In this document: piece by piece, positions 1 to 64,000 of the stretch
Position numbering within the stretch: the stretch's first letter is position 1
Layout of the letters: the number at the start of each line of letters is the position of its first letter
Assembly: GCA_017546245.1 (NCBI GenBank)
Contig: JAFYXI010000034.1
Coordinates: forward strand, 929 to 64,928
Direction: 5' to 3'
Origin: Clostridia bacterium
GTDB lineage: Bacteria; Bacillota; Clostridia; UBA1381; UBA9506
DNA length: 64,000 nt
Position numbers and translations under genes: made by a program
The notes under the pieces: generated by a model
Databases searched by the model: none
Told to the model about the DNA's origin: nothing
Seen by the model: the letters and a program-made list of their open reading frames with translations, nothing else

Positions 1-393
1 AGCAATTTCGCTTATTGTGGGTTCTTTGCCGGTTTCTTCAGCTAATCTTGTTTTGATTGCAAATGCTTTTGCAGCTAATGTTTTAAGACTTCGGCTGACT
101 TTGATTGGTCCGTCATCCCGTAAAAATCTTTTTATTTCTCCCATAATCATAGGAACTGCGTAAGTGGAAAATTTAACATCGTAGCTTAAATCAAATTTTT
201 TTATTGCTTTTACAAGACCGATCGAGCCTATCTGCACTAAATCTTCAAGTTCTATTCCTCGTCCGTTAAATTTATGCGCTATTGAATAAACCAGTTTTAT
301 ATTTTCTTTTACAAGCTTATCTAAGGCAAAGCTGTCTTCGTCTTGCGCAAGACGAATGAACTGATATGTTTCGCAATTGGAGTATTCGTGCAT
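1..393 (-). CDS. sigF: Sporulation sigma factor SigF, N-terminal part (3' end runs off the window)
   Basis: Manual minus-strand translation from ATG 393-391 gives MHEYSNCETYQFIRLAQDEDSFALDKLVKENIKLVYSIAHKFNGRGIELEDLVQIGSIGLVKAIKKFD..., with sigma-70 region 2 motifs. A GGAGGG RBS lies upstream. It follows spoIIAA-spoIIAB, as in the spoIIA operon. Confidence 0.85.
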   Translation of the reverse strand, partial: MHEYSNCETYQFIRLAQDEDSFALDKLVKENIKLVYSIAHKFNGRGIELEDLVQIGSIGLVKAIKKFDLSYDVKFSTYAVPMIMGEIKRFLRDDGPIKVSRSLKTLAAKAFAIKTRLAEETGKEPTISEIA

Positions 394-423
394 GTCATCC
401 CTCCTTGCAACCAACTGCGGTGC

Positions 424-855
424 TTATGACCTTAGTGTTTTGCTCATTTTTACGGTTGTGCCCTCGCCTAAAACAGATGTAACATCTAAGCTGTCCATAA
501 AGGTTTCCATGACGGTAAATCCCATGCCCGAACGTTCCATTTCGGGGCAGCCGCTATATAAAGGCTCCATAGCTTGCGCAAGATTTTTTATTCCGTGTCC
601 TTTATCCGAGATTTCAATATATATTGTTCTGCCTTTTATCGCGCAGTGTATATGTACATCGCCCACTGTATTGCTGTAACCATGTATGATGGCATTGGTA
701 ACCGCCTCTGAAACTGCGGTCTTAATATCTGCCAGTTCGTCTAAGGTTGGGTCTAGCTGCGAGGCAAAAGCGGCAACCGTTGCTCTTGCAAAGCCTTCGT
801 TTGCAGATTTGCTCTTAAATATAAGTGTCATTTCGTTATCATTTGTGTTGTGCAT
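424..855 (-). CDS. spoIIAB: Anti-sigma F factor (serine kinase) SpoIIAB
   Basis: 143-aa ORF with HATPase-type motifs ([19 protein letters not shown]). It sits between spoIIAA and sigF. Confidence 0.9.
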
Positions 856-856
856 A

Positions 857-1201
857 TCACATACCTCCCATGCTCTTTACAGCATCGTCTGTTGTTTGAT
901 AAATATCCATAAGCTTGGTTAGACCCGACATACTAATCAGACGGTTTAAAGTTTTACTTTTACTCACAATGCAAACCTTGCCCCCGATAGATGTAATAAG
1001 TTTGTATCGCCCTATCATAAGACCAATGCCCGAGCTGTCCATAAATGTTAAATTTGTCAGGTCAAATACCATGTTTTGTGCAGACTTGTTTACTATTGCC
1101 GTCTCTATCATATCTTTAACGGCTTTGGCGCTATGATGGTCAAGCTCTCCGCTTAATGAGGCAATTAGTGTGCTGCCTTTCGTTTGTAGTTTTATGTCCA
1201 A
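857..1201 (-). CDS. spoIIAA: Anti-anti-sigma F factor SpoIIAA (STAS domain)
   Basis: 114-aa ORF with STAS-like sequence and an FMDSSGIG phospho-serine motif. The stop lies 1 nt before the spoIIAB start. Confidence 0.9.
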
Positions 1202-1292
1202 TTTACTTCCTCCTTTTAATTTACAAATATTTCCATATAATAAATATACGGCAAACGCATTGATTTTTCCTTTGATGAAAAAGATAAGCTTT

Positions 1293-1318
1293 TGTCGAAT
1301 TAAAAAAACTTTTCGACA
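1293..1318. promoter_or_regulatory. Pair of inverted Spo0A-box-like motifs upstream of the spoIIA operon
   Basis: TGTCGAA (1293-1299) and its reverse complement TTCGACA (1312-1318) lie about 90-115 bp upstream of the spoIIAA start. The 0A-box consensus is TGNCGAA. Confidence 0.4.
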
Positions 1319-1475
1319 AAATATTTGTGGTGTTTTGGCATCAAAATATTAACAATTAAAAAACAACTTACCAAAATATTGATTTTATGCGTATATTGTG
1401 CTAAGATTAGAAATAATAAAACTGCATACGCGCACCCTTTGATGAATAAACTTTAATTAGTATAAAAAGGGCGGT

Positions 1476-2201
1476 GTGTGCATGATTTTAATTTTAAAAA
1501 AACGTAATGCTTTTTTAATTGCAGCAATTTTTTTACTCGTAGTTTACATTGCAGGAGCGTGCATAAACAATTTTGCGTTTTCGCGCAGAGTTTCGCTTTC
1601 GTGTTACGGCAAAAAGATAGTTTTAGATGCCGGTCACGGAGAACCTGACGGAGGAGCAGTAGGAAAAACAGGAGTAAAAGAGCAGGAGCTTAATTTAAAA
1701 ATAGCAAAAATTCTGCAGGGATTTTTAGAACAATGTGGTATGGAGGTTGTTATGACCCGTGCAGATGAGCAGGGAATTTATGACTCTGACGGCACTATAA
1801 GGAATAAAAAGCGTTCTGATATGTCAAACAGAGAAAAGCTTATGAATGATTCTGATGCAGATGTGTTTTTAAGCATACATATGAACAAATTTACCGATTC
1901 TAAATACAGCGGTCCGCAGGTTTTTTATTCGTCAAATAAAGAAGAGAGTAAAGAGCTTGCACAAATTTTGCAGGAAGAGCTTATAGCAGTTTTAAATCCT
2001 GAGTCGCAAAGGGAAATTAAAAAAGCAACAAACGATATTTATTTGCTGAAAAAAGCAAAAGTACCTGCCGTTTTGGTAGAGTGTGGATTTTTATCAAATG
2101 CTAAAGAAGAAGAAAAGCTTAAAGATGAAGAATATCAAAAAGAAGTTGCGTGGGCAATATATTGCAGTATAATAAAATATTTTTCGCTTGAGGCATCATA
2201 A
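1476..2201 (+). CDS. cwlD: Germination-specific N-acetylmuramoyl-L-alanine amidase CwlD
   Basis: 241-aa ORF with an N-terminal TM segment and Amidase_3 motifs (VLDAGHGEPDGGAVG, FLSIHMN, LVECGFLSN). The start could be ATG 1482. Confidence 0.8.
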   Translation: MCMILILKKRNAFLIAAIFLLVVYIAGACINNFAFSRRVSLSCYGKKIVLDAGHGEPDGGAVGKTGVKEQELNLKIAKILQGFLEQCGMEVVMTRADEQGIYDSDGTIRNKKRSDMSNREKLMNDSDADVFLSIHMNKFTDSKYSGPQVFYSSNKEESKELAQILQEELIAVLNPESQREIKKATNDIYLLKKAKVPAVLVECGFLSNAKEEEKLKDEEYQKEVAWAIYCSIIKYFSLEAS

Positions 2202-3375
2202 AATAACAAATGAAAAAGGAGATGAGGTTTTGTTTAAAAAATATAAAATACCATATCTCGGACTGCTGCCGATTATTTTGATTTCGGCATTTTTGATTAA
2301 GCTTATGTTCGTGGCGGATGTTTCTTTAACCGGAATTTTAGGTGTTGTTTATTCTTGTATTGCATATTTTGTGTGGGGATTTGTGTATGCATATCTTTTA
2401 AATCCTGCTATGGTGTTTTTTGAAAGGCTTATCAGCTCAAAAAAAGACAGCTTAAGAGTAAAAAAATATAAAAGAGCAGGAATAATCGCGTTTTTATATC
2501 TTTTGATTGTGGGTTTAATAACTTTGTTTATTGTGGCGATTGTACCTACAATACGTGCAGGTATCAGTGATTTTATTGATAACATTCCCCGATATGCCGC
2601 AAATTTTGAAATATGGCTTGCCGACTTTACAAATTCGTTCGATCCGGCTATAACCCAGATGGTTGAGCAGTATGCGCACAGTATTTTTGAAACACTTTAT
2701 AATTGGCTTACCGGTGTTATGGATATATCATCTATCGGAGATGCAGTATCATCTGCAGTCAGCGTTTCAACTCAGGTTGTATTAAGAGCGGTGTTCGGCA
2801 TTGTGGTTTCGATTTATTATTTATACAGCAAAGACGGACTTGTTGAAGAAATTAAAAAGCTGTGCAGGGCACTGTTTTCTGAAAAAACTGCAAACGCAAT
2901 TTATAGAAGCGGCCGCAAGATAAATGAGATTTTTCAAAAGTTTATTGTCGGCAGACTTTTGCAGTCTCTGATAATGTTTTTCTTGGGATTAGTCGTGCTT
3001 ATTCCGCTCAGAGTTCCGCTTGCACCGCTTATCGCAATAATAATCGGTGTAACGAATATGATTCCGTATTTCGGCCCTTGGTTAGGTGCAATTCCGTGTG
3101 TTCTTCTTGCGTTGTTTATCGGAGGAGTGATACCTGCGGTAATAACGGTTTTATTTGCTGTGGGGGTTCAGATTTTAGATAACTTAATTATAGGACCGAA
3201 AATTATGTCATCTCAGGTAGGCATAAGTCCGCTTTTGGTTATTGCAGGTGTTACAATAGGCGGAAAGTTTGGCGGCGTTTTAGGAATGTTTTTGGGTGTT
3301 CCGCTGGTTGCTGTATTAAAAATGGTATTCTATGATAAATTCATAGAAAATAGGCTTGAAGAAAAAAATATTTGA
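2188..3375 (+). CDS. AI-2E (PerM/YtvI-like) family membrane transporter
   Basis: Multi-TM ORF of about 380-395 aa with the AI-2E-like C-terminal pattern (NMIPYFGPWLG...GVPL). The start is uncertain. A TTG at 2230 follows a GGAG RBS. Confidence 0.7.
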   Translation: MRHHKITNEKGDEVLFKKYKIPYLGLLPIILISAFLIKLMFVADVSLTGILGVVYSCIAYFVWGFVYAYLLNPAMVFFERLISSKKDSLRVKKYKRAGIIAFLYLLIVGLITLFIVAIVPTIRAGISDFIDNIPRYAANFEIWLADFTNSFDPAITQMVEQYAHSIFETLYNWLTGVMDISSIGDAVSSAVSVSTQVVLRAVFGIVVSIYYLYSKDGLVEEIKKLCRALFSEKTANAIYRSGRKINEIFQKFIVGRLLQSLIMFFLGLVVLIPLRVPLAPLIAIIIGVTNMIPYFGPWLGAIPCVLLALFIGGVIPAVITVLFAVGVQILDNLIIGPKIMSSQVGISPLLVIAGVTIGGKFGGVLGMFLGVPLVAVLKMVFYDKFIENRLEEKNI

Positions 3376-3392
3376 AATTAATAAAAAAATAC

Positions 3393-3421
3393 TTGCCAAA
3401 CTGAATTTTGTATGATATAAT
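3393..3421 (+). promoter_or_regulatory. Sigma-A type promoter of rpmE
   Basis: TTGCCA (3393-3398), a 17-nt spacer, then TGaTATAAT (extended -10, TATAAT at 3416-3421). Confidence 0.45.
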
Positions 3422-3463
3422 TGCTCTGTTGCATACTGGAAAGTGTTGAAAGAGGTGAAACAG

Positions 3464-3667
3464 ATGAAAGAAGGAATCCATCCTGATTATAAGCAGACAA
3501 CCATTAAGTGTGCCTGCGGAGAGGTTATCGAAACGGGTTCTACCAGAGAGAATATCACGGTTGAAATTTGTTCGAAATGTCATCCGTTCTTCACTGGTAA
3601 ACAGAAACTGGTTGATACCGGTGGTCGTGTTGAAAAGTTCAGAAAGAGATTTGGTATCAAAGAATAA
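3464..3667 (+). CDS. rpmE: 50S ribosomal protein L31
   Basis: The translation [48 protein letters not shown]... is canonical L31 with CxxC...CxxC. An RBS AGAGGTGA lies before ATG 3464. Confidence 0.95.
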
Positions 3668-3677
3668 GTCTCTTAGT

Positions 3678-3716
3678 TGTATAAGGGATGCTTTAGTATC
3701 CCTTATACATTTATTG
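3678..3716 (+). terminator. Intrinsic terminator after rpmE
   Basis: 12-bp stem TGTATAAGGGAT / ATCCCTTATACA with a 7-nt loop, followed by TTTATT. Confidence 0.6.
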
Positions 3717-3767
3717 CAATTACAATTTTAGGTTATGGATATATACGACTCTGACGGAGGTGTGAGT

Positions 3768-4001
3768 ATGTTACTGGCGGTTCAAATTCTGCATGTTATT
3801 ATTGCGCTTGTGCTGATTGTTGTTGTTTTATTCCAGTCAGGTAAATCAGCAGGCTTATCAGGTTCCATCGCCGGCGGTGCCGATACATTCTTTGGCAAGA
3901 ACAAAGGCAGAACAATTGATGCAATATTGTCTAAGTGGACATCTGTTATTGCTATTCTGTTCCTTATAACGTCGATTGCGTTGTTCTTCCTGAATAAATA
4001 A
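3768..4001 (+). CDS. secG: Preprotein translocase subunit SecG
   Basis: 77-aa two-TM protein: MLLAVQILHVIIALVLIVVVLFQSGKSAGLSGSIAGGADTFFGKNKGRT... is the typical SecG signature. Confidence 0.85.
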   Translation: MLLAVQILHVIIALVLIVVVLFQSGKSAGLSGSIAGGADTFFGKNKGRTIDAILSKWTSVIAILFLITSIALFFLNK

Positions 4002-4022
4002 TTACGCATTAACATGAGATTT

Positions 4023-4058
4023 AGCCGTTCCGCATATTGCGGAATGGCTTTTGTTTTT
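4023..4058 (+). terminator. Intrinsic terminator after secG
   Basis: 12-bp stem AGCCGTTCCGCA / TGCGGAATGGCT (one G-U pair) with loop TAT, followed by TTTGTTTTT. Confidence 0.7.
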
Positions 4059-4103
4059 GTTGCACATACTATTTTTGATTATATTAAAGGAGGTGTAAAC
4101 AAC

Positions 4104-6335
4104 ATTACACAGAAAGAAAAAGTTTTAAATTTTTTAGAAGAGGCGGCGCTTGTTCCGCTTTTGTTTGATGAATTGGTAACGGTTTTGGGTGTTCCTGAAA
4201 ACGAGACCGATGAATTAGCTGACATTTTAGAAGAACTGATGCGTGAAGGACTTGTTATTAAAACCAAGAAAAAACGCTTCGGTGCGGCAATAAAGCTTGG
4301 ATATGTAAAGGGTAAATTTATAGGTACAGAGCGCGGCTTTGGTTTTGTTGAAAGAGCGGGCGAAGAGGATTTGTTTATTCCTCCTGACAGTACAAAAGGA
4401 GCTATGCACGGCGATTTGGTGCTTGCTAAAATAACCTCACAGGCAACTGAAAATAAAAGGCAGGAGGGGACGGTTGAGGTAGTATTAGAACGCGCAAAAA
4501 CTGTACTTGTAGGCACATTTGAAAAGTATAAAGCATCGGGGTTTGTTGTGCTTGATGACAAGCGTATAGGTGTAGATTTGTTTATACCTGAAAATGAAAC
4601 ATTGGGCGCAAAACACGGCGATAAAGTTGTTGCCGAGATAGTTCGGATTGGTACAGGCAGAAATCCTGAAGGAAAGATTACAGAGGTTTTAGGTAATCGC
4701 CTAGATGTAGGTGTCGATGTTTTGGCAATAATAAGACAACACGGAATTGGCGAGAATTTTCCTGCAAAGGTTTTAAAAGAAGCAAAAGAAGTAAGCTCGG
4801 TATCCGTTTCGGATGAAGCGGAAAACAGGGCAGATTTTAAAGACCGTCTTATTTTTACCATTGACGGCGAAGATGCAAAAGACTTAGACGATGCCATCGA
4901 GATAGAAAAACTTTCAAATGGTAATTATCGTCTGGGTGTTCACATTGCAGATGTAGGACATTATGTGCCGCGCGGCAGTATGCTCGATAAAGAGGCATTT
5001 AACCGAGGTACGAGCGTCTATTTGGTTGACAGGGTAATCCCTATGCTGCCCGTTGAACTGTCTAACGGAATCTGTAGCTTGTCAGAGGGTAAAGAACGTC
5101 TGGCTCTTTCTGTTATTATGGAAATTGACCATAGCGGAAAGGTTTTAACGCACGAAATTTTAAAGAGTGTTATCTGCTCTAAAGCAAGAATGACATATAA
5201 CAATGTTACTGCTATTTTAAATGGCGATAAAGAGCTTTCTGCCAAGTATTCGTTTTTGCTTGACAGCATTTTTATGATGCGCGAGCTTAAAGATATTTTG
5301 CGTAAAAAACGAATGGCAAGAGGAAGTATAGACTTTGATTTTCCTGAAGCGAAAATAAAGCTTGATGAAAACGGAAAGCCGATTGCTATTGAAAAATATG
5401 AGCATTCAGAATCGAATCACATAATTGAAGAATTTATGCTCGTATGTAACGAAACGGTAGCAGAAGATATGTTTTTCAGGGAAATGCCGTTTGTATATCG
5501 TGTGCACGAAGTACCGACAGAAGAAAAAATAAAAGACTTTGCCGAGTTTGCTGCGGCCTTTGGCTATTCAATAAAAAGAACGCAGGGCAAAATTCATCCT
5601 AAGGAGTTTCAAAAACTGTTAGGAGAGATAAAAGGAACACGCGAAGAACGAATCATAAGCACGGTAATGCTGCGTTCGTTAATGAAAGCACAATATTCTG
5701 CTGAAAATATGGGACATTTTGGTTTGGCGGCTAAATATTATTGCCACTTTACTTCGCCAATAAGAAGGTATCCTGACCTTGTAATTCACAGAATTATAGC
5801 AGATGTGATTTCGTCAAAAGAAGCGAACTCGGAAGAATTGATGCGTTTTGTAATTTCGGCAGCGGCACAGTCGAGCGAACGTGAGCTTAGTGCTATGGAG
5901 GCAGAGCGAGATACAGATGATTTAAAAAAAGCCGAATATATGTCAGAACGGCTGGGAGAGGTCTTTGACGGAGTTGTTTCATCGGTTACGTCGTTCGGAA
6001 TGTTTGTTGAGCTTGATAATACAATAGAGGGCTTAGTGCGGATGACGGACTTGGATGACGATTATTATATTTTCGACGAGAAAAAGAGAATTTTAATAGG
6101 CGAGCATACGCACAGAATTTATCAGATAGGAGATTTGGTATCGGTTCAGGTTGCCCGTGCAGATAAAGAAAGCCGACGCATTGATTTTGTGTTGTATGAT
6201 GAAAATAACGAGGGCGGTATTTTATATAAAAAATATTTGCTGTCTAAAAAAAGCACAAACAAAAAAACGAAACCGGCAAGGAAAAAAGCACCTGAAAAAA
6301 GATATTTAAAAAAGAAAAAGCGCAAAAGAAAATAA
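4104..6335 (+). CDS. rnr: Ribonuclease R
   Basis: It has an RNB catalytic domain (FTIDGEDAKDLDDAI, HFGLA...YCHFTSPIRRYPDL), a C-terminal S1 domain and a Lys-rich tail. The start was placed at ATT 4104, 8 nt after the SD AAGGAGGTG. The track ORF start at 4014 spans the secG terminator. Confidence 0.8.
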   Translation: MTQKEKVLNFLEEAALVPLLFDELVTVLGVPENETDELADILEELMREGLVIKTKKKRFGAAIKLGYVKGKFIGTERGFGFVERAGEEDLFIPPDSTKGAMHGDLVLAKITSQATENKRQEGTVEVVLERAKTVLVGTFEKYKASGFVVLDDKRIGVDLFIPENETLGAKHGDKVVAEIVRIGTGRNPEGKITEVLGNRLDVGVDVLAIIRQHGIGENFPAKVLKEAKEVSSVSVSDEAENRADFKDRLIFTIDGEDAKDLDDAIEIEKLSNGNYRLGVHIADVGHYVPRGSMLDKEAFNRGTSVYLVDRVIPMLPVELSNGICSLSEGKERLALSVIMEIDHSGKVLTHEILKSVICSKARMTYNNVTAILNGDKELSAKYSFLLDSIFMMRELKDILRKKRMARGSIDFDFPEAKIKLDENGKPIAIEKYEHSESNHIIEEFMLVCNETVAEDMFFREMPFVYRVHEVPTEEKIKDFAEFAAAFGYSIKRTQGKIHPKEFQKLLGEIKGTREERIISTVMLRSLMKAQYSAENMGHFGLAAKYYCHFTSPIRRYPDLVIHRIIADVISSKEANSEELMRFVISAAAQSSERELSAMEAERDTDDLKKAEYMSERLGEVFDGVVSSVTSFGMFVELDNTIEGLVRMTDLDDDYYIFDEKKRILIGEHTHRIYQIGDLVSVQVARADKESRRIDFVLYDENNEGGILYKKYLLSKKSTNKKTKPARKKAPEKRYLKKKKRKRK

Positions 6336-6340
6336 CTGTT

Positions 6341-6376
6341 AAAAATGGCAAAACAATTTGTTTTGCCATTTTTTTG
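6341..6376 (+). terminator. Intrinsic terminator after rnr
   Basis: 10-bp stem ATGGCAAAAC / GTTTTGCCAT followed by a T-run. Confidence 0.7.
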
Positions 6377-6597
6377 TATATAAAACTCAAAATCTTACAC
6401 ATAAATATAAGATTTTGGAAAGAAAGGCAAATAATAATATGCTAAGGCAGCAGAGTAGTTAGAAAATGCACATTGGTATAAGATTTTGCCTATTCCTTAT
6501 GGCTTTTTAATGGGGTATAATATATAGTGCAAAGAAAGATGGTTGAATAGGAAATTTTAATTCCGAATCACAGCAGTTAAATTAACGAGAAAGGATT

Positions 6598-8622
6598 GTG
6601 ATACTGTTGAAAAAATTATTTGCAATGGCAGTTGCTTTTGTGCTGCTGCTCACCTTTATTCCTGCATATGCAGAAGAAGCTGTCGTAACCAATATGGTAA
6701 TTGACGGCGTAGAAGTAACATCAAGCGGAGATTTAACCGAGGCTGAAATGGCTGAGATAATTGCCGCAATTAAACAAGCGCAGCAAGAAGAAGCTGAGCC
6801 TGAAGAAGAAAAGACTACATATCCTGACGTGGCAGGAACAGAGTATGAAGAAGCCGCAAAGACTATGGAAAACCACAAGGTTATGATGGGCTATCCTGAC
6901 GGAAGCTTCAGACCTTATGAAAACTTATCGAGAGCAGAGCTTGTTGTGGTTCTTTCAAGATTAATGTCTGTTGCACACGTTGCAAAAACTATGAAAGCTG
7001 AAAAAGTTTTTGATGACGTAAGTGATATACATTGGGCAGCGCGCGAAATTCAGTTGGTAAGTGATAAAGATGTTTTATCGGGTTATGGCGATAACACCTT
7101 CCATCCTGAAGAATATGTTACATATGCTCAGACTGCTAAAATGATGGTCGAAATGCTCGGCTATGGCGAGAATGCTGTTAAAAAGGGCGGTTACCCACTC
7201 GGATATTTGGTTATAGCGAACGAACTTGGTATCCCTGAGGGAACAAACTATAAAAATGACGAGCTTTTAACTCGCGGTATGGCTGCAAAGCTTTTGGCAA
7301 ATGTGCTCTACATTCCTAAAACTGACGGAAAAATTTTAGCAGATACTATGAAAGAAATGTATTATTTCGTTTCGCCGCGCGGTGATGACAAAAACCCCGG
7401 TACAGAAGAAAAACCGTGGAAAACTGCTGAAATGGCAGGTAAAACTGCAACCGCCGGTACAACCGTAATTTTTGAAGACGGCGAATATAATGAAACTAAT
7501 ATAACTACTGTTAAAAACAGCGGTGAAAAGGGCGCACCTATTACATTTAAGGCTCGTAACAAACAAAAAGCGGTTCTTAAGTATTGCGGCGACAAGTTAG
7601 TTGCAAAGCAAAAGTTCACTATGAAGAACGTAAGCTATATTAATGTAAGAGACCTTTCGTTTACTCAGGAAAAGAAAGCAACCGACAGCACACAGTCGGC
7701 AACAGCTGATATTTTCCTTAATGCGTCCAGCTCAAGCCATCTTGAATTTACAGGAAATAAATTCTGGAACATATACGAAGAAGGCATAAAGCTTACATAT
7801 GTTGACAGATTCTTACTTGAAGATAACGAAGTAATCGAATCTGACCACGAGGGCTTTGACGTATTCTGTTCATCAAATGGTATCGTTCGCAATAACCGCT
7901 GGATAAACTGCGGTCGTGTATCTTATATGAACAAGGGTAACTCTTATAACAATCTTGTTTATAACAATTACGCTTATTATAACATTACATTAACCGGAGC
8001 AAGTAACCATGCAATGGGTATAGGCGGTTCATCTAACAGCCAGAGCCCGAGAGATATTGGCAAGGGCACAGGCTGGGAGGCATATAACTGCGTTTACTTT
8101 AACAACGTAATTATTTCAGAAGTTCCGGGCGGTCTTCCGATAGGACTTTATTTTACAGGCTGCCGCGACTGCCACGCATATAACAACATTGTAGTTGGTG
8201 CAAAGCAGGCGGTTCAGACCCGTGCGACCCTCGGCTTATCAAAAGGCTGGGAATGGGACCCGCCGGTTGTAAGACCAGTACTTAAGAATAACATTTTTGT
8301 TAACTGCGAAACAGGTGTTTATTTCTGGGAAGAGGTTGAGGACCCCGATTTTTCAAACAACATCTATTACAATGTTATAAATAACGCAGATAAAAATGCA
8401 ATCAATGAAAATCCGAGATTTGTTGACTTATATACAGACTGGAATCTGCTGGCTGACAGTAAGGCTATAGATGCAGGTGTAGAAATTCCTGATTCAATCC
8501 CCGGATTTGACAGACCGTATAACGGCGAGGCTGTTGTAGAAGCCATCGAAATTCCGAAGGTTGACTTTAACGGCAATCCGCGTACAGGTAAGTGGGACTT
8601 AGGTATTTATAACGTTGACTAA
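6598..8622 (+). CDS. Secreted SLH-domain protein with a right-handed parallel beta-helix domain
   Basis: Signal peptide (...IPAYAEE). SLH-like repeats (GYPDGSFRPYENLSRAELVVVLSRL; GYGDNTFHPEEYVTYAQTAKMMV). Beta-helix entry motif YYFVSPRGDDKNPGTEEKPWKT...TVIFEDGEYNET, followed by N-rich repeats. GTG start after a GAGAAAGGA RBS. Confidence 0.75.
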   Translation: MILLKKLFAMAVAFVLLLTFIPAYAEEAVVTNMVIDGVEVTSSGDLTEAEMAEIIAAIKQAQQEEAEPEEEKTTYPDVAGTEYEEAAKTMENHKVMMGYPDGSFRPYENLSRAELVVVLSRLMSVAHVAKTMKAEKVFDDVSDIHWAAREIQLVSDKDVLSGYGDNTFHPEEYVTYAQTAKMMVEMLGYGENAVKKGGYPLGYLVIANELGIPEGTNYKNDELLTRGMAAKLLANVLYIPKTDGKILADTMKEMYYFVSPRGDDKNPGTEEKPWKTAEMAGKTATAGTTVIFEDGEYNETNITTVKNSGEKGAPITFKARNKQKAVLKYCGDKLVAKQKFTMKNVSYINVRDLSFTQEKKATDSTQSATADIFLNASSSSHLEFTGNKFWNIYEEGIKLTYVDRFLLEDNEVIESDHEGFDVFCSSNGIVRNNRWINCGRVSYMNKGNSYNNLVYNNYAYYNITLTGASNHAMGIGGSSNSQSPRDIGKGTGWEAYNCVYFNNVIISEVPGGLPIGLYFTGCRDCHAYNNIVVGAKQAVQTRATLGLSKGWEWDPPVVRPVLKNNIFVNCETGVYFWEEVEDPDFSNNIYYNVINNADKNAINENPRFVDLYTDWNLLADSKAIDAGVEIPDSIPGFDRPYNGEAVVEAIEIPKVDFNGNPRTGKWDLGIYNVD

Positions 8623-8641
8623 ATAAGAAAGAGAGTGGCTT

Positions 8642-10927
8642 ATGAAAAAATTACTTTCGCTTTTTATAATTTTATGCATTGCCTGTTCTTTTCCTGTTGC
8701 AGCATTAGCGGCAGACGATAAAGCAAGCGCAGAGCAGGCAGTTAGCGCACTTGCTGACTTGGGTTTAATGCAGGGTGACGAAAACGGTGATTTAAAAGGT
8801 GATAAAAGAGTTACAAGAGCTGAGTTTGTTACCTTATTATCACGTATGATATCAGATTATACACCGGTTGTTAAAAATAGCTTTAGCGATGTTGATGAAG
8901 CACATTGGGCAGCCGGCTGCATAGGTTATTTTACCGAAAAGGGTGTTATTGACGGCTTTGATGACGGACGTTTCGGTCCGTCTGATTCGGTTAATTTAAC
9001 TCAGGCGGTTAAAATAGTTTTAGAAGAATTGGGCTTAGCTGATGACAGCTTTGCATATCCTGACGATTATCTTTTAACAGGTGCTAAAAGCGGTCTTACA
9101 GTAGGCGTAGACGTAAAGCCCGAGGCAACGCTTAACAGAAACGAAACAGCTGCACTTCTTTTAAATGCGTTATACGCAGAAGATAAAGCCGGCAATATGA
9201 TGATTGATAACGTAGACAAAAAGCTCTACTATGTATCTAAAGACGGTTCAGACAGTGCAGACGGTTCTTATAAAGCTCCGTGGAAAACATTAGCTAAAGC
9301 GGCTGAAAGTGTCAGCGGAGAAGCGATTGTATATATAGCAAAGGGCGAGTATGAAGAAACAGCAGCTACTGTTTTTGAAAAGGGCGGTGAATCAGCTGAA
9401 AAACCGTTAATTGTTAAGGCTGCATTCGGTGCAGATGTAAAGGTTTCTTATGCTGAATCTGAAGACAGCAACGTTAAGGTTTTAGCAGGTGCTGATAATG
9501 TTGTTTTAAAGAGCATCAACTTTGTTTCGAACGCAAAAGAAGAGGCTGAAGATGAAGCTTGCATTCCTTTTGTAAAAAGCGAAGCTAACGGCTTTGGATT
9601 TATGTATAACACCGTAAACGGTGCAGATTGCGCAGTCGAGATTGAAAAATCAGAGAACGCATTTGTTTTAAACAATACATTTAACGGCGGACATAACGCA
9701 ATTTCAATGAAAAATACTTTAAATGCAAAGGTTTCTGATAATGTTTTAAATAATCAGACCGAAACTGCTCTTATTGTATGCTGCGGTTCTAAAAATGCAC
9801 AGATAAGCAATAACAAAATTAACGCAGATAAAACTCTTTTAAATGCAGCCATTGCTTTGGGTGACGACGAAGGTGCATTTAACTGCGTTTTATGGAACAA
9901 TGCAATTTATTCTGATGACGATATGACCGCGCCGGGACTTATTTATACCAATACAGCAGATTGCTATTTCTATAACAACATTGTTTACGGAATGGCAGGC
10001 GGTATTGCATTTGAAGGTGCCAATAAAAAACCTGTTTTAAGAAATAACATATTTACAAACTGCGGCGGCTCGGCATACATTCTTAATGATAATGTTACAC
10101 TCGATTCTGACTACAACTGCTATCACGAAGCATATCCTGAAATAAAAGAAAAGAACAGCAAATTTGCAAATCCGCATTTTATAAGCGCAGGCGACAACTG
10201 GAAACTGATTTCGTTCAGCCCTGCAAGAGATACAGGTGTTGTACTTAATAACGAAATCATCGGATTCGGCGGCGAAAAAATGCTTATTGATTTAAGTGAT
10301 ATTGACGGCGATGCTCGTGGCGATGTATGGAGTATGGGTATTTACAGCACAGCATCTAAGGTGGGTGTTGAAGAAGATATCTCTATTGATTCGCTTGTAG
10401 AAGAACGTAAACCGTTTGTAGAGTTTGACTTTGAAGATGGTGTTGGTAAATTTATAAACAACGGCGGCAGCTGGGAAACTGTTGACGGTGTTTATCATCA
10501 GACATCGGTAGCAGCAGCAAGCTACAGAACTGTTTATACCGGCGGAGCAGATTGGAAAAACTATGAAGTATCGATTGATATTAAATCTCCGTCATCTGTT
10601 TCAGGTAACGCATCAGGTCTTTTATTCCGTTGCGATACTGAAATGGAAAATATGTATTCTTTAAGATTCTTAGCTAACAATCAGATTGAGTTTGTAAGAT
10701 GGCTCGATAATACATTTGGAAGAATTAAAGTTTGGGAATATGCTTATCAGCCTGAAACCTTCTATAACTTCAGAGTTAAAGCAAACGGTAACACAATGAC
10801 CTTCTATATTAACGACGAACTGTTAGGAGAGGTTGTTGACGATACATTTGATAAGGGTTCGGTAGGATGCTATTCGTACAGAGAACCTAACGAATATGAC
10901 AACATTAAAATTTACACAATTCAATAA
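8642..10927 (+). CDS. Secreted SLH-domain / beta-helix protein with a C-terminal LamG/DUF1080-like domain
   Basis: Signal peptide, then SLH-like repeats (LMQGDENGDLKGDKRVTRAEFVTLLSRM). The motif YYVSKDGSDSADGSYKAPWKT is followed by NN-rich helix repeats. The C-terminal roughly 190 aa resemble a concanavalin-like fold (WKNYEVSIDIK...YSLRF...FRVKANGNTMTFYIND). Confidence 0.7.
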   Translation: MKKLLSLFIILCIACSFPVAALAADDKASAEQAVSALADLGLMQGDENGDLKGDKRVTRAEFVTLLSRMISDYTPVVKNSFSDVDEAHWAAGCIGYFTEKGVIDGFDDGRFGPSDSVNLTQAVKIVLEELGLADDSFAYPDDYLLTGAKSGLTVGVDVKPEATLNRNETAALLLNALYAEDKAGNMMIDNVDKKLYYVSKDGSDSADGSYKAPWKTLAKAAESVSGEAIVYIAKGEYEETAATVFEKGGESAEKPLIVKAAFGADVKVSYAESEDSNVKVLAGADNVVLKSINFVSNAKEEAEDEACIPFVKSEANGFGFMYNTVNGADCAVEIEKSENAFVLNNTFNGGHNAISMKNTLNAKVSDNVLNNQTETALIVCCGSKNAQISNNKINADKTLLNAAIALGDDEGAFNCVLWNNAIYSDDDMTAPGLIYTNTADCYFYNNIVYGMAGGIAFEGANKKPVLRNNIFTNCGGSAYILNDNVTLDSDYNCYHEAYPEIKEKNSKFANPHFISAGDNWKLISFSPARDTGVVLNNEIIGFGGEKMLIDLSDIDGDARGDVWSMGIYSTASKVGVEEDISIDSLVEERKPFVEFDFEDGVGKFINNGGSWETVDGVYHQTSVAAASYRTVYTGGADWKNYEVSIDIKSPSSVSGNASGLLFRCDTEMENMYSLRFLANNQIEFVRWLDNTFGRIKVWEYAYQPETFYNFRVKANGNTMTFYINDELLGEVVDDTFDKGSVGCYSYREPNEYDNIKIYTIQ

Positions 10928-10935
10928 GAGGTGAA

Positions 10936-13900
10936 ATGATGAAAAAAGCATTAGCTGTATGCTTGGCTTTCTGCATCGTGTTGTCTGTATTGATTCCGAT
11001 GGGTATTGCTGTCAAAGCCGAAACACAAATGTCGCAGGCAGAAACGATACTTTATGAAGATTTTGAAACTGCAACTTTGGCAGATAGCATTTATGACGAA
11101 AACGGAAATTATAACACTAATAATGATATAGGTGGTTTTAATGGCTGGCAGGACGGAACGAAAAACAAAAATCCGTTAAAGCCATATGACACCAACAGGG
11201 TTGTTAATGTTGCAAAAATCGTAGATGAAGGAGAAAATAAAGCCGGCAGTTTTATTTATACAAAAGCCGGCTCAGAATCTAACGATAATTTGCAGTATTA
11301 TATCAAAAAATCAACTCTCAAGGCTGTCAGCACAGGAATTGTTGTTGTTAAAATGCGTGTAAAGCCTACTGCACAGGCAGGAATGCTGCTTGTAAATTTA
11401 AGTGGTGCAGCAGCACAGGCATCTCCATACATAACCTTTTGGCTTGATAAAAAACGCATGGCAGGCGATATTGTTTCTACTGCTAATGGTTCACTTACCA
11501 CCATGCAAGAAAATATGTGGACTGATTATGAGATACATATTAATTTTGACAGCCGTACAGCAAAAATATATGCAGGCGAAGAGGAAATTAAAAATACAAA
11601 AACAGCCCTTCCTTCTTCGCTTACGCAAATAACTTCCGTTTCTATCGGCTTGCATAGAACTCAGGGAGCATGGGCAGCAGGACATGGTTGGTTGGTTGAT
11701 AACATCGAGGTTGTTGCAATTCCAAGGTCTGACGCAGTTATAGTTCCTACCGACGAGCTTCTTACAAATAAAGCAAAACTTATATTTAACAACGAACCTG
11801 AAAGTCTAAGTACAGAAAACATAAGCATTAAAGCAGAAAGCGGAGTTGTTAGGGCATCTGCTGTCGAGGCGGTATCGGGTGATGGTAAATCATTTGTTGT
11901 AACCTTTCCTAAAAATCTAACGCCTCAGACAGATTATACGGTAATTTTAGACGGAATTACCGATAAATACGGAGGCAGTCTGACAAATAAAGAAATTACA
12001 TATACTACCCCGGCAACGGGAAATATTTACTATGTTTCTCCGAACGGAAACGATAAAAATGCAGGAACAAAAGCTGCTCCGTGGAAAACTGCATACCATG
12101 CTGCTAAAAAAGCTGCAGCAGGCGATACGGTAATTTTTGAAGACGGAATATACAGAGAAACTGAATATACTGTCGTCGAAAATAACGGTACAGCAGGCAA
12201 GCCTATTACATTTAAGGCACAAAATCCTCACAAGGCAATAATTTTTTACGGTGAAAACTGCAGAACAAGACAAAAATTCAGAATTCACGACAAGCAATAT
12301 ATAAATATAAGAGATTTGTACTTTACTCAAGAGAGCACGTCACTTTATGAAGACGGTGCTACGCTTGAAACCGCAGCAACTTCTGATATATTTATTAACG
12401 TAATCAGATCGAGCTACTGTGAGGTTACAGGCAATAAAATTGTAAAGGCATTTGAAGAGGGCATAAAGGGGTATTGTTCAAACTCAATTACCATTGCAAA
12501 CAACGAGATATACGATATGAATCATGAGGGTATTGACTTGTTTGCGGTAATAAATCCTGATGTTTGCGCAAATAAGGTTATAAACTTCGGCCGTGATGCC
12601 TTTATGATAAAGGGTAATTCGGCAAACTGCCGTATTTATAATAACTATGCCCATAACGATAAAATGGTAACAACCGGTACAGCCTTTGATATAGGCGGTT
12701 CATCTGACGGAACAAGCCCTATATGTACCAAAGAGAATATTGGATTCGAAAACCATAACAGTATATTTTATAATAATGTTGTGTATGCAATTGATATTGA
12801 CGGAACACCGAGTATAGGTGCAGGCTTCAGCTTTTTGGGAGCTAAAGACTGTCATTGCTATAATAATACGGTTGCAGGAACACGATATGGCATACGTTTT
12901 CAAGTTCCTACAGACAGCGACTGGCAGTGGTGGCCAAACTCTGTAAATCCGACAATTAAAAACAACATTTTAGCAAATATTCAATACACATACAGTGATA
13001 ACAGCGGTGATATAAAGCCTAATCCTGAAAATGTTATAAGAGATTACAATTTGTTTTATAATTGCAGCTTTAACAGCGAATACAAAGCAACTGACGAGCC
13101 GAACAGTATAGTTTTAAGCTCATCAGATGATTTGTTTGCAGCTTATGGCACAGATTTCAGAATAAAGCTTAATTCAAAAGCTAAAGGGGTAGGCACAGCA
13201 CTTGCTGACACCTATCCCGGATTTATAGGATATGCCGAGGAAGACAGAACAAGCCCAAACGGCAGCTATTATAAAGACTTTGAATATGACCCGAATAGAG
13301 TTATAGATGTAAAAATTGATTTAATCGATTATAACGGCAATGAAAGAACGGCTTGGGATATTGGTGCATATGCAGCCGGTGACTGCATAAAAGAAATTTA
13401 TGCGTCGCAATATGATACCGTAAGCGGTTTGCCGGAGGGATATTCGTGGGAATATTCAACGCAATATACAGGTGAACAGATAATAACAGGAACAGATGCA
13501 AACGGCAGTCAGGCTAAATGTCTCCTTAAAGTAGGTACAAACGGTGTTTATGTTGCAGAAGATATTAAATATAAAAAAGCATACGACACCGCAGTTTTAG
13601 CTAACGGCATTGACGGCAAAACAACAGTTTTGCTTAAAATGACAGACCAAAGTACAAAAGAATTTGCTGTAAACTATGACCTTAATGCTAACAAATCCGG
13701 AGTTTATAAAGTTTTAGGAACTATCGACGGATTTAGCGAAAAAATTCCGGTTATAGTTACTGTGGCAGCCGAAGAAGAAAATAAAATTTTAGAAACCTAT
13801 AAAGATGCGCGTGTTATATTAGAAGACGGCACGTGGGTGGATACAAGCAAGCTTGGTTGCCAGTATCACGATGTAATCACAAGCAAAGCACTTGTGCATT

Positions 13901-15207
13901 ATGCTGTGTATGTCGGCGAATTTTCTGAAAAATTTGCTTGTACGATGGATTATCCCGAAGGTATGCTTACGGGAAACTATGGCTCGGCATCAGAAGGTGA
14001 CTATTATCTTTCGGTCGGCAGCAGCTTTATAAACAGCGAAAATGTTCAAATCGAAAAAGACGGAGAAAGCAGCGTTTTAAAAATCGGTCCTCAAAAGCTT
14101 GATTATGGTGTTAAAGCCGTATTTAACAATACAGAAAATACAACAGTTCAAAAAGCCTCGTTTAAAATTAAAATGAAAAACATTACCGAGCATTTTGCAG
14201 AGACGGGAACAATAAATTCCATTCCGTATCATGTTGCAGTTAAAGGTGCAGACGGAAATTATTTAAGCGAGCTGTATTTCAGACTTTACTTTAGCACGAA
14301 CGGATTTGAAAAACTTACGGTAGGGCCTCATTTGCGCGGCGGAACATATCCGAATAAAGAAAAAGAGCTTAAAAATGAAGACGGCAGCAGTATCGTAACG
14401 TTTACTCAGACCGATGGCGAAGGGTCGGCGCGTTTTGGCGAAACCGACTGGATTACTATAAGTGTTACAGAAAATGCAGACCAAACTTATGATGTGTTTC
14501 TAAATGATAAATTGGTGATAAGTGCGCAAACTTATTATCTTAACTCAAACAATGTTGTAATGAGCAGACTGCCGATAAAAGAAATAGATTTTCGTAAAAG
14601 ATTACCGGCAACCGACCCGGGAAATGTGAAAAATGACTCTACAGCATATATGCATATTGATGATATTACATTATATCAATATTCACGAATTGCAGAAGAT
14701 TTAAAGGCTGCGCCTGATGTGGCTGTGCCGGTTGGTTCAGATGCTGCTTTAAAAACCGTTTATTTAAAAATGACAGACGGAACGATAAAAGGCTTTGATG
14801 CAGAAATTTCTGCGCTGGATACAAGCAAGGTAAAAAGTCAGATTATATCAGGCAGAATTGACGGTGTTAATCAATTGCTCGATTTAAAGGCTGTTGTTTG
14901 CAATTATGTTGTTGATAGCTTAAGCTTTAGCGAATCGGCAGATAAGTTAAGTGCAGCCGCACGTATACGAAAATTAACAGATAAGGGCAATGCTACAGCG
15001 ATTATTGCAATTTATAACAATGAAAATGTTATGCAGTCGTGTCAGAGTGTTTCGCTTAGTCAAATGCAGATAAACGAGGCAAAAGATATATCGGTATTAC
15101 TGGATGTTTCTGATGGATATGATGAAAACGGCAGTTATGCAATAGTTTACATCTGGGAATATGATAAAATTCAGCCAATTGATATTGCAAACCGATTTGA
15201 GTTTTAA
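10936..15207 (+). CDS. Giant secreted multidomain protein (LamG-like N-domain, Ig-like, parallel beta-helix, C-terminal shared module)
   Basis: 1423 aa with a signal peptide. The N-domain is paralogous to the next ORF (NNDIGGFNGW...IGLHRTQGAWAAGHGW). Beta-helix entry motif YYVSPNGNDKNAGTKAAPWKT...TVIFEDGIYRET. It has no SLH domain and ends in the IAIYNNE...VYIWEYD module. Confidence 0.7.
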   Translation: MMKKALAVCLAFCIVLSVLIPMGIAVKAETQMSQAETILYEDFETATLADSIYDENGNYNTNNDIGGFNGWQDGTKNKNPLKPYDTNRVVNVAKIVDEGENKAGSFIYTKAGSESNDNLQYYIKKSTLKAVSTGIVVVKMRVKPTAQAGMLLVNLSGAAAQASPYITFWLDKKRMAGDIVSTANGSLTTMQENMWTDYEIHINFDSRTAKIYAGEEEIKNTKTALPSSLTQITSVSIGLHRTQGAWAAGHGWLVDNIEVVAIPRSDAVIVPTDELLTNKAKLIFNNEPESLSTENISIKAESGVVRASAVEAVSGDGKSFVVTFPKNLTPQTDYTVILDGITDKYGGSLTNKEITYTTPATGNIYYVSPNGNDKNAGTKAAPWKTAYHAAKKAAAGDTVIFEDGIYRETEYTVVENNGTAGKPITFKAQNPHKAIIFYGENCRTRQKFRIHDKQYINIRDLYFTQESTSLYEDGATLETAATSDIFINVIRSSYCEVTGNKIVKAFEEGIKGYCSNSITIANNEIYDMNHEGIDLFAVINPDVCANKVINFGRDAFMIKGNSANCRIYNNYAHNDKMVTTGTAFDIGGSSDGTSPICTKENIGFENHNSIFYNNVVYAIDIDGTPSIGAGFSFLGAKDCHCYNNTVAGTRYGIRFQVPTDSDWQWWPNSVNPTIKNNILANIQYTYSDNSGDIKPNPENVIRDYNLFYNCSFNSEYKATDEPNSIVLSSSDDLFAAYGTDFRIKLNSKAKGVGTALADTYPGFIGYAEEDRTSPNGSYYKDFEYDPNRVIDVKIDLIDYNGNERTAWDIGAYAAGDCIKEIYASQYDTVSGLPEGYSWEYSTQYTGEQIITGTDANGSQAKCLLKVGTNGVYVAEDIKYKKAYDTAVLANGIDGKTTVLLKMTDQSTKEFAVNYDLNANKSGVYKVLGTIDGFSEKIPVIVTVAAEEENKILETYKDARVILEDGTWVDTSKLGCQYHDVITSKALVHYAVYVGEFSEKFACTMDYPEGMLTGNYGSASEGDYYLSVGSSFINSENVQIEKDGESSVLKIGPQKLDYGVKAVFNNTENTTVQKASFKIKMKNITEHFAETGTINSIPYHVAVKGADGNYLSELYFRLYFSTNGFEKLTVGPHLRGGTYPNKEKELKNEDGSSIVTFTQTDGEGSARFGETDWITISVTENADQTYDVFLNDKLVISAQTYYLNSNNVVMSRLPIKEIDFRKRLPATDPGNVKNDSTAYMHIDDITLYQYSRIAEDLKAAPDVAVPVGSDAALKTVYLKMTDGTIKGFDAEISALDTSKVKSQIISGRIDGVNQLLDLKAVVCNYVVDSLSFSESADKLSAAARIRKLTDKGNATAIIAIYNNENVMQSCQSVSLSQMQINEAKDISVLLDVSDGYDENGSYAIVYIWEYDKIQPIDIANRFEF

Positions 15208-15265
15208 AATTTTGCTCAGCAAAACCAAAATATAAAAGGTTAGACTGAATGAGAGGAGAAAGTCT

Positions 15266-18200
15266 ATGAAAAAGACAATGGCATTACTTTTAGTGTTCTG
15301 CGTTATGTTTTCTACACTTGTTCCTGCAACAATTGCAGGTGCAGAAGAAGAGATGAAGCAGACCAGAGTTATCTTCTCGGAAGACTTTGAAAGTGCAGTT
15401 CTGGAAGATAATATTTACTCCGATACAAATGAAGATGGTGTAATTGACGACAAAGACAACTTAAACACTAACAACGATATCGGTGGTTTTAACGGCTGGG
15501 GAGAATACGGAAGTAAAAACCCGCAAAGACCATATAATGGAAATACTAATGTAGTTGTTGCAAAAATGTATGAAGATGAGGGTAATAAGGCAGGTAGCTT
15601 TATTTATAAATCTGTTCCGCAACCGGATCCAAACGGTAAATACTCTTCTGTAGCATATGATGTTCGTAAAGAAACTACAGAAGCGGTTTCAAGCGGTCTT
15701 GTTATCTTTAAAATGAAAGCAAAGCCGACTGCTAATGCAGGTATATTGTGCTTTAACTTAAGCGGCGATAACGCAACAGCTGATGACTACACAACACTTG
15801 ATGCAAAAACACAGCGTGTTGGAGGTTCGGGTGGTGTAGATACCGGTTCGGGCAAACCGGTTTTGGCTATGCAGCCGGATGTGTGGACAGAATATGAATT
15901 CTGGATTAATTTTGATGCTAAAAAAATAAGACTGTTTGTAAACGGCGATGAAATAAGCAACTCAAAAACAATGCCTACAGGGCTTGATAAAGTAAGCAGA
16001 GTGGCAATTGGTCTGCATCGTTATCAGGGTGCTTGGGCAGCAGATGCAGGCTGGTCAATTGACGATATTGAAATTATCGCAGTTGCTCCTTTAGATGCTC
16101 GTATGACACCAACGGATGACGGTGATCTTTACAAATCAAAGCTTACATTTAACAATAGCCCGGTTGACGGAATTGAAGCTTCAAATATAAAGATTGATGT
16201 TGATGGTTCAGACTTTACCGCAACTTCTATCGAACCTGTAGCAGGCGATGAAAAAACATATATCGTAACCTTCCCGACAGAACTTGCACCGGGATTTGTT
16301 GAATATCCTGTTACCTTAAACGGATTTGCAGATATGTACGGCAGCTCATTTGATGACAAAGCCGTAACATATACAACTCGTGCAAAACGGTATGAAATTT
16401 CTGATCCTGTATTCTATACAGGCTATGATACTGATGAAAAGTTGGATGTATTATCATTCTGTGAAAACGGAACATTTACTGTTGAGTACAAGATTAAAAA
16501 CGAACTTGCTGATGAACTTAATGCAGATATTATCTTAGTTCACAAGCGTGGAGAAGAAATCGTAAAAGCGGTTGCAGCTGATGCTAATGTTGCCGGCGAA
16601 ACAAGAGACAACCTTGTAACAGCTTCTGTTGAAGTTGCCGGCTATACAGCAACCGATAAGCTTGAAGCATATATCTGGGACAGCGTTACAGGTATGGAAG
16701 CTTATATGCCGGTATTTACCTTAAATAGCTCAGCAATCGAAAGCGAAAGCGATTTTGTTAAAGAATCTGCTATTGCTGACTTTAAAATGAATGCGGCTGT
16801 TGATTTCGCAAACGAAAGTATGGTTTTAACAGGTGCGGCAGATAGCTTATGCGAAGTTGCTGCATTGGTATTTGACCCGGGTTATAAATTAAGCGACCTG
16901 ACTATTGAAAACTTCGATGCTGCAGTTTCGAGCATTGCTCAAAAAGCAACTGATGAAGAAGGTAACTATTCATTCGCTTGTAAAATTTCTGATCCTCAGG
17001 ACGGAAAAGAGTATTTTGCTGCAGCCGGTGCAGACAGCAAAACTGTATCAGACAGCGCGTTGTTCTTTGTAATGACAACTGTAAACAATGCAGTAAGCAC
17101 AACAAGCAGCGCAACAGCAGAACAGCTTATGGATTTGTTAAGTGGCAAAACTCAGCTTTCCGGCAATATTCCGCTTAATGATGTGTTGCAGATGGATATG
17201 AGTGTTTATGATACACTTACACATAAAAACGAGGTTTGCGAAGCTTTAGCAGCAGCTGCTGTTACAGATGTTGATTCAATAAGAACATCATTTGCAAACA
17301 TCGTAGCAACACAAAGAGCTAAAGAAGACCGCATAAATGCACTTCTTGCAAGAATTAACGATGCTCTGTGGAGCGAAATTGCTGATATTTTAGAAGAAGA
17401 CTTAGAGGGCGAAAATGATTTAGATTTACCTTGGGAAGAAAGCTATGCTGACATCGAAGATGATGAAGATATGCTTACCGATTTCTATAAAAGATTAGCA
17501 TCTGACTATACATTTAAAACTTATTTAGAGCTTAAAGAAGCATTCGAAGACGAAGCTAAAAACGTTTACGATGATGACGACGACTATAGCTACGGCGGAG
17601 GCGGTGGCGGCGGTGGCAGCACCGGCGGCAAAAGCAAAGACAAGTTTGGTTACAGCTCAGATATGACGAGTATAGGACAATTAACACCTATCGTTGAAGA
17701 AAAAGCAGAAGTAAAAAGAATAACAGACTTTAGCGATATTGCTCATGTTGCATGGGCGCAGGAGAGTATTAAAGCTTTAGCCGAAGAGGGCATTATTGCA
17801 GGTGTTGGCGGCGGTAAGTTTGCTCCTGATGCAAAGGTAACCCGTGAACAGTTTATAAAAATGATTGTTTTGGCATTTGACCTTCATGATGCTAAAGCAA
17901 CAACCGATAAATTTATTGACGTTTCGTCAGGAACATGGTTCAGATCTTATGTAGCAAGTGCAGTAGAGCGCGGCATCGTTTACGGGGTAGACGAGGAACA
18001 CTTTGGTGTAGGTAAAGAAATTACCCGTGCAGAAATGGCTACAATCCTTGTAAGAGCAGCCGAGGCTGCAGGTAAAGAAATACCGGCAGGAAGCACTTTG
18101 GAATATGCAGATAATGCACAGATTCCCGGTTATGCATCAGACAGCATTTCAAAGCTTACAAAAGCAGGAATTATGTCGGGTGTAGGAGATAACGTGTTTG

Positions 18201-18268
18201 CGCCATATGACAAAGCAACTCGCGCAATGGCGGCTAAAGTAATTTATATGCTGAGGGGGGCGTTTTAA
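15266..18268 (+). CDS. Secreted protein with a LamG-like N-domain, an acidic/poly-Gly linker and C-terminal SLH domains
   Basis: 1000 aa with a signal peptide. The N-terminal roughly 280 aa are paralogous to ORF 10936. It has a DDDDDYSYGGGGGGGG linker and C-terminal SLH-like repeats (IAGVGGGKFAPDAKVTREQFIKMIV; VYGVDEEHFGVGKEITRAEMATIL; MSGVGDNVFAPYDKATRAMAAKV). Confidence 0.75.
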   Translation: MKKTMALLLVFCVMFSTLVPATIAGAEEEMKQTRVIFSEDFESAVLEDNIYSDTNEDGVIDDKDNLNTNNDIGGFNGWGEYGSKNPQRPYNGNTNVVVAKMYEDEGNKAGSFIYKSVPQPDPNGKYSSVAYDVRKETTEAVSSGLVIFKMKAKPTANAGILCFNLSGDNATADDYTTLDAKTQRVGGSGGVDTGSGKPVLAMQPDVWTEYEFWINFDAKKIRLFVNGDEISNSKTMPTGLDKVSRVAIGLHRYQGAWAADAGWSIDDIEIIAVAPLDARMTPTDDGDLYKSKLTFNNSPVDGIEASNIKIDVDGSDFTATSIEPVAGDEKTYIVTFPTELAPGFVEYPVTLNGFADMYGSSFDDKAVTYTTRAKRYEISDPVFYTGYDTDEKLDVLSFCENGTFTVEYKIKNELADELNADIILVHKRGEEIVKAVAADANVAGETRDNLVTASVEVAGYTATDKLEAYIWDSVTGMEAYMPVFTLNSSAIESESDFVKESAIADFKMNAAVDFANESMVLTGAADSLCEVAALVFDPGYKLSDLTIENFDAAVSSIAQKATDEEGNYSFACKISDPQDGKEYFAAAGADSKTVSDSALFFVMTTVNNAVSTTSSATAEQLMDLLSGKTQLSGNIPLNDVLQMDMSVYDTLTHKNEVCEALAAAAVTDVDSIRTSFANIVATQRAKEDRINALLARINDALWSEIADILEEDLEGENDLDLPWEESYADIEDDEDMLTDFYKRLASDYTFKTYLELKEAFEDEAKNVYDDDDDYSYGGGGGGGGSTGGKSKDKFGYSSDMTSIGQLTPIVEEKAEVKRITDFSDIAHVAWAQESIKALAEEGIIAGVGGGKFAPDAKVTREQFIKMIVLAFDLHDAKATTDKFIDVSSGTWFRSYVASAVERGIVYGVDEEHFGVGKEITRAEMATILVRAAEAAGKEIPAGSTLEYADNAQIPGYASDSISKLTKAGIMSGVGDNVFAPYDKATRAMAAKVIYMLRGAF

Positions 18269-21009
18269 TGAAAAAGATACTGTCACTTTTGATAGCATTA
18301 TGCTTAATCTGCTCTATCGTACAGATGCCGGTAATTGCAGAAGAAGATGTTGCTATTGTAAATCCTGAATCAGCTGATACTTTAGAGGCTTTGGGAATAA
18401 TCGAAGGCTTTGGCGGAGACCTTATGCTTGATAAGGTTCTTACAAGAGCCGAATTTGTATCGATGTTAGTAAGAATGCTTAACGCAGATACTTCTAACAA
18501 AACAGTTTATTTTGAAGATGTAAATGCAAGTCACTGGGCAGTTGGCGCAGTTGGTGCAGCCTGCACAATGGGTATTGTTACAGGCGTTGACGATAAACAT
18601 TTTGCTCCTGACGAGCCGCTTGCCTATGAAGAAGCAATAAAAATGCTGGTTGTAACATTAGGCTACGGACCGGCGGCATTAAGAAAAGGCGGTTATCCGG
18701 TCGGTTATCTTACCGTTGCACAGCAGATTGGCTTGCTTAACGGTATTGATGCAAAAGCGGGCTTGCTTGTAAAGCGTGCTTTAGCGGCAGATATAATTTT
18801 TAATGCACTTGATACAAATATCGTAAAAGAACAAGTTATCAGTGACGACGATATTATCGGTAAAGTGTCTGATGGTAAAACTCTTCTTCGCGAAAAAATG
18901 AATGTTTTAAAAGGAACAGGTATTGTTACCGCTAACGAAGTAACCGGTCTTTCGGTTGCAGGCGGTGTATCTAAGGGTATGATAAAAATAGATGATACTC
19001 TGTTTTATGTAGGTGAAACTAATGCGGCAGAGCTTTTAGGTTACGATGTTACATACTATGCTGATTTAGATTCGGCTGACGAAGCTCCTTATAATCTTCT
19101 TTACATTAGAATTAATGAAAGAGAAAACGAGGTTATAAAAATTTCGGCAGAGGATATTCTTCCTACAACTACAACAACCTGTGTTTACTATGTTGATGAA
19201 GACAACGACGAAGAAAGCTACGAGGTTTTGCCTTATGCCGATATGATTTATAACGGCGCAGGTACAGGTGGTTTTAAAGCAAGTGATTTAATACCGGAAT
19301 ATGGCACATTAACTCTTGTTGACAACAACAGAGACGGAGTTGCAGATGTTCTTTTTGTTGACGAATATGAAACAATTATTGTCGGCAAGCTTATGAAAGA
19401 TACATATACTGCATATGACCGTGACAATATGAAAAAGCTTGTAGAGCTTGACCCCGATAGCGACGATTATTCGTTTATAATCTTTAAAAATGGCGAAGAA
19501 GCCGAGTTTAAAGTGGTAAAAGAAGATACCGTTCTTACTGTTGCGACAAGTGCTAATACAAAGGGCCGCAAAAAGATTACTGTAATGGTTTCTGATAAAA
19601 CAGTAAGCGGTGTTTTAGATGCAATAGATGAAGAGTACATCTATATTGATGGTGAGGAATATGAAGTACTCAGCTCACGTCTGGGCGATGTAAGTGCACA
19701 TTTGGGCAGCGAGGTTAAGGCTTATATCGACAGCTTCGGAAGAGTGGTTAGCATAGACGAGGGAGCGGCAATAAGCTACTCCTATGGATATTTAATTGCT
19801 GCAGATACTCCCGAAGATGGTGGTATTGATTCTAACATTACCTTAAAAATTCTTACAGATAAAAGTGCGGTTACTGTATTTAAGTGTGCTAAAGAGGTTA
19901 CATTAGATGGAGGAACCAAGGTAGAGCCTGAAGATTTGCCGACAAAGCTTGCAAATACAACAAGAGCTCAGGGTGCAGGTATCGAGCAGTTAATTCGTTA
20001 TCGTTTAAACAGCAAAAAAGAAGTTTGCGCAATAGATACTGTTGCATCTGGAAGCGGCGGTAACGGCGACAGCTTATCTTTAGATGTTCCCAGAACAACC
20101 CAAACTATGGAAATAGTTGGTGCAACTAATGCTAACTCAAGAAGATATATGAGTGGAGTGCTGGGCGACACTAAAAATGATATCTTGGTTGATGATGATG
20201 TAATTATCTTCCGCATCCCACCGTTAGTTGAAGAAAAAGTTGATGATGGTACGGGGAACCAGGTAAGTGTTTATTATACCAATATGGACGATGCAAGATA
20301 CAGCACCGTTGGTAAAGGCTTTTTGAAGAACTCAAGCTATTACGATGCCGAAGGCTATGATTACGACGAAGATTTGAGCGTTAAAGCAATGGTAATAAGA
20401 GTTCCTGTAAAACAGGCCATGACAGATGGTAACAGAATTACAATAGTAGAAAAGGTTGTTCAAACAGTTGTTAACGGCGAGCTTATATACAAGCTGACAG
20501 GTTACTGTAACGGAAGCTATGTTACAGCCTATACAGACAGTAAAAGTTGTGTAAGCTACAGCAGCGGTAATCTTTATCAGCCGGGCGATATGTTAAGATA
20601 CAGCTTAGACGAGATAACAGAACAAATCGCAGACAGTCAGGAGCCGTATATGACAGGTGCACTCAAGGGCGCTCCTACATTCCCGACTAAGAGCGGTGAA
20701 TATGGTTCAAATACCGGCAAGTTCTTTGTAACCGGTAAAATACATTACGGTTCTATTATCTATAAAAATGGTCTTAACATGATTTTAGATACAACTCCTG
20801 AAAAGGACGATGACGTAGCTACCAGTTGTCAGCCGTTCTTGCTTGTATCATCTACAAGATATTACGTTGTAAGCGAAGCAAGAGGAACAGTTACAAAGGT
20901 TGCAGAAGCAGACCTTGAAAAATACATCTACGGCAGAGGAGAAGACGCAAAGGTTGCTGTTATAGCAGAAAGCGGTTCACCGAAGGATGTAGTAATTTAT
21001 GTACACTAA
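18268..21009 (+). CDS. Secreted protein with N-terminal SLH domains, remainder of unknown function
   Basis: 913 aa with a signal peptide and SLH-like repeats (IIEGFGGDLMLDKVLTRAEFVSMLVRML; VTGVDDKHFAPDEPLAYEEAIKMLV). The ATG overlaps the upstream stop (TAATG). Confidence 0.7.
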   Translation: MKKILSLLIALCLICSIVQMPVIAEEDVAIVNPESADTLEALGIIEGFGGDLMLDKVLTRAEFVSMLVRMLNADTSNKTVYFEDVNASHWAVGAVGAACTMGIVTGVDDKHFAPDEPLAYEEAIKMLVVTLGYGPAALRKGGYPVGYLTVAQQIGLLNGIDAKAGLLVKRALAADIIFNALDTNIVKEQVISDDDIIGKVSDGKTLLREKMNVLKGTGIVTANEVTGLSVAGGVSKGMIKIDDTLFYVGETNAAELLGYDVTYYADLDSADEAPYNLLYIRINERENEVIKISAEDILPTTTTTCVYYVDEDNDEESYEVLPYADMIYNGAGTGGFKASDLIPEYGTLTLVDNNRDGVADVLFVDEYETIIVGKLMKDTYTAYDRDNMKKLVELDPDSDDYSFIIFKNGEEAEFKVVKEDTVLTVATSANTKGRKKITVMVSDKTVSGVLDAIDEEYIYIDGEEYEVLSSRLGDVSAHLGSEVKAYIDSFGRVVSIDEGAAISYSYGYLIAADTPEDGGIDSNITLKILTDKSAVTVFKCAKEVTLDGGTKVEPEDLPTKLANTTRAQGAGIEQLIRYRLNSKKEVCAIDTVASGSGGNGDSLSLDVPRTTQTMEIVGATNANSRRYMSGVLGDTKNDILVDDDVIIFRIPPLVEEKVDDGTGNQVSVYYTNMDDARYSTVGKGFLKNSSYYDAEGYDYDEDLSVKAMVIRVPVKQAMTDGNRITIVEKVVQTVVNGELIYKLTGYCNGSYVTAYTDSKSCVSYSSGNLYQPGDMLRYSLDEITEQIADSQEPYMTGALKGAPTFPTKSGEYGSNTGKFFVTGKIHYGSIIYKNGLNMILDTTPEKDDDVATSCQPFLLVSSTRYYVVSEARGTVTKVAEADLEKYIYGRGEDAKVAVIAESGSPKDVVIYVH

Positions 21010-21048
21010 TTAACTAAAAAGTAAGTCAATAAACCTTCTCATTCATAA

Positions 21049-21082
21049 AGGCAGTTGCACAATTACGTGCAGCTGCCTTTTT
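21049..21082 (+). terminator. Intrinsic terminator ending the SLH operon
   Basis: Stem GGCAGTTGCAC / GTGCAGCTGCC (one G-U pair) followed by TTTTT. Confidence 0.6.
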
Positions 21083-21097
21083 ATAAGCATAAAAAAT

Positions 21098-21240
21098 GGG
21101 CTGTCTCAATAATCATTTTTATGAATATTTATGTACGTGTATTGTAGGGAACGCATTAATGCGTTCCGCGGAATGGATAAATCCATTCCCTACAACCAAA
21201 CGATGCATAATTATTCGCCGTATTGATTGTTGAGACAGCC
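21098..21240. repeat. MITE/REP-like palindromic element, copy 1
   Basis: Terminal inverted repeats GGCTGTCTCAATAATCAT...(imperfect)...TTGAGACAGCC. The cloverleaf core at 21144-21193 is GTAGGG[GAACGCATTAATGCGTTC]CGC[GGAATGGATAAATCCATTCC]CTAC. It is nearly identical, in reverse complement, to 63448-63595. It contains no ORF. Confidence 0.8.
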
Positions 21241-21249
21241 GCCTTTTTG

Positions 21250-24200
21250 TTATTTAACTATATCAACCTCTACATCATTGCACAGAGGTTTAAATGTTCT
21301 GTCTTCCATTATCATAAGCTTGCATATATCAGCATTGCTGTTAGTGTAGCTTATGCTGTTTGCTCCGGCTTGCGGATTTTTAACAGATATTAACTCTACC
21401 ATTTTACCGCTGTCTGAATACAGTGCGGCAAACAGTTTTATATTGTTTGCGCTTACTCCTGCCAGATTAAAGCTTATGGTATTATTCGAAGCTTCGGCAT
21501 CAGATATTGCAAAATCTACCTCTTCCGGCGGATTCGGCAGAGTAGAAATGCCGATTTCTGCTACACAGTCATTTTCAAACGAGAAGGTCACATAATATGT
21601 TATATCCGGTGCGAGCGAGTAGTAATAATCACCGTTTTCGTCGCGTGAGCGTGACATATAGTTGCCGTCTTCGTCATAAACTGACGGGGAATACATAAAC
21701 TCAGGATATGTTATATAGGTTCTGCCCTGTGCATCAGCAGGCTGTGTAAACTCGATAGTTACGTCCTTATATCTTTTATATGTATTACCGTCATGAAGCT
21801 TTACGGGAATTTTAACTGTGTTATATCTTGCCTCTATGGTGTCTTGCATACCTACAGTTACGGTTTTTTCTGCGCCGTAAATTTTTTCTGCTTCGCTATC
21901 TTCGCTGCCTAAGGTTATAAACGGCTTAATGGTGTAGGTTTTGCCTTTTTCTAACAAACTGGTAGCAATAGTTTCGTATGCTTTATCGGTATAATATTTA
22001 TCTACATATCTGATTATTTCAGATTTTGTGATACCTGCATCATTAGTATATTCTATACCGAATTCAAGCTCGTATACTTCGTACGGAGCTGTCACATAGC
22101 ACTCAATTACAGGGCAACCCCAGCTTGCGTCATAATAAACATCAATTAATTCTGTACCAAGCTTTGCCTGCGTGGTTGATTTTTCGAGAGCAAATTTTGC
22201 CTTTGGTGCAGCCCATTCTTCATAACCCTTAAGAGGCTCGGTTATTATAAAAGATTTTCCTGCTTCGAGTTCAAACAGTGAGCGTCCGTCGAAAGCATAT
22301 GTCCATTCGCCGTTTAAGTATATAAGTATATCGGTGTTGCACATTTCGGGTGTTATTACGCGATACAGAGCAGTTTCGGGAATGTCAACCTCGAATATAT
22401 TAACATTTTCGTCGGTTGTATATTCAGTTCCTAAATTAAGTGTTGCTGTTTCGGCTTTTGTAATTACAAGCTCCATATCCTCGCCCGGAACGAGAAGATA
22501 CTGTGTGCCTGCTTTTCCTGAAAAATATGCATCTGTGCCGACCGGAATAGCCAGATAAGATTCTTCGCTTGACGAAACTTCTATCTCTATGGTGTTATCA
22601 GCATAAGCACCGCCGCCTGACGCGCTGCCTGCTAAAAGCTCGATGTCTGCATAATTTTCTTCTGTGTCTTGTCTTGGGATTAATTCAATATTTGCGCTAT
22701 TATCGCCTGAGTTGTCGTAGCCTTCGGGAATGTCAGATTCAGCAGAGCCTGAGCCGTCATTTTCGGGAACAGAAGGCATAGGAATTACAATAGTTGCACC
22801 GCCGCCTGTGCTGCCATCGTCACCGCTTGCAGAGCCGCCTTCACTGCCTTCATCGCCGTTTCCGGTTACCGGTCTGCCCATTCCGCCGGTTCCGCCACTG
22901 CCGCTGTTTGGGTCTTCGGATTCACCGTTGTTTTCGCCATCACCCTCGTCATCTGCGGGCAATATTTTGCTTATTTTATAAAGACCGTCTTCGGGAGCGG
23001 TAAAGTTATAGTAAAAATCTGCCGATACGGTTTTGTTTGTTTCTAATTCTATATCCTGAACAGCAACCGAAACAAGAATAATCTCCATCTGACAAGATTC
23101 ATCGTTATCATAGGTACACTTAATTTCTAACGGCTCTCCTGCTTCGATATATACCAATGTCTTTGTGTAACTGTATTTGCTTACATAAAAGGATTTTTCG
23201 CCTAAAGCAGCCACAATTGAGCTGTAATTATAATCGTAAACTTTTTGCATAGACAGCTCGTAATAGCCGCTTACATCGGCTGTGCAGTATACATAGGTAG
23301 GCTTGTTATTGCCTGCTATATCAACTGTGCCGTTGTCTTTTATATATGGGGTGGTTACTCTAATATCGTTTGTATAACCGTCGCCCGACCATGTGTAATG
23401 AGTGCCTCGTAAGGTGATATATACAGGAATATTCTTTTTAAGCTCAACTGTTACATAGTTAAAGTCTGAATCGTCGGTTTCGTAAAGAACCTCATCGTCT
23501 GTATAGATTTTTATTTCGTTACAGAAGCATCTGTCGCTTGTAAATTTATACAATCCGTCTTCTTCGGGAGTGAATGAAAATGCATATGTTTTTCCTGATA
23601 CCCATTCAAAATATGATTCTACATCATATGTAAGAGCAACAGGGGCAGGGGGAGCATATTTTGAAACGCTTATCTCTGCCGCATCGCTCATTAAGATGAG
23701 CAACCAGTCACCCTTTTCCATTTCGCGTGTTTCGCATGCAAGTTTGCTGCCATCATCATTTACAAAATCGTAACTATCGCATTTTGAAAAATCAAATTCG
23801 TAAGTATCGGTTTCGGGTGCACAAAAAGCAATGTAGTAATAGTAATTTCCGTAACGCGGATATTGTTTAGACGGTGTTACGGGAGTATCAAGACTCATTG
23901 TTTCGATAAATTCGGCATTTAATGTAAATTCCTCGTCGATAACCTCTGCTACAGTGCTTTCATTACTAACTTCTACATAATAGTTTCCTGACGGAAGCAC
24001 ATATGAGGTTTCGTAAATGCTTAAATAATATGTGTCTTCGTCACTTTGCAATACTGCATGCATTCCTGAGCCTTCTAGGGTGATGTATGCCGGTTGCTCC
24101 ACGTTTAAATAAAAATATTTTGACGCATCCTGACCGATATAATAGCTTGTACCATATTCAAGCTCGTCAGGGACTGTGTATGTAACCGAAAGGTCGTATT

Positions 24201-25131
24201 CACCCCTCATATCGGCAGTATCTAAATAGTAAGTGCCGGGGAAGAGCGGCTCTTCAATTGCTTGCCCGTATATTGAGTTCTGTGAATTAAATATGTAATC
24301 ACCATCGCTGTTATAAAGCTTAAAACTGCCGTATAACTCTTCGGGCTGTGAATATTCAAAAGAATACAAGCCGTCTTTAGAGACTGTGAACGAGCAAAGA
24401 CCAATGTAGTCAGATACATTTATCAGCTTGTCTCCGTCAAGCGGATTTGTGGTTATAGTCGGCAGAATATTTGCAGCCGCAGGACCAAAGCTGATGGTGG
24501 TTGACAAATCGCTGCCGTCATATGTGCTTATTAAAAATGTAATGTTTTGCTTTGCAGTATAGTATTCATACTTATCTACATTGTAGTCGCGTGGATATGA
24601 ACCTATTTTTATGTTATTATATTCGTCAGCGGCAGATATGCTGTAAAATCCTGCTGCGGCTGTTGTTACAGTAACTGCTGCACGGCTTTTACCTACTAAA
24701 TCTAAAGTGCCGTTTGGCAGTTCGTCTAAATAAAAGTGAGGCATTCCGTCATCGCTGACAGTAAAGCTTTTTCTCACACCGTCATAGCAGGCATCCCACG
24801 GACAAGAGGTGGTGAACAAAACATATGCCTGATATGTTTCGCCTGCTAAAAGCTCTGAACTGCTGAAGGAGTAGGCATAGGTTCCGCTTGAATGCTGCAT
24901 ATCTTCTGAAATAGGAGTTGTACCTGTTCCTTCGTGATATACCGAAAGCCTGACACCACGGTTTTCGGTGTCGCTGTCGATATAATACGTTATGGTTATT
25001 ATTCCGTCGGCTTCTGTTATGCTTTCTACCTCTGCAAAACAGCACGGACTTGCAAATACGGCTGTGGGCATTATGCTGAAAATGAGCATAAATACAATCA
25101 GCCACGATAATAAATGCTTTAGCTTTTTCAT
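21250..25131 (-). CDS. Giant secreted protein with an N-terminal CC-motif domain, many PPC-like repeats and the C-terminal shared module
   Basis: 1293 aa. Signal peptide then SPCCFAEVESI. There are at least 6 repeats carrying Y-x-F-T-x-P-x-x-G-x-Y-x-F-like strands (YAFSFTPEEDGLYKF, YYNFTAPEDGLYKI...). It has a G/S/D/E-rich linker and is paralogous to ORF 25304-28294. Confidence 0.7.
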   Translation of the reverse strand: MKKLKHLLSWLIVFMLIFSIMPTAVFASPCCFAEVESITEADGIITITYYIDSDTENRGVRLSVYHEGTGTTPISEDMQHSSGTYAYSFSSSELLAGETYQAYVLFTTSCPWDACYDGVRKSFTVSDDGMPHFYLDELPNGTLDLVGKSRAAVTVTTAAAGFYSISAADEYNNIKIGSYPRDYNVDKYEYYTAKQNITFLISTYDGSDLSTTISFGPAAANILPTITTNPLDGDKLINVSDYIGLCSFTVSKDGLYSFEYSQPEELYGSFKLYNSDGDYIFNSQNSIYGQAIEEPLFPGTYYLDTADMRGEYDLSVTYTVPDELEYGTSYYIGQDASKYFYLNVEQPAYITLEGSGMHAVLQSDEDTYYLSIYETSYVLPSGNYYVEVSNESTVAEVIDEEFTLNAEFIETMSLDTPVTPSKQYPRYGNYYYYIAFCAPETDTYEFDFSKCDSYDFVNDDGSKLACETREMEKGDWLLILMSDAAEISVSKYAPPAPVALTYDVESYFEWVSGKTYAFSFTPEEDGLYKFTSDRCFCNEIKIYTDDEVLYETDDSDFNYVTVELKKNIPVYITLRGTHYTWSGDGYTNDIRVTTPYIKDNGTVDIAGNNKPTYVYCTADVSGYYELSMQKVYDYNYSSIVAALGEKSFYVSKYSYTKTLVYIEAGEPLEIKCTYDNDESCQMEIILVSVAVQDIELETNKTVSADFYYNFTAPEDGLYKISKILPADDEGDGENNGESEDPNSGSGGTGGMGRPVTGNGDEGSEGGSASGDDGSTGGGATIVIPMPSVPENDGSGSAESDIPEGYDNSGDNSANIELIPRQDTEENYADIELLAGSASGGGAYADNTIEIEVSSSEESYLAIPVGTDAYFSGKAGTQYLLVPGEDMELVITKAETATLNLGTEYTTDENVNIFEVDIPETALYRVITPEMCNTDILIYLNGEWTYAFDGRSLFELEAGKSFIITEPLKGYEEWAAPKAKFALEKSTTQAKLGTELIDVYYDASWGCPVIECYVTAPYEVYELEFGIEYTNDAGITKSEIIRYVDKYYTDKAYETIATSLLEKGKTYTIKPFITLGSEDSEAEKIYGAEKTVTVGMQDTIEARYNTVKIPVKLHDGNTYKRYKDVTIEFTQPADAQGRTYITYPEFMYSPSVYDEDGNYMSRSRDENGDYYYSLAPDITYYVTFSFENDCVAEIGISTLPNPPEEVDFAISDAEASNNTISFNLAGVSANNIKLFAALYSDSGKMVELISVKNPQAGANSISYTNSNADICKLMIMEDRTFKPLCNDVEVDIVK

Positions 25132-25234
25132 AATAGTTTAATCACCTTTCTTGGTATATAAATAGGTGTTTCGGATTTTTCCGCAACGTACAATATTATA
25201 ACAAAATTAGCATTTTTAGTCAATAATTATTAAA

Positions 25235-25275
25235 TAAAAAACCTTACACAAATATGTAAAATATTTGTGTAAGGT
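25235..25275 (-). terminator. Intrinsic terminator after the 996-aa exoprotein gene
   Basis: 15-bp perfect stem ACCTTACACAAATAT / ATATTTGTGTAAGGT. On the minus strand it is followed by a T-run (plus-strand AAAAA at 25236-25240). Confidence 0.65.
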
Positions 25276-25303
25276 TTGTGTTATTCAATTAAACTGACAA
25301 GGT

Positions 25304-28294
25304 TTATTCGCACTCGATTTCGTTGCAAAGAGGATTTAAATTTTCATCCCACAAGAACAGCTTGCAGTTATATGCACCCGGTGCATTGTCAAATGTAATG
25401 CTGCCCGAAGCAAGAGGATTTTTAACAGGCTTAAGTTCTTTCATTTTTTCACCGTCATAAAGTGCGGCATATAACGTTGAATCGTTTGGAACAGTACCTG
25501 TGATGGTATAATCAACACCGTTTGATGTTTTTGAGCCGCTTATTATCGGCTTGTTTTTTGAAATTTTAAATTTTGCCTCAGGAATATACTCATCATCTGC
25601 ATACTTGTCGCTGGTTGAAGCGGCTATATAGTATGTTCCTGCTTTAAGCTCAAATGTTACATTTTCTACGTTTTCGTATCTGACTAAATCAGTAACACTA
25701 ATCCAGCTACTGTCATCATAAAAATAAGTAAAGCCTGTTCCGTAATAATTGCCCGCAGCATCCAGTAAATCCTCAGAAAAGTCCTCGAATTTATATTCAC
25801 CGTCTTCTGTGATATTTATGCTGTAAAGCTTACATTTTTCGGTTGTTGTAACAAGAGAATCTAACCGGATTTCTGCTGTATCAACCTTGACGATGCTTGC
25901 GCTTATAGGATATTCAATTTCGTAATACGATGTCGAGCCTTCTTTAAAAAGAATTTCGTCGCCCGCATTTCCGCAGAAATATACAAAAGCTTCGCCTTCT
26001 GAGTTTTCGCAGCTGAAGGAGGTATCCTTATTGTTTTTAATAATAGGAGTAAAGAAATAACTGTATTCGCCTTCTTCTCTCCAGGTTGTTGCTTTATAAA
26101 ATGCTTTTCCTGTAATTTTATATACTCCCGTTTCGGGCAAAATTACCGAGTAATATGAGTTATCTTCTATTTTAAAGCTGTTCATATCTGTTATAGGTTT
26201 TGTAGCAGCAGTTTCAAAGTTAAGTGTTGCTTTACAATTTTGGTTGCGGTTAACCTCAATCTTAATTTCAACAGGATTGTCTTTGTCTACATAAAAACTG
26301 CTCGATACATCAGCATTGCCGTCGTTGCCTGCCCAACCATAGAGTTTTCCTAATGATTCACCGTTTAAGTAGGCAAATATTTCGTAATAATCACAGTTAA
26401 GCTCTTTAAGCGTGAGTGAAAAATTATAATATCCTGCCTCGGTCGGAGTAAACCGATAAAGCTTTGTTGCAGAATCAGAAGGATATGAACAATCAATATC
26501 TGTTGTTTCGGTCAGATAAGTATATTTTTCTTCGACCGTTATTTGAATGTTGGCATCTTTTAAAGTTTCGGTTAAGCCTGTCTGACGAAAACGGATATAT
26601 ACGGTTTCGTTTTCGTCTAAATCAACATATTCAAAATCATAATCTTCGGTACCGCGCTCGCATAAAACTGCATCTTCGGTATATATTTTTACACTTATCC
26701 AATCATCAGAGTTAAAAATAATTTTATAGCTATCCTTTTTGGGAGCGGTAAAAGAATAGATTTGCTTGTTTCCGTCTGAAAGTGTTGCAGAAAGATTTTC
26801 ACCAATGCTCAGAGTATCAGATTTTGGTGTATGCTTTGCTGCGGTAAAGTCGCTGCGTCTCCAAGAGAACAGTTTTGTTTCATCCTTTTTAAACTCGATG
26901 TATGCTAGACCTTCAAAGCTACCGTCGTCTACAGAAACAGAATTGGGGCAGAAGAATACATATTCTCCCGCTTCGGGTGCTTTTATTAAAGCATATTTTG
27001 TTTGCCATTCATCTGTGGAGGTTGCGTAAGAAAGAGCATCACCGATAGTTACTGTGGGAATGTCCTGCTTTGTAATAGAACCGCTTACACTTTCCTCCCA
27101 AGTAGACATACGAACTATATATTCTCCCTTAGGAAGCAGTAATTCGTCGTAGCTTGCCCAATATTCTATACCGCTTTCGATGTTGTAAAATACCATATCG
27201 CGTGATTCAAATGAGTCATAAATTAACGCATAGGTATCAAGTGTTAAGGTTTTGTGTATATAAGAGCCCGATATGGTTATTTCAGAGCCGAACTCCATAG
27301 CTTCTAATGCCTGATATGTTATGGTAGCGGCGGAACTGTCCTGTACCTGCAGATAATAAGTTCCGGGGTTTAAAAGTATTTCCATAGGTGTATATCGATC
27401 AATGGTGTTAATATTATTTCCGTTTTTATCATACAGACGAGCGAGGCTGTAGTTTGTGCTACCGTTAAGCTGTACTTTGTATACACCATATTTTGCGATG
27501 TCTATACGATAATAGTATTCAGTTTCGGTAAGGCCGTTAAAATCGTAAACAATATCTCCGCCTGACGGATTTTCTGTCTTTGGTGCTTCGGGCTCCATAG
27601 AAACAGGTGCAAATCTGAATTTGGTAGAAATGCTGTCAGAAGAATTGTATGTATCGCGTAATCTGATGGTAAAAAGCTCTTCTTGCCCTTCTTCTAAATA
27701 CATAAGCTTATAATTTGAAAAATTGTTTCCGCCAATGCTGTTTAAAACGACATCAGAGCCGTATGAAAGGGGGTCGGTGTCAATATGGGTTTTTTCTAAG
27801 CAATACAGTCCTGTTTCGTTTGCCTTTATATGTATTGCCTTATCAGCGGTTTGGGTAATGACAATTTCGTCGCTTAATTCATCGCCTATATCATATATTT
27901 GCATACTGCCGTTTTCTGAAACAAACTCCATTTGATTATAAAAATTCCAGCAGTTATAATCATTGCAAGATTTACAAGCTATGGCCACATAATAGGTTTC
28001 GCCTTTTAAAAAAAGCGAATTGTCAAACTCTGCACTGTCCAAGGTTTCTGTTTCTGACAAGTCAATGGTTTTTTTAGCTGAATAAGACCAGTGGGTTGTG
28101 CTGCTGTGCCAAATGCGTATATCTAAGCTTTTGTTGTCGGTGCTTGCCTGTAAATTCCAATTAACGACAATGTTTTCTGCATTTTGCACAATACTTTCTA
28201 TGCCTGGATGACAGCATTCTGCCGCGTGTACGGGGATTATAAGCAGCGAAGCCATCATACACAGCATAAGAGTTAATGAGATAACTTTTTTCAT
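25304..28294 (-). CDS. Giant secreted protein, paralogue of 21250-25131
   Basis: The start was reassigned to MKKVISLTL (ATG 28294-28292, RBS AAAGAGGA). Signal peptide then AECCHPGIESI. Repeats include YSFTAPKKDSYKI, LYRFTPTEAGYYNF and YYSVILPETGVYKI. The C-terminus is LYAALYDGEKMKEL...KLFLWDENLNPL. Confidence 0.7.
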   Translation of the reverse strand: MKKVISLTLMLCMMASLLIIPVHAAECCHPGIESIVQNAENIVVNWNLQASTDNKSLDIRIWHSSTTHWSYSAKKTIDLSETETLDSAEFDNSLFLKGETYYVAIACKSCNDYNCWNFYNQMEFVSENGSMQIYDIGDELSDEIVITQTADKAIHIKANETGLYCLEKTHIDTDPLSYGSDVVLNSIGGNNFSNYKLMYLEEGQEELFTIRLRDTYNSSDSISTKFRFAPVSMEPEAPKTENPSGGDIVYDFNGLTETEYYYRIDIAKYGVYKVQLNGSTNYSLARLYDKNGNNINTIDRYTPMEILLNPGTYYLQVQDSSAATITYQALEAMEFGSEITISGSYIHKTLTLDTYALIYDSFESRDMVFYNIESGIEYWASYDELLLPKGEYIVRMSTWEESVSGSITKQDIPTVTIGDALSYATSTDEWQTKYALIKAPEAGEYVFFCPNSVSVDDGSFEGLAYIEFKKDETKLFSWRRSDFTAAKHTPKSDTLSIGENLSATLSDGNKQIYSFTAPKKDSYKIIFNSDDWISVKIYTEDAVLCERGTEDYDFEYVDLDENETVYIRFRQTGLTETLKDANIQITVEEKYTYLTETTDIDCSYPSDSATKLYRFTPTEAGYYNFSLTLKELNCDYYEIFAYLNGESLGKLYGWAGNDGNADVSSSFYVDKDNPVEIKIEVNRNQNCKATLNFETAATKPITDMNSFKIEDNSYYSVILPETGVYKITGKAFYKATTWREEGEYSYFFTPIIKNNKDTSFSCENSEGEAFVYFCGNAGDEILFKEGSTSYYEIEYPISASIVKVDTAEIRLDSLVTTTEKCKLYSINITEDGEYKFEDFSEDLLDAAGNYYGTGFTYFYDDSSWISVTDLVRYENVENVTFELKAGTYYIAASTSDKYADDEYIPEAKFKISKNKPIISGSKTSNGVDYTITGTVPNDSTLYAALYDGEKMKELKPVKNPLASGSITFDNAPGAYNCKLFLWDENLNPLCNEIECE

Positions 28295-28347
28295 AATATA
28301 AATCCTCTTTTCATAAATAATTGAGTTTAAAGATGACAAAAATAAAT

Positions 28348-28417
28348 AAATTCTTATCTTTAACACAATTATAAATGAAATATGTGTTAATGTCAAGGAA
28401 AATTCTTATCTTTAACA
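28348..28417. promoter_or_regulatory. Candidate operator array in the divergent exoprotein/XRE promoter region
   Basis: The 18-nt direct repeat AAATTCTTATCTTTAACA occurs at 28348 and 28400 (52-bp phasing). It flanks the 8-bp inverted repeat TTAACACA (28360-28367) / TGTGTTAA (28383-28390). Confidence 0.4.
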
Positions 28418-28438
28418 TATTTTAAGAGGTATAAGCTT

Positions 28439-28681
28439 ATGAAAATTTATGACTATAACGGCAAAAAAAACATATGCGGAGACAGAATACATGAGGCGAG
28501 AAGAAAGCTAAAGCTTACACAAAGCGATTTAGCCGCTAAACTGCAATTGGCAGGAATTATAATAGAGCGGGACAGCGTTTCGAGAATTGAGCTTGGCACA
28601 CGATTTGTAACGGACTATGAAGTGCGCGAGCTTTCGAAAATATTAAAAGTAAGTGTTTCGTGGTTGTTAGGCGTAGAATAG
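28439..28681 (+). CDS. XRE-family helix-turn-helix transcriptional regulator
   Basis: 80 aa with an HTH_3-like segment IHEARRKLKLTQSDLAAKLQLAGIIIERDSVSRIELG. Confidence 0.8.
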   Translation: MKIYDYNGKKNICGDRIHEARRKLKLTQSDLAAKLQLAGIIIERDSVSRIELGTRFVTDYEVRELSKILKVSVSWLLGVE

Positions 28682-28685
28682 ACAG

Positions 28686-28722
28686 TAAAAAGCTCATTTG
28701 TCATATGACAAATGAGCTTTTA
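28686..28722. terminator. Bidirectional hairpin between the XRE gene and the NlpC/P60 exoprotein gene
   Basis: Perfect palindrome AAAAGCTCATTTGTCAT/ATGACAAATGAGCTTTT with A/T runs on both sides. Confidence 0.65.
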
Positions 28723-28735
28723 TCATCATTTTGTA

Positions 28736-31700
28736 TTATTCAAATATATAGGTATTTGTCTGTGGTGTTATTCCCGTAAGGCTGTTTTCCCAGAAGAAAA
28801 TTTTATCGCCTTTAGCTGCTGCAAAGCCTTCGGGTATTTCTGCACTTATTCTGCCTTTGGCGGTTGCAGTTACCTCTAAAGGATAAAGCTCGTTAAGCTT
28901 ATTGCCATCGTAACTTGCAAAATAAAGCTTGTAAGCTCCTGCTGCATTAGCTATAAGATTAACTGTTGTATTATCTTCGCTTACAGATTCAATATAACAT
29001 TTATTTTCGCTTATCCAGTCGGTATCTAATATGGTGTGCTGGAAATAACCAACGGATGAACTGGTAATGTTGCCTAAATAAATTGCGTAAATATCTTTAT
29101 TAATCTCTGTTCCTATTCCCGATGTGCCGACAGATGTCGTGCCGAACACTCCGTTTGCGAGCCAGTTTGCACCAATGTCGGTAGTAAGGGCATAACGTCT
29201 GAATGCTACGTTCTTTTCTCCGTCTGGTCTGGAGTCTGTGGCTGCTGAGTAACTGTCATTTTTGTGAATGTAATACTCAATTTTAGATGAGTTGGCACGC
29301 ATATAGGCTGAACCGGTAAACTGTACAAGCGAGTAGTATGGAAGATGGTCGGTTTTAGAATAATATTTTTGCATATCATCCCATGTGCTTATTACTATTG
29401 CTTTGCTTAAATCATAGCTTGTGTCATTATTTGACGATACAACAAAATCGGCAAATGAGGTTATTTCGCTATCTATAAGAGCAAGATATTTTCTGCCCGA
29501 GTTTGCGGCAGAGTAGTTAGCATCGCCACTAAGCATCTGAACAGCAAGGCTTAATTTGTCACCCTTTTCGATGCCGTTTGGTGTAATGGTCATTGTTATT
29601 TTTCCATTGTTAGAGATGGTGTACATATTAGATGACATTGCTAATGCAATGGTGTCGTTTGTGTTGACATCTTTAATTAGCATTTGCGGTCTGTAAGTAT
29701 CGACTGTTGAGCCTGTGCTGAGTGTGCCGATACCAACATATATGCCTTCAACCCTTATATCTGTTTTGGTTGGTGCAGCTTTTAACTCAGACACATTGTA
29801 TGCTTTTATCTTAGCTTCAAGTCCGTTAAGGGTAGCGGAATACGCGCCGAAAATTACCTCAACCGATGTTTGCGGATAAGAAATTATATCGTTTGATAAA
29901 GCAAAGTTAGTAACATTTCTCTTGGTTCCGTCAGACATTGTTGCAACTACTGTCATACCTGTTGTATCAATGGTTTCTCCGCTGTCATAAACAAGCTTAG
30001 TCGGAGGATTGGTAATTTCGATTCCTGTAACTGTCAGCTCTGAGGTTGCAGGCTGCATAGAAGGACGAAGAACTGCAAAACGTCCGTAAGCAATTAACGA
30101 AACAAGCTTATTTTGAGGTGATGAACGCATGTAAGTGCTTCCTGAGCTTGAGGTGGCAGAAACATATTCTTCGTTTGTGGTAATCAGTGAGCAAACACCG
30201 TTTTCAACTTGAACAAACTGAGAATCGCCAACGTATATATAAGCTAACTCGCTACCTTTATACTCAGCTAAAATTACATCACCCAAAGCAAGATGATTTA
30301 CAGAAACATAGCTTCTGCGATAGCCGTCAAGAGGCACTTTAGATGTGTATGTAATATCTACACCGCCGAACATATGCGGAACAAGCATTTTAGAAAGCTC
30401 TGTTTGTGTGTGGCAGGTATAGTTAGCATTGTCGATTATCTCGGTAAGAATCTCGTTTGCGGTAGAGTAAGCCGAAATATTTGCGCCATCATCAATCATA
30501 CCGAATGCATCTGCACCGATAGATTCCTTATATGCAGTAGTTATCATGGTTACACCGTCACGAAATGCACGTTCGTTTTGTGCATATTCTTTAGCTTTAG
30601 CAGCAATCTGTGCTCTGTCTTCTGCGCTGTAACCTGCAACTGTGTGATTGATAATATTTATTGTTACTCCGTTAATGCTTGTTTTATCGCTTTTTATAAC
30701 AGTACCGGCTACGTTAGTTGTAACTTTAACTGTGTAAGAAATAGTCTTCGTTTCGCCTTCTGCAATATTACAGGTGGCTGAAAGACTGCCTGAATTGTTG
30801 GTAACATCACCTGATACAAATTCTGTTCCTGCCGGAACTGTATCGGTAAGTGTAACGCCACTAAGTGCCGTGTCACTTGTATTTTTTAGTGTTACTGTGT
30901 ATGTAATTTCGTCGTTTGTATCTACGCAGTTATCGGGATGCACAGATGCAATCTTTTCCATCGCAAGACCTTTAATAGTCAGACGATTTACAGACTTTTC
31001 GGTGGGTTTAATTTCAATATCAGTTCTGTCGAGCGGTCTTATAATACAGAAACGTTTTTTTAGTCCCAGATAACGAGAGCTTTCCGGGCTTTTAAAAAGG
31101 TCATATGCTGAATATTCAAGAACAGCACCCTGTTCATATTCGGTCATACCTGCTTTGTCGTAATAAGCAGATGGCGTTTTAGGGCTTGCCGTTCCTGTAG
31201 AGCCTGTGCAATGTACAAAAGTACCGTTACCTACATATACAAGTGTGTGTCCGCCACCGGAGGCATGTTCATATACCATAACATCGCCGACTTCGAGCTT
31301 GTTGTATAAGTCCTCAAAAAAAGCAGCTAATTCTTCGGGAGATTTAGACGCCAAATCATCCTGAGTCCAGTACCCTTCGTTTTCACGTCTGTTGGGATAG
31401 CTATTAGCAGCATTTAACATATTAGCGGTTTTAATAGACCAGGTGGTAGCATCTCCGCGTACCACGTGAATACCAAAGGTTTCGTAATAAACGTTGTTTA
31501 CGAACGAACTGCAATCAAGAAAAATTCGTCTTTGCTCGGTAGCCTCTTCAGGCGAAATAATAATATTTCTTTTAGGAGGAGTTGCGGTCTGATCGTAATG
31601 TATCTGAGGTCCCTGTCTTAAATATGAATAAGCAACTTCTTTAATAATTTCCTGATATTTTGCTCGGTCTTCGTCGGATATTGGCTCTGCTGCGAGTGTT

Positions 31701-31780
31701 ACAGTACTAATGCTTGGCATAAGCAAAGCAATAACCAAAACAAATGCAACCATAAGTTTTGAAAAACTAAAAGATTTCAT
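28736..31780 (-). CDS. Giant secreted NlpC/P60-like (C40) protein with DUF11-like and Ig-like domains and the C-terminal shared module
   Basis: Start at MKSFSFSKLM (ATG 31780, RBS GGAGGATGG). NlpC/P60-like Cys/His motifs (FLDCSSFVNNVY; GGGHTLVYVGNGTFVHC). DUF11-like repeat (ITYTVTLKNTSDTALSGVTLTDTVPAGTEFV). Ig-like segment (VTGIEITNPPTKLVYDSGETIDTTGMTVVATMSDGT). Confidence 0.65.
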   Translation of the reverse strand: MKSFSFSKLMVAFVLVIALLMPSISTVTLAAEPISDEDRAKYQEIIKEVAYSYLRQGPQIHYDQTATPPKRNIIISPEEATEQRRIFLDCSSFVNNVYYETFGIHVVRGDATTWSIKTANMLNAANSYPNRRENEGYWTQDDLASKSPEELAAFFEDLYNKLEVGDVMVYEHASGGGHTLVYVGNGTFVHCTGSTGTASPKTPSAYYDKAGMTEYEQGAVLEYSAYDLFKSPESSRYLGLKKRFCIIRPLDRTDIEIKPTEKSVNRLTIKGLAMEKIASVHPDNCVDTNDEITYTVTLKNTSDTALSGVTLTDTVPAGTEFVSGDVTNNSGSLSATCNIAEGETKTISYTVKVTTNVAGTVIKSDKTSINGVTINIINHTVAGYSAEDRAQIAAKAKEYAQNERAFRDGVTMITTAYKESIGADAFGMIDDGANISAYSTANEILTEIIDNANYTCHTQTELSKMLVPHMFGGVDITYTSKVPLDGYRRSYVSVNHLALGDVILAEYKGSELAYIYVGDSQFVQVENGVCSLITTNEEYVSATSSSGSTYMRSSPQNKLVSLIAYGRFAVLRPSMQPATSELTVTGIEITNPPTKLVYDSGETIDTTGMTVVATMSDGTKRNVTNFALSNDIISYPQTSVEVIFGAYSATLNGLEAKIKAYNVSELKAAPTKTDIRVEGIYVGIGTLSTGSTVDTYRPQMLIKDVNTNDTIALAMSSNMYTISNNGKITMTITPNGIEKGDKLSLAVQMLSGDANYSAANSGRKYLALIDSEITSFADFVVSSNNDTSYDLSKAIVISTWDDMQKYYSKTDHLPYYSLVQFTGSAYMRANSSKIEYYIHKNDSYSAATDSRPDGEKNVAFRRYALTTDIGANWLANGVFGTTSVGTSGIGTEINKDIYAIYLGNITSSSVGYFQHTILDTDWISENKCYIESVSEDNTTVNLIANAAGAYKLYFASYDGNKLNELYPLEVTATAKGRISAEIPEGFAAAKGDKIFFWENSLTGITPQTNTYIFE

Positions 31781-31916
31781 AACCATCCTCCAAACATTTA
31801 TATAGTTTTTGTACACTTTAATTTTAACAAAATTAAATAGTTTTTTAAATCGGATTTTTCCGACCGGGCAAGGTGGACTTTTCCGATATTTTATGTCTTG
31901 GTGCAGTATTTAAAAA

Positions 31917-31940
31917 GCCACACGCAAATTTGCGTGTGGC
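31917..31940 (-). terminator. Hairpin downstream of the MATE transporter gene
   Basis: Palindrome GCCACACGCAAATTTGCGTGTGGC with A/T-rich flanks. Confidence 0.5.
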
Positions 31941-31964
31941 AATGAGTATTTAATTCTAATATTT

Positions 31965-33347
31965 TTACTTGCTTTGCCCTGCGTGTTCAAGTAATAGATA
32001 TTCCTGCGACTTCCATTTGCCCGTAACAAAAAGATATGTTGCAAATATCAATTCGGTTATGTATGCACCGCTAAGAGCTATATGCACTCCGTAAATTCGT
32101 ATTTCGTAGGGCAATACAGCAAACAGAATATAAGCATATATAACATACGAAACTGCGTAAATTAATGTTGAAGTAAACATAAGCATTCCCGAGCCGACTG
32201 CTCTGAAAATTCCGTGAAACAGATTATTAAAAACATTAAAAATAAGGAACGGGAACAAAAATCTTATTATGTTTACACTTACAGTAAAGCTTTCTGCATC
32301 GGCTGCGGGGTCTAAAAAAAGTGCCGTAAATTGTTTTGCAAAAATCATAAAAAGAGATAATGTTACAACAAAAAATATTAATCCCTGAGTTGTTCCTATT
32401 GATATTCCTTTTTTTATTTTGTCAATTTTTCCTGCACCCATAGCCTGAGCAACAAAGGTGGTATTGGCTTTGCCTGAATTCTGATAAATTGCAAGAATCA
32501 AACTTCTTGCCTTGTTTGCTACTGCATAACCTGATATAGCGGCGGTTGCGCAGGTGTTTGTAAGAGGAGAAACCAATGCAGTACAGGCATACATCGTCAT
32601 TTGCTGAAACATCGAAGGAGCACCATAGCCCACAGAGTCTTTAAACAATTCTTTGTTTATTTTAAGTCCTTTTAATTTAAGACCTAAATTTTTAAACAGC
32701 TTAATATAAATGAAAAAATAAACGACTGTGGTAGCAAAGGAAGAAATAACAGTTGATAATGCACTGTATCCGATTCCTTTATGCAGTACCGATAAAAATA
32801 AATAGTTTAAACAAACATTTATAATTCCGGTTATAACAGAAGCCGTAAGAGGAAGTTTAGTAAGGCTCATGCCGTTTGAAATGTATGTAAATCCCCAGTT
32901 GAACTGAAAAACAATATATCCTAAAACATATGTCCTGAAATACATTTCTGCATTTTTATATACCTGCTCGTTTACATTTAATATATCGAAAATCTGATTG
33001 CAAAAAATATTACACACTAATGCTATTATTATTGCCAATATAGACGACAACAAAAAATTAAGCTTAATAATATTTAACATTTTTTCATATTCGTTTTTTC
33101 CGAAAAGTACCGAAACATATATTCCTATACCGGTAAGATAACCGAAAAAAATTGAATTTAAAAGCTCAACCAGCTCGGTGGTAACTGCTGTTGCGGCAAA
33201 TGCTTCGCTGCCTATAAATTTGCCTATCATAATTGAATTGACAAAATTGTATGATTGCGAAAGAAGAGCTGATAAAATAAGAGGAACAGCAAATAACAGA
33301 TATTTTTTTCGCATATTACCTTCATACAGCTTTTCAGGTTTTTTCAT
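31965..33347 (-). CDS. MATE-family efflux transporter
   Basis: 460 aa with about 12 predicted TM segments and typical MATE layout and length. Confidence 0.7.
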   Translation of the reverse strand: MKKPEKLYEGNMRKKYLLFAVPLILSALLSQSYNFVNSIMIGKFIGSEAFAATAVTTELVELLNSIFFGYLTGIGIYVSVLFGKNEYEKMLNIIKLNFLLSSILAIIIALVCNIFCNQIFDILNVNEQVYKNAEMYFRTYVLGYIVFQFNWGFTYISNGMSLTKLPLTASVITGIINVCLNYLFLSVLHKGIGYSALSTVISSFATTVVYFFIYIKLFKNLGLKLKGLKINKELFKDSVGYGAPSMFQQMTMYACTALVSPLTNTCATAAISGYAVANKARSLILAIYQNSGKANTTFVAQAMGAGKIDKIKKGISIGTTQGLIFFVVTLSLFMIFAKQFTALFLDPAADAESFTVSVNIIRFLFPFLIFNVFNNLFHGIFRAVGSGMLMFTSTLIYAVSYVIYAYILFAVLPYEIRIYGVHIALSGAYITELIFATYLFVTGKWKSQEYLLLEHAGQSK

Positions 33348-33459
33348 ATTACTTCCTCCTTGACTATTGTCATCAAAATAAGTATAATCAAATTAACACA
33401 AAAAATCAATATCTGCGAAAATTTTTCAAAATAATCAACAATAATCAAAGGGTGATGTT

Positions 33460-34209
33460 ATGTATCAGCAGGAACGAATGGACGAAATAATGAAAATACT
33501 TAAAAAGAATCATTATGTAACGGTAGATTATCTTGTAAAAGAGATAAAATACAGTCCTGCAAGTATAAGAAGAGATTTAACACTTTTGCAAAAGCAGGGG
33601 CTTGTTACAAGAAGCTATGGCGGTGTTACATTTAAAGATGCCAATGTATCGCCGTTTCGGTTTCGTCAGCACAGTATGAAGGTGGCAAAAAACGCTATTG
33701 CAAAAAAGGCGGCAGCTTTAGTAAAAAACGGAGATGTTGTTTTTCTTGACGGTTCATCCACTACTCAGTATATGGGTTCTTTTCTTATAGATAAAAAAGG
33801 CATAACGGTAGTTACGAGCAATATGGTTTTAGCGCTTTTTTTAAGTGAGCATGGCATAAACACATATTGCACCGGCGGTAAAATTGTAGAGTATCCGGGA
33901 ATTTTGGGCGGAGATTTTATGTTAGAGTCGCTTGAAAAGTTTAATATAGATATTGCATTTTTTTCGTCAACATCTTTTAACCTTAAAGGACAAATATGTT
34001 CTATGACTGAAGAGGGTGTGCGTAATCATTGCCTTTTCAGAAAATATACAAAAAAGCTTGCCTATCTTTGCGGAAGCGATAAGTTTGATGCCGAAGGAAA
34101 GTTTGTCAGTTTTACATTAAAGGATATTGACTACTTTATAAGTGACGAAAATCTGCCTGATGAATTAAAACAAGAATTTAAAACAACTACATTTATATGT
34201 ACTAAATGA
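33460..34209 (+). CDS. DeoR/GlpR-family transcriptional regulator
   Basis: 249 aa with an N-terminal HTH (ERMDEIMKILKKNHYVTVDYLVKEIKYSPASIRRDLTLLQKQGLVTRSYGG) and a DeoR C-terminal sensor domain. Confidence 0.85.
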   Translation: MYQQERMDEIMKILKKNHYVTVDYLVKEIKYSPASIRRDLTLLQKQGLVTRSYGGVTFKDANVSPFRFRQHSMKVAKNAIAKKAAALVKNGDVVFLDGSSTTQYMGSFLIDKKGITVVTSNMVLALFLSEHGINTYCTGGKIVEYPGILGGDFMLESLEKFNIDIAFFSSTSFNLKGQICSMTEEGVRNHCLFRKYTKKLAYLCGSDKFDAEGKFVSFTLKDIDYFISDENLPDELKQEFKTTTFICTK

Positions 34210-34257
34210 TGTTATTAAAATATAGCAAGGCTTCCCCTTATGGGGAAGCCTTTATTT

Positions 34258-36339
34258 TTATTTTATTAATAATTCTTTTAACATTTCAGGCAAGCTCTCA
34301 TCGTGAGTGGTTCTTGAAGTTGAAAAGCTGTTTACATTCGGTCCTGAGAATGTTATGTCGAACGCACCGTATCCGTTTTCATCGCGATGTGCATCATATC
34401 GGTTAGGTGTTGTTTCGGTTACATATTTATAAAGCATTAAAATTTCATCAGGATTGTCGATTATCAAATCCGCATTTTCCTCTTTATCTACTTCTTTCGT
34501 AACCATAACCTTTGTATCAGCATTTTTCGTAAAATCATTTACTCTTATGCTTGCCTTGTTATAGCTTTCAACAGCAGGAATTGCATCATATAATCCAAGC
34601 TCATAAAGCACAGCAATTGTATTTTCATATGACGGGCGAACGCTATAACTGTAATACTCTGTATAGCCGCCATAACGTTCTTCGCTAGGCACTAAAATAT
34701 CTGTTCCCTCATAGTACCAGGGAATAAGCTCTTCTATCTCGATAGTTGTCAAGGTTGATTCGCCATATGCAAACTCATCATATTTTGCATTTTCAATATC
34801 TTTTTTAAGAGCCTCGCAGATTCTGTTTATTACTTCTTTATCTTCCTGCTTTTCTGCAAAATATTTGCGATAATCTCTGAATCTTGCATCACTTATATTA
34901 ACAGTTTCTACATTTTCTGTTTCGCCGCTTATTACAGGCAAAATATGCCGTTTGTATTCATCGGTTTCTATAATCGGCTTTAATAAATCCTGCTCTGTTC
35001 GTAAATTTACAGAGTATTGACGAACCATCTTTTTGCCGTTTTTAAGATTATAAGTTATATAAATCGGGTCAATTTTATCCTTGCTTTCTTTTTTGTCCTG
35101 CGTTTTAAAGCTATGGAACTTAATTACATTTTCGATGTCTTCCGAATCATATAAATTCGGAATATATTCGCCTTTTTCTATCTTTTGTGCGCCGTTTATG
35201 CTGCGCACCTGAGTAAGCATTTCGATGCTTCTTCTGGTAACGGATACACTTTCAATATCAGTTGACTTCGGCACTCTTTTTTCAAATCCTGTTATATCTG
35301 CCTCGAACAGCAACACGAATGCCAAAGCCGATATTAAAAGTGCAACCGCAGGTTTTATGCTGCCTTTTAGCGTAAATGCTTTTTTGGCAACCATATTTGC
35401 GATAATAAGTCCTAAAATACCAAACGGCAATATTAAAAACATACTTGTAATGTCGGCAATTGCAACAAGATAAAAATATCCCATCACGCCCATACAAAGC
35501 GATACACCGTAAACAAAAACCGGCTTTAATTTAGGAAAGGCAATAACCTCGGCGGTATTTTCCAAATCACGCAATTTATAAACAAAAAGCGATAACACCA
35601 AAAATATAATCGAATATGCCAAATAAATAAGCGGATATGTTACTGTGCATAATTTATCAATACCGAAATATAAAAAGTCAGTAGTTGCGCTAATACCTGC
35701 GCCGTAAAAATAATATCCGTGCAGATGCAGGTTCATAAGTCCTCTTATTGCAAGCTCAAACGCCAGCGGCAAAAGCGCAAAAATATATGTAAATATTATG
35801 TGCGCAACGCTGTTTGCGGTAAACATTCCGATAAATACCGCAAACGAAAAGCCTATTACGGCATACGACATCTGAGTATGTGCCCACTGCACTATGTGTG
35901 CAACACTTACAACCTGCGAGATAGAAGGATTGGTTCTCATTAAAAGCAGAATAACTGCATTTATTAAAACAGGAACAATAAGCGTTAATAAGCCAAAAAC
36001 CGTGTGCGTTATAAAAAGTGTTTCGCGCTTGACCGGTACAGAATGGATTTGTGCAACTGCGCTTTTAGAGTTTAAGTACGAAAACAAAAGCACCGCTGTG
36101 CCAACTGCAATAATCGCCAACAGAAAGTAAGGAAAAATGCTGTAATTTAAAATGTTTGAATTTAAATATGTTCTTTCTGCCGGCAGCGCTTTTCCGACCA
36201 CATATCCTTGATATGTAATATAAAACGGAAGAAGGCAGGATACAAATATTAAAATTGAATAAAGTGCCGAAACCCACCAAAAACGTTTTAAGTCTGATTT
36301 AAAAATTGCAAAATTAAAGAATGATGCCGGTCGTTTCAT
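34258..36339 (-). CDS. ABC-2-type permease with a large C-terminal soluble domain
   Basis: 693 aa. The N-terminal half is multi-TM and the roughly 330-aa C-terminal half is hydrophilic. It overlaps the upstream ATPase gene by 26 nt. Confidence 0.55.
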   Translation of the reverse strand: MKRPASFFNFAIFKSDLKRFWWVSALYSILIFVSCLLPFYITYQGYVVGKALPAERTYLNSNILNYSIFPYFLLAIIAVGTAVLLFSYLNSKSAVAQIHSVPVKRETLFITHTVFGLLTLIVPVLINAVILLLMRTNPSISQVVSVAHIVQWAHTQMSYAVIGFSFAVFIGMFTANSVAHIIFTYIFALLPLAFELAIRGLMNLHLHGYYFYGAGISATTDFLYFGIDKLCTVTYPLIYLAYSIIFLVLSLFVYKLRDLENTAEVIAFPKLKPVFVYGVSLCMGVMGYFYLVAIADITSMFLILPFGILGLIIANMVAKKAFTLKGSIKPAVALLISALAFVLLFEADITGFEKRVPKSTDIESVSVTRRSIEMLTQVRSINGAQKIEKGEYIPNLYDSEDIENVIKFHSFKTQDKKESKDKIDPIYITYNLKNGKKMVRQYSVNLRTEQDLLKPIIETDEYKRHILPVISGETENVETVNISDARFRDYRKYFAEKQEDKEVINRICEALKKDIENAKYDEFAYGESTLTTIEIEELIPWYYEGTDILVPSEERYGGYTEYYSYSVRPSYENTIAVLYELGLYDAIPAVESYNKASIRVNDFTKNADTKVMVTKEVDKEENADLIIDNPDEILMLYKYVTETTPNRYDAHRDENGYGAFDITFSGPNVNSFSTSRTTHDESLPEMLKELLIK

Positions 36340-37213
36340 ATCCCAAACCTCCTAACTCATAGATGAATACTTCTTCAAGCGTTAATGCAAGTGTATCTAA
36401 AATAATCGGCGAATAATCTGATATAAGGGCTTTTATTTCGTCTATATTTCCCTTTACTATCAGGCTGTATACCGAACCGAACTGCTCAAAGTGCAGAATT
36501 TCAATTTTTTCTTTAATTTCTTCAGGAAATGCCTCTTTAAACGCAGTCTGAACCTTGTGGATGTTGCCCTTAGCCTCGTCTAACGATTTTTCTAAAACAA
36601 CTTGTCCTTTATGCATTATTCCAACATGGTCGCACACATCTTCAAGCTCTCTTAAGTTATGGCTTGATACTAAAACAGTCATTTCTCTTTCTGCAACGTC
36701 AGAAAGCAGCAGCTTCCACACATTTTTTCTCATAACGGGGTCTAAGCCGTCAACCGGCTCGTCCAGAATTAAAACGTCAGGCTTTGTGCATATTCCCAGC
36801 CAAAACGCAACCTGCTTTTGCATACCTTTTGACAGTTTTTTAATTTTGCGCTTTAAGTCAATTTTAAAAACTTCTTTTAAAGCTAAAAATCTTTCTTCAT
36901 CCCAGTCAGGATATAAACCCTTATAAAAATTTGCCATATCGCGAATGGAATATGTAGAAAAGAAATATAAATCATCGCCTATACAAACAGTTTTTGTTTT
37001 TAGCGGTATATTTTCGTAAACCGGCTGATTATCAATCTTAATTTCACCGCTGTCTTGCTTATAAACACCCGTTAAGTGCTTTATTATTGTGGTTTTGCCG
37101 GCTCCGTTAGGACCAATAAGCCCGTAAACCGTTCCTTTTTTAACATTAAGCGAAAGGTCGTTTAATGCCTTAATATCGTCAAAGGTTTTATTAATATTAC
37201 TGACTTTAATCAT
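36314..37213 (-). CDS. ABC transporter ATP-binding protein
   Basis: Walker A GPNGAGKTT, signature LSKGMQKQ and Walker B ILILDEP. Confidence 0.9.
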   Translation of the reverse strand: MIKVSNINKTFDDIKALNDLSLNVKKGTVYGLIGPNGAGKTTIIKHLTGVYKQDSGEIKIDNQPVYENIPLKTKTVCIGDDLYFFSTYSIRDMANFYKGLYPDWDEERFLALKEVFKIDLKRKIKKLSKGMQKQVAFWLGICTKPDVLILDEPVDGLDPVMRKNVWKLLLSDVAEREMTVLVSSHNLRELEDVCDHVGIMHKGQVVLEKSLDEAKGNIHKVQTAFKEAFPEEIKEKIEILHFEQFGSVYSLIVKGNIDEIKALISDYSPIILDTLALTLEEVFIYELGGLGYETTGIIL

Positions 37214-37596
37214 TAATTACCACCCCTTTTTATGTTCTCAAATATTTTATCGACTTCGTGTTTTAAGCTTTCGGGACTTTCTCCGCGATACAAAAGCTCT
37301 GCGGCGGCGTCCTGAAGATTTTTGTAAAGTGCAGATATAAATTCTTCGGTTTGCGCCTTTTTAATTGGTGCAATAAAGCTGCCCTTTGCCCTTTGCGAAT
37401 AAATAAATCCCTCTTCTTCAAGCTCTTTATAGGCTCTTTGTATGGTATTGGGATTAATCGCAAGACTTGATGCCAGCTCTCGTACAGACGGAATTTTGTC
37501 ATGCTCATTAACAGCACCCGAAATAATCAGCTCTTTAAACTTTTCTTTAATTTGCTCGTATAGCGGTCTTCGGTCGCTGAAATCAAGATTTATCAT
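37213..37596 (-). CDS. GntR-family (YtrA-like) transcriptional regulator
   Basis: 127 aa with the winged-HTH segment KIPSVRELASSLAINPNTIQRAYKELEEEGFIYSQRAKGSF. It is the first gene of a GntR-ABC operon. Confidence 0.85.
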   Translation of the reverse strand: MINLDFSDRRPLYEQIKEKFKELIISGAVNEHDKIPSVRELASSLAINPNTIQRAYKELEEEGFIYSQRAKGSFIAPIKKAQTEEFISALYKNLQDAAAELLYRGESPESLKHEVDKIFENIKRGGN

Positions 37597-37622
37597 AATG
37601 CCCCTCCTTTCTGATTGTATTA

Positions 37623-37666
37623 ACTGTACTAATACATATAATACAGTATGTTTTTTGATTTGTCAA
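37623..37666 (-). promoter_or_regulatory. Promoter plus palindromic operator of the GntR-ABC operon
   Basis: On the minus strand: TTGACA (37666-37661), a 17-nt spacer, then TATTAT (37643-37638). The inverted repeat ACTGTA...TACAGT (37623-37647) overlaps the -10. Confidence 0.45.
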
Positions 37667-37814
37667 TAGGTTTATTAAAAATTTTATAATTAGAGAGGTA
37701 AATTTTGGTTTGACAATCTGACGAGGCTTTTTATCAGTGCCAACATAATGCGCTTAACCAAAATTTATTTAATCATTGCTTGATTTTAAGCTTTTAGTAT
37801 GCTATAATAATATT

Positions 37815-38030
37815 TGCTAAACAAATTAAATATAAAAAAACGGGTATGTTTCTTATTGCAAGGAATACTATACTCTTTTTTTGCATACCTTATACATCGC
37901 GTACAATTTGTTAAAAACGCAAATTCGGCGATGTAGAATAGGTTTGTTAAAAACTCGTTTTATTTAATTTGTTTAGCGACAATCGAATTTGCGTTTTTTA
38001 TGCGCTGACTTCGGTTGGCGCATTTTTTAT
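37815..38030 (+). ncRNA. Unclassified structured ncRNA candidate, copy 1
   Basis: Promoter TTGATT (37780-37785), 17 nt, then TGcTATAAT (37800-37808). Perfect 17-bp long-range helix 37816-37832 / 37961-37977. Perfect 15-bp helix 37913-37927 / 37984-37998. Terminator ATGCGCTGAC-TTCG-GTTGGCGCAT (38000-38023) plus T6. It contains no ORF. Confidence 0.55.
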
Positions 38031-38033
38031 TTT

Positions 38034-38060
38034 CAGGAGGGCACAGAGACCCTCCCCTAC
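38034..38060 (-). repeat. Solo GTAGG-hairpin (REP-like) unit
   Basis: The minus strand reads GTAGG-GGAGGG-TCTCTGTG-CCCTCC-TG. It has the same GTAGG-plus-hairpin grammar as the core of the MITE-like element. Confidence 0.4.
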
Positions 38061-38132
38061 GATATATTTTATTAATACCAATTAATTTTTATAAAATTGT
38101 TGATAAAATATTAAGAATGTGATAATATAAAT

Positions 38133-38336
38133 ATGCCAAGTATAATTAAATAATAGAAAAAATTGAGTATTTTTTAGGAGTATCATACTCTTTTTTTGCA
38201 ATACTATCTTTGGAAACGTTAAAAACGCGACTCCATTAGATAGTGTTGCAGATATTCCTGTTCGTTATTTAATTATACTTGGCGGTAGTCGGAGTTCGCG
38301 TTTTTATGCGCTGACTTCGGTTGGCGCATTTTTTAA
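38133..38336 (+). ncRNA. Unclassified structured ncRNA candidate, copy 2
   Basis: Promoter TTGATA (38100-38105), 17 nt, then TAATAT (38123-38128). Perfect 19-bp helix 38135-38153 / 38265-38283. 14-bp helix with one bulge 38221-38234 / 38291-38305. The terminator at 38306-38329 plus T5 is identical to that of copy 1. Confidence 0.55.
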
Positions 38337-38363
38337 TTTATAAACAAAACAGGGGGCAAGAAT

Positions 38364-38570
38364 ATGTGCAAAGATAACGAAAAAGCTAAAAAAATTGATA
38401 CTAAGGCAATGTCGGAATCGTTAGAAGACTTAAGCGAAAAAGAAATTGAGCTTTTAGCAGAAGCATATTCATTAATTGATGCATTTGAATTACTGCCGAT
38501 AAAAAAACAGGCTGAAATATTGGTTGAGCTTAATGAAATGGAAGACGCCGACAATCATGAAGATAACTGA
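38364..38570 (+). CDS. Small acidic hypothetical protein (68 aa)
   Basis: RBS AGGGGG lies 8 nt before the ATG. The protein is highly acidic and probably helical (SEKEIELLAEAYSLIDAFELLPIKKQAEILVELNEMEDADNHEDN). I recognise no family. Confidence 0.45.
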   Translation: MCKDNEKAKKIDTKAMSESLEDLSEKEIELLAEAYSLIDAFELLPIKKQAEILVELNEMEDADNHEDN

Positions 38571-38587
38571 TTCGATAATAAAAAAAC

Positions 38588-38634
38588 AAAGAGGCTGCAG
38601 CAAGACGATTTTAAATCCTTTTGCTGCAACCTCT
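38588..38634. terminator. Bidirectional terminator between the small acidic ORF and the SASP gene
   Basis: Stem AGAGGCTGCAGCAA / TTGCTGCAACCTCT (one G-U pair) flanked by an A-run and a T-rich run. Confidence 0.6.
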
Positions 38635-38668
38635 TATTAATTAGCTTAAAACTTTAATAAATGCTTAA

Positions 38669-38860
38669 TTATTTAATGCTGTTTTCGTAAGCTTCTACCA
38701 TCTTTTTAACCATCTGTCCGCCGATAGAACCTGCTTCTTTAGAGGTTAAGTCGCCGTTATAACCCTGTTTTAAGTTAACGCCTACTTCGTTTGCAACTTC
38801 CATTTTGAACTTGTTAAGAGCTTCTTTTGCTTCAGGAACAACTTTTTTATTACTTGTCAT
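38669..38860 (-). CDS. Small acid-soluble spore protein, alpha/beta type
   Basis: 63 aa: MTSNKKVVPEAKEALNKFKMEVANEVGVNLKQGYNGDLTSKEAGSIGGQMVKKMVE matches the two conserved alpha/beta SASP blocks. RBS AAGGAGTG. The track ORF start at 38968 was rejected. Confidence 0.9.
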   Translation of the reverse strand: MTSNKKVVPEAKEALNKFKMEVANEVGVNLKQGYNGDLTSKEAGSIGGQMVKKMVEAYENSIK

Positions 38861-38906
38861 TTTGTTACACTCCTTATAAAATATAAAAAATTTATTCGAG
38901 GTCATC

Positions 38907-38936
38907 GCCTCGATACTATTTTGTTCAATACACAAG
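38907..38936 (-). promoter_or_regulatory. Possible forespore (sigma-G/F type) promoter of the SASP gene
   Basis: The minus strand reads TGAATA, 17 nt, then CAAAATA. This resembles the GnATA ... CAtxxTA forespore-promoter pattern. The assignment is by eye only. Confidence 0.3.
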
Positions 38937-39082
38937 TATATATTCAAAAAAATGATGTATTTTGTCAAGAAGTTTTTTCCTTTAAAGTAATTTTTTAAAA
39001 CTCATATTAATAATAATGCAAACGGTAACATTTTTTGATTAAATTCATATAATATCACTACGGATAATCAGGAGGTGTTATA

Positions 39083-39793
39083 ATGCGGCTTGGCAACAAA
39101 AAAAGAGTTTGTTTTCATATAAGCAGCGCGAGCAAACGAAAATGGTCGGCCTTTTTGTGGTTTATATTTATATTGGCATTGTGCACCGCAACCTTTTTGT
39201 GCTTTTTAAAAACTGTGCGTCCTGTTATGGTTGAGCTTGCAAAATCTAAGGCTACATATCTTGCAAATCAGCTTATAGATAAATCTGTTTCAGAAATTTT
39301 TAAAAAGCAGCCTATTAAATATTCAGATATTATAAGGTTAGAAAAAGACCTTGACGGAAATATCCGTGCGGTGCAATCTGACCTTTTTGAAGTAAACAGC
39401 TTAAAAACAGAGATAGCTTTAGATATTCAGAAAAAAATGGCAGATGCATCGAAAGCAGATTTTAAAATTCCGTCAGGAAGCTTAACGGGAATTGATTTTT
39501 TGGCAGGCACAGGACCATATATTAACTTTAATTTAATGCCGTACGGTAACGCACAGGTCGATTTTATATCCAGCTTCGAAACCGCAGGAGTAAATCAGAC
39601 GCGGCTTATGGTAAATTTAAATGTTAAAACAAATTTTGCGCTTTTAATGCCTACGGTAAACACAAGCTGTACGGTTGAAAATACTGTGCCGTTATTTCAG
39701 ACCATTGTGGTCGGCGAAGTTCCCGAAAGCTTTTTTAATGTAGACAGAGCGGATGACGCGCTGGTTGATGATGCTTTAGATATGGCACAATAA
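39083..39793 (+). CDS. yunB: Sporulation protein YunB
   Basis: 236 aa with an N-terminal TM segment. YunB-like blocks: IRLEKDLDGNIRAVQSDLFEVNSLKTEIALDIQ, IPSGSLTG and MPYGNAQVDFISSFETAGVNQT. Confidence 0.75.
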   Translation: MRLGNKKRVCFHISSASKRKWSAFLWFIFILALCTATFLCFLKTVRPVMVELAKSKATYLANQLIDKSVSEIFKKQPIKYSDIIRLEKDLDGNIRAVQSDLFEVNSLKTEIALDIQKKMADASKADFKIPSGSLTGIDFLAGTGPYINFNLMPYGNAQVDFISSFETAGVNQTRLMVNLNVKTNFALLMPTVNTSCTVENTVPLFQTIVVGEVPESFFNVDRADDALVDDALDMAQ

Positions 39794-39929
39794 AAATATT
39801 AATTTTTTTGTTGATTTTTTGCTTAAAATATGAGAAAATATATCTATTAAGTGCAGTTGTTTGTTGTTTGGAATAAGTTGCCCTTTTAATAAGCATACTA
39901 TGGTTATTAAATTAAAAGGAGAGCAATTT

Positions 39930-40673
39930 ATGAACAACGAATCAGTTAACGAAAAAGATAAAAAAGAAGAGGAAAATCAGCAAGAGCAAAACAGCGAAAA
40001 CATTCGTGATTTCGGCAGCAGCTGTATAAAAAATTCTAAAGGCAATATTCATTGTCTTACGATAGTCGGTCAGGTAGAGGGGCATATGCTTCTTCCTCCG
40101 CAGAATAAAACCACCAAGTACGAGCACGTTATACCGCTTTTAGTATCTGTCGAAGAAGACGAAAATATTGACGGTTTAATTGTTATTTTAAATACCGTCG
40201 GCGGAGATGTTGAAGCAGGTCTTGCGATTTCTGAAATGATTTCGAGTATGACAAAACCGGTTGTTTCGCTGGTGCTTGGCGGTGGGCACAGCATTGGCGT
40301 TCCGCTTGCGGTTTCGTCTAAACATTCGTTTATAGCACCATCTGCTACGATGACAATTCATCCCATACGTATGAACGGACTGGTTATAGGTGTTCCGCAA
40401 ACGTATGAATATTTTAATAAAATGCAGGAACGTGTAGTTAATTTTGTAACAAAAAATTCTAATATATCACGCGAAAAATTTACCGAGCTTATGATGAAAA
40501 CGGGCGAAATGGCAAATGATGTAGGCTGTATTATTATGGGCGAAGAAGCAGTAAAAAGCGGCTTGATTGATGAGATTGGCGGCATACGCGAGGCTTTAAG
40601 CTGCCTTTATAATATGATAGACGAAAACAAAAAGGAAAAGGATGCGACAAAAGAAAATGACAAAAAATCTTGA
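39930..40673 (+). CDS. tepA: ClpP-family translocation-enhancing protein TepA-like
   Basis: Start at MNNESV (RBS AAAGGAGAG). TepA/ClpP-like core: [32 protein letters not shown]...[19 protein letters not shown]...GGGHSIG. Confidence 0.7.
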
Positions 40674-41055
40674 GGTTGGAATAAAAAACAGATTAGAAAT
40701 TAAAGTTGACGAAACAAAAAGTGCAATTAGTGCCGGCAGCGGAACTCTGCCAGTGTTTGGCACTCCGTTTGTTGCGGCCTTAATGGAGCAGACAGCAGAA
40801 GAAAGTGTGCGAGGCTGTTTAGAAGAAGGACAGGCTACTGTTGGCACAAAGCTTGTTTTAAATCATACAGCGGCAACAACTATGGGGCGTACCGCTTTTT
40901 GTGAATCTGAACTGGTTTTGGTTGACCGCAGACGTTTAGTGTTTAAAGTTGTTGTTTGCGACGATGCAGGTCAGGTAGCAGACGCAGAGCACGAACGTTT
41001 TATTGTAGATGTTGAAAAATTTATGGATAAAGCAGGTAAAAGGGGTGTCGAATAA
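40657..41055 (+). CDS. Hotdog-fold thioesterase family protein
   Basis: About 132 aa: [21 protein letters not shown]...[29 protein letters not shown] resembles the FlK/YiiD-type hotdog fold. The start MTKNLEV overlaps the tepA end. Confidence 0.6.
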
Positions 41056-42725
41056 TGCTTACTGATATAGAAATAGCTCAGGGAGCGAAAATGCAGCCGA
41101 TTACAAAGGTTGCAGAAAAAATCGGTATAGATGCCGAAGAGCTTGAATTATACGGAAAGTATAAGGCAAAGCTATCTAAAGATGTATGGAACAGAGTTAA
41201 ATCAAATCCTGACGGAAAGCTGGTTTTGGTTACTGCAATTAATCCGACTCCGGCAGGCGAGGGCAAAACAACTACAACTGTCGGTTTAGGTCAGGCAATG
41301 GCAAAAATCAATAAAAATGCAATTATCGCACTTCGTGAGCCGTCGCTCGGTCCTGTTATGGGCATTAAGGGCGGCGCGGCAGGCGGCGGTTGGGCACAGG
41401 TTGTTCCTATGGAGGATATAAATCTGCATTTTACCGGCGATATGCATGCGCTTACTGCGGCAAATAATCTGCTTTGCGCTATGATTGATAACCACATCAA
41501 GCAGGGCAACATTTTAAATATTGACCCTACAAAAGTAATTTTCCCTCGTGTTATGGATATGAATGACCGAGCCTTAAGAGATGTTGTTGTAGGTCTGGGC
41601 GGCACAATAAACGGAAATCCGCGTCAGGACAGATTTGTTATAACAGTCGCATCTGAATTGATGGCAATTTTGTGCTTGGCAAGCGATTTGGCAGACTTAA
41701 AAGAACGTATCAGCCGTATAATTATCGGTTATACATACGAAGGTAAAGAAGTAAAAGCAGGTGATTTAAACGTTCAGGGTGCAATGACTGCGCTTTTAAA
41801 AGATGCAATCAAGCCTAACCTTGTTCAAACACTTGAAAATACCCCTTGCTTAATGCACGGTGGACCGTTTGCAAATATCGCACACGGCTGTAACAGTATT
41901 CAGGCAACTAAAATTGCGTTAAAGCTTGCTGATTACGTAATAACCGAGGCTGGCTTTGGTGCAGATTTGGGTGCAGAAAAGTTTTTAGATATAAAATGCC
42001 GCGCGGCAGGTCTTAAACCCTCTGCGGTTGTTATAGTTGCTACTGTTCGTGCTTTAAAATATAACGGCGGAGTAGCTAAAGCTGACTTGGCAGAAGAAAA
42101 TTTAGATGCTTTAAAAGCAGGTATAAGCAATTTAGGAAAGCATATTGAAAATATGCGTAAATATAATGTAAACGTGCTTGTTGCAATAAACCGTTTCGGA
42201 ACAGATTCTGAAGCTGAGCTTGATTATATAGCCGAATATTGTAAAGAACAGGGTGCAGAGTTTGCATTAAGTGAGGTTTTTGCAAAAGGCGGAGAAGGCG
42301 GCATAGAGCTGGCAGAAAAGCTGGTTGAAACATTAGAAACCAAAGAAAGCAGCTTTGCCCCGATTTACGACGAGAAAAAGCCTATTAAAGAAAAAATAGA
42401 AACCATTGTAAAAGAAATTTACGGCGGTGACGGAGTAATTTATACCCCGGCTGCCGAAAAACAGATTCAAACACTTACCGAAAACGGATACGACAAGCTG
42501 CCGATTTGTATGGCAAAAACTCAGTATTCATTATCAGATAATCCGAGTCTTTTAGGTCGCCCGAGCGGATTTAAAGTGACTGTTAAAGAGGTTAAAGCAT
42601 ATGCAGGTGCAGGCTTTGTTGCTGTTTTAACAGGTGATATTATGACAATGCCCGGTCTTCCTAAGGCACCGGCAGCCCTTAACATCGACGTAGACGATAA
42701 CGGTGTAATAACTGGTTTATTCTAA
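41055..42725 (+). CDS. fhs: Formate--tetrahydrofolate ligase
   Basis: 556 aa with canonical FTHFS sequence ([52 protein letters not shown]). Confidence 0.95.
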
Positions 42726-42762
42726 TTTTATATAAATTTCATAGCAAAAGGAGAATGACAAA

Positions 42763-43305
42763 ATGAAAGATTTAAAAGGAACAAAAACAGAGGCAAATTT
42801 AATGGCGGCATTTGCCGGCGAATCTCAGGCAAGAAACAAATATACATACTATGCGTCAAAGGCTAAAAAAGACGGATATGTTCAGATTGCAGCTTTATTC
42901 GAAGAAACTGCAAACAACGAAAAAGAACATGCAAAAATTTGGTTTAAGCTTCTTCACGACGGCGGTATTCCTGATACCATGACAAACTTAGCAGATGCCG
43001 CAGCAGGCGAAAACTATGAATGGACAGATATGTACAAGGGCTTTGCAGAAACAGCTAAAGAAGAAGGCTTTGACAAGATTGCGGCTTTATTTGAAATGGT
43101 AGGCAAAATTGAAAAGCATCACGAAGAAAGATACCTTGCTCTTTTAGATAACGTTAAAAAAGAAACCGTATTCTCAAAAGACGGAGATGTTATCTGGCAG
43201 TGCGCTAACTGCGGACACATTATGGTTGGCAAAAAAGCTCCTGAGCTTTGCCCTGTTTGTGCTCATCCTAAGGCTTACTTCCAGATTCTTGCTGAAAATT
43301 ATTAA
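42763..43305 (+). CDS. rbr: Rubrerythrin
   Basis: 180 aa with a ferritin-like di-iron domain ([25 protein letters not shown]) and a C-terminal rubredoxin CANCG...CPVC. Confidence 0.9.
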
Positions 43306-43317
43306 TTTTAATATAAT

Positions 43318-43365
43318 AAAAAGAGCTGCAGCAAAATGAATTTCATTTTGCTGCAGCTCTTTTGT
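43318..43365. terminator. Bidirectional terminator between rbr and the lipoprotein gene
   Basis: Long palindrome AAAAGAGCTGCAGCAAAATGAA/TTCATTTTGCTGCAGCTCTTTT. Confidence 0.7.
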
Positions 43366-43373
43366 TTTAATTA

Positions 43374-43745
43374 TTAGTTGCTTTCTACTATTTCAATGCT
43401 CTTTACCATTTTATCGCCATCGACTTCTTCATAATATACGTTAACAAAAGTACCCTTCATAATTCTTGGTTTTTCAGGGTTTTTATTAAAAAGAGCCAGC
43501 TCGCTTTTCCCCTTTTCGCCCAGAATGAACGTGTACTTTTCTCCATCAACCAACACTTTCATTTTTTCATCATCCAAAGATTTTATTATACCCTGAACCC
43601 CGGGTTCTTTTCCCGGAAGCACCTGACCTGCCAGATTGGTTATTTCAGGATTTGCTGTAGCCTTTGGTCCTCCAATAGCTCCGCATCCGCTGAAAACTAC
43701 CGATGCGGTAATTATTGTACATAAAAACAATGCTGTTTTTTTCAT
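43374..43745 (-). CDS. Small lipoprotein, function unknown
   Basis: 123 aa with a signal peptide and lipobox VFSGCG. Confidence 0.6.
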   Translation of the reverse strand: MKKTALFLCTIITASVVFSGCGAIGGPKATANPEITNLAGQVLPGKEPGVQGIIKSLDDEKMKVLVDGEKYTFILGEKGKSELALFNKNPEKPRIMKGTFVNVYYEEVDGDKMVKSIEIVESN

Positions 43746-43746
43746 T

Positions 43747-44274
43747 TTATTTTCCCCCGTTAATTTTAATCTGCAAAATTTTATAATAATAAGTTATTAT
43801 ATAGCTCAAAACATAATCATAAATTACAAACACAGCCTCCGAAGCAAGAATAACCCACGGCAGATACTTTAAAACAAGCATTACCACCGCCGATTCCATA
43901 CTCGGAAGAAAAAGTGCTTTAAAAACTATATATCCTATAACCAAAAACAAATTAAACACTATTATTTTTATAAGCCATTCTGCTGCTCGTCTGTCTAAGC
44001 GTTCAATAAACATTTTTACAATGGGATAATATCCTAAAAACACAATATAAATAATTACAAGCAGTTTTTTGGGAATTAAAAGAAGCGACAGAATGCTTAC
44101 TCCCAAATAGTGAATAAGTCCATATTTAGGTCCGTATTCAGCAACAGTTATTGCTCCAAATACCGATGTAAGCGCAAGCATTGAAATGCGAGCTGTCGGC
44201 ACAATTGATGCACCAAACAGACACACTATTGCAAGAGCCATTAATATTGAGGAAAATGCCATTTTTTTTGCCAT
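43747..44274 (-). CDS. Integral membrane protein (about 5 TM), function unknown
   Basis: 175-aa hydrophobic ORF. Its stop abuts the lipoprotein gene start, which suggests co-transcription. Confidence 0.55.
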   Translation of the reverse strand: MAKKMAFSSILMALAIVCLFGASIVPTARISMLALTSVFGAITVAEYGPKYGLIHYLGVSILSLLLIPKKLLVIIYIVFLGYYPIVKMFIERLDRRAAEWLIKIIVFNLFLVIGYIVFKALFLPSMESAVVMLVLKYLPWVILASEAVFVIYDYVLSYIITYYYKILQIKINGGK

Positions 44275-44290
44275 TTTAAGCCTCCGTTAT

Positions 44291-44899
44291 TCAGCAGCAG
44301 GATATAAGGTCGCCGCCCATGCATTCACAACAGCAGTCAGCACATATAAGCCCCTGACAGCAATCGCACGCACTCGGAGAACCTGCGTTCATTCCATAAC
44401 CTACATTGCGGTAACGCTGTGTTTGCGCTAAATAGTTGTTTAAGGTGGCTCTGTATTCAGGATTTGCCGGCTCCATATTTACAGCCTGACGGATAAAATT
44501 AAGTCCCTGCTGATGCCAGCCTTTTCTCATAAAAATACTGCCTTTTAAGAAAAACCACTCTGCTGTTCTGTTAGCCATAGCATCAAGCTTCATTTCGGCT
44601 TCTTGCAGGTTTCCCATCTGAATAAGATTTCTTATTTGCGAAAACTCACCTGCACCGCCCGACGAATATGACGAATGACTGTAGCCGCCTGCGTTATATC
44701 CGCTATTCTGATTTCCCTGACCTGTAAGCTGTTCATATGCTTCGTTTATCTCTTTAAATTTTTCCTGCGCTAAGTCTGCAAGCGGATTATTAACATAGTT
44801 ATCAGGATGATACTGTTTAGCAAGGTTTCTGTAAGCTTTTTTAATTTCTTCCTGTGAAGCTCCCTTGCTTATTCCAAGCACCTCATATGGATCTTTCAT
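44291..44899 (-). CDS. J-domain protein with a TPR-like segment and a C-terminal cysteine string
   Basis: N-terminal J domain ([31 protein letters not shown]). The last 25 residues, [25 protein letters not shown], contain 10 Cys. Confidence 0.8.
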
Positions 44900-45746
44900 T
44901 TATTTCTTTCTCCTTTGTTTTATCTGTGTTAAATACTTTTTCCAAGCTTTCTGAAAGTCCCAGATAAATAATATTGTCAATTATTGGTTTATTTCTTTTT
45001 ATATTAAGTAATTGATAGCTGTTTGATATTTCACTTAGTGTGAACATAAGCGATTCGCGCACTTCTTCGGCACTTATCGCATCACCTGATAGCAAAAACG
45101 GATTAAAGCTTTTTTCTTTTTTATCCTTTTCTATATCCTCATAGGCATCCATTATATATATAAATCTGCCTATGCCGTACCCTATATGCGATAAAATTCG
45201 TTTTTGCGTTTCATCGGTGTTGGGCGATGCGTAAAATATTTCTTTTAAAATTTCACCGAACTCGTTTGCCAGACGGTCTGTTTCGGCACATTTTTCCCTC
45301 TCAAATTCAGATAAATTCGCAAGATGCAATTGAACCTTTTCTAAAAGCTCAGGATTTTTCTTTTTAATTTTTCTTTTAGCTCCAAAGAAAAGCGGCAGGC
45401 ATAAAAGCGCCTTAAACGAATGCTCGTCGTGCCAGTCATCTTTTAATTTGGCATAGGTTAAAATAACATTTACATCTGCCGAATAACTAAGCGCATCTGT
45501 GTTTTTAGCTATCGGCTTTTTACGGTGCGGACTTACTATACACCGTTCAGGTAAAAACTTTGTGTTTTCATCACAAATCGACGAAAGCAACAAAGCTAAA
45601 AATGTAACATCATAGCTCAAGCCCATCCGCGAGGCAAAGCCGTATTCTTTTTTTAGACTTTTGCAAAGACCGCAATAGTACGAGCGAAACAAATTATACT
45701 CGCGCACCTTTAGTTCGTCTTTGCAAATTCTGACATAACCAAACAC
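44883..45746 (-). CDS. DUF5685-like protein
   Basis: 287 aa. The N-terminus [31 protein letters not shown] matches my recollection of the DUF5685 family. It overlaps the J-domain gene by 17 nt. Confidence 0.55.
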
Positions 45747-45836
45747 GGATTTCCTCCCGTCATTTTTTGTACAATTTATATTGTATCATATATATTTTAA
45801 AATATAAATCAATAATTTGTTAATTATTTTTAAACA

Positions 45837-46586
45837 TTACGCTTTTCGTTTTTGCATATGATATGCTGCTTTTAAAAGCCATTTTTCAGGTAAAAATCTT
45901 TCTGAAATCCGCGCTGCTTTCATTAAAAATCCGGGGATTATTATAAGCTTTTTCGAAAACATTCCTTTTACCGCAGTCTTGGCAACTATACGGCTTTCCA
46001 ACCCTTTAACGCTGAATTTTACATTTGCGGTTTTATCAAACTCAGTCCGCACAGGACCGGGACATAAAACGCTTATGGACACTTTGCTTTTTTCTCTTTT
46101 TAATTCCTCATATATCGCTTCAGAAAGACGAAGAACATATGCCTTTGTTGCATAATAAACCGAAAGCAAAGGTCCGGGCAGAAATGCCGCAGATGATGCA
46201 ACATTTAAAATGTATCCAAAATCTTTTTCCTTAAAATCCTGCAAAAACAGCTTGGTTAAAATATGTACCGCCTTTATGTTTACATCAACCATTTCAAGCT
46301 CGCGGTTTAAGTCACTTTCAGAAAAAAATCCAAACAAGCCAAAGCCGGCATTGTTTACCAAAATGTCAATATCCATTGGCTTTACTGCTTCATAAAGACG
46401 CATACATTCTTCTTCTGATGATACATCACAGGTTATAACATCTGTTTTAACTTTTAACTCGTTTGCCAGTTCATTTAATCTGTCTGTTCTGCGTGCAACC
46501 AACACAAGCTCAATACCGCGTTCAGATAGCTCTTTAGCTATATCGCGACCTATTCCTGAGCTTGCACCGGTAATAAGTGCTTTCAT
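45837..46586 (-). CDS. SDR-family short-chain dehydrogenase/reductase
   Basis: TGASSGIG cofactor motif, NNAG, and the catalytic YxxxK (YYATKAY). Confidence 0.85.
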   Translation of the reverse strand: MKALITGASSGIGRDIAKELSERGIELVLVARRTDRLNELANELKVKTDVITCDVSSEEECMRLYEAVKPMDIDILVNNAGFGLFGFFSESDLNRELEMVDVNIKAVHILTKLFLQDFKEKDFGYILNVASSAAFLPGPLLSVYYATKAYVLRLSEAIYEELKREKSKVSISVLCPGPVRTEFDKTANVKFSVKGLESRIVAKTAVKGMFSKKLIIIPGFLMKAARISERFLPEKWLLKAAYHMQKRKA

Positions 46587-46600
46587 TTATATCAACTCCA

Positions 46601-48043
46601 TTAACCAGAATACTGCTCAAGCAGTTCTTCTTTCATTTTCCAGAGTTTAGGCGATAAATCAACATAATATTTATGCGGATTTTCAAAACGCTTAACCTCG
46701 TCCCAAAGCTTGCCTATCTGCTCGGCGCAGTATTTTTTAAGTTCGTGAACATCAGGACTTTCATATACGCATTTGCCCTTTTCAAACAGCTGCACCAACA
46801 ACTTTTTAGCATGGAAATTAGTAAGTTTTTTTCTTTTCCATGTATGGTCAGGGTCAAATATTTCATACGGCTGCGATTCGTCAATTTCTTCATCGTAAAG
46901 TGCTATTACGTCTGCAACAGCCTCTCCGCTATCGTTTGAATACAAGCGGAACAGCTGTTTAAATCCCGGATTTGTTATCTTTGTTGTGTTTTCACTTATT
47001 TTAATTCTTGGTACGATTTCTCCGTCAGATTCAATCGCCGCCAGCTTATAAACACCGCCGAATACGGGCGATGAAAGTGATGTTATAAGTCTTTCGCCCA
47101 CGCCAAATGAATCAATTTTTGCACCTTGCATCAGAGTATCGCGAATGATGTATTCATCAAGTGAGTTCGATGCCGTAATTTTGCAATCAGGATAACCTGC
47201 ATCGTCAAGCATTTTGCGCATCTTCTTGGTAAGATAGGCAATATCACCCGAGTCGATACGCACACCCTTTGGGCGGCAACCTAACGGTTTTAACACCTCA
47301 TCAAACACACGAATGGCATTCGGAATACCTGATTTTAATACATTGTATGTATCTACAAGCAAGATACAGTTATCGGGATACACCTCGGCATATGCACGAA
47401 AAGCATCATATTCACAATCGAAAAGCTGAACCCAGCTGTGCGCCATTGTGCCGAGTGCCGGAATGCCGTAATCACGGTCTGATATTGTGCAGGCAGTTCC
47501 GCTGCAGCCTGCAATATATGCCGCACGTGCACCAAGCATAGCACCGTCATAGCCCTGCGCTCTTCGAGAGCCGAACTCCATTACGGCACGGCCGTCTGCC
47601 GCACGAACTATTCGGTTTGCTTTTGTAGCAATCAATGATTGATGGTTGATTGTTAAAAGTATCATCGTTTCGATAAACTGCGCCTGAATAACCGGACCGC
47701 GCACCATTACAATAGGCTCTTGCGGAAAGATAGGCGTTCCCTCAGGAACTGCCCATACATCGCAGGCAAATTCAAAGTTTTTAAGATAGTCTAAAAACTC
47801 TTCGCTGAATAATTTTTTAGAACGCAGATATTTAATATCTTCTTCATCAAAATGCAGATTTTTAAGATAGTCTATGAGCTGCTCTACTCCCATCATAACA
47901 GCAAAACCGCCATCATCGGGAATTTTACGGAAAAACATATCAAAATAAGCTATTCGGTCACGAAAGCCTTTCTCAAAATATCCGTTAGCCATTGTAAATT
48001 CGTAAAAATCTACAAGCATAGTAAGATTTATATTTTCTACCAT
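46601..48043 (-). CDS. pncB: Nicotinate phosphoribosyltransferase
   Basis: 480 aa with NAPRTase family blocks (LTMLVDFYEFTMANGYF, MEFGSRRAQG, GTMAHSWVQ, VRIDSGD). Confidence 0.85.
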   Translation of the reverse strand: MVENINLTMLVDFYEFTMANGYFEKGFRDRIAYFDMFFRKIPDDGGFAVMMGVEQLIDYLKNLHFDEEDIKYLRSKKLFSEEFLDYLKNFEFACDVWAVPEGTPIFPQEPIVMVRGPVIQAQFIETMILLTINHQSLIATKANRIVRAADGRAVMEFGSRRAQGYDGAMLGARAAYIAGCSGTACTISDRDYGIPALGTMAHSWVQLFDCEYDAFRAYAEVYPDNCILLVDTYNVLKSGIPNAIRVFDEVLKPLGCRPKGVRIDSGDIAYLTKKMRKMLDDAGYPDCKITASNSLDEYIIRDTLMQGAKIDSFGVGERLITSLSSPVFGGVYKLAAIESDGEIVPRIKISENTTKITNPGFKQLFRLYSNDSGEAVADVIALYDEEIDESQPYEIFDPDHTWKRKKLTNFHAKKLLVQLFEKGKCVYESPDVHELKKYCAEQIGKLWDEVKRFENPHKYYVDLSPKLWKMKEELLEQYSG

Positions 48044-48304
48044 TTCACCATCAACCTTTCGGAATAATTACCACTATTATACATCATTTTTAAGGTTTTA
48101 TCTACAATAATTTAAAAAAATTTACAAATTAGCATTTTTAGTATATATTTTCACCCAGATTATGTCAATGCAGTCTGTATATTTCCTTTACATTTGAAAT
48201 AAAATATATTATAATTAATTACAAGTACTCGCTATGCTCGTTGTGTATTACATACACACACAAGCTTCGTAAAATACAATGACCATCAGAAAGAGAGCGA
48301 TAAA

Positions 48305-49678
48305 ATGACAGACAAAATTAAAGCTTTTCATAATGAAATAAACGGAAAACGAATTACGGTAATAGGCATAGGCATAAGCAACCGACCGCTTATTCGTTAT
48401 CTTGTAAAATACGGTGCAAAGGTTACCGCCTGCGACAAAAAAAACAAAGAACAGCTAGGCGAGGTTTATGACGAATTTACCGCATTAGGCGTTAATTTGG
48501 TGTTAGGCGAAAATTATATGGATAGCTTAGACGCTGATATTATCTTTAAAACACCCGGTATGCGCTTTGACCATCCTGCACTTTTAACTGCTAAAGAAAA
48601 CGGGGCAAAAATTACATCCGAAATGGAAGTTTTTTTTGATATTTGCCCGTGTAAAATGATAGCAGTTACCGGCAGCGACGGAAAAACCACAACCACCACA
48701 TTGATATATAAAATGCTTTCAGCGGAAGGGTATACATGTCATTTAGGCGGAAACATCGGCACGCCTTTACTTACAAAAGCAGAAGAAATGAACGCAGATG
48801 ATTTTGCAGTTTTAGAGCTTTCAAGCTTTCAGCTTCATACTATGAGAAAAAGTCCTGATGTTGCTGTAATTACAAACATTTCTCCTAACCATCTCGATAT
48901 GCACAAGGATTATCAGGAATATATCGATGCCAAAAAGAACATTATGCTTTATCAGGATAGCGAACAGCTTATAGTTTTAAATAAAGACAACGATGTTACC
49001 TGTTCTTTAGCAGACGAAGCAAAGGGCAAACGTCTTACATTTTCAAGAAAATCAAAAGCTGATATATACTTAGATGAAAACTATATTGTGATGAACAAAA
49101 ATAAAGTTCTTGATATTCGTGATATTAAAATTCCCGGAATGCACAATGTAGAAAACTATATGGCAGCAATTGCCGCAACAAATAAGTGGGTATCGCCCGA
49201 AACGGTGCAAAAGGTTGCCCGTGAATTTGGCGGCGTTGAACACAGAATCGAACTGGTAAGAACGCTTGACGGCGTGCGCTATTACAACAGCTCGATTGAT
49301 TCATCACCCAACAGAACAATAAACACATTAAGGGTATTTTCAGAGCCGGTTGTTTTAATTTGCGGCGGAAAAGATAAAGGAATTGCCTATGACGATATAG
49401 GTCCTGCAATTTTAGAAAAGGTTAAGGCTTTAATTTTAATAGGTGCTACCTCTGATGTAATACAAGAGGCAGTAGAAAAAGCCGCTAAAGATGCAGGGAT
49501 AACACTTAGTCTGCCCATATACCGCGAAACAGAATATGTAAATGCTGTAAATCGTGCAAAAGATTGTGCTAAAGAGGGCGATGTCGTGCTTTTATCAAAC
49601 GCAAGCACAAGTTTTGATATGTTTCAGAATTTTGAGCAAAGAGGCAATTTGTTTAAGGAGTTAGTATTAAAACTATGA
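48305..49678 (+). CDS. murD: UDP-N-acetylmuramoylalanine--D-glutamate ligase
   Basis: 457 aa with Mur ligase motifs (AVTGSDGKTTTT, NISPNHLDMH, GGVEHRIE). Confidence 0.9.
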   Translation: MTDKIKAFHNEINGKRITVIGIGISNRPLIRYLVKYGAKVTACDKKNKEQLGEVYDEFTALGVNLVLGENYMDSLDADIIFKTPGMRFDHPALLTAKENGAKITSEMEVFFDICPCKMIAVTGSDGKTTTTTLIYKMLSAEGYTCHLGGNIGTPLLTKAEEMNADDFAVLELSSFQLHTMRKSPDVAVITNISPNHLDMHKDYQEYIDAKKNIMLYQDSEQLIVLNKDNDVTCSLADEAKGKRLTFSRKSKADIYLDENYIVMNKNKVLDIRDIKIPGMHNVENYMAAIAATNKWVSPETVQKVAREFGGVEHRIELVRTLDGVRYYNSSIDSSPNRTINTLRVFSEPVVLICGGKDKGIAYDDIGPAILEKVKALILIGATSDVIQEAVEKAAKDAGITLSLPIYRETEYVNAVNRAKDCAKEGDVVLLSNASTSFDMFQNFEQRGNLFKELVLKL

Positions 49679-50721
49679 AAAAAGAATTATTAAAATTATC
49701 TGCCCTAGGCGGAATATCAGGATTTGAAACCTCTGTTGCCCCCAAAATAATAAACCTTTTAGAAAAATTTTGTGACGAGGTTTCAACCGATACCTTAGGC
49801 AACATAATCGCAATTAAGCATTGCGGAAAAAAAGATGCAAAAAAAGTAATGTTAGAGGCTCACATTGACGGAATCGGCCTTATGGTAAAAGACATTGACG
49901 AAAAAGGATTTATAACCTTTACAAACATCGGCGGTGTCGATACTCGTATTCTGCCATCTGCCGAGGTAATTGTATGCGGAAAAAAAGAGCTTTTCGGTGT
50001 TATCGGAGCTAAGCCTCCTCATCTGCAAAAATCCGGCGAGGCGGACAAGCCTGCCACTATTTCAGATATGGCAATCGATGTTGGTCTGTGCTGTGAAAAA
50101 GTAAAAGAACTGGTTACACCGGGCGATATGATATTCTTTGCAGACGGTGCTAAAAAGCTTTCTTCAAAGATAATTTCAGGAAAATATTTAGACGACCGAG
50201 CAGGATTAATTTCACTTTTAATCTGTATGAACGAGCTTAAAGATACAAAGCTTGATTTCGATTTGGTTATTTTGGCTGCCGTTCAGGAAGAGGTTGGCTG
50301 TCGAGGAGCTAAAGCCGGAACAAATAACGTAATGCCAGATGCAGCATTTGTTGTCGATGTGTGTCACGGTGACACACCCGATGCAGGAAGCGAAAGCATT
50401 TTTAAATTAGGCAGCGGTACAGTTTTAAGTATGGGACCTAATATTCATCCCTATTTATCAAGCCTTGCGGCATCTGTTGCAAAAGAAAAAAATATAAAGT
50501 ATTCACCTGACGTTGACGGCGGTGACACAGGAACAGATGCCTGGGAGGTTCAGATATCCGCAGGCGGTGTGCCTGCACTGCTTTTATCCATTCCTTTAAG
50601 ATATATGCACACAACCGTCGAAACCTTAAGTTTTGACGATGTAGACGCAACAGGAAAGCTGCTTGCCGAAACAATTAAAAAGCTGGATTTGGAGGTGCTT
50701 TCATGCTATTATCAGATTTAA
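49675..50721 (+). CDS. M42-family metallo-aminopeptidase (paralogue 1)
   Basis: 348 aa with M42 blocks (AHIDGIGLMV, LDDRAG, QEEVGCRGA, YMHT). Confidence 0.8.
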   Translation: MKKELLKLSALGGISGFETSVAPKIINLLEKFCDEVSTDTLGNIIAIKHCGKKDAKKVMLEAHIDGIGLMVKDIDEKGFITFTNIGGVDTRILPSAEVIVCGKKELFGVIGAKPPHLQKSGEADKPATISDMAIDVGLCCEKVKELVTPGDMIFFADGAKKLSSKIISGKYLDDRAGLISLLICMNELKDTKLDFDLVILAAVQEEVGCRGAKAGTNNVMPDAAFVVDVCHGDTPDAGSESIFKLGSGTVLSMGPNIHPYLSSLAASVAKEKNIKYSPDVDGGDTGTDAWEVQISAGGVPALLLSIPLRYMHTTVETLSFDDVDATGKLLAETIKKLDLEVLSCYYQI

Positions 50722-51728
50722 CACAGCTTCCCGGCGTTTCGGGATGCGAAGATGCTGTAAGAAATTATATTTATGAAAATATAAAAGCTAAATGCGACGA
50801 AATCACCTTTGATTCAATAGGAAATATGACTGCCCTGATGCGCGGCACAGGAAACTTGCGCAAGAAGGTTTTGCTTTGTGCACATATGGACGAAATAGGT
50901 ATGATAACCTCTCGCATTACCGACGACGGATTTTTAAAATTTAAAACCGTAGGCGGCATAGATCCAAGAGTTATGGTGTCAAAACGTGTTTTAGTTGGCA
51001 ATGGTTCTGTACCGGGTGTTATCGGCTACAAGGCGGTACATCTTCAGGAAAAGAGCGAACGCGAAACCACAGCTAAAAGCAAAAGCCTTTATATTGATAT
51101 TGGTGCAAAGAATAAAAAGGATGCCGAAAAGCGTGTTAAAATCGGCGACTGTATAGTCTTTGATTCAGAATATCGTAAATTTGGTGATGACCTTATAAAA
51201 GCACGTGCACTTGACGACCGCGCAGGATGTGCAATTTTAACGGAGCTTTGCGGATGTCGTTTTGACTTTGATTTATACATTTGCTTTACTGTTCAGGAAG
51301 AGGTTGGTCTTCGCGGTGCGAAAATTCTTGCAAACCGCATAAATCCTGACTTGGCATTAGTGATTGAATCTACCACCTGCTCAGATGTTTACGGCACAGA
51401 GCCTGAGGACTATTCTACCGAGTTGGGTAAAGGTGTGGCTCTTTCTATCATCGACCGCACAACCTATTACAACAAAGAATTAACACAGTTCATATACAAA
51501 CTTGCGCAAGATAACGGCATTCCTATACAGTACAAAAAAACTGCTATGGGCGGAAACGAGGCAGGAGCAATCCATCTTGCCTGTGGCGGAGTTAAAACAG
51601 CGGCTCTTTCAATTCCTGCACGATATATACATTCCCCATCATCAGTTATAAGCAAAAAGGATTTTGATTCGTGCGCAAAACTTGTTCATCTTTTTTTAAA
51701 GGAGGCAGACAAATGCTTGAACTATTAA
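50703..51728 (+). CDS. M42-family metallo-aminopeptidase (paralogue 2)
   Basis: 341 aa with M42 blocks (AHMDEIGMIT, LDDRAGC, QEEVGLRGA, YIHSP). Confidence 0.8.
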   Translation: MLLSDLTQLPGVSGCEDAVRNYIYENIKAKCDEITFDSIGNMTALMRGTGNLRKKVLLCAHMDEIGMITSRITDDGFLKFKTVGGIDPRVMVSKRVLVGNGSVPGVIGYKAVHLQEKSERETTAKSKSLYIDIGAKNKKDAEKRVKIGDCIVFDSEYRKFGDDLIKARALDDRAGCAILTELCGCRFDFDLYICFTVQEEVGLRGAKILANRINPDLALVIESTTCSDVYGTEPEDYSTELGKGVALSIIDRTTYYNKELTQFIYKLAQDNGIPIQYKKTAMGGNEAGAIHLACGGVKTAALSIPARYIHSPSSVISKKDFDSCAKLVHLFLKEADKCLNY

Positions 51729-52714
51729 AAAAGCTTACTCAAACAAGTGCTCCGTCAGGCAGCGAAGAGCGTTTGCATAATATAATAACAGAAGAAATTA
51801 AAGACTATGTTGACGAAATTACCATCGACCCGCTAGGTAATCTTATCGCCCATAAAAGAGGTAATGGTGCTAAGGTTATGTTTGCCGCACATATGGACGA
51901 AATCGGTCTTATTGTTACCTATATCACAGATAAAGGTTTCTTGAAAGTGTCTAATTTAGGCGGAGTTTCGCCTACAACTGCTCTTCATCAAAGAGTTATT
52001 TTTGCTGACGGCACTGTCGGTGTTGTAGCCTTAGACGATACCAATGCCGATTTATCAAAAGGCATTCGCTTATCAGACCTTTATGTTGATATTGGTGCAG
52101 GTAGCAGAGAAGAAGCCGAAAAGCTTGTTTCGATTGGCGATTGTGCAGCTTTTTGCGGTGATTTTTATGCAAACGGCAATACAGTAATATCAAAGGCATT
52201 GGACGACCGCAGCGGATGCGCTGTTTTAATAAGCGCTATAAAACAGATAAAAACAGTTAAAAATGACCTTTATTTTGTATTTACCATAAGCGAAGAATTG
52301 GGATTAAGAGGTGCTAAAACCTCAGCATATTCCATTGCGCCCGACTATGCGGTTGCAATAGATGTAACCAGAACAGGCGATACTCCGTCTAAGCTTTCGA
52401 TGGCGGTAAGTCTCGGCGGCGGAGCTGCAATAAAAATTAAAGACAGCTCTTTTTTGGCTCATCCATATATTAAACAGCTTATGAAGGATACCTGTGAGGA
52501 ATTTTGTATTCCGCATCAGTTCGAGGTCTTAGAGGCAGGCGGAACAGACTCGGGCGCAATACATCTTACAGGCGGCGGTGTGGCAACGGGATGTATATCA
52601 ATCCCAACACGTTACATTCACTCTCCGTGTGAACAAATTAATTTGCGTGACTTAGAAAGTGCCGCAAGGCTCGCGGTAAAAATGATAGAAAAAGGATTTA
52701 ATCAAGGAGCATAG
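51713..52714 (+). CDS. M42-family metallo-aminopeptidase (paralogue 3)
   Basis: Start at MLELLKKL after an AAAGGAGG RBS. M42 blocks: AHMDEIGLIV, LDDRSGC, SEELGLRGA, YIHSP. Confidence 0.8.
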   Translation: MLELLKKLTQTSAPSGSEERLHNIITEEIKDYVDEITIDPLGNLIAHKRGNGAKVMFAAHMDEIGLIVTYITDKGFLKVSNLGGVSPTTALHQRVIFADGTVGVVALDDTNADLSKGIRLSDLYVDIGAGSREEAEKLVSIGDCAAFCGDFYANGNTVISKALDDRSGCAVLISAIKQIKTVKNDLYFVFTISEELGLRGAKTSAYSIAPDYAVAIDVTRTGDTPSKLSMAVSLGGGAAIKIKDSSFLAHPYIKQLMKDTCEEFCIPHQFEVLEAGGTDSGAIHLTGGGVATGCISIPTRYIHSPCEQINLRDLESAARLAVKMIEKGFNQGA

Positions 52715-52716
52715 CT

Positions 52717-52971
52717 ATGGACTATATTTACAGAACAAAAAACGTCTGCGCCCAGCAAATAAAATTTCATTTAGATGGGAATATTGTTACCAACATTGAA
52801 TTTATAGGCGGATGCAACGGAAATTTAAAGGCAATAGCCAAATTGCTCGAGGGACAAACCGTTGAACATATTGTAGAAAAGCTGTCGGGCAATACCTGCG
52901 GCGGCAGACCTACTTCTTGCGCTGACCAGTTGGCTAAAGCTGTAAATCAGGCATATAAAGACGAAATGTAA
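52717..52971 (+). CDS. TSCPD-domain (TIGR03905-like) small protein
   Basis: 84 aa: IEFIGGCNGNLKAIAKLLEG...GNTCGGRPTSCADQLAKAV. Confidence 0.65.
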   Translation: MDYIYRTKNVCAQQIKFHLDGNIVTNIEFIGGCNGNLKAIAKLLEGQTVEHIVEKLSGNTCGGRPTSCADQLAKAVNQAYKDEM

Positions 52972-52980
52972 AAATAATAC

Positions 52981-53011
52981 AAAAACAACTCGGCATATGC
53001 CGAGTTGTTTT
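52981..53011. terminator. Bidirectional terminator
   Basis: Palindrome AAAAACAACTCGGCATATGCCGAGTTGTTTTT. Confidence 0.7.
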
Positions 53012-53899
53012 TTATCTTTTCAAAGTTTTAAACGTAAATCCCTGACTTCTTAAATAATCAATAATCTGCGGCAATGCATCAACTGTTGTCTTCTTCGTTG
53101 CTGCATCGTGCATTAAAATTACTGCACCTGAGCGACCCTTTGTTGTTTCTTTAATATTTGCAAGCTGTGTGCTTACTGTTACGTTCTGCCCCTCGGCATC
53201 ACCATTTAGAGCATTCCAGTCAACATAAACATAATCAATTTCGCTAAGCGCCAATTTATATTCATCTGCCTTGCCGGCTGACCCACCCGGAAAGCGGAAC
53301 ACTTTTGTATATCCCTCTTCACCGACTGTATTTATAACAATTTCTTCAGCCTTTTTTATTTCATCAAAAAAAGATTCTTTTGAATCATAAACCGATTTAT
53401 AATCGTGACTGTATGAGTGATTTGCTAAAATATGTCCTTCCTCTACGGCCCTTTTTGCCATTTCAGGATATGCCTCTACCATTTTTCCCAAAACAAAAAA
53501 TGTAGCCTTTACATCCTTTTCTTTTAATACATCAAGTATTCTTGGGGTTATATTAGAGGTTGGTCCGTCATCAAACGTTAAATATGCAATTTTTTCGTCT
53601 TCATAGCCATTATATGCCTGCACATACTCTGCTTCAAAGCTTGGTTCTGTTCCATCCTCACGCGGTATGGGTGACGGCGTGGGTGCAGGAAGCAAAAGCA
53701 GCTGAGCAGAATAAGGACTTCCGATAATTGTTTCATCATATTTGGGTGTGCTCATTTTTTTTGCAATTGTCACACCGCTAAAAAGCACCGTTATTATCAA
53801 AACCGGCAGACAAACACGCATAAAAAACTTTTCAACATCCAGCTTTTTTTTCGGCTTATATCCCTTTCTGGTATAAGTAACCTTATAGTTTTTTCTCAT
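53012..53899 (-). CDS. Polysaccharide deacetylase family protein (membrane-anchored)
   Basis: NodB-domain motifs (LTFDDGP, HSYSH, ILMHD) and an N-terminal TM segment. The start is probably MRKNYKV (53899). Confidence 0.75.
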   Translation of the reverse strand: MRKNYKVTYTRKGYKPKKKLDVEKFFMRVCLPVLIITVLFSGVTIAKKMSTPKYDETIIGSPYSAQLLLLPAPTPSPIPREDGTEPSFEAEYVQAYNGYEDEKIAYLTFDDGPTSNITPRILDVLKEKDVKATFFVLGKMVEAYPEMAKRAVEEGHILANHSYSHDYKSVYDSKESFFDEIKKAEEIVINTVGEEGYTKVFRFPGGSAGKADEYKLALSEIDYVYVDWNALNGDAEGQNVTVSTQLANIKETTKGRSGAVILMHDAATKKTTVDALPQIIDYLRSQGFTFKTLKR

Positions 53900-54055
53900 A
53901 TCTATAACATAGCCTTTCCGCTTAATTACTTTTATAATTTTAGCATAGCACAAAATTGTTAAATTGACAATAAAAAAATAAATAATTTTTATGATAAATT
54001 TTACCTTTATAAAATATAATTTATTGAAAAAAATAAATATGAAAAAGGTGATTGC

Positions 54056-54853
54056 TTGAAAAAATTATTTTGTTTGATTTTATCAATGTTAGTTTTAAGC
54101 GGATGCTCTGTTAAAACCGCGCCCACACAAACCACATCAGGCACAAGTGCATACAGCACGCTGTCCAACAAATTATACGGCTGGGGACTAAAAAAGAATG
54201 TTAAAGCTCCGCCCGACATTCCGCAGGATGTATTAAAGCTTATGACAAAATACAACGCATATTACATCGACACAGTACCGCGCAGTCTATACCTAACCTT
54301 TGACGAGGGATACGAAAACGGCTATACCGGCAAAATTTTAGATATTCTTCGCGACAACGACGTAAAGGCGGCATTTTTTATAACAGGTCCTTATTTAGAA
54401 AAAGAAACAGAATTGGTAAAACGAATGGTAGATGAGGGACATATTGTAGGCAATCACACAATAAATCATCCTTCTATGCCCAAGGTAACAGATGACGAAA
54501 AACTTAAAAAAGAAATAACCGACTTAAACCTTAGGTTTTATGAAAAATTTGGTCAGAATATGAAATACATAAGACCGCCTATGGGCGAATATTCAGAGCG
54601 CACACTTGCACTTTCAAAAGATTTGGGATATACAAATGTTTTCTGGAGCTTTGCATACAAAGACTGGGAAAAAGACAAGCAACGCGGCACAGATTATGCC
54701 TATAAGCAAATAACCGACGGCATTCACGACGGATGTGTTTTACTTCTGCACGCAGTATCTAAAGACAATGCAGATGTATTAGACCGTGTTATTAAAGATT
54801 TAAAAAACGAGGGATATGTTTTTCGTTCGTTAGATGAATTTGGAATGCAATAG
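54056..54853 (+). CDS. pdaA: Delta-lactam-biosynthetic de-N-acetylase PdaA-like polysaccharide deacetylase
   Basis: 265 aa with a lipoprotein-type signal (LSGCS). PdaA-like blocks: YGWGLKKN, LYLTFDEGYENGYT, AFFITGPY, GNHTINHPSMP, LLLHAVS. TTG start after a GAAAAAGGTGA RBS. Confidence 0.65.
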   Translation: MKKLFCLILSMLVLSGCSVKTAPTQTTSGTSAYSTLSNKLYGWGLKKNVKAPPDIPQDVLKLMTKYNAYYIDTVPRSLYLTFDEGYENGYTGKILDILRDNDVKAAFFITGPYLEKETELVKRMVDEGHIVGNHTINHPSMPKVTDDEKLKKEITDLNLRFYEKFGQNMKYIRPPMGEYSERTLALSKDLGYTNVFWSFAYKDWEKDKQRGTDYAYKQITDGIHDGCVLLLHAVSKDNADVLDRVIKDLKNEGYVFRSLDEFGMQ

Positions 54854-54923
54854 ATTTTTTAACTGGGATATTCTTTATCTTCAGGGTTAACCTAATATCA
54901 TAAAAACCTTGGAGGTAAAACAA

Positions 54924-56174
54924 TTGCGCAAACCAATTTCACTAAAAAAGCGTTCGGTGATTTTTTTCTGTCTTTTTTTACTTTTATCGGCAGGAATCAC
55001 CGTTGATTGCTCTTTGCGGTATCCTGACTGCATAGATATATTTGAAGGCGAATTTTTAACAGACGACAATACCTCTTCAATTATTTTAGATATTCCTGCA
55101 TCAAACGAAGGTGTGCTGTTAGATGACGGAACAATATCGGGCGGCAGCTCAATACTGTCAGGCAGCTTTAATGCCGAGCTTAAGCTTTTCGGGATAATTC
55201 CCGTACGCACAATTCAGGTTGATGTTCACCCCAAAACTGAGCTTGTTCCCTGCGGCAATACCATAGGAATAAAAATTTTCACACAGGGACTTGTATGCGT
55301 AGGAACGTCTGAAATAAAAAGCACAGACGGCAAAATAACAAGTCCGACACTTGACTTTGACATACACGAAGGCGACATATTGCTTTCAGCAAACGGCACA
55401 CCGCTGGAAACAACAGAACAGTTGGCATCCATTGTAGAAAGCTCCTGCGGCAACATAATAAACTTTAAAATAGAACATGACAAAAAACAAATAATGCGTA
55501 AAATATCGCCCGTAAAAACACAAGACGGCTATAAGCTGGGACTTTGGGTGAGAGATTCTACCGCAGGCATTGGCACACTTACTTTTTATGATAATGAAAC
55601 AAAGCTTTTCGGTGCTTTAGGACATCCGATAGCTGACAGCGACACAGGAGCACTTATGCCCGTATCAAGCGGTACAATTTTAAACGCATCGGTGTTTGAC
55701 GTCAAAAAAGGCAGCCGAGGCGAACCGGGTGAGCTAAAAGGTGTTTTTTCAAATTCCGACGAATGTTTAGGATATATTAACAAAAACACCGAGCAAGGCA
55801 TTTACGGAAGCATCACACCTCATATGCTGCCGGAAACACACTCATCCATTCCCGTAGCATCAGGCAGTCAGGTCAAAGAGGGCGAAGCAACAATTCTGTC
55901 TAATGTAGACGGCAAAAACGTGCAGGAATTTTCTATCGAAATCCAGAAGATTATGCGCTATAATGCCAACGGCACAAAAGATATGGTTATTAAAATAACC
56001 GACCCTGCACTTTTAGAAAAAACAGGCGGTATAGTTCAGGGGATGAGCGGCAGCCCTATTATACAGGATGGAAAGCTAATCGGCGCAGTAACGCACGTTT
56101 TTGTTAATGATCCGACACGGGGTTATGGGATTTTTATTGAAAATATGCTGTCGGAGGCAGAGAAAATTAAATAA
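54924..56174 (+). CDS. spoIVB: Stage IV sporulation serine peptidase SpoIVB (S55)
   Basis: PDZ segment plus peptidase S55 blocks (GIGTLTFYD...[50 protein letters not shown]). TTG start at 54924, 5 nt after a GGAGGT RBS. Confidence 0.9.
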   Translation: MRKPISLKKRSVIFFCLFLLLSAGITVDCSLRYPDCIDIFEGEFLTDDNTSSIILDIPASNEGVLLDDGTISGGSSILSGSFNAELKLFGIIPVRTIQVDVHPKTELVPCGNTIGIKIFTQGLVCVGTSEIKSTDGKITSPTLDFDIHEGDILLSANGTPLETTEQLASIVESSCGNIINFKIEHDKKQIMRKISPVKTQDGYKLGLWVRDSTAGIGTLTFYDNETKLFGALGHPIADSDTGALMPVSSGTILNASVFDVKKGSRGEPGELKGVFSNSDECLGYINKNTEQGIYGSITPHMLPETHSSIPVASGSQVKEGEATILSNVDGKNVQEFSIEIQKIMRYNANGTKDMVIKITDPALLEKTGGIVQGMSGSPIIQDGKLIGAVTHVFVNDPTRGYGIFIENMLSEAEKIK

Positions 56175-56176
56175 TA

Positions 56177-56216
56177 AAAATGCTCGTCTACACTATATAG
56201 GCGGGCATTTTATTTT
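56177..56216 (+). terminator. Intrinsic terminator after spoIVB
   Basis: Stem AATGCTCG...CGGGCATT (one G-U pair) followed by TTATTTT. Confidence 0.5.
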
Positions 56217-56237
56217 ATGAAAACAGAGCGAATCGCA

Positions 56238-57005
56238 TCATCTTCTATAATTTGATGGCGAAACACCTTGTATCTTTTTAAATTTATTTGAAAAATAATA
56301 CATATTTTCAAAGCCACATCGTTCAGCAATTTCCGAAATGCTATATGATGTACCGATAAGTAGCTTTCTGGCTTTTTTGATTCGTTGTTCGGTGATATAT
56401 TGTAATACCGAAAGATTCAATTCGCGGCGAAACTTAAAATTGAGTGTGGATGCGTTTGTGCCTATACTGTGACATATTTGTTCAATAAGTATTTTGCCTG
56501 ATAAATTTTCATCTATATAAGCTATAGCAGAATTGACAAGGGTGTCGGAACAAGTTGTTTCTTCATAATTATTTCCCTTTGGATGGCTCTGAGAATAAAT
56601 CTGGAACAGTATGTCGAGAAGCAGATGCTCGCGGTATCCGGTAGATATTGCATCATCTCTTGAAAGTAAATTTTCCAGGTTCGTAATATTTGAAACAAAT
56701 CTCTGTTTGTCTGTAAAATTTATTTTTCCAAATGGTATTTCAATTTTATAGGGACAAACATTATTGCCCGTAAATTTTACATAAACGAACTCTATAGGCT
56801 CAATTACATTACGATGGTAATGAATGTAGTCTGGGAGAATATAACAGTCACCCGCAGATACCTTTTCTTTAATCCCATTTGTTTCTATAACAAAACTGCC
56901 TTTTTTGAGATAAAAAAGAGCGTGGGTTGGTTGATATCCGTCAGTTACATGGAATTCACTCCTGGTTGAATAGTTGGATTCTATAATTTTAAACGGAAAT
57001 TGCAT
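56238..57005 (-). CDS. AraC-family transcriptional regulator (cassette 1)
   Basis: 255 aa with an N-terminal cupin-like sensor and a C-terminal double HTH (IAERCGFENMYYFSNKFKKIQGVSPSNYR). Confidence 0.85.
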   Translation of the reverse strand: MQFPFKIIESNYSTRSEFHVTDGYQPTHALFYLKKGSFVIETNGIKEKVSAGDCYILPDYIHYHRNVIEPIEFVYVKFTGNNVCPYKIEIPFGKINFTDKQRFVSNITNLENLLSRDDAISTGYREHLLLDILFQIYSQSHPKGNNYEETTCSDTLVNSAIAYIDENLSGKILIEQICHSIGTNASTLNFKFRRELNLSVLQYITEQRIKKARKLLIGTSYSISEIAERCGFENMYYFSNKFKKIQGVSPSNYRR

Positions 57006-57108
57006 AAAAAAACCTCTGTTTATTGTTGGATTTTATAAGTTTTATTTTAGCATATTCTATTTTAATAGTCAATTGTGAGATGTATAATAGAGGAAAAGGA
57101 GTGGTTAT

Positions 57109-58455
57109 ATGAAACAGGTTACTTTAAATCTACAAAAGGAATATGAGTGCGATGTGCTTGTTTGCGGCGGAGGTGTAAGCGGTTTTGCGGCAGCGGTATC
57201 AGCTGCAAGATGCGGAGCGAAGACAATGCTTATTGAATCCGGAGGCTTTCTTGGCGGAACAGCAACAAAAGGTCTTGTAGCACCTTTTATGACTTGCTAT
57301 GATGCTGAAGGGAAAGAAAGAATTATAAAAGGTCTGTATTCAGAACTTGAAAAAAGACTTCTTGAAAAAAACGGAGCTGTTGCGCCTGAAAAATGCTCAG
57401 GTGGTGATAGTTACAGCGGATATCGCACAAAAGGGCATATCGGTGTAATGCCTTTTGATACAGAAACTATAAAAATTATTTTTGAACAAATGTGCCTTGA
57501 GGCAGGAGTGGAACTTTTGTATCATACCAATCTGTTAGGTTGTGAAAGAGAAGAAAAAAATATCTCAAAAGTATATGCGGCAGATAACAATGACATTATC
57601 TCCATAAGCGCAAAAATGTTTATTGATACTACGGGAACGGCGACTCTGGCTTATAAGGCAGGCGCTCAGACAATGCGCGGAAATGATGACGGAATACTGC
57701 AGACGGCATCTATGTTCTTTGTAATTTCAGGAGTGGATAAACAGATTTTGGACGAGTATATGAACAAGAACGAAGAAATGCGTGCAAGATATTTTATGGA
57801 TATTATCGAGCAGGGTAAAAAAGATGGTACATTCCCTTGTGGTACAAGGAAAATAAGAATATTTAAAAATCCCAATGGTACTTTTACGGTAAATATGGCA
57901 CAAATCGATGAGCAAATCAACGAACTGGATAACAGGGAAATTACAAAGGGCGAAATAAATCAGCGACTGCAAATTCAGAAACTTATTGAATTTATGCGTA
58001 AAAACATTCCGGGACTTGAGAATGTTGAACTTTTTGCAACAGCTTCAGACCTTGGTATAAGGGAAAGCAGACGCATTGTAGGCAAAACCCTTTTCTGCCT
58101 TGAAGATATTAAACAGGCTAAAAAATTTGACGACCGTATTGCGGTTTGCGCAAACTCTATAGATATGCATCAGAAAGACAGAGTGAGTTATACGGCTCAT
58201 ACCGGTAAAAACTATTATATCCCGCTTTCCTGTCTTATTTCAAATAGTGTAGATAACCTGCTTACTGCAGGAAAAAGTCTGTCGGCTGATAAATATGCTT
58301 TTGCTGCTGTAAGAGTTATGCCGCCCTGTATTGCAATGGGCGAAGCTGCAGGTATAACTGCAGCACTTGCGGCACAAAAAAGCGTTGCAGCAGGCGATGT
58401 CCCGCATGAAGAAGTGCAGAAAATACTTATTGATAACGGTGCATTTCTAGGATAA
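57109..58455 (+). CDS. FAD-dependent oxidoreductase (FAD_oxidored-like; cassette 1)
   Basis: 448 aa with an N-terminal dinucleotide-binding motif [30 protein letters not shown]. Confidence 0.75.
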
Positions 58456-58463
58456 CAGAAATT

Positions 58464-58484
58464 TGTTGTCCCCTATTGACAACA
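58464..58484. repeat. 21-nt palindromic junction motif, copy 1
   Basis: TGTTGTC-CCCTATT-GACAACA, identical to 61366-61386. It lies 8 nt after the oxidoreductase stop and immediately before the spoIVB remnant. Confidence 0.8.
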
Positions 58485-58619
58485 GTGGTGTCAGGCTCGC
58501 CGATAATTCAAAATGGCCGAATTGTGGGAGCTGTGACACACGTATTTGTGAATGATCCAACACGTGGATACGGCATATTTATTGAGAATATGTTAGCTGA
58601 GGCAGGAAAAATCAAATAG
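58485..58619 (+). pseudogene. Displaced spoIVB 3'-end remnant 1 (last about 42 codons, no 5' part)
   Basis: Manual translation gives (VV)[42 protein letters not shown]. It aligns with the C-terminus of intact SpoIVB, starting at the catalytic GMSGSP motif. Confidence 0.85.
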
Positions 58620-58621
58620 GA

Positions 58622-58662
58622 AAGGGACTGTAAAAAAATCTTACTTTTTTTACAGTCCCTTA
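58622..58662. terminator. Bidirectional terminator after remnant 1 / AraC gene 2
   Basis: Palindrome AAGGGACTGTAAAAAAA...TTTTTTTACAGTCCCTT. Confidence 0.65.
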
Positions 58663-58667
58663 ATTTA

Positions 58668-59378
58668 TTAAAGTGCAGAATTTTGTCTGAATTTAAGCGG
58701 GGAAATCCCGACTGCTTTCTTAAAAGAATTACTGAAATAATAAACATCATTATAGCCACAGTTTTCACCAATTTGACTTATTGAAAGGTTTGTGTTTACC
58801 AAAAGCTCTTTTGCTTTACTGATGCGAAAATCAGTTATACAATTTATTGGCGTTATACCATAATGCGACTTGAATTTGTGTATAAGTGTCTGTATTGAAT
58901 AACCTGTTATTTGAGCCAGTGTTTTAAGATTTATATTTTCCGAAAAATGTTCACTTATATATTCATACGCTGGAGCAATGTCGTTTTCTTTTGTGATTTT
59001 TTGCTTTGAAGTTAGGAGTATATCATTTACAAAATGTTCAATGATACGAAGCGGCGTCTTTTTTAAAATGGCATTTTCTATGTGCAATACTGTGTTTCTA
59101 AGCCTATTGATGTCAGTCTCATCATATTCCAATATTTCTGTATCGCAGATCGAATGAGAAAACCTAATGATTATATATGATATGGGCTTTATTATTCTTT
59201 TACGAAATGACACACCTTTTCTGAAAACGACAGGGTTAAAAGGAAGAATTTTTTGAGATGTGTTTTTTGTGGTGTATTCATATTCACCGCACAATGTAAT
59301 AATAAGACTGGTCGATCTGTGTGTGCCGCATTCAATTTCAAACTTTTCTTTGTATGAAATATCACAATGTAATACCAT
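58668..59378 (-). CDS. AraC-family transcriptional regulator (cassette 2)
   Basis: 236 aa with a C-terminal AraC double HTH (IGENCGYNDVYYFSNSFKKAVGISPLKFR). Confidence 0.85.
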   Translation of the reverse strand: MVLHCDISYKEKFEIECGTHRSTSLIITLCGEYEYTTKNTSQKILPFNPVVFRKGVSFRKRIIKPISYIIIRFSHSICDTEILEYDETDINRLRNTVLHIENAILKKTPLRIIEHFVNDILLTSKQKITKENDIAPAYEYISEHFSENINLKTLAQITGYSIQTLIHKFKSHYGITPINCITDFRISKAKELLVNTNLSISQIGENCGYNDVYYFSNSFKKAVGISPLKFRQNSAL

Positions 59379-59516
59379 ATATTATCTCCTTTAATATTTT
59401 ATAAAAAATCTAAAATTCTCTCTATTTATATAGTGTATAATTTATTATATAATATAAAATATAAAAACACAAGAGATTGGGTGATAATTTTGAAAAGGGA
59501 TGTTAAATCAAAAGAA

Positions 59517-61334
59517 ATGAGTTACGATGTTGTAGTAGTTGGTGGCGGACTTTCGGGAATGTGTGCAGCTATCGCCGCTGCAAGGCACGGAGCAAAAACA
59601 GCACTTATCCATGCTCGGCCCGTATTCGGTGGAAATGCCTCAAGCGAAATAAGAATGCATATATGCGGTGCATCTGCAAATATGGCAAAACCAATGCTTG
59701 AAGAAAGCGGGATTTTATATGAATTGTTGCTCGAAAATAAAGCATTCAATGATTATTTTAATTACAGTATTTGGGATATGATTTTGTATAAAAGAATAAG
59801 AGAACAGGACAATCTAAGCTTTTATCTCAATACTGTTATGGACGATTGCACTGTGAAAGACAATATTATAACGAGCATCATGGCTTATCAGCAAACAACT
59901 GAAACACGATATAAAATAACAGGTAAAATTTTTGTTGATGCAACAGGGAATTCCACACTTGGATATCTTGCAGGTGCAGAGTATAAAACAGGCAGTGAAT
60001 CAAAAAAAGAATTTAATGAGCCCCACGCACCAACTAAATCGAATAATAACACAATGGGAAACACTCTTTTATTTAAAGCTGTTGACAGGGGAACATCAAT
60101 TCATTTTAAACGCCCCGATTTCGCATATACTTTTACAGAAGAACAGTTAAAATACCGTACACACGGTAAGGTCAGCGAACAGACAAAAAAATATTTAGAC
60201 GAAGAAGAAATACGAATTACATCTGTTGGCTCTGCTACAATAGATACCGGTTACTGGTGGATAGAGCTGTGCGGTAATACAGATGATATTATCGATGAAT
60301 ATGAAGAAATTCGTGATGAACTGGTTTGTTGTATATACGGTATTTGGGACCATATAAAAAATGGCGGTAATCATGGCGCTGAAAGCTATGATTTAGAGTG
60401 GGTTGGAATGCTACCGGGAATGCGTGAAAGCAGGCGTTTGGTGGGTGATTATATGCTCAATGAAAATGATATTCTGGAAAACAGACAATTTGATGATGCT
60501 GTTTGTTATGGTGGTTGGCCTATGGATATACATACCCCCAACGGTCTTTATGATTTTGACAAAAAACCATCAGAAGTTTACTTTTTTGACGGGACATATA
60601 CAATTCCATATCGTTCGTATTACTCAAAAAATATAGAGAATCTTATGATGGCAGGAAGGAACATAAGTGCAACAAAAATGGCAATGGGTTCTACTCGCGT
60701 TATGGGAACATGCGCTGTTGGTGGTCAGGCAGTTGGAACAGCGGCAGCTATGTGTATAGATAATAACTGCCTTCCGCATGAAATTTTAAATCATATACAT
60801 AAATTACAACAAATTCTCCTAAAAGATGATTGCTATATCCCAAATGTTGCAAACTGTGATAAGTATGATAAGGCAAGAGAGGCAACCGTAAAAGCATCTT
60901 CCGAAAGAGAAGGTTTTGAAGCAGCAAATGTTGTAAGTGGCATAACAAGACAAACCGAAAGCAACACGAATTTATGGGTGTCTGATGGTGTGGCAAAAGG
61001 CGGAGAAACTCTGAGCTTTGAGTTTGGAAAGGAGTATAGTGTTTCGCAAATTAGGCTTGTTTTTGACACGAACTTTAACTATTCCATAAAGCAGACACAA
61101 AATTCGAAAAGACAAAAACAACAAAGAAAAGGAGTTCCGTCCGAGCTCGTAAAAGATTACAGCGTTGAATTATGGAAAAACAATTCGGTTGTTTTTCGAA
61201 AAAATATTTGCGAAAATCATCAACGTTTGAATGTTATTGATTTCCCCTATATTTCTTGTGATAAGCTTACAATCACCATAACAGAAACCAATGGAGCAAA
61301 AGATGCACATGTTTATGAAGTGAGAATATATTGA
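59517..61334 (+). CDS. FAD-dependent oxidoreductase with a C-terminal F5/8 type C (discoidin)-like domain (cassette 2)
   Basis: YDVVVVGGGLSGMCAAIAAARHGAKTALI dinucleotide motif. The C-terminal roughly 150 aa are discoidin-like (SVSQIRLVFDTNF...AHVYEVRIY). The start is uncertain: ATG 59517 or TTG 59490. The track start at 59433 overlaps a TGTATAAT -10-like box. Confidence 0.7.
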   Translation: MSYDVVVVGGGLSGMCAAIAAARHGAKTALIHARPVFGGNASSEIRMHICGASANMAKPMLEESGILYELLLENKAFNDYFNYSIWDMILYKRIREQDNLSFYLNTVMDDCTVKDNIITSIMAYQQTTETRYKITGKIFVDATGNSTLGYLAGAEYKTGSESKKEFNEPHAPTKSNNNTMGNTLLFKAVDRGTSIHFKRPDFAYTFTEEQLKYRTHGKVSEQTKKYLDEEEIRITSVGSATIDTGYWWIELCGNTDDIIDEYEEIRDELVCCIYGIWDHIKNGGNHGAESYDLEWVGMLPGMRESRRLVGDYMLNENDILENRQFDDAVCYGGWPMDIHTPNGLYDFDKKPSEVYFFDGTYTIPYRSYYSKNIENLMMAGRNISATKMAMGSTRVMGTCAVGGQAVGTAAAMCIDNNCLPHEILNHIHKLQQILLKDDCYIPNVANCDKYDKAREATVKASSEREGFEAANVVSGITRQTESNTNLWVSDGVAKGGETLSFEFGKEYSVSQIRLVFDTNFNYSIKQTQNSKRQKQQRKGVPSELVKDYSVELWKNNSVVFRKNICENHQRLNVIDFPYISCDKLTITITETNGAKDAHVYEVRIY

Positions 61335-61365
61335 TTTTTAGTTAAAAACTAACATTTAGTAAAAG

Positions 61366-61386
61366 TGTTGTCCCCTATTGACAACA
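61366..61386. repeat. 21-nt palindromic junction motif, copy 2
   Basis: TGTTGTCCCCTATTGACAACA, identical to 58464-58484 and again directly before a spoIVB remnant. Confidence 0.8.
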
Positions 61387-61512
61387 GTCGTGAGCGGTTC
61401 ACCAATAATACAGAACGGCAAAATCGTCGGAGCTGTAACTCACGTATTTGTGAATGATCCAACACGTGGATACGGCATATTTATTGAGAATATGCTCAAA
61501 GAAGTCAGCTGA
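61387..61512 (+). pseudogene. Displaced spoIVB 3'-end remnant 2
   Basis: Manual translation gives (VV)[39 protein letters not shown]. It shares a 54-nt perfectly identical block with remnant 1 (61441-61494 = 58539-58592). Confidence 0.85.
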
Positions 61513-61858
61513 AAAATGGGATGTAAATTTATCCCCCCACACACAAAATATGTAGTTTTTAAATTGTTTTTTCAAAAAAGTAAAAAACATTTCAAAAAGA
61601 AAAGGAATCTTAACTTAATGATATTTGAAATTCCCCTCTCTTTTTTATCTGCTTAAAAAGTTTAAAACAATGAATATTGGCATTATATTTCGTTGAGCGA
61701 GTAAATAGAGAGGGGGCTGTCAGATGAGATTATTTTTTTATTAAAAATTACCGATTTTATTAAAAATTGCTCGTTCTTTTTAACAGTGTTGATTTTGCTG
61801 TTGAGACGTGTTAAACTATACTAAGATTCAGTACTATTTGACGAAAGGAATATTTTAT

Positions 61859-62550
61859 ATGAATATACGAATCTTAGAGTTATTTCCGGTGCAAAAGCAG
61901 CTACAGGGCTTACAGTTATAATAGATGTATTCCGTGCAATGACAGTAGAAGCTTATATCATAAATAACGACGCATCAGAGCTTATTCCTATGGGCGATAT
62001 TAACGAGGCTTATTCATACAAGATGTCTAAACCTGAAACCGTACTTATAGGCGAACGCGGCGGTGCAAAATGTCAGGGATTTGATTATGGAAACTATCCT
62101 TCTGCGATAAAAAATGTAAATTTTTCAGGAAAAACTGTTATACATACAACAAGTGCAGGAACGCAAGGGATTATAAATGCACATAATGCAACTGAAATTA
62201 TTACAGGAAGTTTTGTAAATGCAAAGGCTATTGTTAAATACATAAAGAAAAGAAATCCTGACGAAGTTTCGCTGGTATGTATGGGACTTGAGGGAAAGAA
62301 AACTACTACAGAAGACAGATTTTGTGCTGAATACATAAAAAGTCTTTTAGAGGATGAACCTATAAAGATGAGCACGATTATTAACGAATGTAAAAAAACG
62401 GACGGAGCTAAATTCTTTAAGCCTAAAAACAATTTAATTTTTCCTACAGAGGACTTTTGGCTGTGTTTAGAAGCGAATGTATTTGACTTTGTTCTGTCTG
62501 TTGAAAAAGGAGACGACGGATTATTTCGCACAATAAGAAAGGATGTTTAA
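61859..62550 (+). pseudogene. 2-phosphosulfolactate phosphatase (ComB) family gene with an apparent N-terminal frameshift
   Basis: ATG 61859 gives MNIRILELFPVQKQLQGLQL*. The conserved ComB N-terminal block SGAKAATGLTVIIDVFRAMTVEA continues in another frame into the 61939-62550 ORF (LIGERGG, HTTSAGTQ, LVCMG). Confidence 0.6.
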
Positions 62551-62554
62551 TGTC

Positions 62555-63394
62555 ATGGAACTTGCAATTCAGTTTTATGATGCATGGAAATAAAGAGGAA
62601 TAGACGGTGGTATAAAGACTATAAAAGAAGCAGGATTTGATGCAATTGATATGTCTTATTATTACGACGCTGCCGCTTGTTTTCTTGGTGAGGATTATAT
62701 TGAAAAAGCATACGAAGTTAAAAATGCGTTAAAAAAATACAAATTAAAATGCCGCCAGGCTCATGCTCCGATAGAGTGTTACTATTTAATGGCGCAAGAT
62801 AACACGTCCCCGGAATATGTCAGACTTAAGCGTGCAATAGAAAGTGCCGGCATTATAGGCATAGAGCATATCGTAATTGTAGGTATCGAGGTTCCGGCAC
62901 CCCACGCATCATATCTTAATATTAACTATAACTATGATTTTTACAAAAGCTTAGAGCCGCTATGCAAACAATATGGTGTTATAATTGCTGTAGAAAATCT
63001 GAGAAAATCGTTTACTTATCCCGATCTTATGAATGAAATAATCAGAAAGCTTGACTCTCCTTGGTTTAAGGTTCTTGTGGATGTAGGTCATACATGGGTA
63101 AGAGCAGATATGCAGCCGGGAGAATATATCAGAGGTCTTGATCCTAATGTCATATGCGGTTTACACGTTCACGATACGCACGGAATCAGGAAGGGTGTAG
63201 ATGAACATCTTTTACCCTGGATGGCAGAAATTGATTTTGATGATTTAATGAAAGCACTTAAAGAGGTTGGGTATGACGGAGACGTTACTCTTGAAATCAG
63301 ACCATTTATTGAAAAATATGCATCGAAAGGTCTTCTTGAACCTGCCCTTAAGTTTGCTGAGGCTGTAGGACGAAAACTTGTATCTATGTATTGA
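62555..63394 (+). pseudogene. Xylose-isomerase-like TIM-barrel (sugar phosphate isomerase/epimerase) gene with an in-frame TAA
   Basis: ATG 62555 gives MELAIQFYDAWK, then TAA (62591-62593), then RGIDGGIKTIKEAGFDAIDMSYYYD... in the same frame as the 62651-63394 ORF. TIM-barrel blocks: AVENL, VDVGH, HVHD. Confidence 0.55.
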
Positions 63395-63447
63395 TATAAC
63401 CTCTTGCAATGTTTTAAATACATACCGATATGATTAAATCAAACAAA

Positions 63448-63595
63448 GGGGCTGTCTCAATAATCATATATAGCGAATAATTATGCAAGGTTTGGTTGTA
63501 GGAAATGGATTTATCCATTCCGCGGAACGCATTAATGCGTTCACTACAATATTTTGTGCATAAATATTTATAAAAAATGATTATTGAGACAGCCC
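63448..63595. repeat. MITE/REP-like palindromic element, copy 2 (inverted relative to copy 1)
   Basis: Perfect 20-bp terminal inverted repeats GGGGCTGTCTCAATAATCAT / ATGATTATTGAGACAGCCCC. The core at 63498-63547 is the reverse complement of the copy 1 cloverleaf. Confidence 0.8.
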
Positions 63596-63649
63596 CTTTT
63601 TAATTTATAAGTATCCTTAAGAATACTCGGCATAAATAATCCTTTTATT

Positions 63650-64000
63650 TTATTTAATTAAGTTTTCAACAGCATTAGCTGCTGCATCAATATAATCTGC
63701 TTTAAAATCTTCAATATTGCCCGAATCGCAGGCGGATGCTAAAGCAGGGTCAATCGGAATGCGAGAAAGAAGCGGCAGATGATGTTCTTTAGCAATATCT
63801 TCAATATGGCTGTCGCCGAACACTTTAATTTCTTTACCGCAGTCGGGGCATTTTAAATAACTCATATTTTCAACCAAGCCTAAAATAGGAATGTTCATCA
63901 TTTTTGCCATTTTAACTGCCTTTTCAACAATCATTGATACCAGTTCCTGAGGGGAGGCGACAATAATTATTCCGTCAACAGGAAGTGACTGAAATACTGT
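63650..64000 (-). CDS. Mrp/NBP35 (ApbC)-family iron-sulfur cluster carrier ATPase, C-terminal part (5' end beyond the window)
   Basis: ...VDGIIIVASPQELVSMIVEKAVKMAKMMNIPILGLVENMSYLKCPDCGKEIKVFG... is a typical Mrp family C-terminal block with a CxxC. Confidence 0.8.
   Translation of the reverse strand, partial: TVFQSLPVDGIIIVASPQELVSMIVEKAVKMAKMMNIPILGLVENMSYLKCPDCGKEIKVFGDSHIEDIAKEHHLPLLSRIPIDPALASACDSGNIEDFKADYIDAAANAVENLIK

Follow-up and report, generated by a model that had tools for sequence, protein, structure and literature searches.

A previously undescribed leader-RNA family in gut Clostridia with a candidate transcription-attenuation switch

Two tandem units in an ORF-poor gap

A 767-bp ORF-poor gap (37597-38363) in the window, by which we mean the whole 64-kb stretch of DNA analysed here, raises the question of what the two head-to-tail units on its plus strand (unit 1, ~37814-38029; unit 2, ~38133-38335) do ahead of a small gene. 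The gap is flanked by a GntR gene (37213-37596, minus strand) and a 68-aa ORF (38364-38570, plus strand). The original prediction described it as free of ORFs and as carrying a tandem pair of structured RNAs, each with its own promoter and with the same terminator. We found both units at, or a few bases from, the predicted positions (Table 1), and none of 200 dinucleotide shuffles folded as well as either of them. Both promoters are of the sigma-A type with a TG-extended -10 box, and the two terminators are identical; their sequence, ATGCGCTGACTTCGGTTGGCGCAT, has two matches in the 64-kb window against none expected. However, the gap is not free of ORFs: ORFs of at least 30 aa exist in it, of which none is kept between the units. 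A leader peptide was considered, as the TAA in GTTAAAAACGC closes a 22-codon ORF in unit 1, and was rejected, the frame, start codon and Shine-Dalgarno sequence not being kept in unit 2 or in the related lineages L004, L033 and L051.

Table 1. Positions of promoters, RNAs, helices and sequence boxes of the two units in the window
Feature	Position	Strand	Description
Unit 1 promoter	37780-37808	+	TTGATT-17-TATAAT, TG extension; score 10/12 with TG
Unit 1 RNA	37814-38029	+	~215 nt, predicted start to terminator T-run; fold z = -7.4
Unit 1 helix A	37816-37835 / 37958-37977	+	20 nt, 95% complementary
Unit 1 hairpin B	37842-37882	+	GGGTAT (37842-37847) / ATACTC (37870-37875), then U7 (37876-37882); direct sequence reading
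Unit 1 arm D	37878-37952	+	26-bp unbranched hairpin; apical loop holds GTTAAAAACGC and helix C 5′ strand
Unit 1 helix C	37913-37927 / 37984-37998	+	15/15 complementary
Unit 1 switch strand (linker + X)	37975-37998	+	37984-37998 to helix C; 37975-37993 to putative antiterminator
Unit 1 terminator and T-run	38000-38029	+	10-bp stem, UUCG loop; ATGCGCTGACTTCGGTTGGCGCAT and T-run at 38000-38023
Unit 2 promoter	38100-38128	+	TTGATA-17-TAATAT with TG; alternative TGtGATAAT at 38118-38126
Unit 2 RNA	38133-38335	+	~200 nt; leader of the 68-aa ORF; fold z = -10.3
Unit 2 helix A	38135-38153 / 38265-38283	+	19/19 complementary
Unit 2 hairpin B	38165-38197	+	GAGTAT (38165-38170) / ATACTC (38185-38190), then U7 (38191-38197); direct sequence reading
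Unit 2 helix C	38221-38234 / 38291-38305	+	11-bp perfect core and extension with one bulge
Unit 2 apical box and helix C 5′ strand	38218-38234	+	loop core AAAAACGC at 38221-38228
Unit 2 switch strand (linker + X)	38282-38305	+	38291-38305 to helix C; 38282-38300 to putative antiterminator
Unit 2 X segments	38298-38305; 38286-38296	+	GCGTTTTT (38298-38305) faces loop AAAAACGC in helix C; AGTCGGAGTT (38286-38296)
Unit 2 terminator and T-run	38306-38335	+	identical ATGCGCTGACTTCGGTTGGCGCAT and T-run at 38306-38329
Box ATACTCTTTTTTTGCA	37870-37885 and 38185-38200	+	one per unit
Apical box GTTAAAAACGC	37910-37920 and 38218-38228	+	one per unit
Shine-Dalgarno AGGGGG	38351-38356	+	ahead of the 68-aa ORF 38364-38570; 29 nt from unit 2 T-run to ORF start

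The covariance model R1 scored unit 1 at 113.6 bits (E = 3e-24) and unit 2 at 89.7 bits. Unit 1 is an orphan copy, since its 3′ side holds only the unit 2 promoter and no ORF. No further copy beyond the tandem pair was found in the 64-kb window by covariance-model search or by terminator and box matches. Moreover, the units did not behave as MITE or IS ends, as conservation passes both inverted arms, out to the promoter 5′ of them and to X and the terminator 3′ of them, and the window holds just the two tandem copies. On the minus strand within the units, we saw no strong antisense promoter, only weak promoter-like sites scoring 9/12.

The prediction had recognised no RNA family in these sequences, and this was borne out by Rfam 15, which at the gathering threshold gave no match in the whole window or in 13 related loci. 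At E values up to 10, the region gave only chance matches, led by mir-3045 with 23 bits where the cut-off is 90. The T-box model gave no match even at this level, and the antiterminator loop varies among UGGU, UAGU, UUGU and UUAU. No CsrA (GGA), ANTAR hexaloop, RAT or TRAP motif was seen on reading the sequences, and a literature keyword search returned no description of such an element.

Members and architecture of the family

A search for relatives in genomes and metagenomes, as the original prediction had suggested, was productive. A genome scan returned two further members and a metagenome scan about 30, and the family comprises more than 20 sequence lineages, spread over more than 50 contigs of metagenomes and MAGs from gut and rumen. 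In L004, the closest relative (GntR 98% identical), a single unit precedes a homologue of the 68-aa ORF; helix A shows there a compensatory change from GCTAAAC/GTTTAGC to GCGAAAC/GTTTCGC, and helix C a compensatory 1-nt insertion. Synteny of the WYL-regulator protein, used without any DNA pattern, led to three more lineages, with the loop boxes GGTAAAAACGC and GCTAAAAATGC. Most members were found by patterns demanding the helix C core and the loop box, so the sequence conservation of both is partly an ascertainment effect; the pattern-independent members are these three lineages, the window and L004. Together, the two units are members of a previously undescribed leader-RNA family in gut Clostridia.

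The family unit is about 160-240 nt long and runs, in order, from a promoter through a ~50-bp rod at the 5′ end, composed of helix A and arm D, the segment X and the terminator to, in most lineages, an ORF. In 16 of 18 lineages helix A is preceded, at a distance of 6-8 nt, by a TG-extended -10 box. The loop at the apex of the rod, with the consensus G-N-U-AAAAA-Y-GC, is complementary to X immediately 3′ of the rod, and their pairing would form helix C. Rod sequence, rod length and branch position all vary across lineages; helix A and arm D do not match each other in length, and their combined length stays close to 50 bp. Outside the helices, sequence conservation is confined to the apical loop and hairpin B, whose consensus GGGG-N-UAUACCC-U4-7 was not demanded by the search patterns. 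Usually one unit stands alone, immediately ahead of an ORF, and the tandem pair of the window is unusual.

Seen across the family, two elements of the original prediction stood in part. Its conserved boxes ATACTCTTTTTTTGCA and GTTAAAAACGC are indeed present in both units, but ATACTCTTTTTTTGCA is not family-wide and is simply the 3′ half of hairpin B. Hairpin B with its U-run, proposed as an internal attenuator, is conserved in most members; however, its stem is weak, and it is absent in two lineages (L026 and L034) and different in L004.

Helices A and C, which had been read from two copies, are supported by compensatory changes across relatives in the alignment. In helix A, 95% of cells were paired and 12 of 14 pairs were changed on both sides. 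Helix C was 87% paired in the MAFFT alignment and 92.8% in the covariance-model alignment, with two-sided changes at 6/16 and 8/16 pairs, respectively. The terminator was paired in 99.6% of cells, with 8 of its 10 pairs changed on both sides. Slid controls, in which partner columns were shifted by 1-3 positions, were 32-59% paired. Among the rod mismatches of 17 lineages we counted 103 G-U pairs versus 2 A-C 1x1 mismatches, and the sense strand folds better than its reverse complement by 7-23 kcal/mol. Selection acts on the RNA, in the sense orientation.

Several other candidate traits were tried and rejected. Linkage to GntR did not hold, as synteny with the divergent GntR-ABC operon is gone at 80% protein identity and those loci are without a leader. 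The terminator is not a family marker, its exact 20-mer being found also in 11 viral contigs in unrelated contexts. For a phage origin, the family patterns gave only chance matches in IMG/VR, within coding regions. A YUNR U-turn loop was set aside, since UUAA fits the main group and the pattern-independent members carry GUAA or CUAA. A fold-back three-way junction bringing the loop to X was likewise set aside, as helix A and arm D are not matched in length.

A putative terminator/antiterminator switch

The 3′ strand of helix C and the linker are also complementary to the whole terminator, which argues for a terminator/antiterminator/anti-antiterminator leader rather than a free-standing small RNA. 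In the family, this segment (linker + X, 19-24 nt, 3′ of the rod) would form an antiterminator duplex of -18 to -26 kcal/mol, compared with -12.6 to -20 kcal/mol for the terminator hairpin. For unit 1 the predicted antiterminator has -17.8 kcal/mol and the terminator -13.5 kcal/mol (p = 0.014 against shuffles), and for unit 2 the values are -22.2 and -13.5 kcal/mol (p = 0.012); the full-length minimum-free-energy fold of unit 2 contains the antiterminator. Against 500 shuffles, the antiterminator had z scores of about -3 to -4.6, with p <= 0.014 in 12 of 17 lineages and p <= 0.006 in all three pattern-independent lineages. An earlier test with only the 5′ half and loop of the terminator had been weak for unit 1, L004 and L053, and it was replaced by this full-terminator test.

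In the alignment, 84.7% of antiterminator cells were paired versus 31-50% in slid controls, and none of its 17 pairs in the main group was changed on both sides. Divergent terminators are accompanied by a matching X in three cases: AGCUAUGCG with UGCGUAGCU in L026/L034, AAAUCUAA with UUAGAUUU in an enlarged loop in the L043 group, and GGGGCUAUGCG with GUGUGUAGUUCC in L113. The putative antiterminator is thus supported by conserved complementarity, by shuffle z-scores and by three divergent lineages.

The competing helices are balanced in energy. Arm D ranges from -17.5 to -26 kcal/mol and helix C from -16 to -24 kcal/mol across the family, and in unit 1 the values are -22.5 and -19.5 kcal/mol. 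The original prediction that the folds of helices A and C could be mutually exclusive agrees with these energetics, as helix C and arm D, which lies inside helix A, differ little in energy. Because helix C crosses helix A and an intact rod of about 50 bp keeps X at its base from the loop at its apex, arm D must open for helix C to form. In nested models a helix-C fold without helix A comes out 11-25 kcal/mol less favourable than the rod, so that formation of helix C in cis is an assumption.

The switch may work as follows. A constitutive-looking sigma-A promoter would start the transcript at the first base of helix A, and the RNA would fold into the long 5′-terminal rod, usually with hairpin B at its side, and present the apical loop. 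Linker + X could then pair in two ways: with the apical loop and the 3′ side of the arm D tip, giving helix C (14-17 bp) as the anti-antiterminator, or with the complete terminator, giving an antiterminator of 17-19 bp. If X is held in helix C, the terminator hairpin would form, and transcription would stop with release of an RNA of about 200 nt. If arm D stays closed, X would capture the terminator strands, and RNA polymerase would read into the ORF 20-35 nt downstream. From these folding models we infer that the choice of fold sets termination, with read-through as the calculated default. In the window, unit 2 would control the 68-aa ORF, reachable only by read-through of the unit 2 terminator, and unit 1 may either attenuate, as a first step, the transcripts that start at its own promoter or be an orphan RNA gene.

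The genes behind the leaders are diverse. The ORF starts 20-35 nt past the T-run on the same strand in 14 lineages and in the three new ones, which leaves no room for a separate promoter, and it lies 45-147 nt away in five lineages. No ORF follows unit 1 of the window or L034, and that of L053 is truncated. In L004, L087 and L088 the same leader and terminator precede homologues of the 68-aa ORF (52-59% identity); the protein had no Pfam or PHROG match, and only three clusters were found among 1.8 billion representatives. Otherwise, the controlled genes encode lipoproteins, small proteins of no assigned role, an EcoRI-like methylase, a metallo-beta-lactamase-fold protein and a WYL regulator, and near-identical leaders precede different lipoprotein genes in L040, L056, L058 and L071. 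We also observed that recombinase genes lie near the leaders in mobile-element loci and that eight contigs end inside a leader.

A terminator directly before a same-strand ORF, an alternative antiterminator pairing and an anti-antiterminator pairing, the generic marks of attenuator leaders, can all be read in this family. We therefore favour, with moderate confidence and on sequence evidence, the view that the units are bistable transcription-attenuation leaders, which probably decide whether transcription stops ahead of the downstream gene, although the read-through could also be mere leakage. A macromolecular or RNA-RNA input, acting at the apical hairpin or at hairpin B, seems slightly more probable than a metabolite, because no junction core is conserved in the rod and the controlled genes are not united by any function.

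If this is true, the family would be a new and fairly widespread group of regulatory RNAs in uncultured gut and rumen Clostridia (Oscillospiraceae and relatives). Its members precede genes for lipoproteins, for secreted and small proteins of no assigned role and for a restriction-modification methylase, and also the cargo slot of an integrase/WYL/resolvase element that is abundant; the control of such genes is almost unexplored. The architecture yields clear predictions for mutagenesis, with the loop as the anti-antiterminator and the terminator-complementary strand as the antiterminator, and the family gives a covariance model with which a recurrent 'empty' intergenic region in gut metagenomes can be annotated.

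Alternative readings and known systems

The same leader architecture could be driven by a small molecule or second messenger that shifts the balance between arm D and helix C at the three-way junction, at hairpin B or at the helix-C pseudoknot. Such a riboswitch would fit the classic terminator/antiterminator form of the expression platform, the nearly isoenergetic competing helices and the conserved sequence of hairpin B, and three conserved runs, the A5 of the loop, the U5 of X and the U-run after hairpin B, could conceivably form a triplex-type pocket. However, the rod is free to vary in sequence and length and its branch position moves, two lineages do without hairpin B, the helices of 14-20 bp are far longer than typical ligand-gated ones, and the controlled genes share no function, so that we regard a riboswitch as unlikely.

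The position of X raises another reading, namely that the loops of finished leaders pair with the nascent X of the same or a paralogous leader and exert negative feedback. This would be the logic of countertranscript-driven attenuation, with the 'antisense' loop encoded in the sense leader. It would suit a rod that stays intact, as the nested models favour, and keeps X from its own loop. With arm D plus antiterminator as the computed default, the leader would be read through, so that switching the gene off would take a further partner for X. The near-identical leaders before different lipoprotein genes also suit this reading, as does the finding that cognate loop/X pairs bind 4-9 kcal/mol better than cross pairs between unit 1 and unit 2. 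On the other hand, covariation is blind to whether the pairing is in cis or in trans, the matched energies of arm D and helix C fit an intramolecular switch equally, and the 64-kb window contains just two copies; we consider such pairing in trans quite unlikely. A self-referential network, in which the loops of finished leaders would force termination of nascent leaders that share their loop/X 'address', is an equally doubtful extension. If it existed, paralogous genes with identical leaders would cross-regulate one another, orphan units, unit 1 among them, would take part in this, and plasmid-type countertranscript attenuation would occur, sense-encoded, for chromosomal and mobile-element cargo genes of gut Clostridia.

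That the units are instead free-standing small RNA genes, whose terminated RNA of about 200 nt acts in trans while read-through into the ORF is incidental, appears improbable. The orphan units and the truncated ORF of L053, the strong promoter and strong terminator of each unit, a 5′ end buried in a long helix, which should stabilise the RNA, and an apical loop resembling an antisense-RNA recognition loop would all be expected of such genes. Against this, 17 lineages have an ORF with a Shine-Dalgarno sequence 20-35 nt past the T-run on the same strand with no promoter space, a separate conserved target was not found, and the segment that precedes the terminator shows, well beyond shuffles, complementarity to its full length, which a plain gene end would not need.

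Finally, a DNA switch of the cwpV type, in which the helix A arms are inverted repeats between promoter and ORF and inversion swaps the loop strand for its complement, making helix C impossible and turning the gene on, is very improbable. In its favour are a geometry that resembles that of C. difficile cwpV (here with arms of 17-20 bp, 111-122 bp apart), a hairpin and U-run some 55-70 nt past the start, controlled genes of kinds that are often phase-variable (lipoproteins, surface proteins, methylase), recombinase genes in mobile-element loci and contig breaks inside the leader. Against it, the pairing runs through the whole interior of the rod, beyond terminal repeats, the G-U over A-C bias and the better folding of the sense strand are strand-specific, and all complete copies found without a DNA pattern (window, L001-L004, L113, L114, L122-L126, L128, L129, L131 and L132) have a single orientation.

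For attenuation leaders, which we prefer, counterparts exist in several known systems. In the countertranscript attenuation of plasmids pT181, pIP501 and pAMbeta1, the loop of a long stem pairs with the nascent leader and sets a pre-emptor helix against a terminator. The new family likewise has a loop on a long stem with complementarity to a segment of the nascent leader. In contrast to these plasmids, its loop and the target share one strand and one transcript, no antisense promoter of comparable quality was seen in the window units, and the genes are not replication genes.

Type III toxin-antitoxin loci (toxIN) consist of a promoter, a non-coding RNA and a terminator followed by an ORF expressed by read-through, and the order of elements is the same here. 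However, the new family is without short tandem repeats, and its downstream proteins are diverse and not ToxN-like.

In the cwpV switch of C. difficile, imperfect 21-bp repeats flank 195 bp, with the promoter upstream, and in the OFF orientation a terminator lies 60-70 nt from the start (PMC2784873). Inverted repeats of about 20 bp between promoter and ORF, intrinsic termination in the leader and cell-surface genes are common to both (PMC2784873), whereas in the new family selection on the pairing is at the RNA level, the repeats do not enclose the terminator and a second orientation was not observed.

The classical terminator/antiterminator/anti-antiterminator leaders of Firmicutes, namely riboswitch platforms, the PyrR-controlled pyr leader and the T-box, have the same promoter-proximal leader and intrinsic terminator before an ORF. 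In these leaders, too, a strand 5′ of the terminator pairs with it and a strand further upstream sequesters that strand. The new family differs from them in having no Rfam match, unusually long helices (14-20 bp) and functionally unrelated regulated genes, and its putative anti-antiterminator is located at the tip of a ~50-bp 5′-terminal rod, in the apical loop, rather than in the closing helix of an aptamer.

Two leader units and their locus

The tandem pair of RNA units in the window is real, and the units represent a new family of structured leader RNAs, which most likely works as a terminator/antiterminator/anti-antiterminator switch. The original prediction had given each unit its own promoter, and we identified both sites as promoter-like, with TG-extended -10 boxes. 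The conserved boxes that it listed are present in both units, and its common terminator occurs as two identical copies, the sole two matches in 64 kb with 0 expected by chance. Likewise, both proposed long-range helices were recovered: the arms of helix A, which closes a 5′ rod, have 20 nt with 95% complementarity in unit 1 and pair at 19/19 positions in unit 2, while helix C is fully paired in unit 1 (15/15 bp) and consists in unit 2 of a perfect 11-bp core with a bulged extension. Both units folded far better than shuffled sequence (z = -7.4 and -10.3, respectively). Rfam 15 gave no match at gathering thresholds for the whole window, only chance matches at E up to 10 for the unit region, and no match for 13 related loci, in line with the first impression that no known family was recognisable.

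Coordinates of features in the window
Feature	Position	Strand	Remark
GntR-family gene	37213-37596	-	first gene of GntR / ABC ATPase / DUF6449 operon
Intergenic gap	37597-38363		767 bp, between GntR-family gene and 68-aa ORF
Palindrome	37616-37645		TGTATTAACTGTA / TACATATAATACA
GntR-operon promoter	37666-37638 (within 37616-37666)	-	TTGACA-17-TATTAT, 11/12
Unit 1	37814-38029	+	
Repeated element	37907-37918, 37943-37954		TTTGTTAAAAAC, 36 nt apart
Terminator 20-mer	38002-38021, 38308-38327		GCGCTGACTTCGGTTGGCGC
Spacer hairpin	38037-38056		GGAGGGcacagagaCCCTCC, G+C-rich
Unit 2	38133-38335	+	
68-aa ORF	38364-38570	+	behind unit 2
Stretch of variable gene order	38669-43305		

The window comes from an uncultured member of the Clostridia, assembled as a MAG from ruminant gut metagenomes. 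Past the 68-aa ORF lie genes for SASP, YunB, a Clp-type protease, a thioesterase and formate-tetrahydrofolate ligase. The ORF product is acidic, has just two other 50%-identity clusters among 1.8 billion representative proteins and gave no match in Pfam or PHROG; it is a small, fast-evolving protein restricted to its lineage. At the other end of the gap, the strong divergent GntR-operon promoter overlaps a palindrome, the probable operator of GntR. A hairpin occupies part of the stretch from the unit 1 terminator to the unit 2 promoter, and unit 1 itself carries a repeated element whose second copy, reading GTTAAAAACTC, falls within the 3′ side of arm D, the upper hairpin of the rod.

Relatives and genomic setting

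The intergenic region was identical on contigs with exactly the same 68-aa protein, which represent the same strain. The closest relative, L004 (GCA_054278715.1), has a 98% identical GntR and only one unit. This unit is the orthologue of unit 1 in its 5′ flank and body and of unit 2 in its 3′ flank, and directly after it comes a homologue of the 68-aa ORF with 52% identity. Recombination across the identical 45-nt 3′ segment connects the tandem state of the window with the single state of L004. Compared with unit 1, helix A of L004 has a compensatory change, and its helix C a compensatory insertion of 1 nt in each strand. At ~3705-3885 (- strand) L004 also has a G+C-rich, palindromic insertion of ~170 bp that separates the leader promoter from the GntR promoter region and is absent from the window. 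Gene order beside the ORF differs in L004 (1-3396) and in the related contig L087: the Clp protease-to-rubrerythrin block is inverted, and SASP and YunB do not lie between this block and the ORF, placing the leader-plus-ORF cassette at a rearrangement breakpoint. The cassette evolves much faster than its surroundings (52-59% protein identity vs 97-98% for the flanking GntR). At 80% protein identity GntR synteny was gone, and the leader was absent from those loci.

More distant relatives were found in both genomes and metagenomes, where the original prediction had suggested looking. A three-box DNA pattern scanned against 185,579 species genomes gave two true members, L026 and L031 (an Oscillospiraceae MAG), and a two-box pattern gave ~30 further members in metagenomes; viral contigs held no family members. 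Because both patterns fix the loop box and GCGTTTT, members were also sampled through protein synteny with a WYL/WCX regulator, whose gene is transcribed divergently from several of them; the alignment was built largely from pattern-found ones. This pattern-independent sampling identified three further lineages (L113, L122 and L128) with loop boxes GGTAAAAACGC and GCTAAAAATGC and all structural features of the family.

The terminator 20-mer was rejected as a family marker, since 11 IMG/VR viral contigs (L010-L020) also contain it, followed by a T-run, and the surrounding sequences there are of at least three unrelated kinds. It appears to be a recurrent terminator module, strand-specific and with two G-U pairs.

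In 14 lineages, and likewise in L113, L122 and L128, an ORF with a Shine-Dalgarno sequence begins 20-35 nt past the T-run on the leader strand, too close for a promoter to fit in between; five lineages have a longer spacing of 45-147 nt. Unit 1, L034 and L053 are orphan units, the last with a truncated ORF. The downstream products share no common function and include several lipoproteins (one with DUF4352/DUF5067), domain-less membrane or secreted proteins, proteins of unknown function (66-127 aa), an EcoRI-like methylase adjoining a GmrSD/HNH nuclease, a Cu_amine_oxidN1 protein, a metallo-beta-lactamase-fold protein and a WYL regulator.

In an abundant gut element with the gene order integrase, WYL/WCX regulator, cargo, resolvase, the variable cargo position is taken by many members of the family; others, including those of the window, lie in ordinary chromosomal neighbourhoods. 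This very abundant mobile element (L056, L058, L071, L103-L134) encodes Phage_integrase, Resolvase and, after the latter, a GGGtGRT-domain protein, and its WYL clusters have up to 568 member sequences. Its cargo can be a leader with a lipoprotein or unknown ORF, a leader-less IS200-type Y1 transposase, or an HTH_3 gene with another ORF. Eight metagenomic contigs (L044, L087, L088, L115, L127, L130, L133, L134) stop within the leader or terminator, suggesting that assemblies branch there; this could reflect variable cargo after a shared leader or repeated copies, or possibly inversion.

Shared architecture and the predicted switch

The TG-extended -10 box lies 6-8 nt 5′ of the first base of helix A in 16/18 lineages. 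At the 5′ end of the RNA, helix A and arm D together make up a long rod of ~50 bp, with the loop box in the apical loop of arm D. Hairpin B (GGGG-N-UAUACCC, then U4-7) usually branches off the rod at a variable position and is missing from L026 and L034. Segment X starts 6-8 nt past helix A, ends with GCGUUUUU immediately 5′ of the terminator, and forms helix C through complementarity to the loop box and the 3′ side of the arm D tip.

In the MAFFT alignment, 95% of helix A cells were paired (two-sided changes at 12/14 pairs), as were 87% for helix C (6/16) and 96-99% for the terminator, vs 32-46% in slid controls. A CM-derived alignment that takes in the pattern-independent lineages gave 92.8% for helix C (8/16) and 99.6% for the terminator (8/10), figures that lean towards the structure to which it was fitted. 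Across 17 lineages the rod pairs had 103 G-U pairs vs 2 A-C mismatches, and the sense strand folded 7-23 kcal/mol better than its reverse complement. Rod pairing is selected at the RNA level, in the sense orientation.

We further identified a 19-nt strand, comprising the last GCG of helix A, the linker GAC(A/U)AUC and X, that is complementary to the 5′ half, loop and 3′ half of the terminator. This complementarity to the entire terminator accounts for the conservation of the linker and of the 'UUCG' loop. This putative antiterminator duplex has -18 to -26 kcal/mol vs -12.6 to -20 for the terminator hairpin. Against 500 shuffles, z was mostly -3 to -4.6, with p ≤ 0.014 in 12/17 lineages (unit 1, 0.014; unit 2, 0.012; L004, 0.006) and p ≤ 0.006 in the three pattern-independent ones; 84.7% of alignment cells pair vs 31-50% in slid controls. 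Changes within the main group are one-sided, mostly to G-U. Three lineages (L026/L034, the L043 group and L113) have an altered terminator with a matching X, as in the L043 group, where the enlarged loop UUAGAUUU matches AAAUCUAA in X, providing independent support for the predicted antiterminator.

Arm D and helix C are close to each other in energy (-17.5 to -26 and -16 to -24 kcal/mol, respectively), so the RNA is predicted to have two coherent states: arm D with the antiterminator would allow read-through, and helix C with the terminator would cause termination. Summed energies favour the former by ~2-8 kcal/mol, and it would also form first during transcription. From both we infer that the default may be ON, with an input required for OFF, a reading that depends on nearest-neighbour energies, which cannot score the helix A/helix C pseudoknot.

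Candidate triggers and known systems

A protein or RNA binding the apical hairpin or hairpin B ranks first among the inputs that could operate the switch, consistent with a rod that has no conserved junction core and with the heterogeneity of the controlled genes. A small-molecule riboswitch ranks second. Third, the loop-X pairing could occur in trans between one leader transcript and another, which would get round a steric obstacle: X sits at the base of a 50-bp rod, with the apex of its own molecule out of reach. Least favoured is a cwpV-type inversion of the DNA lying between the two arms of helix A, for which the geometry and gene types fit (PMC2784873), but against which stand the strand bias at the RNA level and the single orientation of all complete copies found without a DNA pattern.

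Among known systems, pairing in trans between leader transcripts would resemble countertranscript attenuation. For the terminator/antiterminator/anti-antiterminator switch that we favour, the kind of mechanism is already known, whereas the family is new, and so is its layout, with a 5′-rod loop as a putative anti-antiterminator and a predicted antiterminator strand that spans the whole terminator.

Follow-up and report, generated by a model that had tools for sequence, protein, structure and literature searches.

Two AraC-oxidoreductase cassettes stacked behind spoIVB, at a probable LSR attachment site, in a Clostridia bacterium

The window, that is, the whole 64-kb stretch of Clostridia DNA analyzed here, contains an intact spoIVB gene followed downstream by two orphan copies of its end, 43 and 40 codons long. 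An AraC regulator and an FAD-dependent oxidoreductase lie between each two consecutive tails, so that the window holds two modules. We think it probable that these modules are non-autonomous, att-flanked cassettes that accreted at a large serine recombinase (LSR) attachment site within spoIVB; in other genomes, recombinase genes adjoin the same junction.

Anatomy of the array

The three-tail, two-module array had been described in an earlier note on this DNA, and its coordinates and content were borne out by the window sequence. The features are:

54909-56174, plus strand: spoIVB, intact ORF of 421 aa with PDZ and full-length Peptidase_S55 domains (from ORF and family match)
56020-56070, plus strand: left junction (attL, attB-like), ...GGTATAGTTCAGGGGA-TG-AGCGGCAGCCC
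56043-56174, plus strand: resident tail T0, MSGSP...SEAEKIK-stop, with the Ser codon at 56046-56048
56177-56211, plus strand: intrinsic terminator after T0 (strong hairpin, z = -5.3)
56238-57005, minus strand: cassette 1 AraC-family regulator, 255 aa
57109-58455, plus strand: cassette 1 FAD-dependent oxidoreductase, PF12831 (FAD_oxidored), 448 aa
58464-58490, plus strand: cassette 1 right-end motif and GTG (palindrome 58464-58484)
58488-58619, plus strand: orphan tail T1 including GTG, VSGSP...AEAGKIK-stop (tail proper 58491-58619)
58622-58661, bidirectional: terminator between T1 and AraC2, 17-bp perfect stem (strong hairpin, z = -7.9)
58668-59378, minus strand: cassette 2 AraC-family regulator, 236 aa
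59433/59481-61334, plus strand: cassette 2 FAD-dependent oxidoreductase, PF12831 (FAD_oxidored), 617-633 aa
61366-61392, plus strand: cassette 2 right-end motif and GTG (palindrome 61366-61386)
61390-61512, plus strand: orphan tail T2 including GTG, VSGSP...ENMLKEVS-stop (tail proper 61393-61512)

On identical contigs, gene callers place the spoIVB start at 54924 (416 aa), and the cassette 2 oxidoreductase probably starts at 59481, giving 617 aa. T1 and T2 lie on the strand of spoIVB and are in frame, with a GTG directly before each. The terminator after T0 has a related hairpin after the resident tail of L227, L016 and L230; a hairpin search after T2 gave no convincing terminator.

AraC1 and AraC2 are 33% identical over 158 aa, and the two oxidoreductases are 25% identical over 481 aa. 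Each module has far closer relatives outside the window, module 1 in L227 (100%/93%) and module 2 through an oxidoreductase 81% identical to its own, so that the modules, only distantly related as the earlier note had said, are not sister paralogues. Local tandem duplication of a unit of spoIVB tail, AraC and oxidoreductase, followed by divergence in place, would account for the module order being repeated twice and for the 134-nt direct repeats at 87% identity, but it is contradicted by the module divergence and by the closer relatives in other genomes. Further, the tails differ at synonymous sites up to saturation, a pattern unexpected for unselected copies, and the same architecture is found with unrelated cargo in many genomes; we give tandem duplication next to no credence. 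The discoidin-like domain that had been assigned to the second oxidoreductase was not upheld. No discoidin family was among the family matches of this protein, and its C-terminal extension of about 150 aa gave a sub-threshold match to DUF7402 alone (E = 1.6e-4). The absence of an integrase, transposase or relaxase from the window was confirmed, in that no window ORF of at least 120 aa matched any of these families and tblastn found no LSR in the 64 kb.

The 21-nt palindrome TGTTGTCCCCTATTGACAACA occurs exactly at 58464-58484 and 61366-61386, preceding each orphan tail, and no further copies with up to three mismatches were found in the 64 kb (0 expected, from 100 shuffles). The perfect palindrome is specific to one lineage and belongs to a broader, imperfect motif at the right end of the elements, TGTTGTCC-N(3-5)-TGACA-N(6-8)-TG. 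It is not a general terminator, being restricted to the two window junctions and the homologous junction elsewhere, with a weak hairpin, and the earlier note's treatment of it as a junction motif stands. It is extremely unlikely that the orphan tails or the palindrome are functional in themselves, as small TTG- or GTG-start peptides or as a terminator or operator that shields the cassette genes. A TTG within the palindrome does open ORFs of 47 and 44 aa, but no ribosome-binding site is visible upstream, and in other genomes the motif is imperfect, with no common upstream start codon. On the minus strand the palindrome and a T-rich run score as terminator-like, but the hairpin is weak (-5 to -7 kcal/mol; z = -0.8 in the first copy), and there is no Rfam match.

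Tail arrays and tandem recombinases in other genomes

In 13 of 80 other Clostridia genomes (other species), spoIVB is followed by an array of 1-3 extra tails that point the same way. With few exceptions, these extra tails begin at the codon before SGSP and have a recognizable version of the motif upstream, and both the cargo and the number of cassettes vary from locus to locus; relatives thus do differ in arrangement. The missing recombinase was identified in related elements, as three tandem LSRs directly upstream of the motif. On viral contigs L081 and L083-L087, motif and tail lack a spoIVB body and come directly after LSR genes, and these are three in tandem wherever the contig extends far enough; each of the three L083 proteins has Resolvase, Recombinase and Zn_ribbon_recom domains. 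In a metagenome scan, 44 of the 62 judgeable motif-plus-tail junctions were LSR-adjacent and 18 were LSR-less. The observed parts of the triple-LSR elements carry BrxL, Mrr, UmuC-like and PemK genes. In L124, an LSR-trio element and an LSR-less cassette share a motif variant and are stacked, the former upstream, and L156 has the host tail of L124 and a related cassette, without the LSR element. In L118, the LSR accompanying a cassette is truncated. The divergent modules, the varied arrays elsewhere and the LSR-linked junctions support the earlier note's preference for serial site-specific insertion over local duplication.

The junction sequences place the crossover at the TG before the catalytic-serine codon. 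Resident junctions read ATG in 79 of 80 cases and orphan junctions NTG in 123 of 126, and there is dyad symmetry around the TG (TATTG-10 nt-TG-10 nt-CAATA). L081 and L083 carry one element up to ...GACACACTC GTG and have different tails beyond it; a single element family precedes several different host tails. In the window, the crossover TG would be 56044-56045, in the Met codon before the catalytic Ser.

We propose that a family of integrative elements, widespread in gut Clostridia (Oscillospiraceae and relatives) and with three tandem LSRs at their right end, uses the spoIVB DNA surrounding the catalytic-serine codon as its chromosomal attachment site. Crossover would occur at the TG of the Met codon, after which the right-end motif of the element would abut the displaced host tail. 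Because spoIVB stays intact, a replacement copy of the last ~43 codons, with a terminator, must be on the left side of the element, and because the new gene/tail junction would again resemble the attachment site, insertions could stack. The window would hold two stacked units that kept the element ends and lack the recombinase, each with a self-contained AraC-regulated FAD-oxidoreductase module. We infer that the recombinases act on the spoIVB site and that the cassettes are mobilized in trans; they may have been moved either in that way, by a triple-recombinase element, or through recombination between arrays. Gene conversion would also reshuffle the tails within one genome.

Exchange of cassettes and the history of the tails

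Cassette 1 occurs in unrelated hosts. In L227 it lies directly after spoIVB, although the SpoIVB protein is just 50% aa identical to the window's and the upstream synteny differs. It is first in the L227 array, beside another second cassette, and third in L230. AraC1 is 100% aa identical in L227, and the cassette 1 oxidoreductase is 93% identical in L227 and 86% in L230. Nucleotide identity between the window and L227 is 100% over 56196-57035 and 58236-58490 and stops exactly after 58490 (TG), cassette 1 as a whole being a 100%/87%/100% mosaic. The 100% stretches point to very recent exchange between these hosts, and the mosaic shows that homologous recombination too acts on the cassettes.

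This exchange bears on a reading that is possible though unlikely, namely that the units are immobile remnants of recombinase-bearing elements whose recombinase genes were deleted, the array being inherited vertically. The window does lack a recombinase, the L118 cassette with its truncated LSR could plausibly be an intermediate of such decay, and some orphan tails in other genomes are visibly degraded (L053_3, L080_1, L230_3). Conspecific contigs from about six samples, near-clonal (at least 99.8% identical), all carry the identical array, giving no sign of current mobility in the species; as to whether relatives share one arrangement, this identity says little. Against such scars, the motif is perfect in both window copies and the ORF of each orphan tail is intact; 8-31 nt separate the ends of the cargo genes from the motif, with no recombinase debris. 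Moreover, LSR-less cassettes whose cargo is unrelated retain one 23-24 nt motif variant at no fewer than 8 loci. Against the main reading, in turn, the exact window motif was found at LSR-less cassettes only, the closest LSR-adjacent one (L114) having 2 differences.

At the sequence level, the tails are of independent origin. T0 is 68% nt identical to T1, 73% to T2 and 81% to the L003 tails. For T1, nt identity is 87-88% with the resident tail of L001 and with the orphan tail of L002, the SpoIVB of L001/L002 being 53% identical, and the C-terminal type of T2 matches the L002 resident tail (KEVG-stop). Tail differences within arrays are almost wholly synonymous (pooled pS 0.51 vs pN 0.056). Each incoming unit would supply a tail, as suggested by the near-wholly synonymous tail divergence (T0-T1 pS = 0.96) and by what conservative recombination would imply. 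No full LSR element seen here extends to its left end, where the element-borne tail should lie. In two cross-genome pairs, however, the tail to the left of the shared cassette is host-like and was not co-inherited with the cargo, so that gene conversion between tails is needed as an addition. Between the window and L227, pS is 0.84 for the left tail and 0.43 for the cargo core, and between L016 and L230 homology starts only past the tail and its terminator.

These pairs also fit a reading in which DNA transfer followed by ordinary homologous recombination carries cassettes from array to array, with conserved tail, terminator and motif serving as portable flanking homology and the LSRs relevant only to the large autonomous elements that first made the tails. 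In both pairs the shared DNA spans from the left tail/terminator end to the motif end, and both flanking tails are host-like; the mosaic of cassette 1 and the frequent homogenization of tails within one genome (L227 95%, L230 99%, L233 about 98%) are in keeping with it. Such exchange leaves unexplained, however, the 24-nt non-coding motif at every cassette, identical to the end of the recombinase elements, the first cassette insertion into a single-tail genome, and the right-hand identity boundary on the dinucleotide used by the LSR elements, and we regard this reading as very unlikely.

Comparison with known systems

Taken as units accreted at an LSR attachment site, the cassettes resemble the SCC/SCCmec composite islands at the rlmH (orfX) 3' end, which include ccr-less pseudo-SCC (excerpts of bioRxiv 10.1101/336396 and bioRxiv 10.64898/2026.03.31.715619). 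The likeness would extend to LSRs that integrate into a conserved housekeeping gene, in its 3' part, and leave it active, to tandem accretion with repeated att sequences between elements, and to arrays with mosaic cargo swapping and recombinase-less units thought to be moved in trans. Here, however, the target is spoIVB at the catalytic-serine codon, so that about 43 codons, and not a few as in SCC, have to be regenerated. The autonomous elements here have three recombinase genes and not ccrAB or ccrC, the likeness being architectural; the hosts are anaerobic gut Clostridia, and the window cargo consists of AraC-regulated catabolic enzymes whereas that of SCC consists of resistance genes.

The recombinase trio recalls streptococcal ICEs with a serine-integrase triplet (Ambroset et al. 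2016, PMC4701971, in excerpt), in which three tandem LSR genes lie at one extremity in a single orientation relative to the target gene, and integration is site-specific, into a protein-coding gene, with very short direct repeats (2-8 bp). The excerpt places their insertions in mutT, traG or hsdM, with disruption of the target, whereas here a replacement tail would preserve the gene; the excerpt does not mention recombinase-less cassette arrays at their sites. In CIMEs, in ICESt1/ICESt3 accretion at the fda 3' end, in Islander islands and in tycheposons, the target is split and element DNA restores the gene, a displaced fragment marks the far end, tandem arrays contain repeated gene fragments, and non-autonomous units have att sites on both flanks. 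CIME/ICESt1/ICESt3 elements and tycheposons use tyrosine integrases. So do Islander-type tDNA islands, which regenerate the end of a tRNA or tmRNA gene (PMC4383910); tycheposons too form arrays (bioRxiv 10.1101/2020.12.28.424599). The identical core in these systems runs from several to tens of bp, against an implied 2 bp here, and the long repeat in the window exists only because it encodes protein.

Skin in sigK (SpoIVCA) and SPbeta in spsM (SprA) are likewise elements of endospore formers for which an LSR has the coding sequence of a sporulation gene as its target. There the gene stays split until the element is excised in the mother cell, which restores it, whereas spoIVB, which acts from the forespore, is never interrupted here. 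Integron arrays share the ordered, short, cargo-only units, each closing with an imperfect palindrome, and the one chromosomal platform, but IntI tyrosine recombinase, attI and Pc are lacking here, the motif departs from the attC R''/R' consensus, and the cassettes have their own regulator, promoter region and terminator and are each separated by a 130-nt gene fragment. By analogy, the window cassettes would be much like ccr-less pseudo-SCC elements at rlmH, or CIMEs.

Anatomy of the spoIVB array

The spoIVB gene of the window is a complete ORF whose product matches Peptidase_S55 over the full length (positions 3-210 of the 210 in the profile) and PDZ weakly. Its end, the resident tail T0, is repeated downstream as two orphan tails, T1 and T2, and a two-gene module lies between consecutive tails (cassette 1 between T0 and T1, cassette 2 between T1 and T2). 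The features are listed in window positions.

54909-56174, spoIVB, complete ORF, 421 aa
56043, start of T0, the last 43 codons of spoIVB, at the Met before the catalytic Ser (ATG AGC)
56177-56211, strong terminator hairpin
cassette 1, minus strand, AraC-family regulator, 255 aa
cassette 1, plus strand, PF12831 FAD-dependent oxidoreductase, 448 aa
58464-58484, palindrome TGTTGTCCCCTATTGACAACA
58488-58619, same strand as spoIVB, orphan tail T1, first repeat of the last 43 codons
58622-58661, strong terminator hairpin
cassette 2, minus strand, AraC-family regulator, 236 aa
cassette 2, plus strand, PF12831 FAD-dependent oxidoreductase, about 617 aa
61366-61386, palindrome TGTTGTCCCCTATTGACAACA
61390-61512, same strand as spoIVB, orphan tail T2, 3 codons shorter and with a different end

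Both copies of the palindrome are exact, and each stands 3 nt before a GTG that takes the place of the Met codon. The palindrome was absent elsewhere in the window even at three mismatches, the chance expectation being none. T1 and T2 are 87% identical over 134 nt; T0 is only 68% and 73% identical to T1 and T2, respectively, over the conserved 37 codons. The two modules share a layout of terminator, minus-strand AraC gene and plus-strand oxidoreductase gene, and each contains these two genes only. On re-examination, all of the tails, palindromes and modules that the earlier note had placed here were present at its coordinates. Its statement that the two sets of cargo are only distantly related also held, with identities of only 33% for the AraC proteins and 25% for the oxidoreductases. 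Two minor corrections apply. The second oxidoreductase does have an extra C-terminal part, but the discoidin-like domain proposed for it gave only a sub-threshold match to DUF7402. The terminators after the first two tails are strong hairpins; none convincing follows the third.

The absence of an integrase, transposase or relaxase, which the earlier note had read from the sequence, was borne out: Pfam searches matched no recombinase, transposase or relaxase family among ORFs of at least 120 aa in the 64-kb window, and tblastn with three large serine recombinase (LSR) queries found no homologue in the window. ORFs combining Resolvase, Recombinase and zinc-ribbon domains were found in related loci only, and not in the window. 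A gene context table covered 44-54 kb of the window. Base composition showed no contrast between cassettes and flanks, and neither an Rfam family nor a tRNA was found. Distant genomes share a conserved terminator behind the resident tail (AATGCTCRYYTA...TAGGYGRGCRTTTT; window 56177-56211, about 9067-9105 of the locus L227, and the loci L016 and L230), so the repeated frame may consist of motif, tail and terminator.

Other features of the window were recorded. Among contigs of the same species, L094 and L095 end at 61797, L105 starts there, and L103, a scaffold with Ns and a zinc-ribbon-like ORF, joins the window from 61818 onward to unrelated sequence. Lying about 300 nt beyond the final tail, this segment (61797-61818) may mark a boundary of strain-level rearrangement or be an assembly artefact. 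A cluster of very large genes, including SLH-domain and beta-helix surface proteins, occupies 6598-31816; three ORFs of 1030-1423 aa (10936-15207, 21250-25131 and 25304-28396) matched no Pfam family at E <= 1e-5. An inverted repeat of 43 nt, 84% complementary with its arms 69 nt apart, lies at 63445-63599 in the spacer between xylose-isomerase-like and ParA-like genes.

Tail arrays and cassette 1 in other genomes

With the SpoIVB protein as query, a scan restricted to one genome for each species gave 80 loci. The best match was 53% identical, and the scan revealed no close relative of the host. By tblastn with the tail peptide, 13 of the 80 loci had one to three additional tails downstream of spoIVB, all in the same orientation, nearly all beginning at the residue before SGSP, and spaced 0.5 to 4 kb apart. 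Nearly every orphan tail is preceded by a motif of the form TGTTGTCC, 3-5 nt, TGACA, 6-8 nt, NTG, Ser codon. In loci L001 and L003 the motif equals that of the window over 23-24 nt, and in L002 it differs only in the first base. Different genomes carry unrelated cargo between their tails, with examples including AraC plus a glycyl-radical enzyme (GRE) and its activase, glycoside hydrolases, a helix-turn-helix protein, and many small ORFs. Unrelated cargo within a recurring architecture excludes lineage-specific local duplication, and the comparison of these sequences points to a recurrent, site-specific process behind the arrays.

Several observations accompany these arrays. In L002 (15119-15200) and L049 (20290-20360), which are from unrelated genomes, the activase of an AraC-GRE-activase cassette ends ...IVVPY*, with its stop inside the motif; the activases are 66% identical, the GREs 26% and the SpoIVB proteins 37%. 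The idea from these two loci that the palindrome forms a conserved gene's 3' end was dropped, since other cassettes have unrelated genes or no ORF there. L049 also has, at 16196-16435, a longer spoIVB fragment that takes in 36 codons upstream of the serine, lacks a preceding motif, and reads SDRP in place of the catalytic SGSP; it resembles a duplicated left junction and not a displaced tail. Orphan tails are annotated by gene callers as separate "Peptidase_S55" proteins of 43-63 aa (L227 11380-11511 and 15604-15795). Such mini-ORFs could be a cheap database marker for these arrays and, if the present reading is confirmed, displaced tails would explain the small Peptidase_S55 fragments called downstream of spoIVB.

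An exact-protein look-up of SpoIVB gave no match, probably because gene callers chose a different start codon. Searches with neighbouring proteins found conspecific contigs from about six samples, at least 99.8% identical and all with the same array. Being near-identical and of one structure, they have no power to test polymorphism; the identical array in every one of them is evidence against current activity. The organism is represented in ERZ27256879, ERZ28653778, ERZ28653795, ERZ28653764, ERZ28018753, ERZ28019117, SRR12529252 and SRR12529258.

Proteins most similar to the first oxidoreductase make up a graded series. P0004, a protein 93% identical to it, is found in L227-L229, and the AraC proteins of cassette 1 and L227 are 100% identical. 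The L227 host has a SpoIVB only 50% identical to the window's and different upstream genes. Its order is spoIVB, a cassette of the cassette 1 type, a tail, an AraC plus GH38 cassette, a tail, and an IS200-type transposase. The two loci were compared region by region.

Nucleotide identity, window against L227
spoIVB body, taken in 60-nt steps: about 15-70%
tails: 75-82%
56196-57035: 100%
oxidoreductase gene, for the most part: about 87%
58236-58490: 100%

Identity in the final block ends exactly after the GTG, where the two sequences part at TCA versus AGC. In L230, whose SpoIVB is 40% identical, a cassette of the same type takes third place in its array, which has at least three orphan tails (AraC 73%, oxidoreductase 86% identical to cassette 1). 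Cassette 1 therefore occurs horizontally: unrelated hosts carry it at the same site. For the second oxidoreductase, the nearest relative (81%) is encoded just past the last tail of the array in L233. As the earlier note's insertion model required, the two units are not each other's closest relatives: they share 33% and 25% with each other, against 100%/93% and 81% with relatives elsewhere. Homologous AraC-oxidoreductase pairs also occur as ordinary loci with no tail or motif (L231 and L232, the latter with relatives of both window modules), and thus the cargo was drawn from a common pool of chromosomal catabolic modules. In L227 the IS200-type Y1 transposase gene (15809-16627) directly follows the third spoIVB tail, and beyond it are more AraC-enzyme pairs with no detectable tails.

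Recombinase trios, crossover point and origin of the tails

A motif-plus-tail search of viral contigs gave five true matches (L081 and L083-L086); L087 came from GenBank phage records searched for the tail. L082 matched by chance, and the "phage" records L088-L090 contain whole spoIVB genes and no LSR, and were uninformative. All six contigs have the motif and tail, lack the spoIVB body, and carry LSR genes directly upstream of the motif. Wherever the viral contig extends far enough there are three tandem LSR genes (a trio of roughly 470-570 aa each, with about 29% mutual identity) that end about 45-105 nt before the motif; in L083 all three proteins have Resolvase, Recombinase and zinc-ribbon domains. 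The same pattern matched at least 120 metagenome contigs. When junctions with at least 1.5 kb of upstream sequence were judged, 44 among the matches listed were LSR-adjacent and 18 were without a recombinase. Recombinase genes thus adjoin a junction homologous to those of the window.

The window motif differs at 2-4 positions from the motifs found 20-100 nt downstream of LSR trios, with the junction at the same TG. Among the matches listed, the exact window motif was found only at recombinase-less cassettes (twice in the window, and in L001, L003, L128, L226 and L227), which fits a distinct lineage of non-autonomous cassettes. L002 and L230 have one mismatch, and the closest LSR-adjacent motif among the matches listed, that of L114, has two. 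The two kinds of unit also occur together. In L124 the order is LSR trio, motif, tail, a 2.2-kb recombinase-less cassette (hydrolase, membrane protein and toxin-antitoxin pair), the same motif variant, and a second tail. L156, with the same host-type tail, has a related cassette directly after spoIVB and no LSR element; the pair is a natural stacking difference. A cassette in L118 with a truncated recombinase and a UmuC-like gene is a plausible decay intermediate.

Serine-recombinase genes were also seen directly after an orphan tail, in L083 (6843-7871, another such gene) and in L118 (reverse strand, 1068-2276, truncated), so recombinase genes can sit, or decay, at a unit's left side. The visible parts of large triple-recombinase elements (L213 34-9253 and L107 6462-12521) have defence and stress cargo beside the recombinases: a BrxL-like Lon ATPase, an Mrr nuclease, a UmuC-like polymerase, an ImmA/IrrE-like peptidase accompanied by an apparent XRE-type repressor, and a PemK toxin. 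An all-against-all comparison of DNA downstream of resident junctions gave cassette pairs and same-species pairs only, and did not recover the left end of a full LSR element.

The point of exchange was located from junction sequences. L081 and L083 contain one element, identical through ...TTGACACACTC GTG and then followed by differing tails (AGCGGCAGT... versus TCAGGAAGT...), and one abundant element family likewise precedes several different host tails. The codon before the Ser is ATG at 79 of 80 resident junctions; at orphan junctions it is GTG (76), ATG (40) or CTG (7). Given these counts and the break between L081 and L083, the exchanged DNA starts after the first base of this codon and ends before the Ser codon. 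The TG is invariant, the preceding base and the following Ser codon differ between the two sides, and TG is thereby the dinucleotide shared at the crossover. Large serine recombinase sites are expected to have an imperfect dyad around the crossover. The window junction has one around its TG, with TATTG and CAATA 10 nt to either side, as well as the short shared central dinucleotide. These observations define where the units end on the right, and they support the earlier note's placement of the insertions at the catalytic-serine codon.

Tails belonging to one array differ overwhelmingly at synonymous sites (pooled pS 0.51 versus pN 0.056 in 15 arrays). In the window, pS is 0.96 for T0-T1, 0.86 for T0-T2 and 0.50 for T1-T2, and all three reading frames are intact. 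Unselected copies made in place would not diverge in this way, so the tails evolved as working gene ends in separate lineages and are of independent origin. Target-site duplication of the tail in the window is rejected, because synonymous sites are saturated and amino-acid changes few. Matches to other genomes are consistent with import: T1 is 87-88% identical in nucleotides to the L001 resident tail and an L002 orphan tail, the unusual KEVS* ending of T2 resembles the KEVG* of the L002 resident tail, and T0 is 100% identical in amino acids to the L003 tails.

Tails within a genome are often nearly the same (95% in L227, 99% in L230 and about 98% in L233), and those of L230 all share a host-specific ...FAELMMDKTEK ending. 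In neither cross-genome cassette pair (window/L227 and L016/L230) was the left tail inherited together with the cargo. For window/L227, pS is 0.84 for the left tail, 0.80 for the right tail, 0.79 for the spoIVB body and 0.43 for the cargo core; between L016 and L230, homology begins only past the tail and its terminator. The L227 resident tail has the centre of its first orphan tail, and a 3' end and terminator resembling those of window T0. We infer that gene conversion between direct repeats overwrites imported tails, which may be favoured since a native tail fits a native protein. Alternatively, cassettes may be exchanged between arrays without their tails.

Proposed mechanism and comparison with known systems

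In the mechanism we propose, triple-LSR elements would recombine an attP (motif/TG/element-borne tail) with an attB in spoIVB (...GGIVQG-A/TG/SGSP...). The recombinases would act on these sites, and the large elements would carry their own tail at the left end. After integration spoIVB would read into the element's tail and terminator, and the host tail would be left behind the element's motif. The two arms right of the TG code for one conserved peptide, and the left junction so formed would therefore resemble attB and the right one attP; further insertions would then be possible, and the arrays explained. The window's two units, with the same ends and no recombinase, would be non-autonomous cassettes, derived from larger elements of which only cargo and ends were left, or assembled through recombination with chromosomal modules, and presumably moved in trans or exchanged between arrays. 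The predicted junction in a circle of cassette 1 is ...CCCCTATTGACAACAGTGG/TG/AGCGGCAGCCCTATTATA, and that of the chromosome after its loss is ...GGTATAGTTCAGGGGA/TG/TCAGGCTCGCCGATAATT. In sum, the observation holds, and the earlier note's interpretation, serial site-specific insertion of integrase-less cassettes, is supported on its main points.

A broader reading is possible, if somewhat less likely than not. The recombinase-less units may be a self-standing "hitcher" cassette lineage with its own perfect-palindrome att variant, not debris. Together with the triple-recombinase elements they might make the spoIVB catalytic-site codon a gene-capture platform of the SCC or integron kind, by which gut Clostridia exchange ready-regulated catabolic and defence modules; the spare tails might also let the C-terminal 43 residues of an essential sporulation protease be swapped and re-homogenised.

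If confirmed, this would be a second well-defined cassette-chromosome-like system beside the staphylococcal cassette chromosome (SCC), in abundant, hard-to-culture gut anaerobes, and would show how small regulator-enzyme modules move between species sharing little else. It would supply a precise natural attB/attP pair with cognate triple recombinases, a testbed for the need for three paralogues and a source of candidate integration tools for Clostridia. It would also be a clean case of an element that has to regenerate 43 codons of an essential developmental protease, the catalytic serine among them, with visible gene conversion between resident and displaced gene ends.

Among known systems, skin and SPbeta use serine recombinases and reside in sporulation genes, which they interrupt. 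There the ORF is rebuilt only by developmentally timed excision, whereas spoIVB of the window is complete. Integrons share with the spoIVB arrays only the look of an ordered cassette array: no tyrosine recombinase family was found in the window by Pfam, and by inspection the motif TGTTGTC...GACAACA is unlike RYYYAAC/GTTRRRY. The closest analogue is SCC, whose elements are inserted by serine recombinases at the 3' end of rlmH, leave the gene active, and accrete in tandem. SCC integrates at the rlmH/orfX attB by CcrAB or CcrC, whereas the window's target is spoIVB and no recombinase is present there. Composite SCC islands include ccr-less pseudo-SCC units (10.1101/336396). As in CIMEs and pseudo-SCC units, the cassettes here are flanked by att sequences of an autonomous family, lack a recombinase of their own, and are found at the same site in unrelated hosts (L227, L230) or beside an autonomous element (L124). 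Streptococcal ICEs are described with serine-integrase triplets at one element end; their targets, mutT, traG or hsdM, are disrupted (PMC4701971). In tRNA-gene islands, which use tyrosine integrases, the split target is as a rule regenerated, and a displaced fragment marks the far end (PMC4383910).

A literature search linking spoIVB with an integrase, serine recombinase, attachment site or genomic island found nothing; most subscription journals were outside its coverage, and an earlier description is possible. SpoIVB is absent from the supplements to the LSR catalogue. The arrays are a case of SCC-like accretion of recombinase-bearing and recombinase-less units, a principle already known. 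The target, the catalytic-serine codon of an essential sporulation protease, is new; the arrays are further marked by the unusually long regenerated gene end, the triple recombinase module and the metabolic cargo.

Follow-up and report, generated by a model that had tools for sequence, protein, structure and literature searches.

An intact spoIVB gene followed by two displaced copies of its own 3′ end, each introduced by the same 21-nt palindrome, raises the question of what the palindrome is and how gene ends came to lie behind unrelated genes. The locus is part of the window, by which the whole analyzed stretch of 64,000 nt from the genome of a Clostridia bacterium is meant. A sequence-only reading of this DNA had proposed that the palindrome is a recombination site and that a 54-nt stretch, identical in the two displaced tails, may be its att-like core. 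The analysis presented here supports the first proposal in modified form and places the putative crossover elsewhere.

Results

Two cassettes are stacked behind an intact spoIVB gene

The array contains the following features (positions in the window); the att names anticipate the assignment proposed below.

54909–56174, plus strand: live spoIVB, 421 aa, with a full-length Peptidase_S55 domain (Pfam PF05580, E 1.5e-90)
56019–56070, plus strand: putative attB-like site in live spoIVB, consisting of B half (56019–56043), central TG (56044–56045, in the ATG codon before the catalytic serine) and B′ half
56175–58463: cargo of cassette 1, an AraC regulator (56238–57005, minus strand) and a FAD-dependent oxidoreductase (57109–58455, plus strand)
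58464–58488, plus strand: predicted P half-site 1 (21-nt motif plus 4 nt), with central TG at 58489–58490; a putative attR-type junction together with R1
58488–58619, plus strand: displaced tail R1 (GTG...TAG), an in-frame spoIVB tail copy
58539–58592, plus strand: 54-nt block in R1, identical (54/54) to 61441–61494 in R2
58622–58661: bidirectional terminator hairpin, perfect over 17 bp, between R1 and the convergent AraC gene of cassette 2
58620–61365: cargo of cassette 2, assigned by Pfam, an AraC regulator (58668–59378, minus strand) and a longer FAD-dependent oxidoreductase (59517–61334, plus strand)
61366–61390, plus strand: predicted P half-site 2 (21-nt motif plus 4 nt), with central TG at 61391–61392; a putative attR-type junction together with R2
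61390–61512, plus strand: displaced tail R2 (GTG...TGA), an in-frame spoIVB tail copy

R1 and R2 are copies of the last 43 codons of spoIVB, each placed directly after the motif. The two cassettes share the same design, and their paired proteins are 25–33% identical by tblastn; the Pfam matches of cassette 1 are HTH_18/HTH_AraC and FAD_oxidored (E 1.1e-108). Neither cassette encodes a recombinase gene, the AraC regulator and the FAD oxidoreductase being the only cargo, and each is flanked by the attB-like or an attR-type junction on one side and an attR-type junction on the other. No second copy of either cassette was found. A hairpin weaker than the 58622–58661 terminator follows live spoIVB at 56177–56211. 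Immediately behind the array (61859–63394), the ORFs of a ComB-like phosphatase and a TIM-barrel gene start late, at 61939 and 62651.

The motif precedes spoIVB tails in many Clostridia

The 23-mer TGTTGTCCCCTATTGACAACAGT, which comprises the motif and the two bases after it, is present exactly twice in the window (58464–58486 and 61366–61388, plus strand), each time directly before a spoIVB tail, as had been read from the sequence. No copy arose in 100 shuffles, and no further copy was detected in the whole 2.03-Mb genome. Within the family of the window's organism (55 genomes), the motif with at most two changes was found in 10 other genomes belonging to four genera, and a spoIVB tail followed at once in 10/10. 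The scan was widened to one genome per prokaryote species (185,579 species genomes, 596 Gb). Among the matches listed, approximately 105 of 125 fell in Clostridia with a tail or a decayed tail behind the motif, including Oscillospiraceae, Lachnospiraceae, Congzhengia, Ruminococcus, Flavonifractor and others; the non-Clostridia matches listed had no tail, were scattered over other phyla and were about as frequent as chance would give for 17 fixed bases in 596 Gb. A reverse search from spoIVB tails showed that the motif or a worn copy of it precedes essentially every remnant.

The cargo between live spoIVB and the motif varied widely and comprised an AraC regulator with a glycyl-radical enzyme and its activase, an AraC regulator with a FAD oxidoreductase, DUF4417 with a ParB-like protein and a phosphoesterase, as well as transporters and dehydrogenases. 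The suggested search for the palindrome beside other cargo thus returned equivalent junctions in more than 100 other genomes (among the matches listed), and its absence from such junctions, which was to count against a recombination site, was not what was found. In GC-rich hosts the tail is GC-rich from base 1 while the motif and its A-rich leader are unchanged, so the boundary between element and tail is sharp. Tails are saturated at synonymous sites and adapted to host GC, and the motif is conserved.

Worn remnants were noted at L023 (~11541–11672), L143 (4515 and 7914), L083 (4996), L034 (4406), L066 (2427) and L142 (5346); some are 5′-truncated tails without the motif and others are motifs with 3–6 changes before decaying tails. 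Old junctions erode, and intact remnants are therefore either young or maintained.

Glycyl-radical activase genes of different cassettes end in ...IVVPY followed by a TGA stop that lies inside the motif (L017 12355–13200, L022 17526–18344 and L023 17512–18381). The motif was considered as the 3′ end of this activase gene, and this was rejected because it is equally conserved behind unrelated cargo and behind recombinase genes; at the activase genes, cargo reading frames simply run into the att half-site.

A module of ~230 nt just upstream of the motif, 80–90% conserved and apparently non-coding, is common to cassettes with different cargo. It was located in L035 at ~4930–5158 in the spoIVB-plus orientation (original coordinates ~2842–3070) and is also present in L067, L078, L129, L058, L041, L084, L094, L071, L055 and others, with a terminator hairpin at its start and a short variable patch within. 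A small ORF on the minus strand might lie within it, or a region for accessory binding. An Rfam search gave no known RNA family near threshold in the window region or in the relatives' module.

Tandem large serine recombinase genes adjoin the motif in relatives

When ~850 ORFs from 117 loci were clustered, members of one cluster lay directly before the motif at 16 loci, with as many as three genes of ~530–570 aa in tandem. The Pfam domains of its members, Resolvase, Recombinase and Zn_ribbon_recom, identify them as large serine recombinases; all three copies are visible in 8 loci. No tyrosine recombinase or HUH gene recurs among these ORFs. Tyrosine, serine and HUH enzymes had all been put forward as possible partners of the palindrome, and only the serine type is borne out.

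The element of genome G055 is 72 kb long and encodes ParA, a VirD4-type coupling protein, a VirB4-like ATPase, TrbL, a cell-wall hydrolase and RepA_N, a gene set that marks it as an integrative conjugative element (ICE). In the ICEs, the last recombinase gene of the triplet stops ~10 nt before the motif.

The serine-recombinase triplet is absent from the window's genome. Its sole large serine recombinase (G000:C61:78545-81808, L144; 487 aa) is encoded on another contig, shares ~24% identity with the triplet enzymes and lacks a nearby motif; it probably serves a different element as its integrase. The ICE left end is likewise absent from this genome, and across the window's order (239 genomes) it gave one genuine match, matches with one mismatch being at background level. 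With neither the triplet nor an ICE end in their genome, the window's cassettes are therefore stranded unless an element visits.

ICE insertions split spoIVB at the codon before the catalytic serine

In each of six ICE-bearing genomes, five with the triplet plus one identified afterwards, the break in spoIVB falls at the codon preceding the catalytic serine, and the assembly contained no intact spoIVB copy. The 5′ part ends in ...GGnATnGTnCAGGGn-ATG (pattern ...CAGGGn-ATG). After the ATG it runs into 25 nt, (G/T)(T/G)AGTG..TTATAATAGGGACAACA, which end in GGGACAACA, and a stop follows soon after. The spoIVB tail of these genomes sits behind the motif at another place in the assembly, in G055 on the same contig and strand at a distance of 72 kb. 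The split loci are G055:C1:106714-179984 (L156, L162–L166) and those of G056–G059 and G138 (L153–L161, L168).

An attP rebuilt from both element ends reads TGTTGTCCCATATTGACATCACTCG-TG-GTAGTGAGTTATAATAGGGACAACA (25 + 2 + 25 nt). Its P half begins with TGTTGTCCC and extends over 25 nt to the TG, and its P′ half extends over 25 nt from the TG to end in GGGACAACA. The ends were taken from the attL and attR of five genomes; their outermost 9 nt form exact inverted repeats at equal distance from the TG, and 16/25 positions are symmetric; the attL of the sixth genome agrees with the rebuilt site. The inverted GGGACAACA at the left end of the ICE is thus the partner of the motif, each lying 25 nt from the TG, and the ICE left end and the tail have nothing in common except the TG.

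The bases around the junction separate live genes from remnants. Live spoIVB reads ...GGnGGnATnGTnCAGGGn ATG at the junction in 44/44 genes; the junction codon starts with A in all 44 and with G, C or T in 100/109 remnants, and the central TG is kept in 44/44 live genes and 107/109 remnants. The left boundary was also visible in two loci that share a cassette (L054 and L104): upstream of the ATG, in the gene body, they agree at 20–41/60 nt per window of comparison, and from the junction ATG on at 48–60/60 (80–100%) through the tail and 2.2 kb of cargo.

Both ends of the cassettes appear to map to the same TG, in the Met codon before the catalytic serine (56044–56045 in the live gene, 58489–58490 and 61391–61392 at the tails). 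This predicted cleavage position rests on the symmetry and the base patterns. The motif would then be the P half-site of a serine-integrase attP, and as the outer half of that site it would make each motif + TG + tail in the window an attR-type junction (P.TG.B′); live spoIVB would carry the attB-like counterpart (B.TG.tail). Compared with what is expected of large-serine-recombinase sites, an attP of ~50 bp with imperfect dyad symmetry around a central dinucleotide was found, as was the same central dinucleotide in attP and attB without long identity, and recombinase genes adjoin the site in relatives though not in the window's own cassettes. As in pseudo-SCC elements and CIMEs, the window cassettes are recombinase-less DNA between att-type sites, and the L054/L104 pair is one cassette in different hosts bounded exactly by such sites.

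The hairpin is not conserved

Among 109 non-redundant junctions, 59 (54%) have GACATCA as the right arm; the stem is then broken, the left arm being constant and no compensating change being seen. The perfect stem folds at −5.1 kcal/mol (z-score −2.7) vs −1.4 kcal/mol (z-score −0.2) for the GACATCA version, and the P′ half-site at the ICE left end contains the outer arm only, with no internal palindrome. Judged from these sequences, the hairpin is incidental. The palindrome therefore stands as a predicted serine-integrase half-site and falls as a hairpin unit.

These data bear on the idea that the motif is a tyrosine-recombinase core with 7-bp arms and a 7-bp overlap, or a single-stranded hairpin recognized by an HUH enzyme. 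Its 7-7-7 geometry does resemble lambda-type cores, the perfect version folds better than shuffles, and the loop CCCTATT occurs once in live spoIVB too, at the S-P-I codons. However, the right arm varies without compensation in more than half of the junctions, whose fold is then no better than that of shuffles, the ICE left end lacks the palindrome, and the recurring enzymes are of the serine type. The loop sequence is absent from the target junction, and its occurrence in the live gene is a coincidence of codon choice, missing from most other live genes, which disposes of CCCTATT as an overlap between the two. We regard this explanation as extremely unlikely. An integron attC was rejected as well, the hairpin not being conserved and the associated enzymes being serine recombinases.

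It is equally hard to credit that the motif has been kept as a regulatory signal, either a promoter −35 box or a minus-strand terminator. A perfect TTGACA does lie in the motif after an A-rich tract, but no sigma-70 promoter makes use of it: neither copy has a −10 partner at 16–18 nt, and the nearest −10-like hexamer is ~20 nt off and varies with codon usage. The minus strand is flagged as a terminator-like hairpin, but the call is weak and relies on that unstable stem, which 54% of the junctions have lost, and a strong terminator already lies between R1 and the next gene. A regulatory role would also leave the obligatory link to spoIVB tails and serine recombinases unexplained.

The 54-nt block is a genome-specific patch downstream of the predicted crossover

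R1 and R2 were compared from their V codon (58488 and 61390). The first 51 nt differ at 15 positions, mostly synonymous, with one R/K change, and the next 54 nt are identical in 54/54 positions (58539–58592 = 61441–61494), with divergence resuming one base further on. Relative to the live gene, the block is changed at 9/54 positions and encodes the identical protein, all nine differences being therefore synonymous. These counts confirm the pattern described before, and the alignment showed that the identity is block-like, with sharp edges on both sides. The further suggestion that the block is the att-like core did not hold, because the block begins 51 nt downstream of the TG to which both cassette boundaries map.

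Identity of this length greatly exceeds what chance would give. An in-register identical run of at least 54 nt was present in 0.12% of 10,257 between-genome tail pairs (median run 11 nt) and in 15% of tail pairs within one array; of all within-array pairs, 44% exceed the between-genome 95th percentile. The best of ~150 other tails matched the block at 50/54, and a 31-mer at tail positions 74–104 was found only in R1 and R2. Switch points differ among arrays (positions 6, 12, 21, 39–51 and 60), and some identities pass the stop codon and continue beyond. The genome-specific block and the variable switch points argue for a patch of homologous gene conversion between R1 and R2, direct repeats 2.9 kb apart; of the two origins offered earlier for the abrupt switch, a conversion tract is thus favored and a crossover point is not, the predicted crossover being at the TG 51 nt upstream.

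Identical runs start preferentially at tail positions 39–51 in several arrays. This clustering could hint at a preferred switch region, and downstream conservation explains it equally well; it was attributed to conserved sequence beginning there because between-genome runs start there too.

Across the left edge of the block, R1 stays colinear with an outside haplotype, which suggests that R2 may have been the recipient of the conversion over at least the first 23 nt. The same observation weighs on a different history, in which one tail was duplicated, the block is identical in both copies by descent and the flanks were replaced later. Such a history would leave a common core between unlike flanks just as conversion would, and the genome-unique 31-mer is compatible with either. 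It would, however, require two independent sharp-edged replacements on both sides of the block, and it sits poorly with the 53-nt run over which R1 matches the haplotype of another genus across the left edge (tail positions 21–73) and with the resemblance of the 5′ part of R2 to the native type of its own genus. The two matches point to different origins of R1 and R2 outside the block, and we consider descent from a single tail very unlikely.

A broader alternative would dispense with site-specific recombination. Circular or linear DNA bearing a spoIVB tail could have been inserted by RecA in a Campbell-type event, the motif being an inherited edge of homology and the block a crossover mark. 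Tails do recombine homologously, mosaic blocks with variable switch points being common within arrays, and the window's genome is without a cognate recombinase. Against this, the right boundary is fixed to the base in more than 100 junctions and the left boundary lies at the same codon, whereas crossovers by homology would be spread over the whole of the conserved gene body. At the junction, ATG is invariable in live genes and GTG prevails in remnants, the motif is conserved while the tails are synonymously saturated and adapted to host GC, and one reciprocal crossover could not leave a patch with two sharp edges. Campbell-type insertion is therefore judged unlikely, if less so than the preceding alternatives.

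Taken together, we think it probable that the motif is the outer P half-site of a ~52-bp att site, that conjugative elements with three tandem large serine recombinases integrate in spoIVB at the TG, that the blocks in the window are passenger cassettes and that the 54-nt identity reflects gene conversion. Observations that carry this reading are the linkage of motif and tail, the adjacency of recombinase genes, the split genes, the symmetry of attP, cassette boundaries that are fixed on the left and on the right, and the restriction of the block to this genome.

The three tails probably differ in origin

Compared with the closest genome of the same genus, the spoIVB body is on average ~82% identical per 60 nt, with 55/60 in the last stretch before the junction and 40/60 right after it. 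The live tails of the two genomes agree at 78/108 positions, and R2 agrees with the remnant tail of that genome at 91/108, close to the divergence of the gene body (~82%). The first 74 nt of R1 match tail haplotypes that circulate widely across genera, including the 53-nt exact run, which is shared with a remnant in G042, from another genus of the family.

From these values we infer that the spoIVB body up to 56043 is host DNA and that the last 43 codons of the live gene may have been imported with cassette 1. R1 would have come in with cassette 2, to be pushed out later by cassette 1, and R2 would be the original tail of the genus, except for the converted patch at 61441–61494. The proposed order, with R2 native, R1 arriving with cassette 2 and the current live tail with cassette 1, fits the same-genus comparison. 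New arrivals would stack next to the gene, which would make the outermost tail the oldest.

A route for cassettes without recombinase genes can be proposed. In a donor, an ICE would integrate at the live gene and excise via a more distal attR, picking up tail, cargo and motif. In a new host it would integrate and exit through the internal attR, leaving the cassette behind a repaired gene and displacing the host tail. Each cassette would thus arrive with a tail on its left, the new tail becoming live and the previous one shifting downstream. This appears to be the most economical route, requiring only standard serine-integrase reactions; like the order of arrival and the direction of conversion, it goes beyond the direct observations. 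No composite of ICE and cassette was present in the five ICE genomes examined, each of which had a single motif, and the mobilization route is therefore put forward as a hypothesis. The outcome for the target differs: a full ICE breaks spoIVB, whereas the tail at the left of each cassette leaves the gene whole.

Discussion

The reading of a half-site with gene conversion explains the local pattern, namely a conserved palindrome plus mosaic pseudo-tails. On this reading, metabolic genes across Clostridia, among them those for glycyl-radical enzymes, FAD oxidoreductases and transporters, have a common way in at a single conserved codon of a sporulation protease. The reading also defines a predicted natural 52-bp attP and ~50-bp attB for a serine-integrase triplet. 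Such pairs are raw material for genome-engineering landing pads. Recombinase-less cassettes far outnumber the elements that presumably move them, and the displaced gene ends evolve in concert. In the literature searched, no link of spoIVB to serine recombinases or to ICE insertion was found, and the system, though widespread, appears to be unpublished.

Full elements interrupt a gene essential for sporulation, and ICE-bearing hosts would either be unable to sporulate or have spoIVB rebuilt by excision. We advance a wider interpretation tentatively, with somewhat more doubt than confidence: spoIVB in gut and rumen Clostridia may serve as an integron-like collecting platform based on serine integrases, in which ICEs with three serine recombinases break the gene at the catalytic-serine codon and shuttle recombinase-less metabolic cassettes between genera via alternative attR sites. 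Each cassette would bring along a spare tail that works, and gene conversion, together with an occasional return to live use, would keep the stored tails translatable. If this were true, full elements would act as on/off switches of sporulation. In Bacillus, spoIVB is a forespore gene, and for that reason a skin-like switch at spoIVB would be unusual.

Several known systems share parts of this design. SCC/SCCmec composite islands and pseudo-SCC elements lie at the 3′ end of rlmH (orfX) and are moved by the CcrAB serine recombinases. They resemble the spoIVB arrays in having serine recombinases act at a conserved gene end, tandem cassettes separated by repeated att sites, some cassettes without a recombinase that rely on enzymes in trans, and a target gene that stays functional. 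The SCC repeat is ~15–18 bp long and lies at the very end of the gene, whereas the predicted spoIVB crossover is 43 codons from the stop, beside the catalytic serine, so that every cassette must carry a 130-nt working gene tail; moreover, full elements at spoIVB break the gene.

CIMEs, which accrete in tandem with ICESt1/ICESt3 at the 3′ end of fda, are likewise recombinase-less, att-flanked DNA, gained or left when an ICE uses an alternative att site. They depend on tyrosine integrases at fda rather than predicted serine integrases at spoIVB, where the mobilization of cassettes is itself hypothetical.

The closest counterpart of the full elements is a set of streptococcal ICEs with triplet serine integrases at one end, which insert into and disrupt mutT, traG or hsdM (2016, PMC4701971). 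Both have large serine recombinase genes, three in tandem, at one end of the conjugative element and oriented like the target, and both disrupt a coding gene, with few bases shared between the sites. The elements described here differ in their target, spoIVB in Clostridia, and in that this site has gathered many recombinase-less cassettes with a spare gene tail, a feature absent from the account of the streptococcal ICEs (PMC4701971).

Integrons offer the comparison for the arrays as a whole. The spoIVB arrays appear to be without an IntI tyrosine integrase, attI and a common promoter, the associated enzymes being serine recombinases; their cassettes are 2–7 kb long, with their own regulators and terminators, and the signal is a predicted serine-integrase half-site, not a folded attC. 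What the two have in common is an ordered array of cargo at one site, with each unit ending in a conserved recombination signal.
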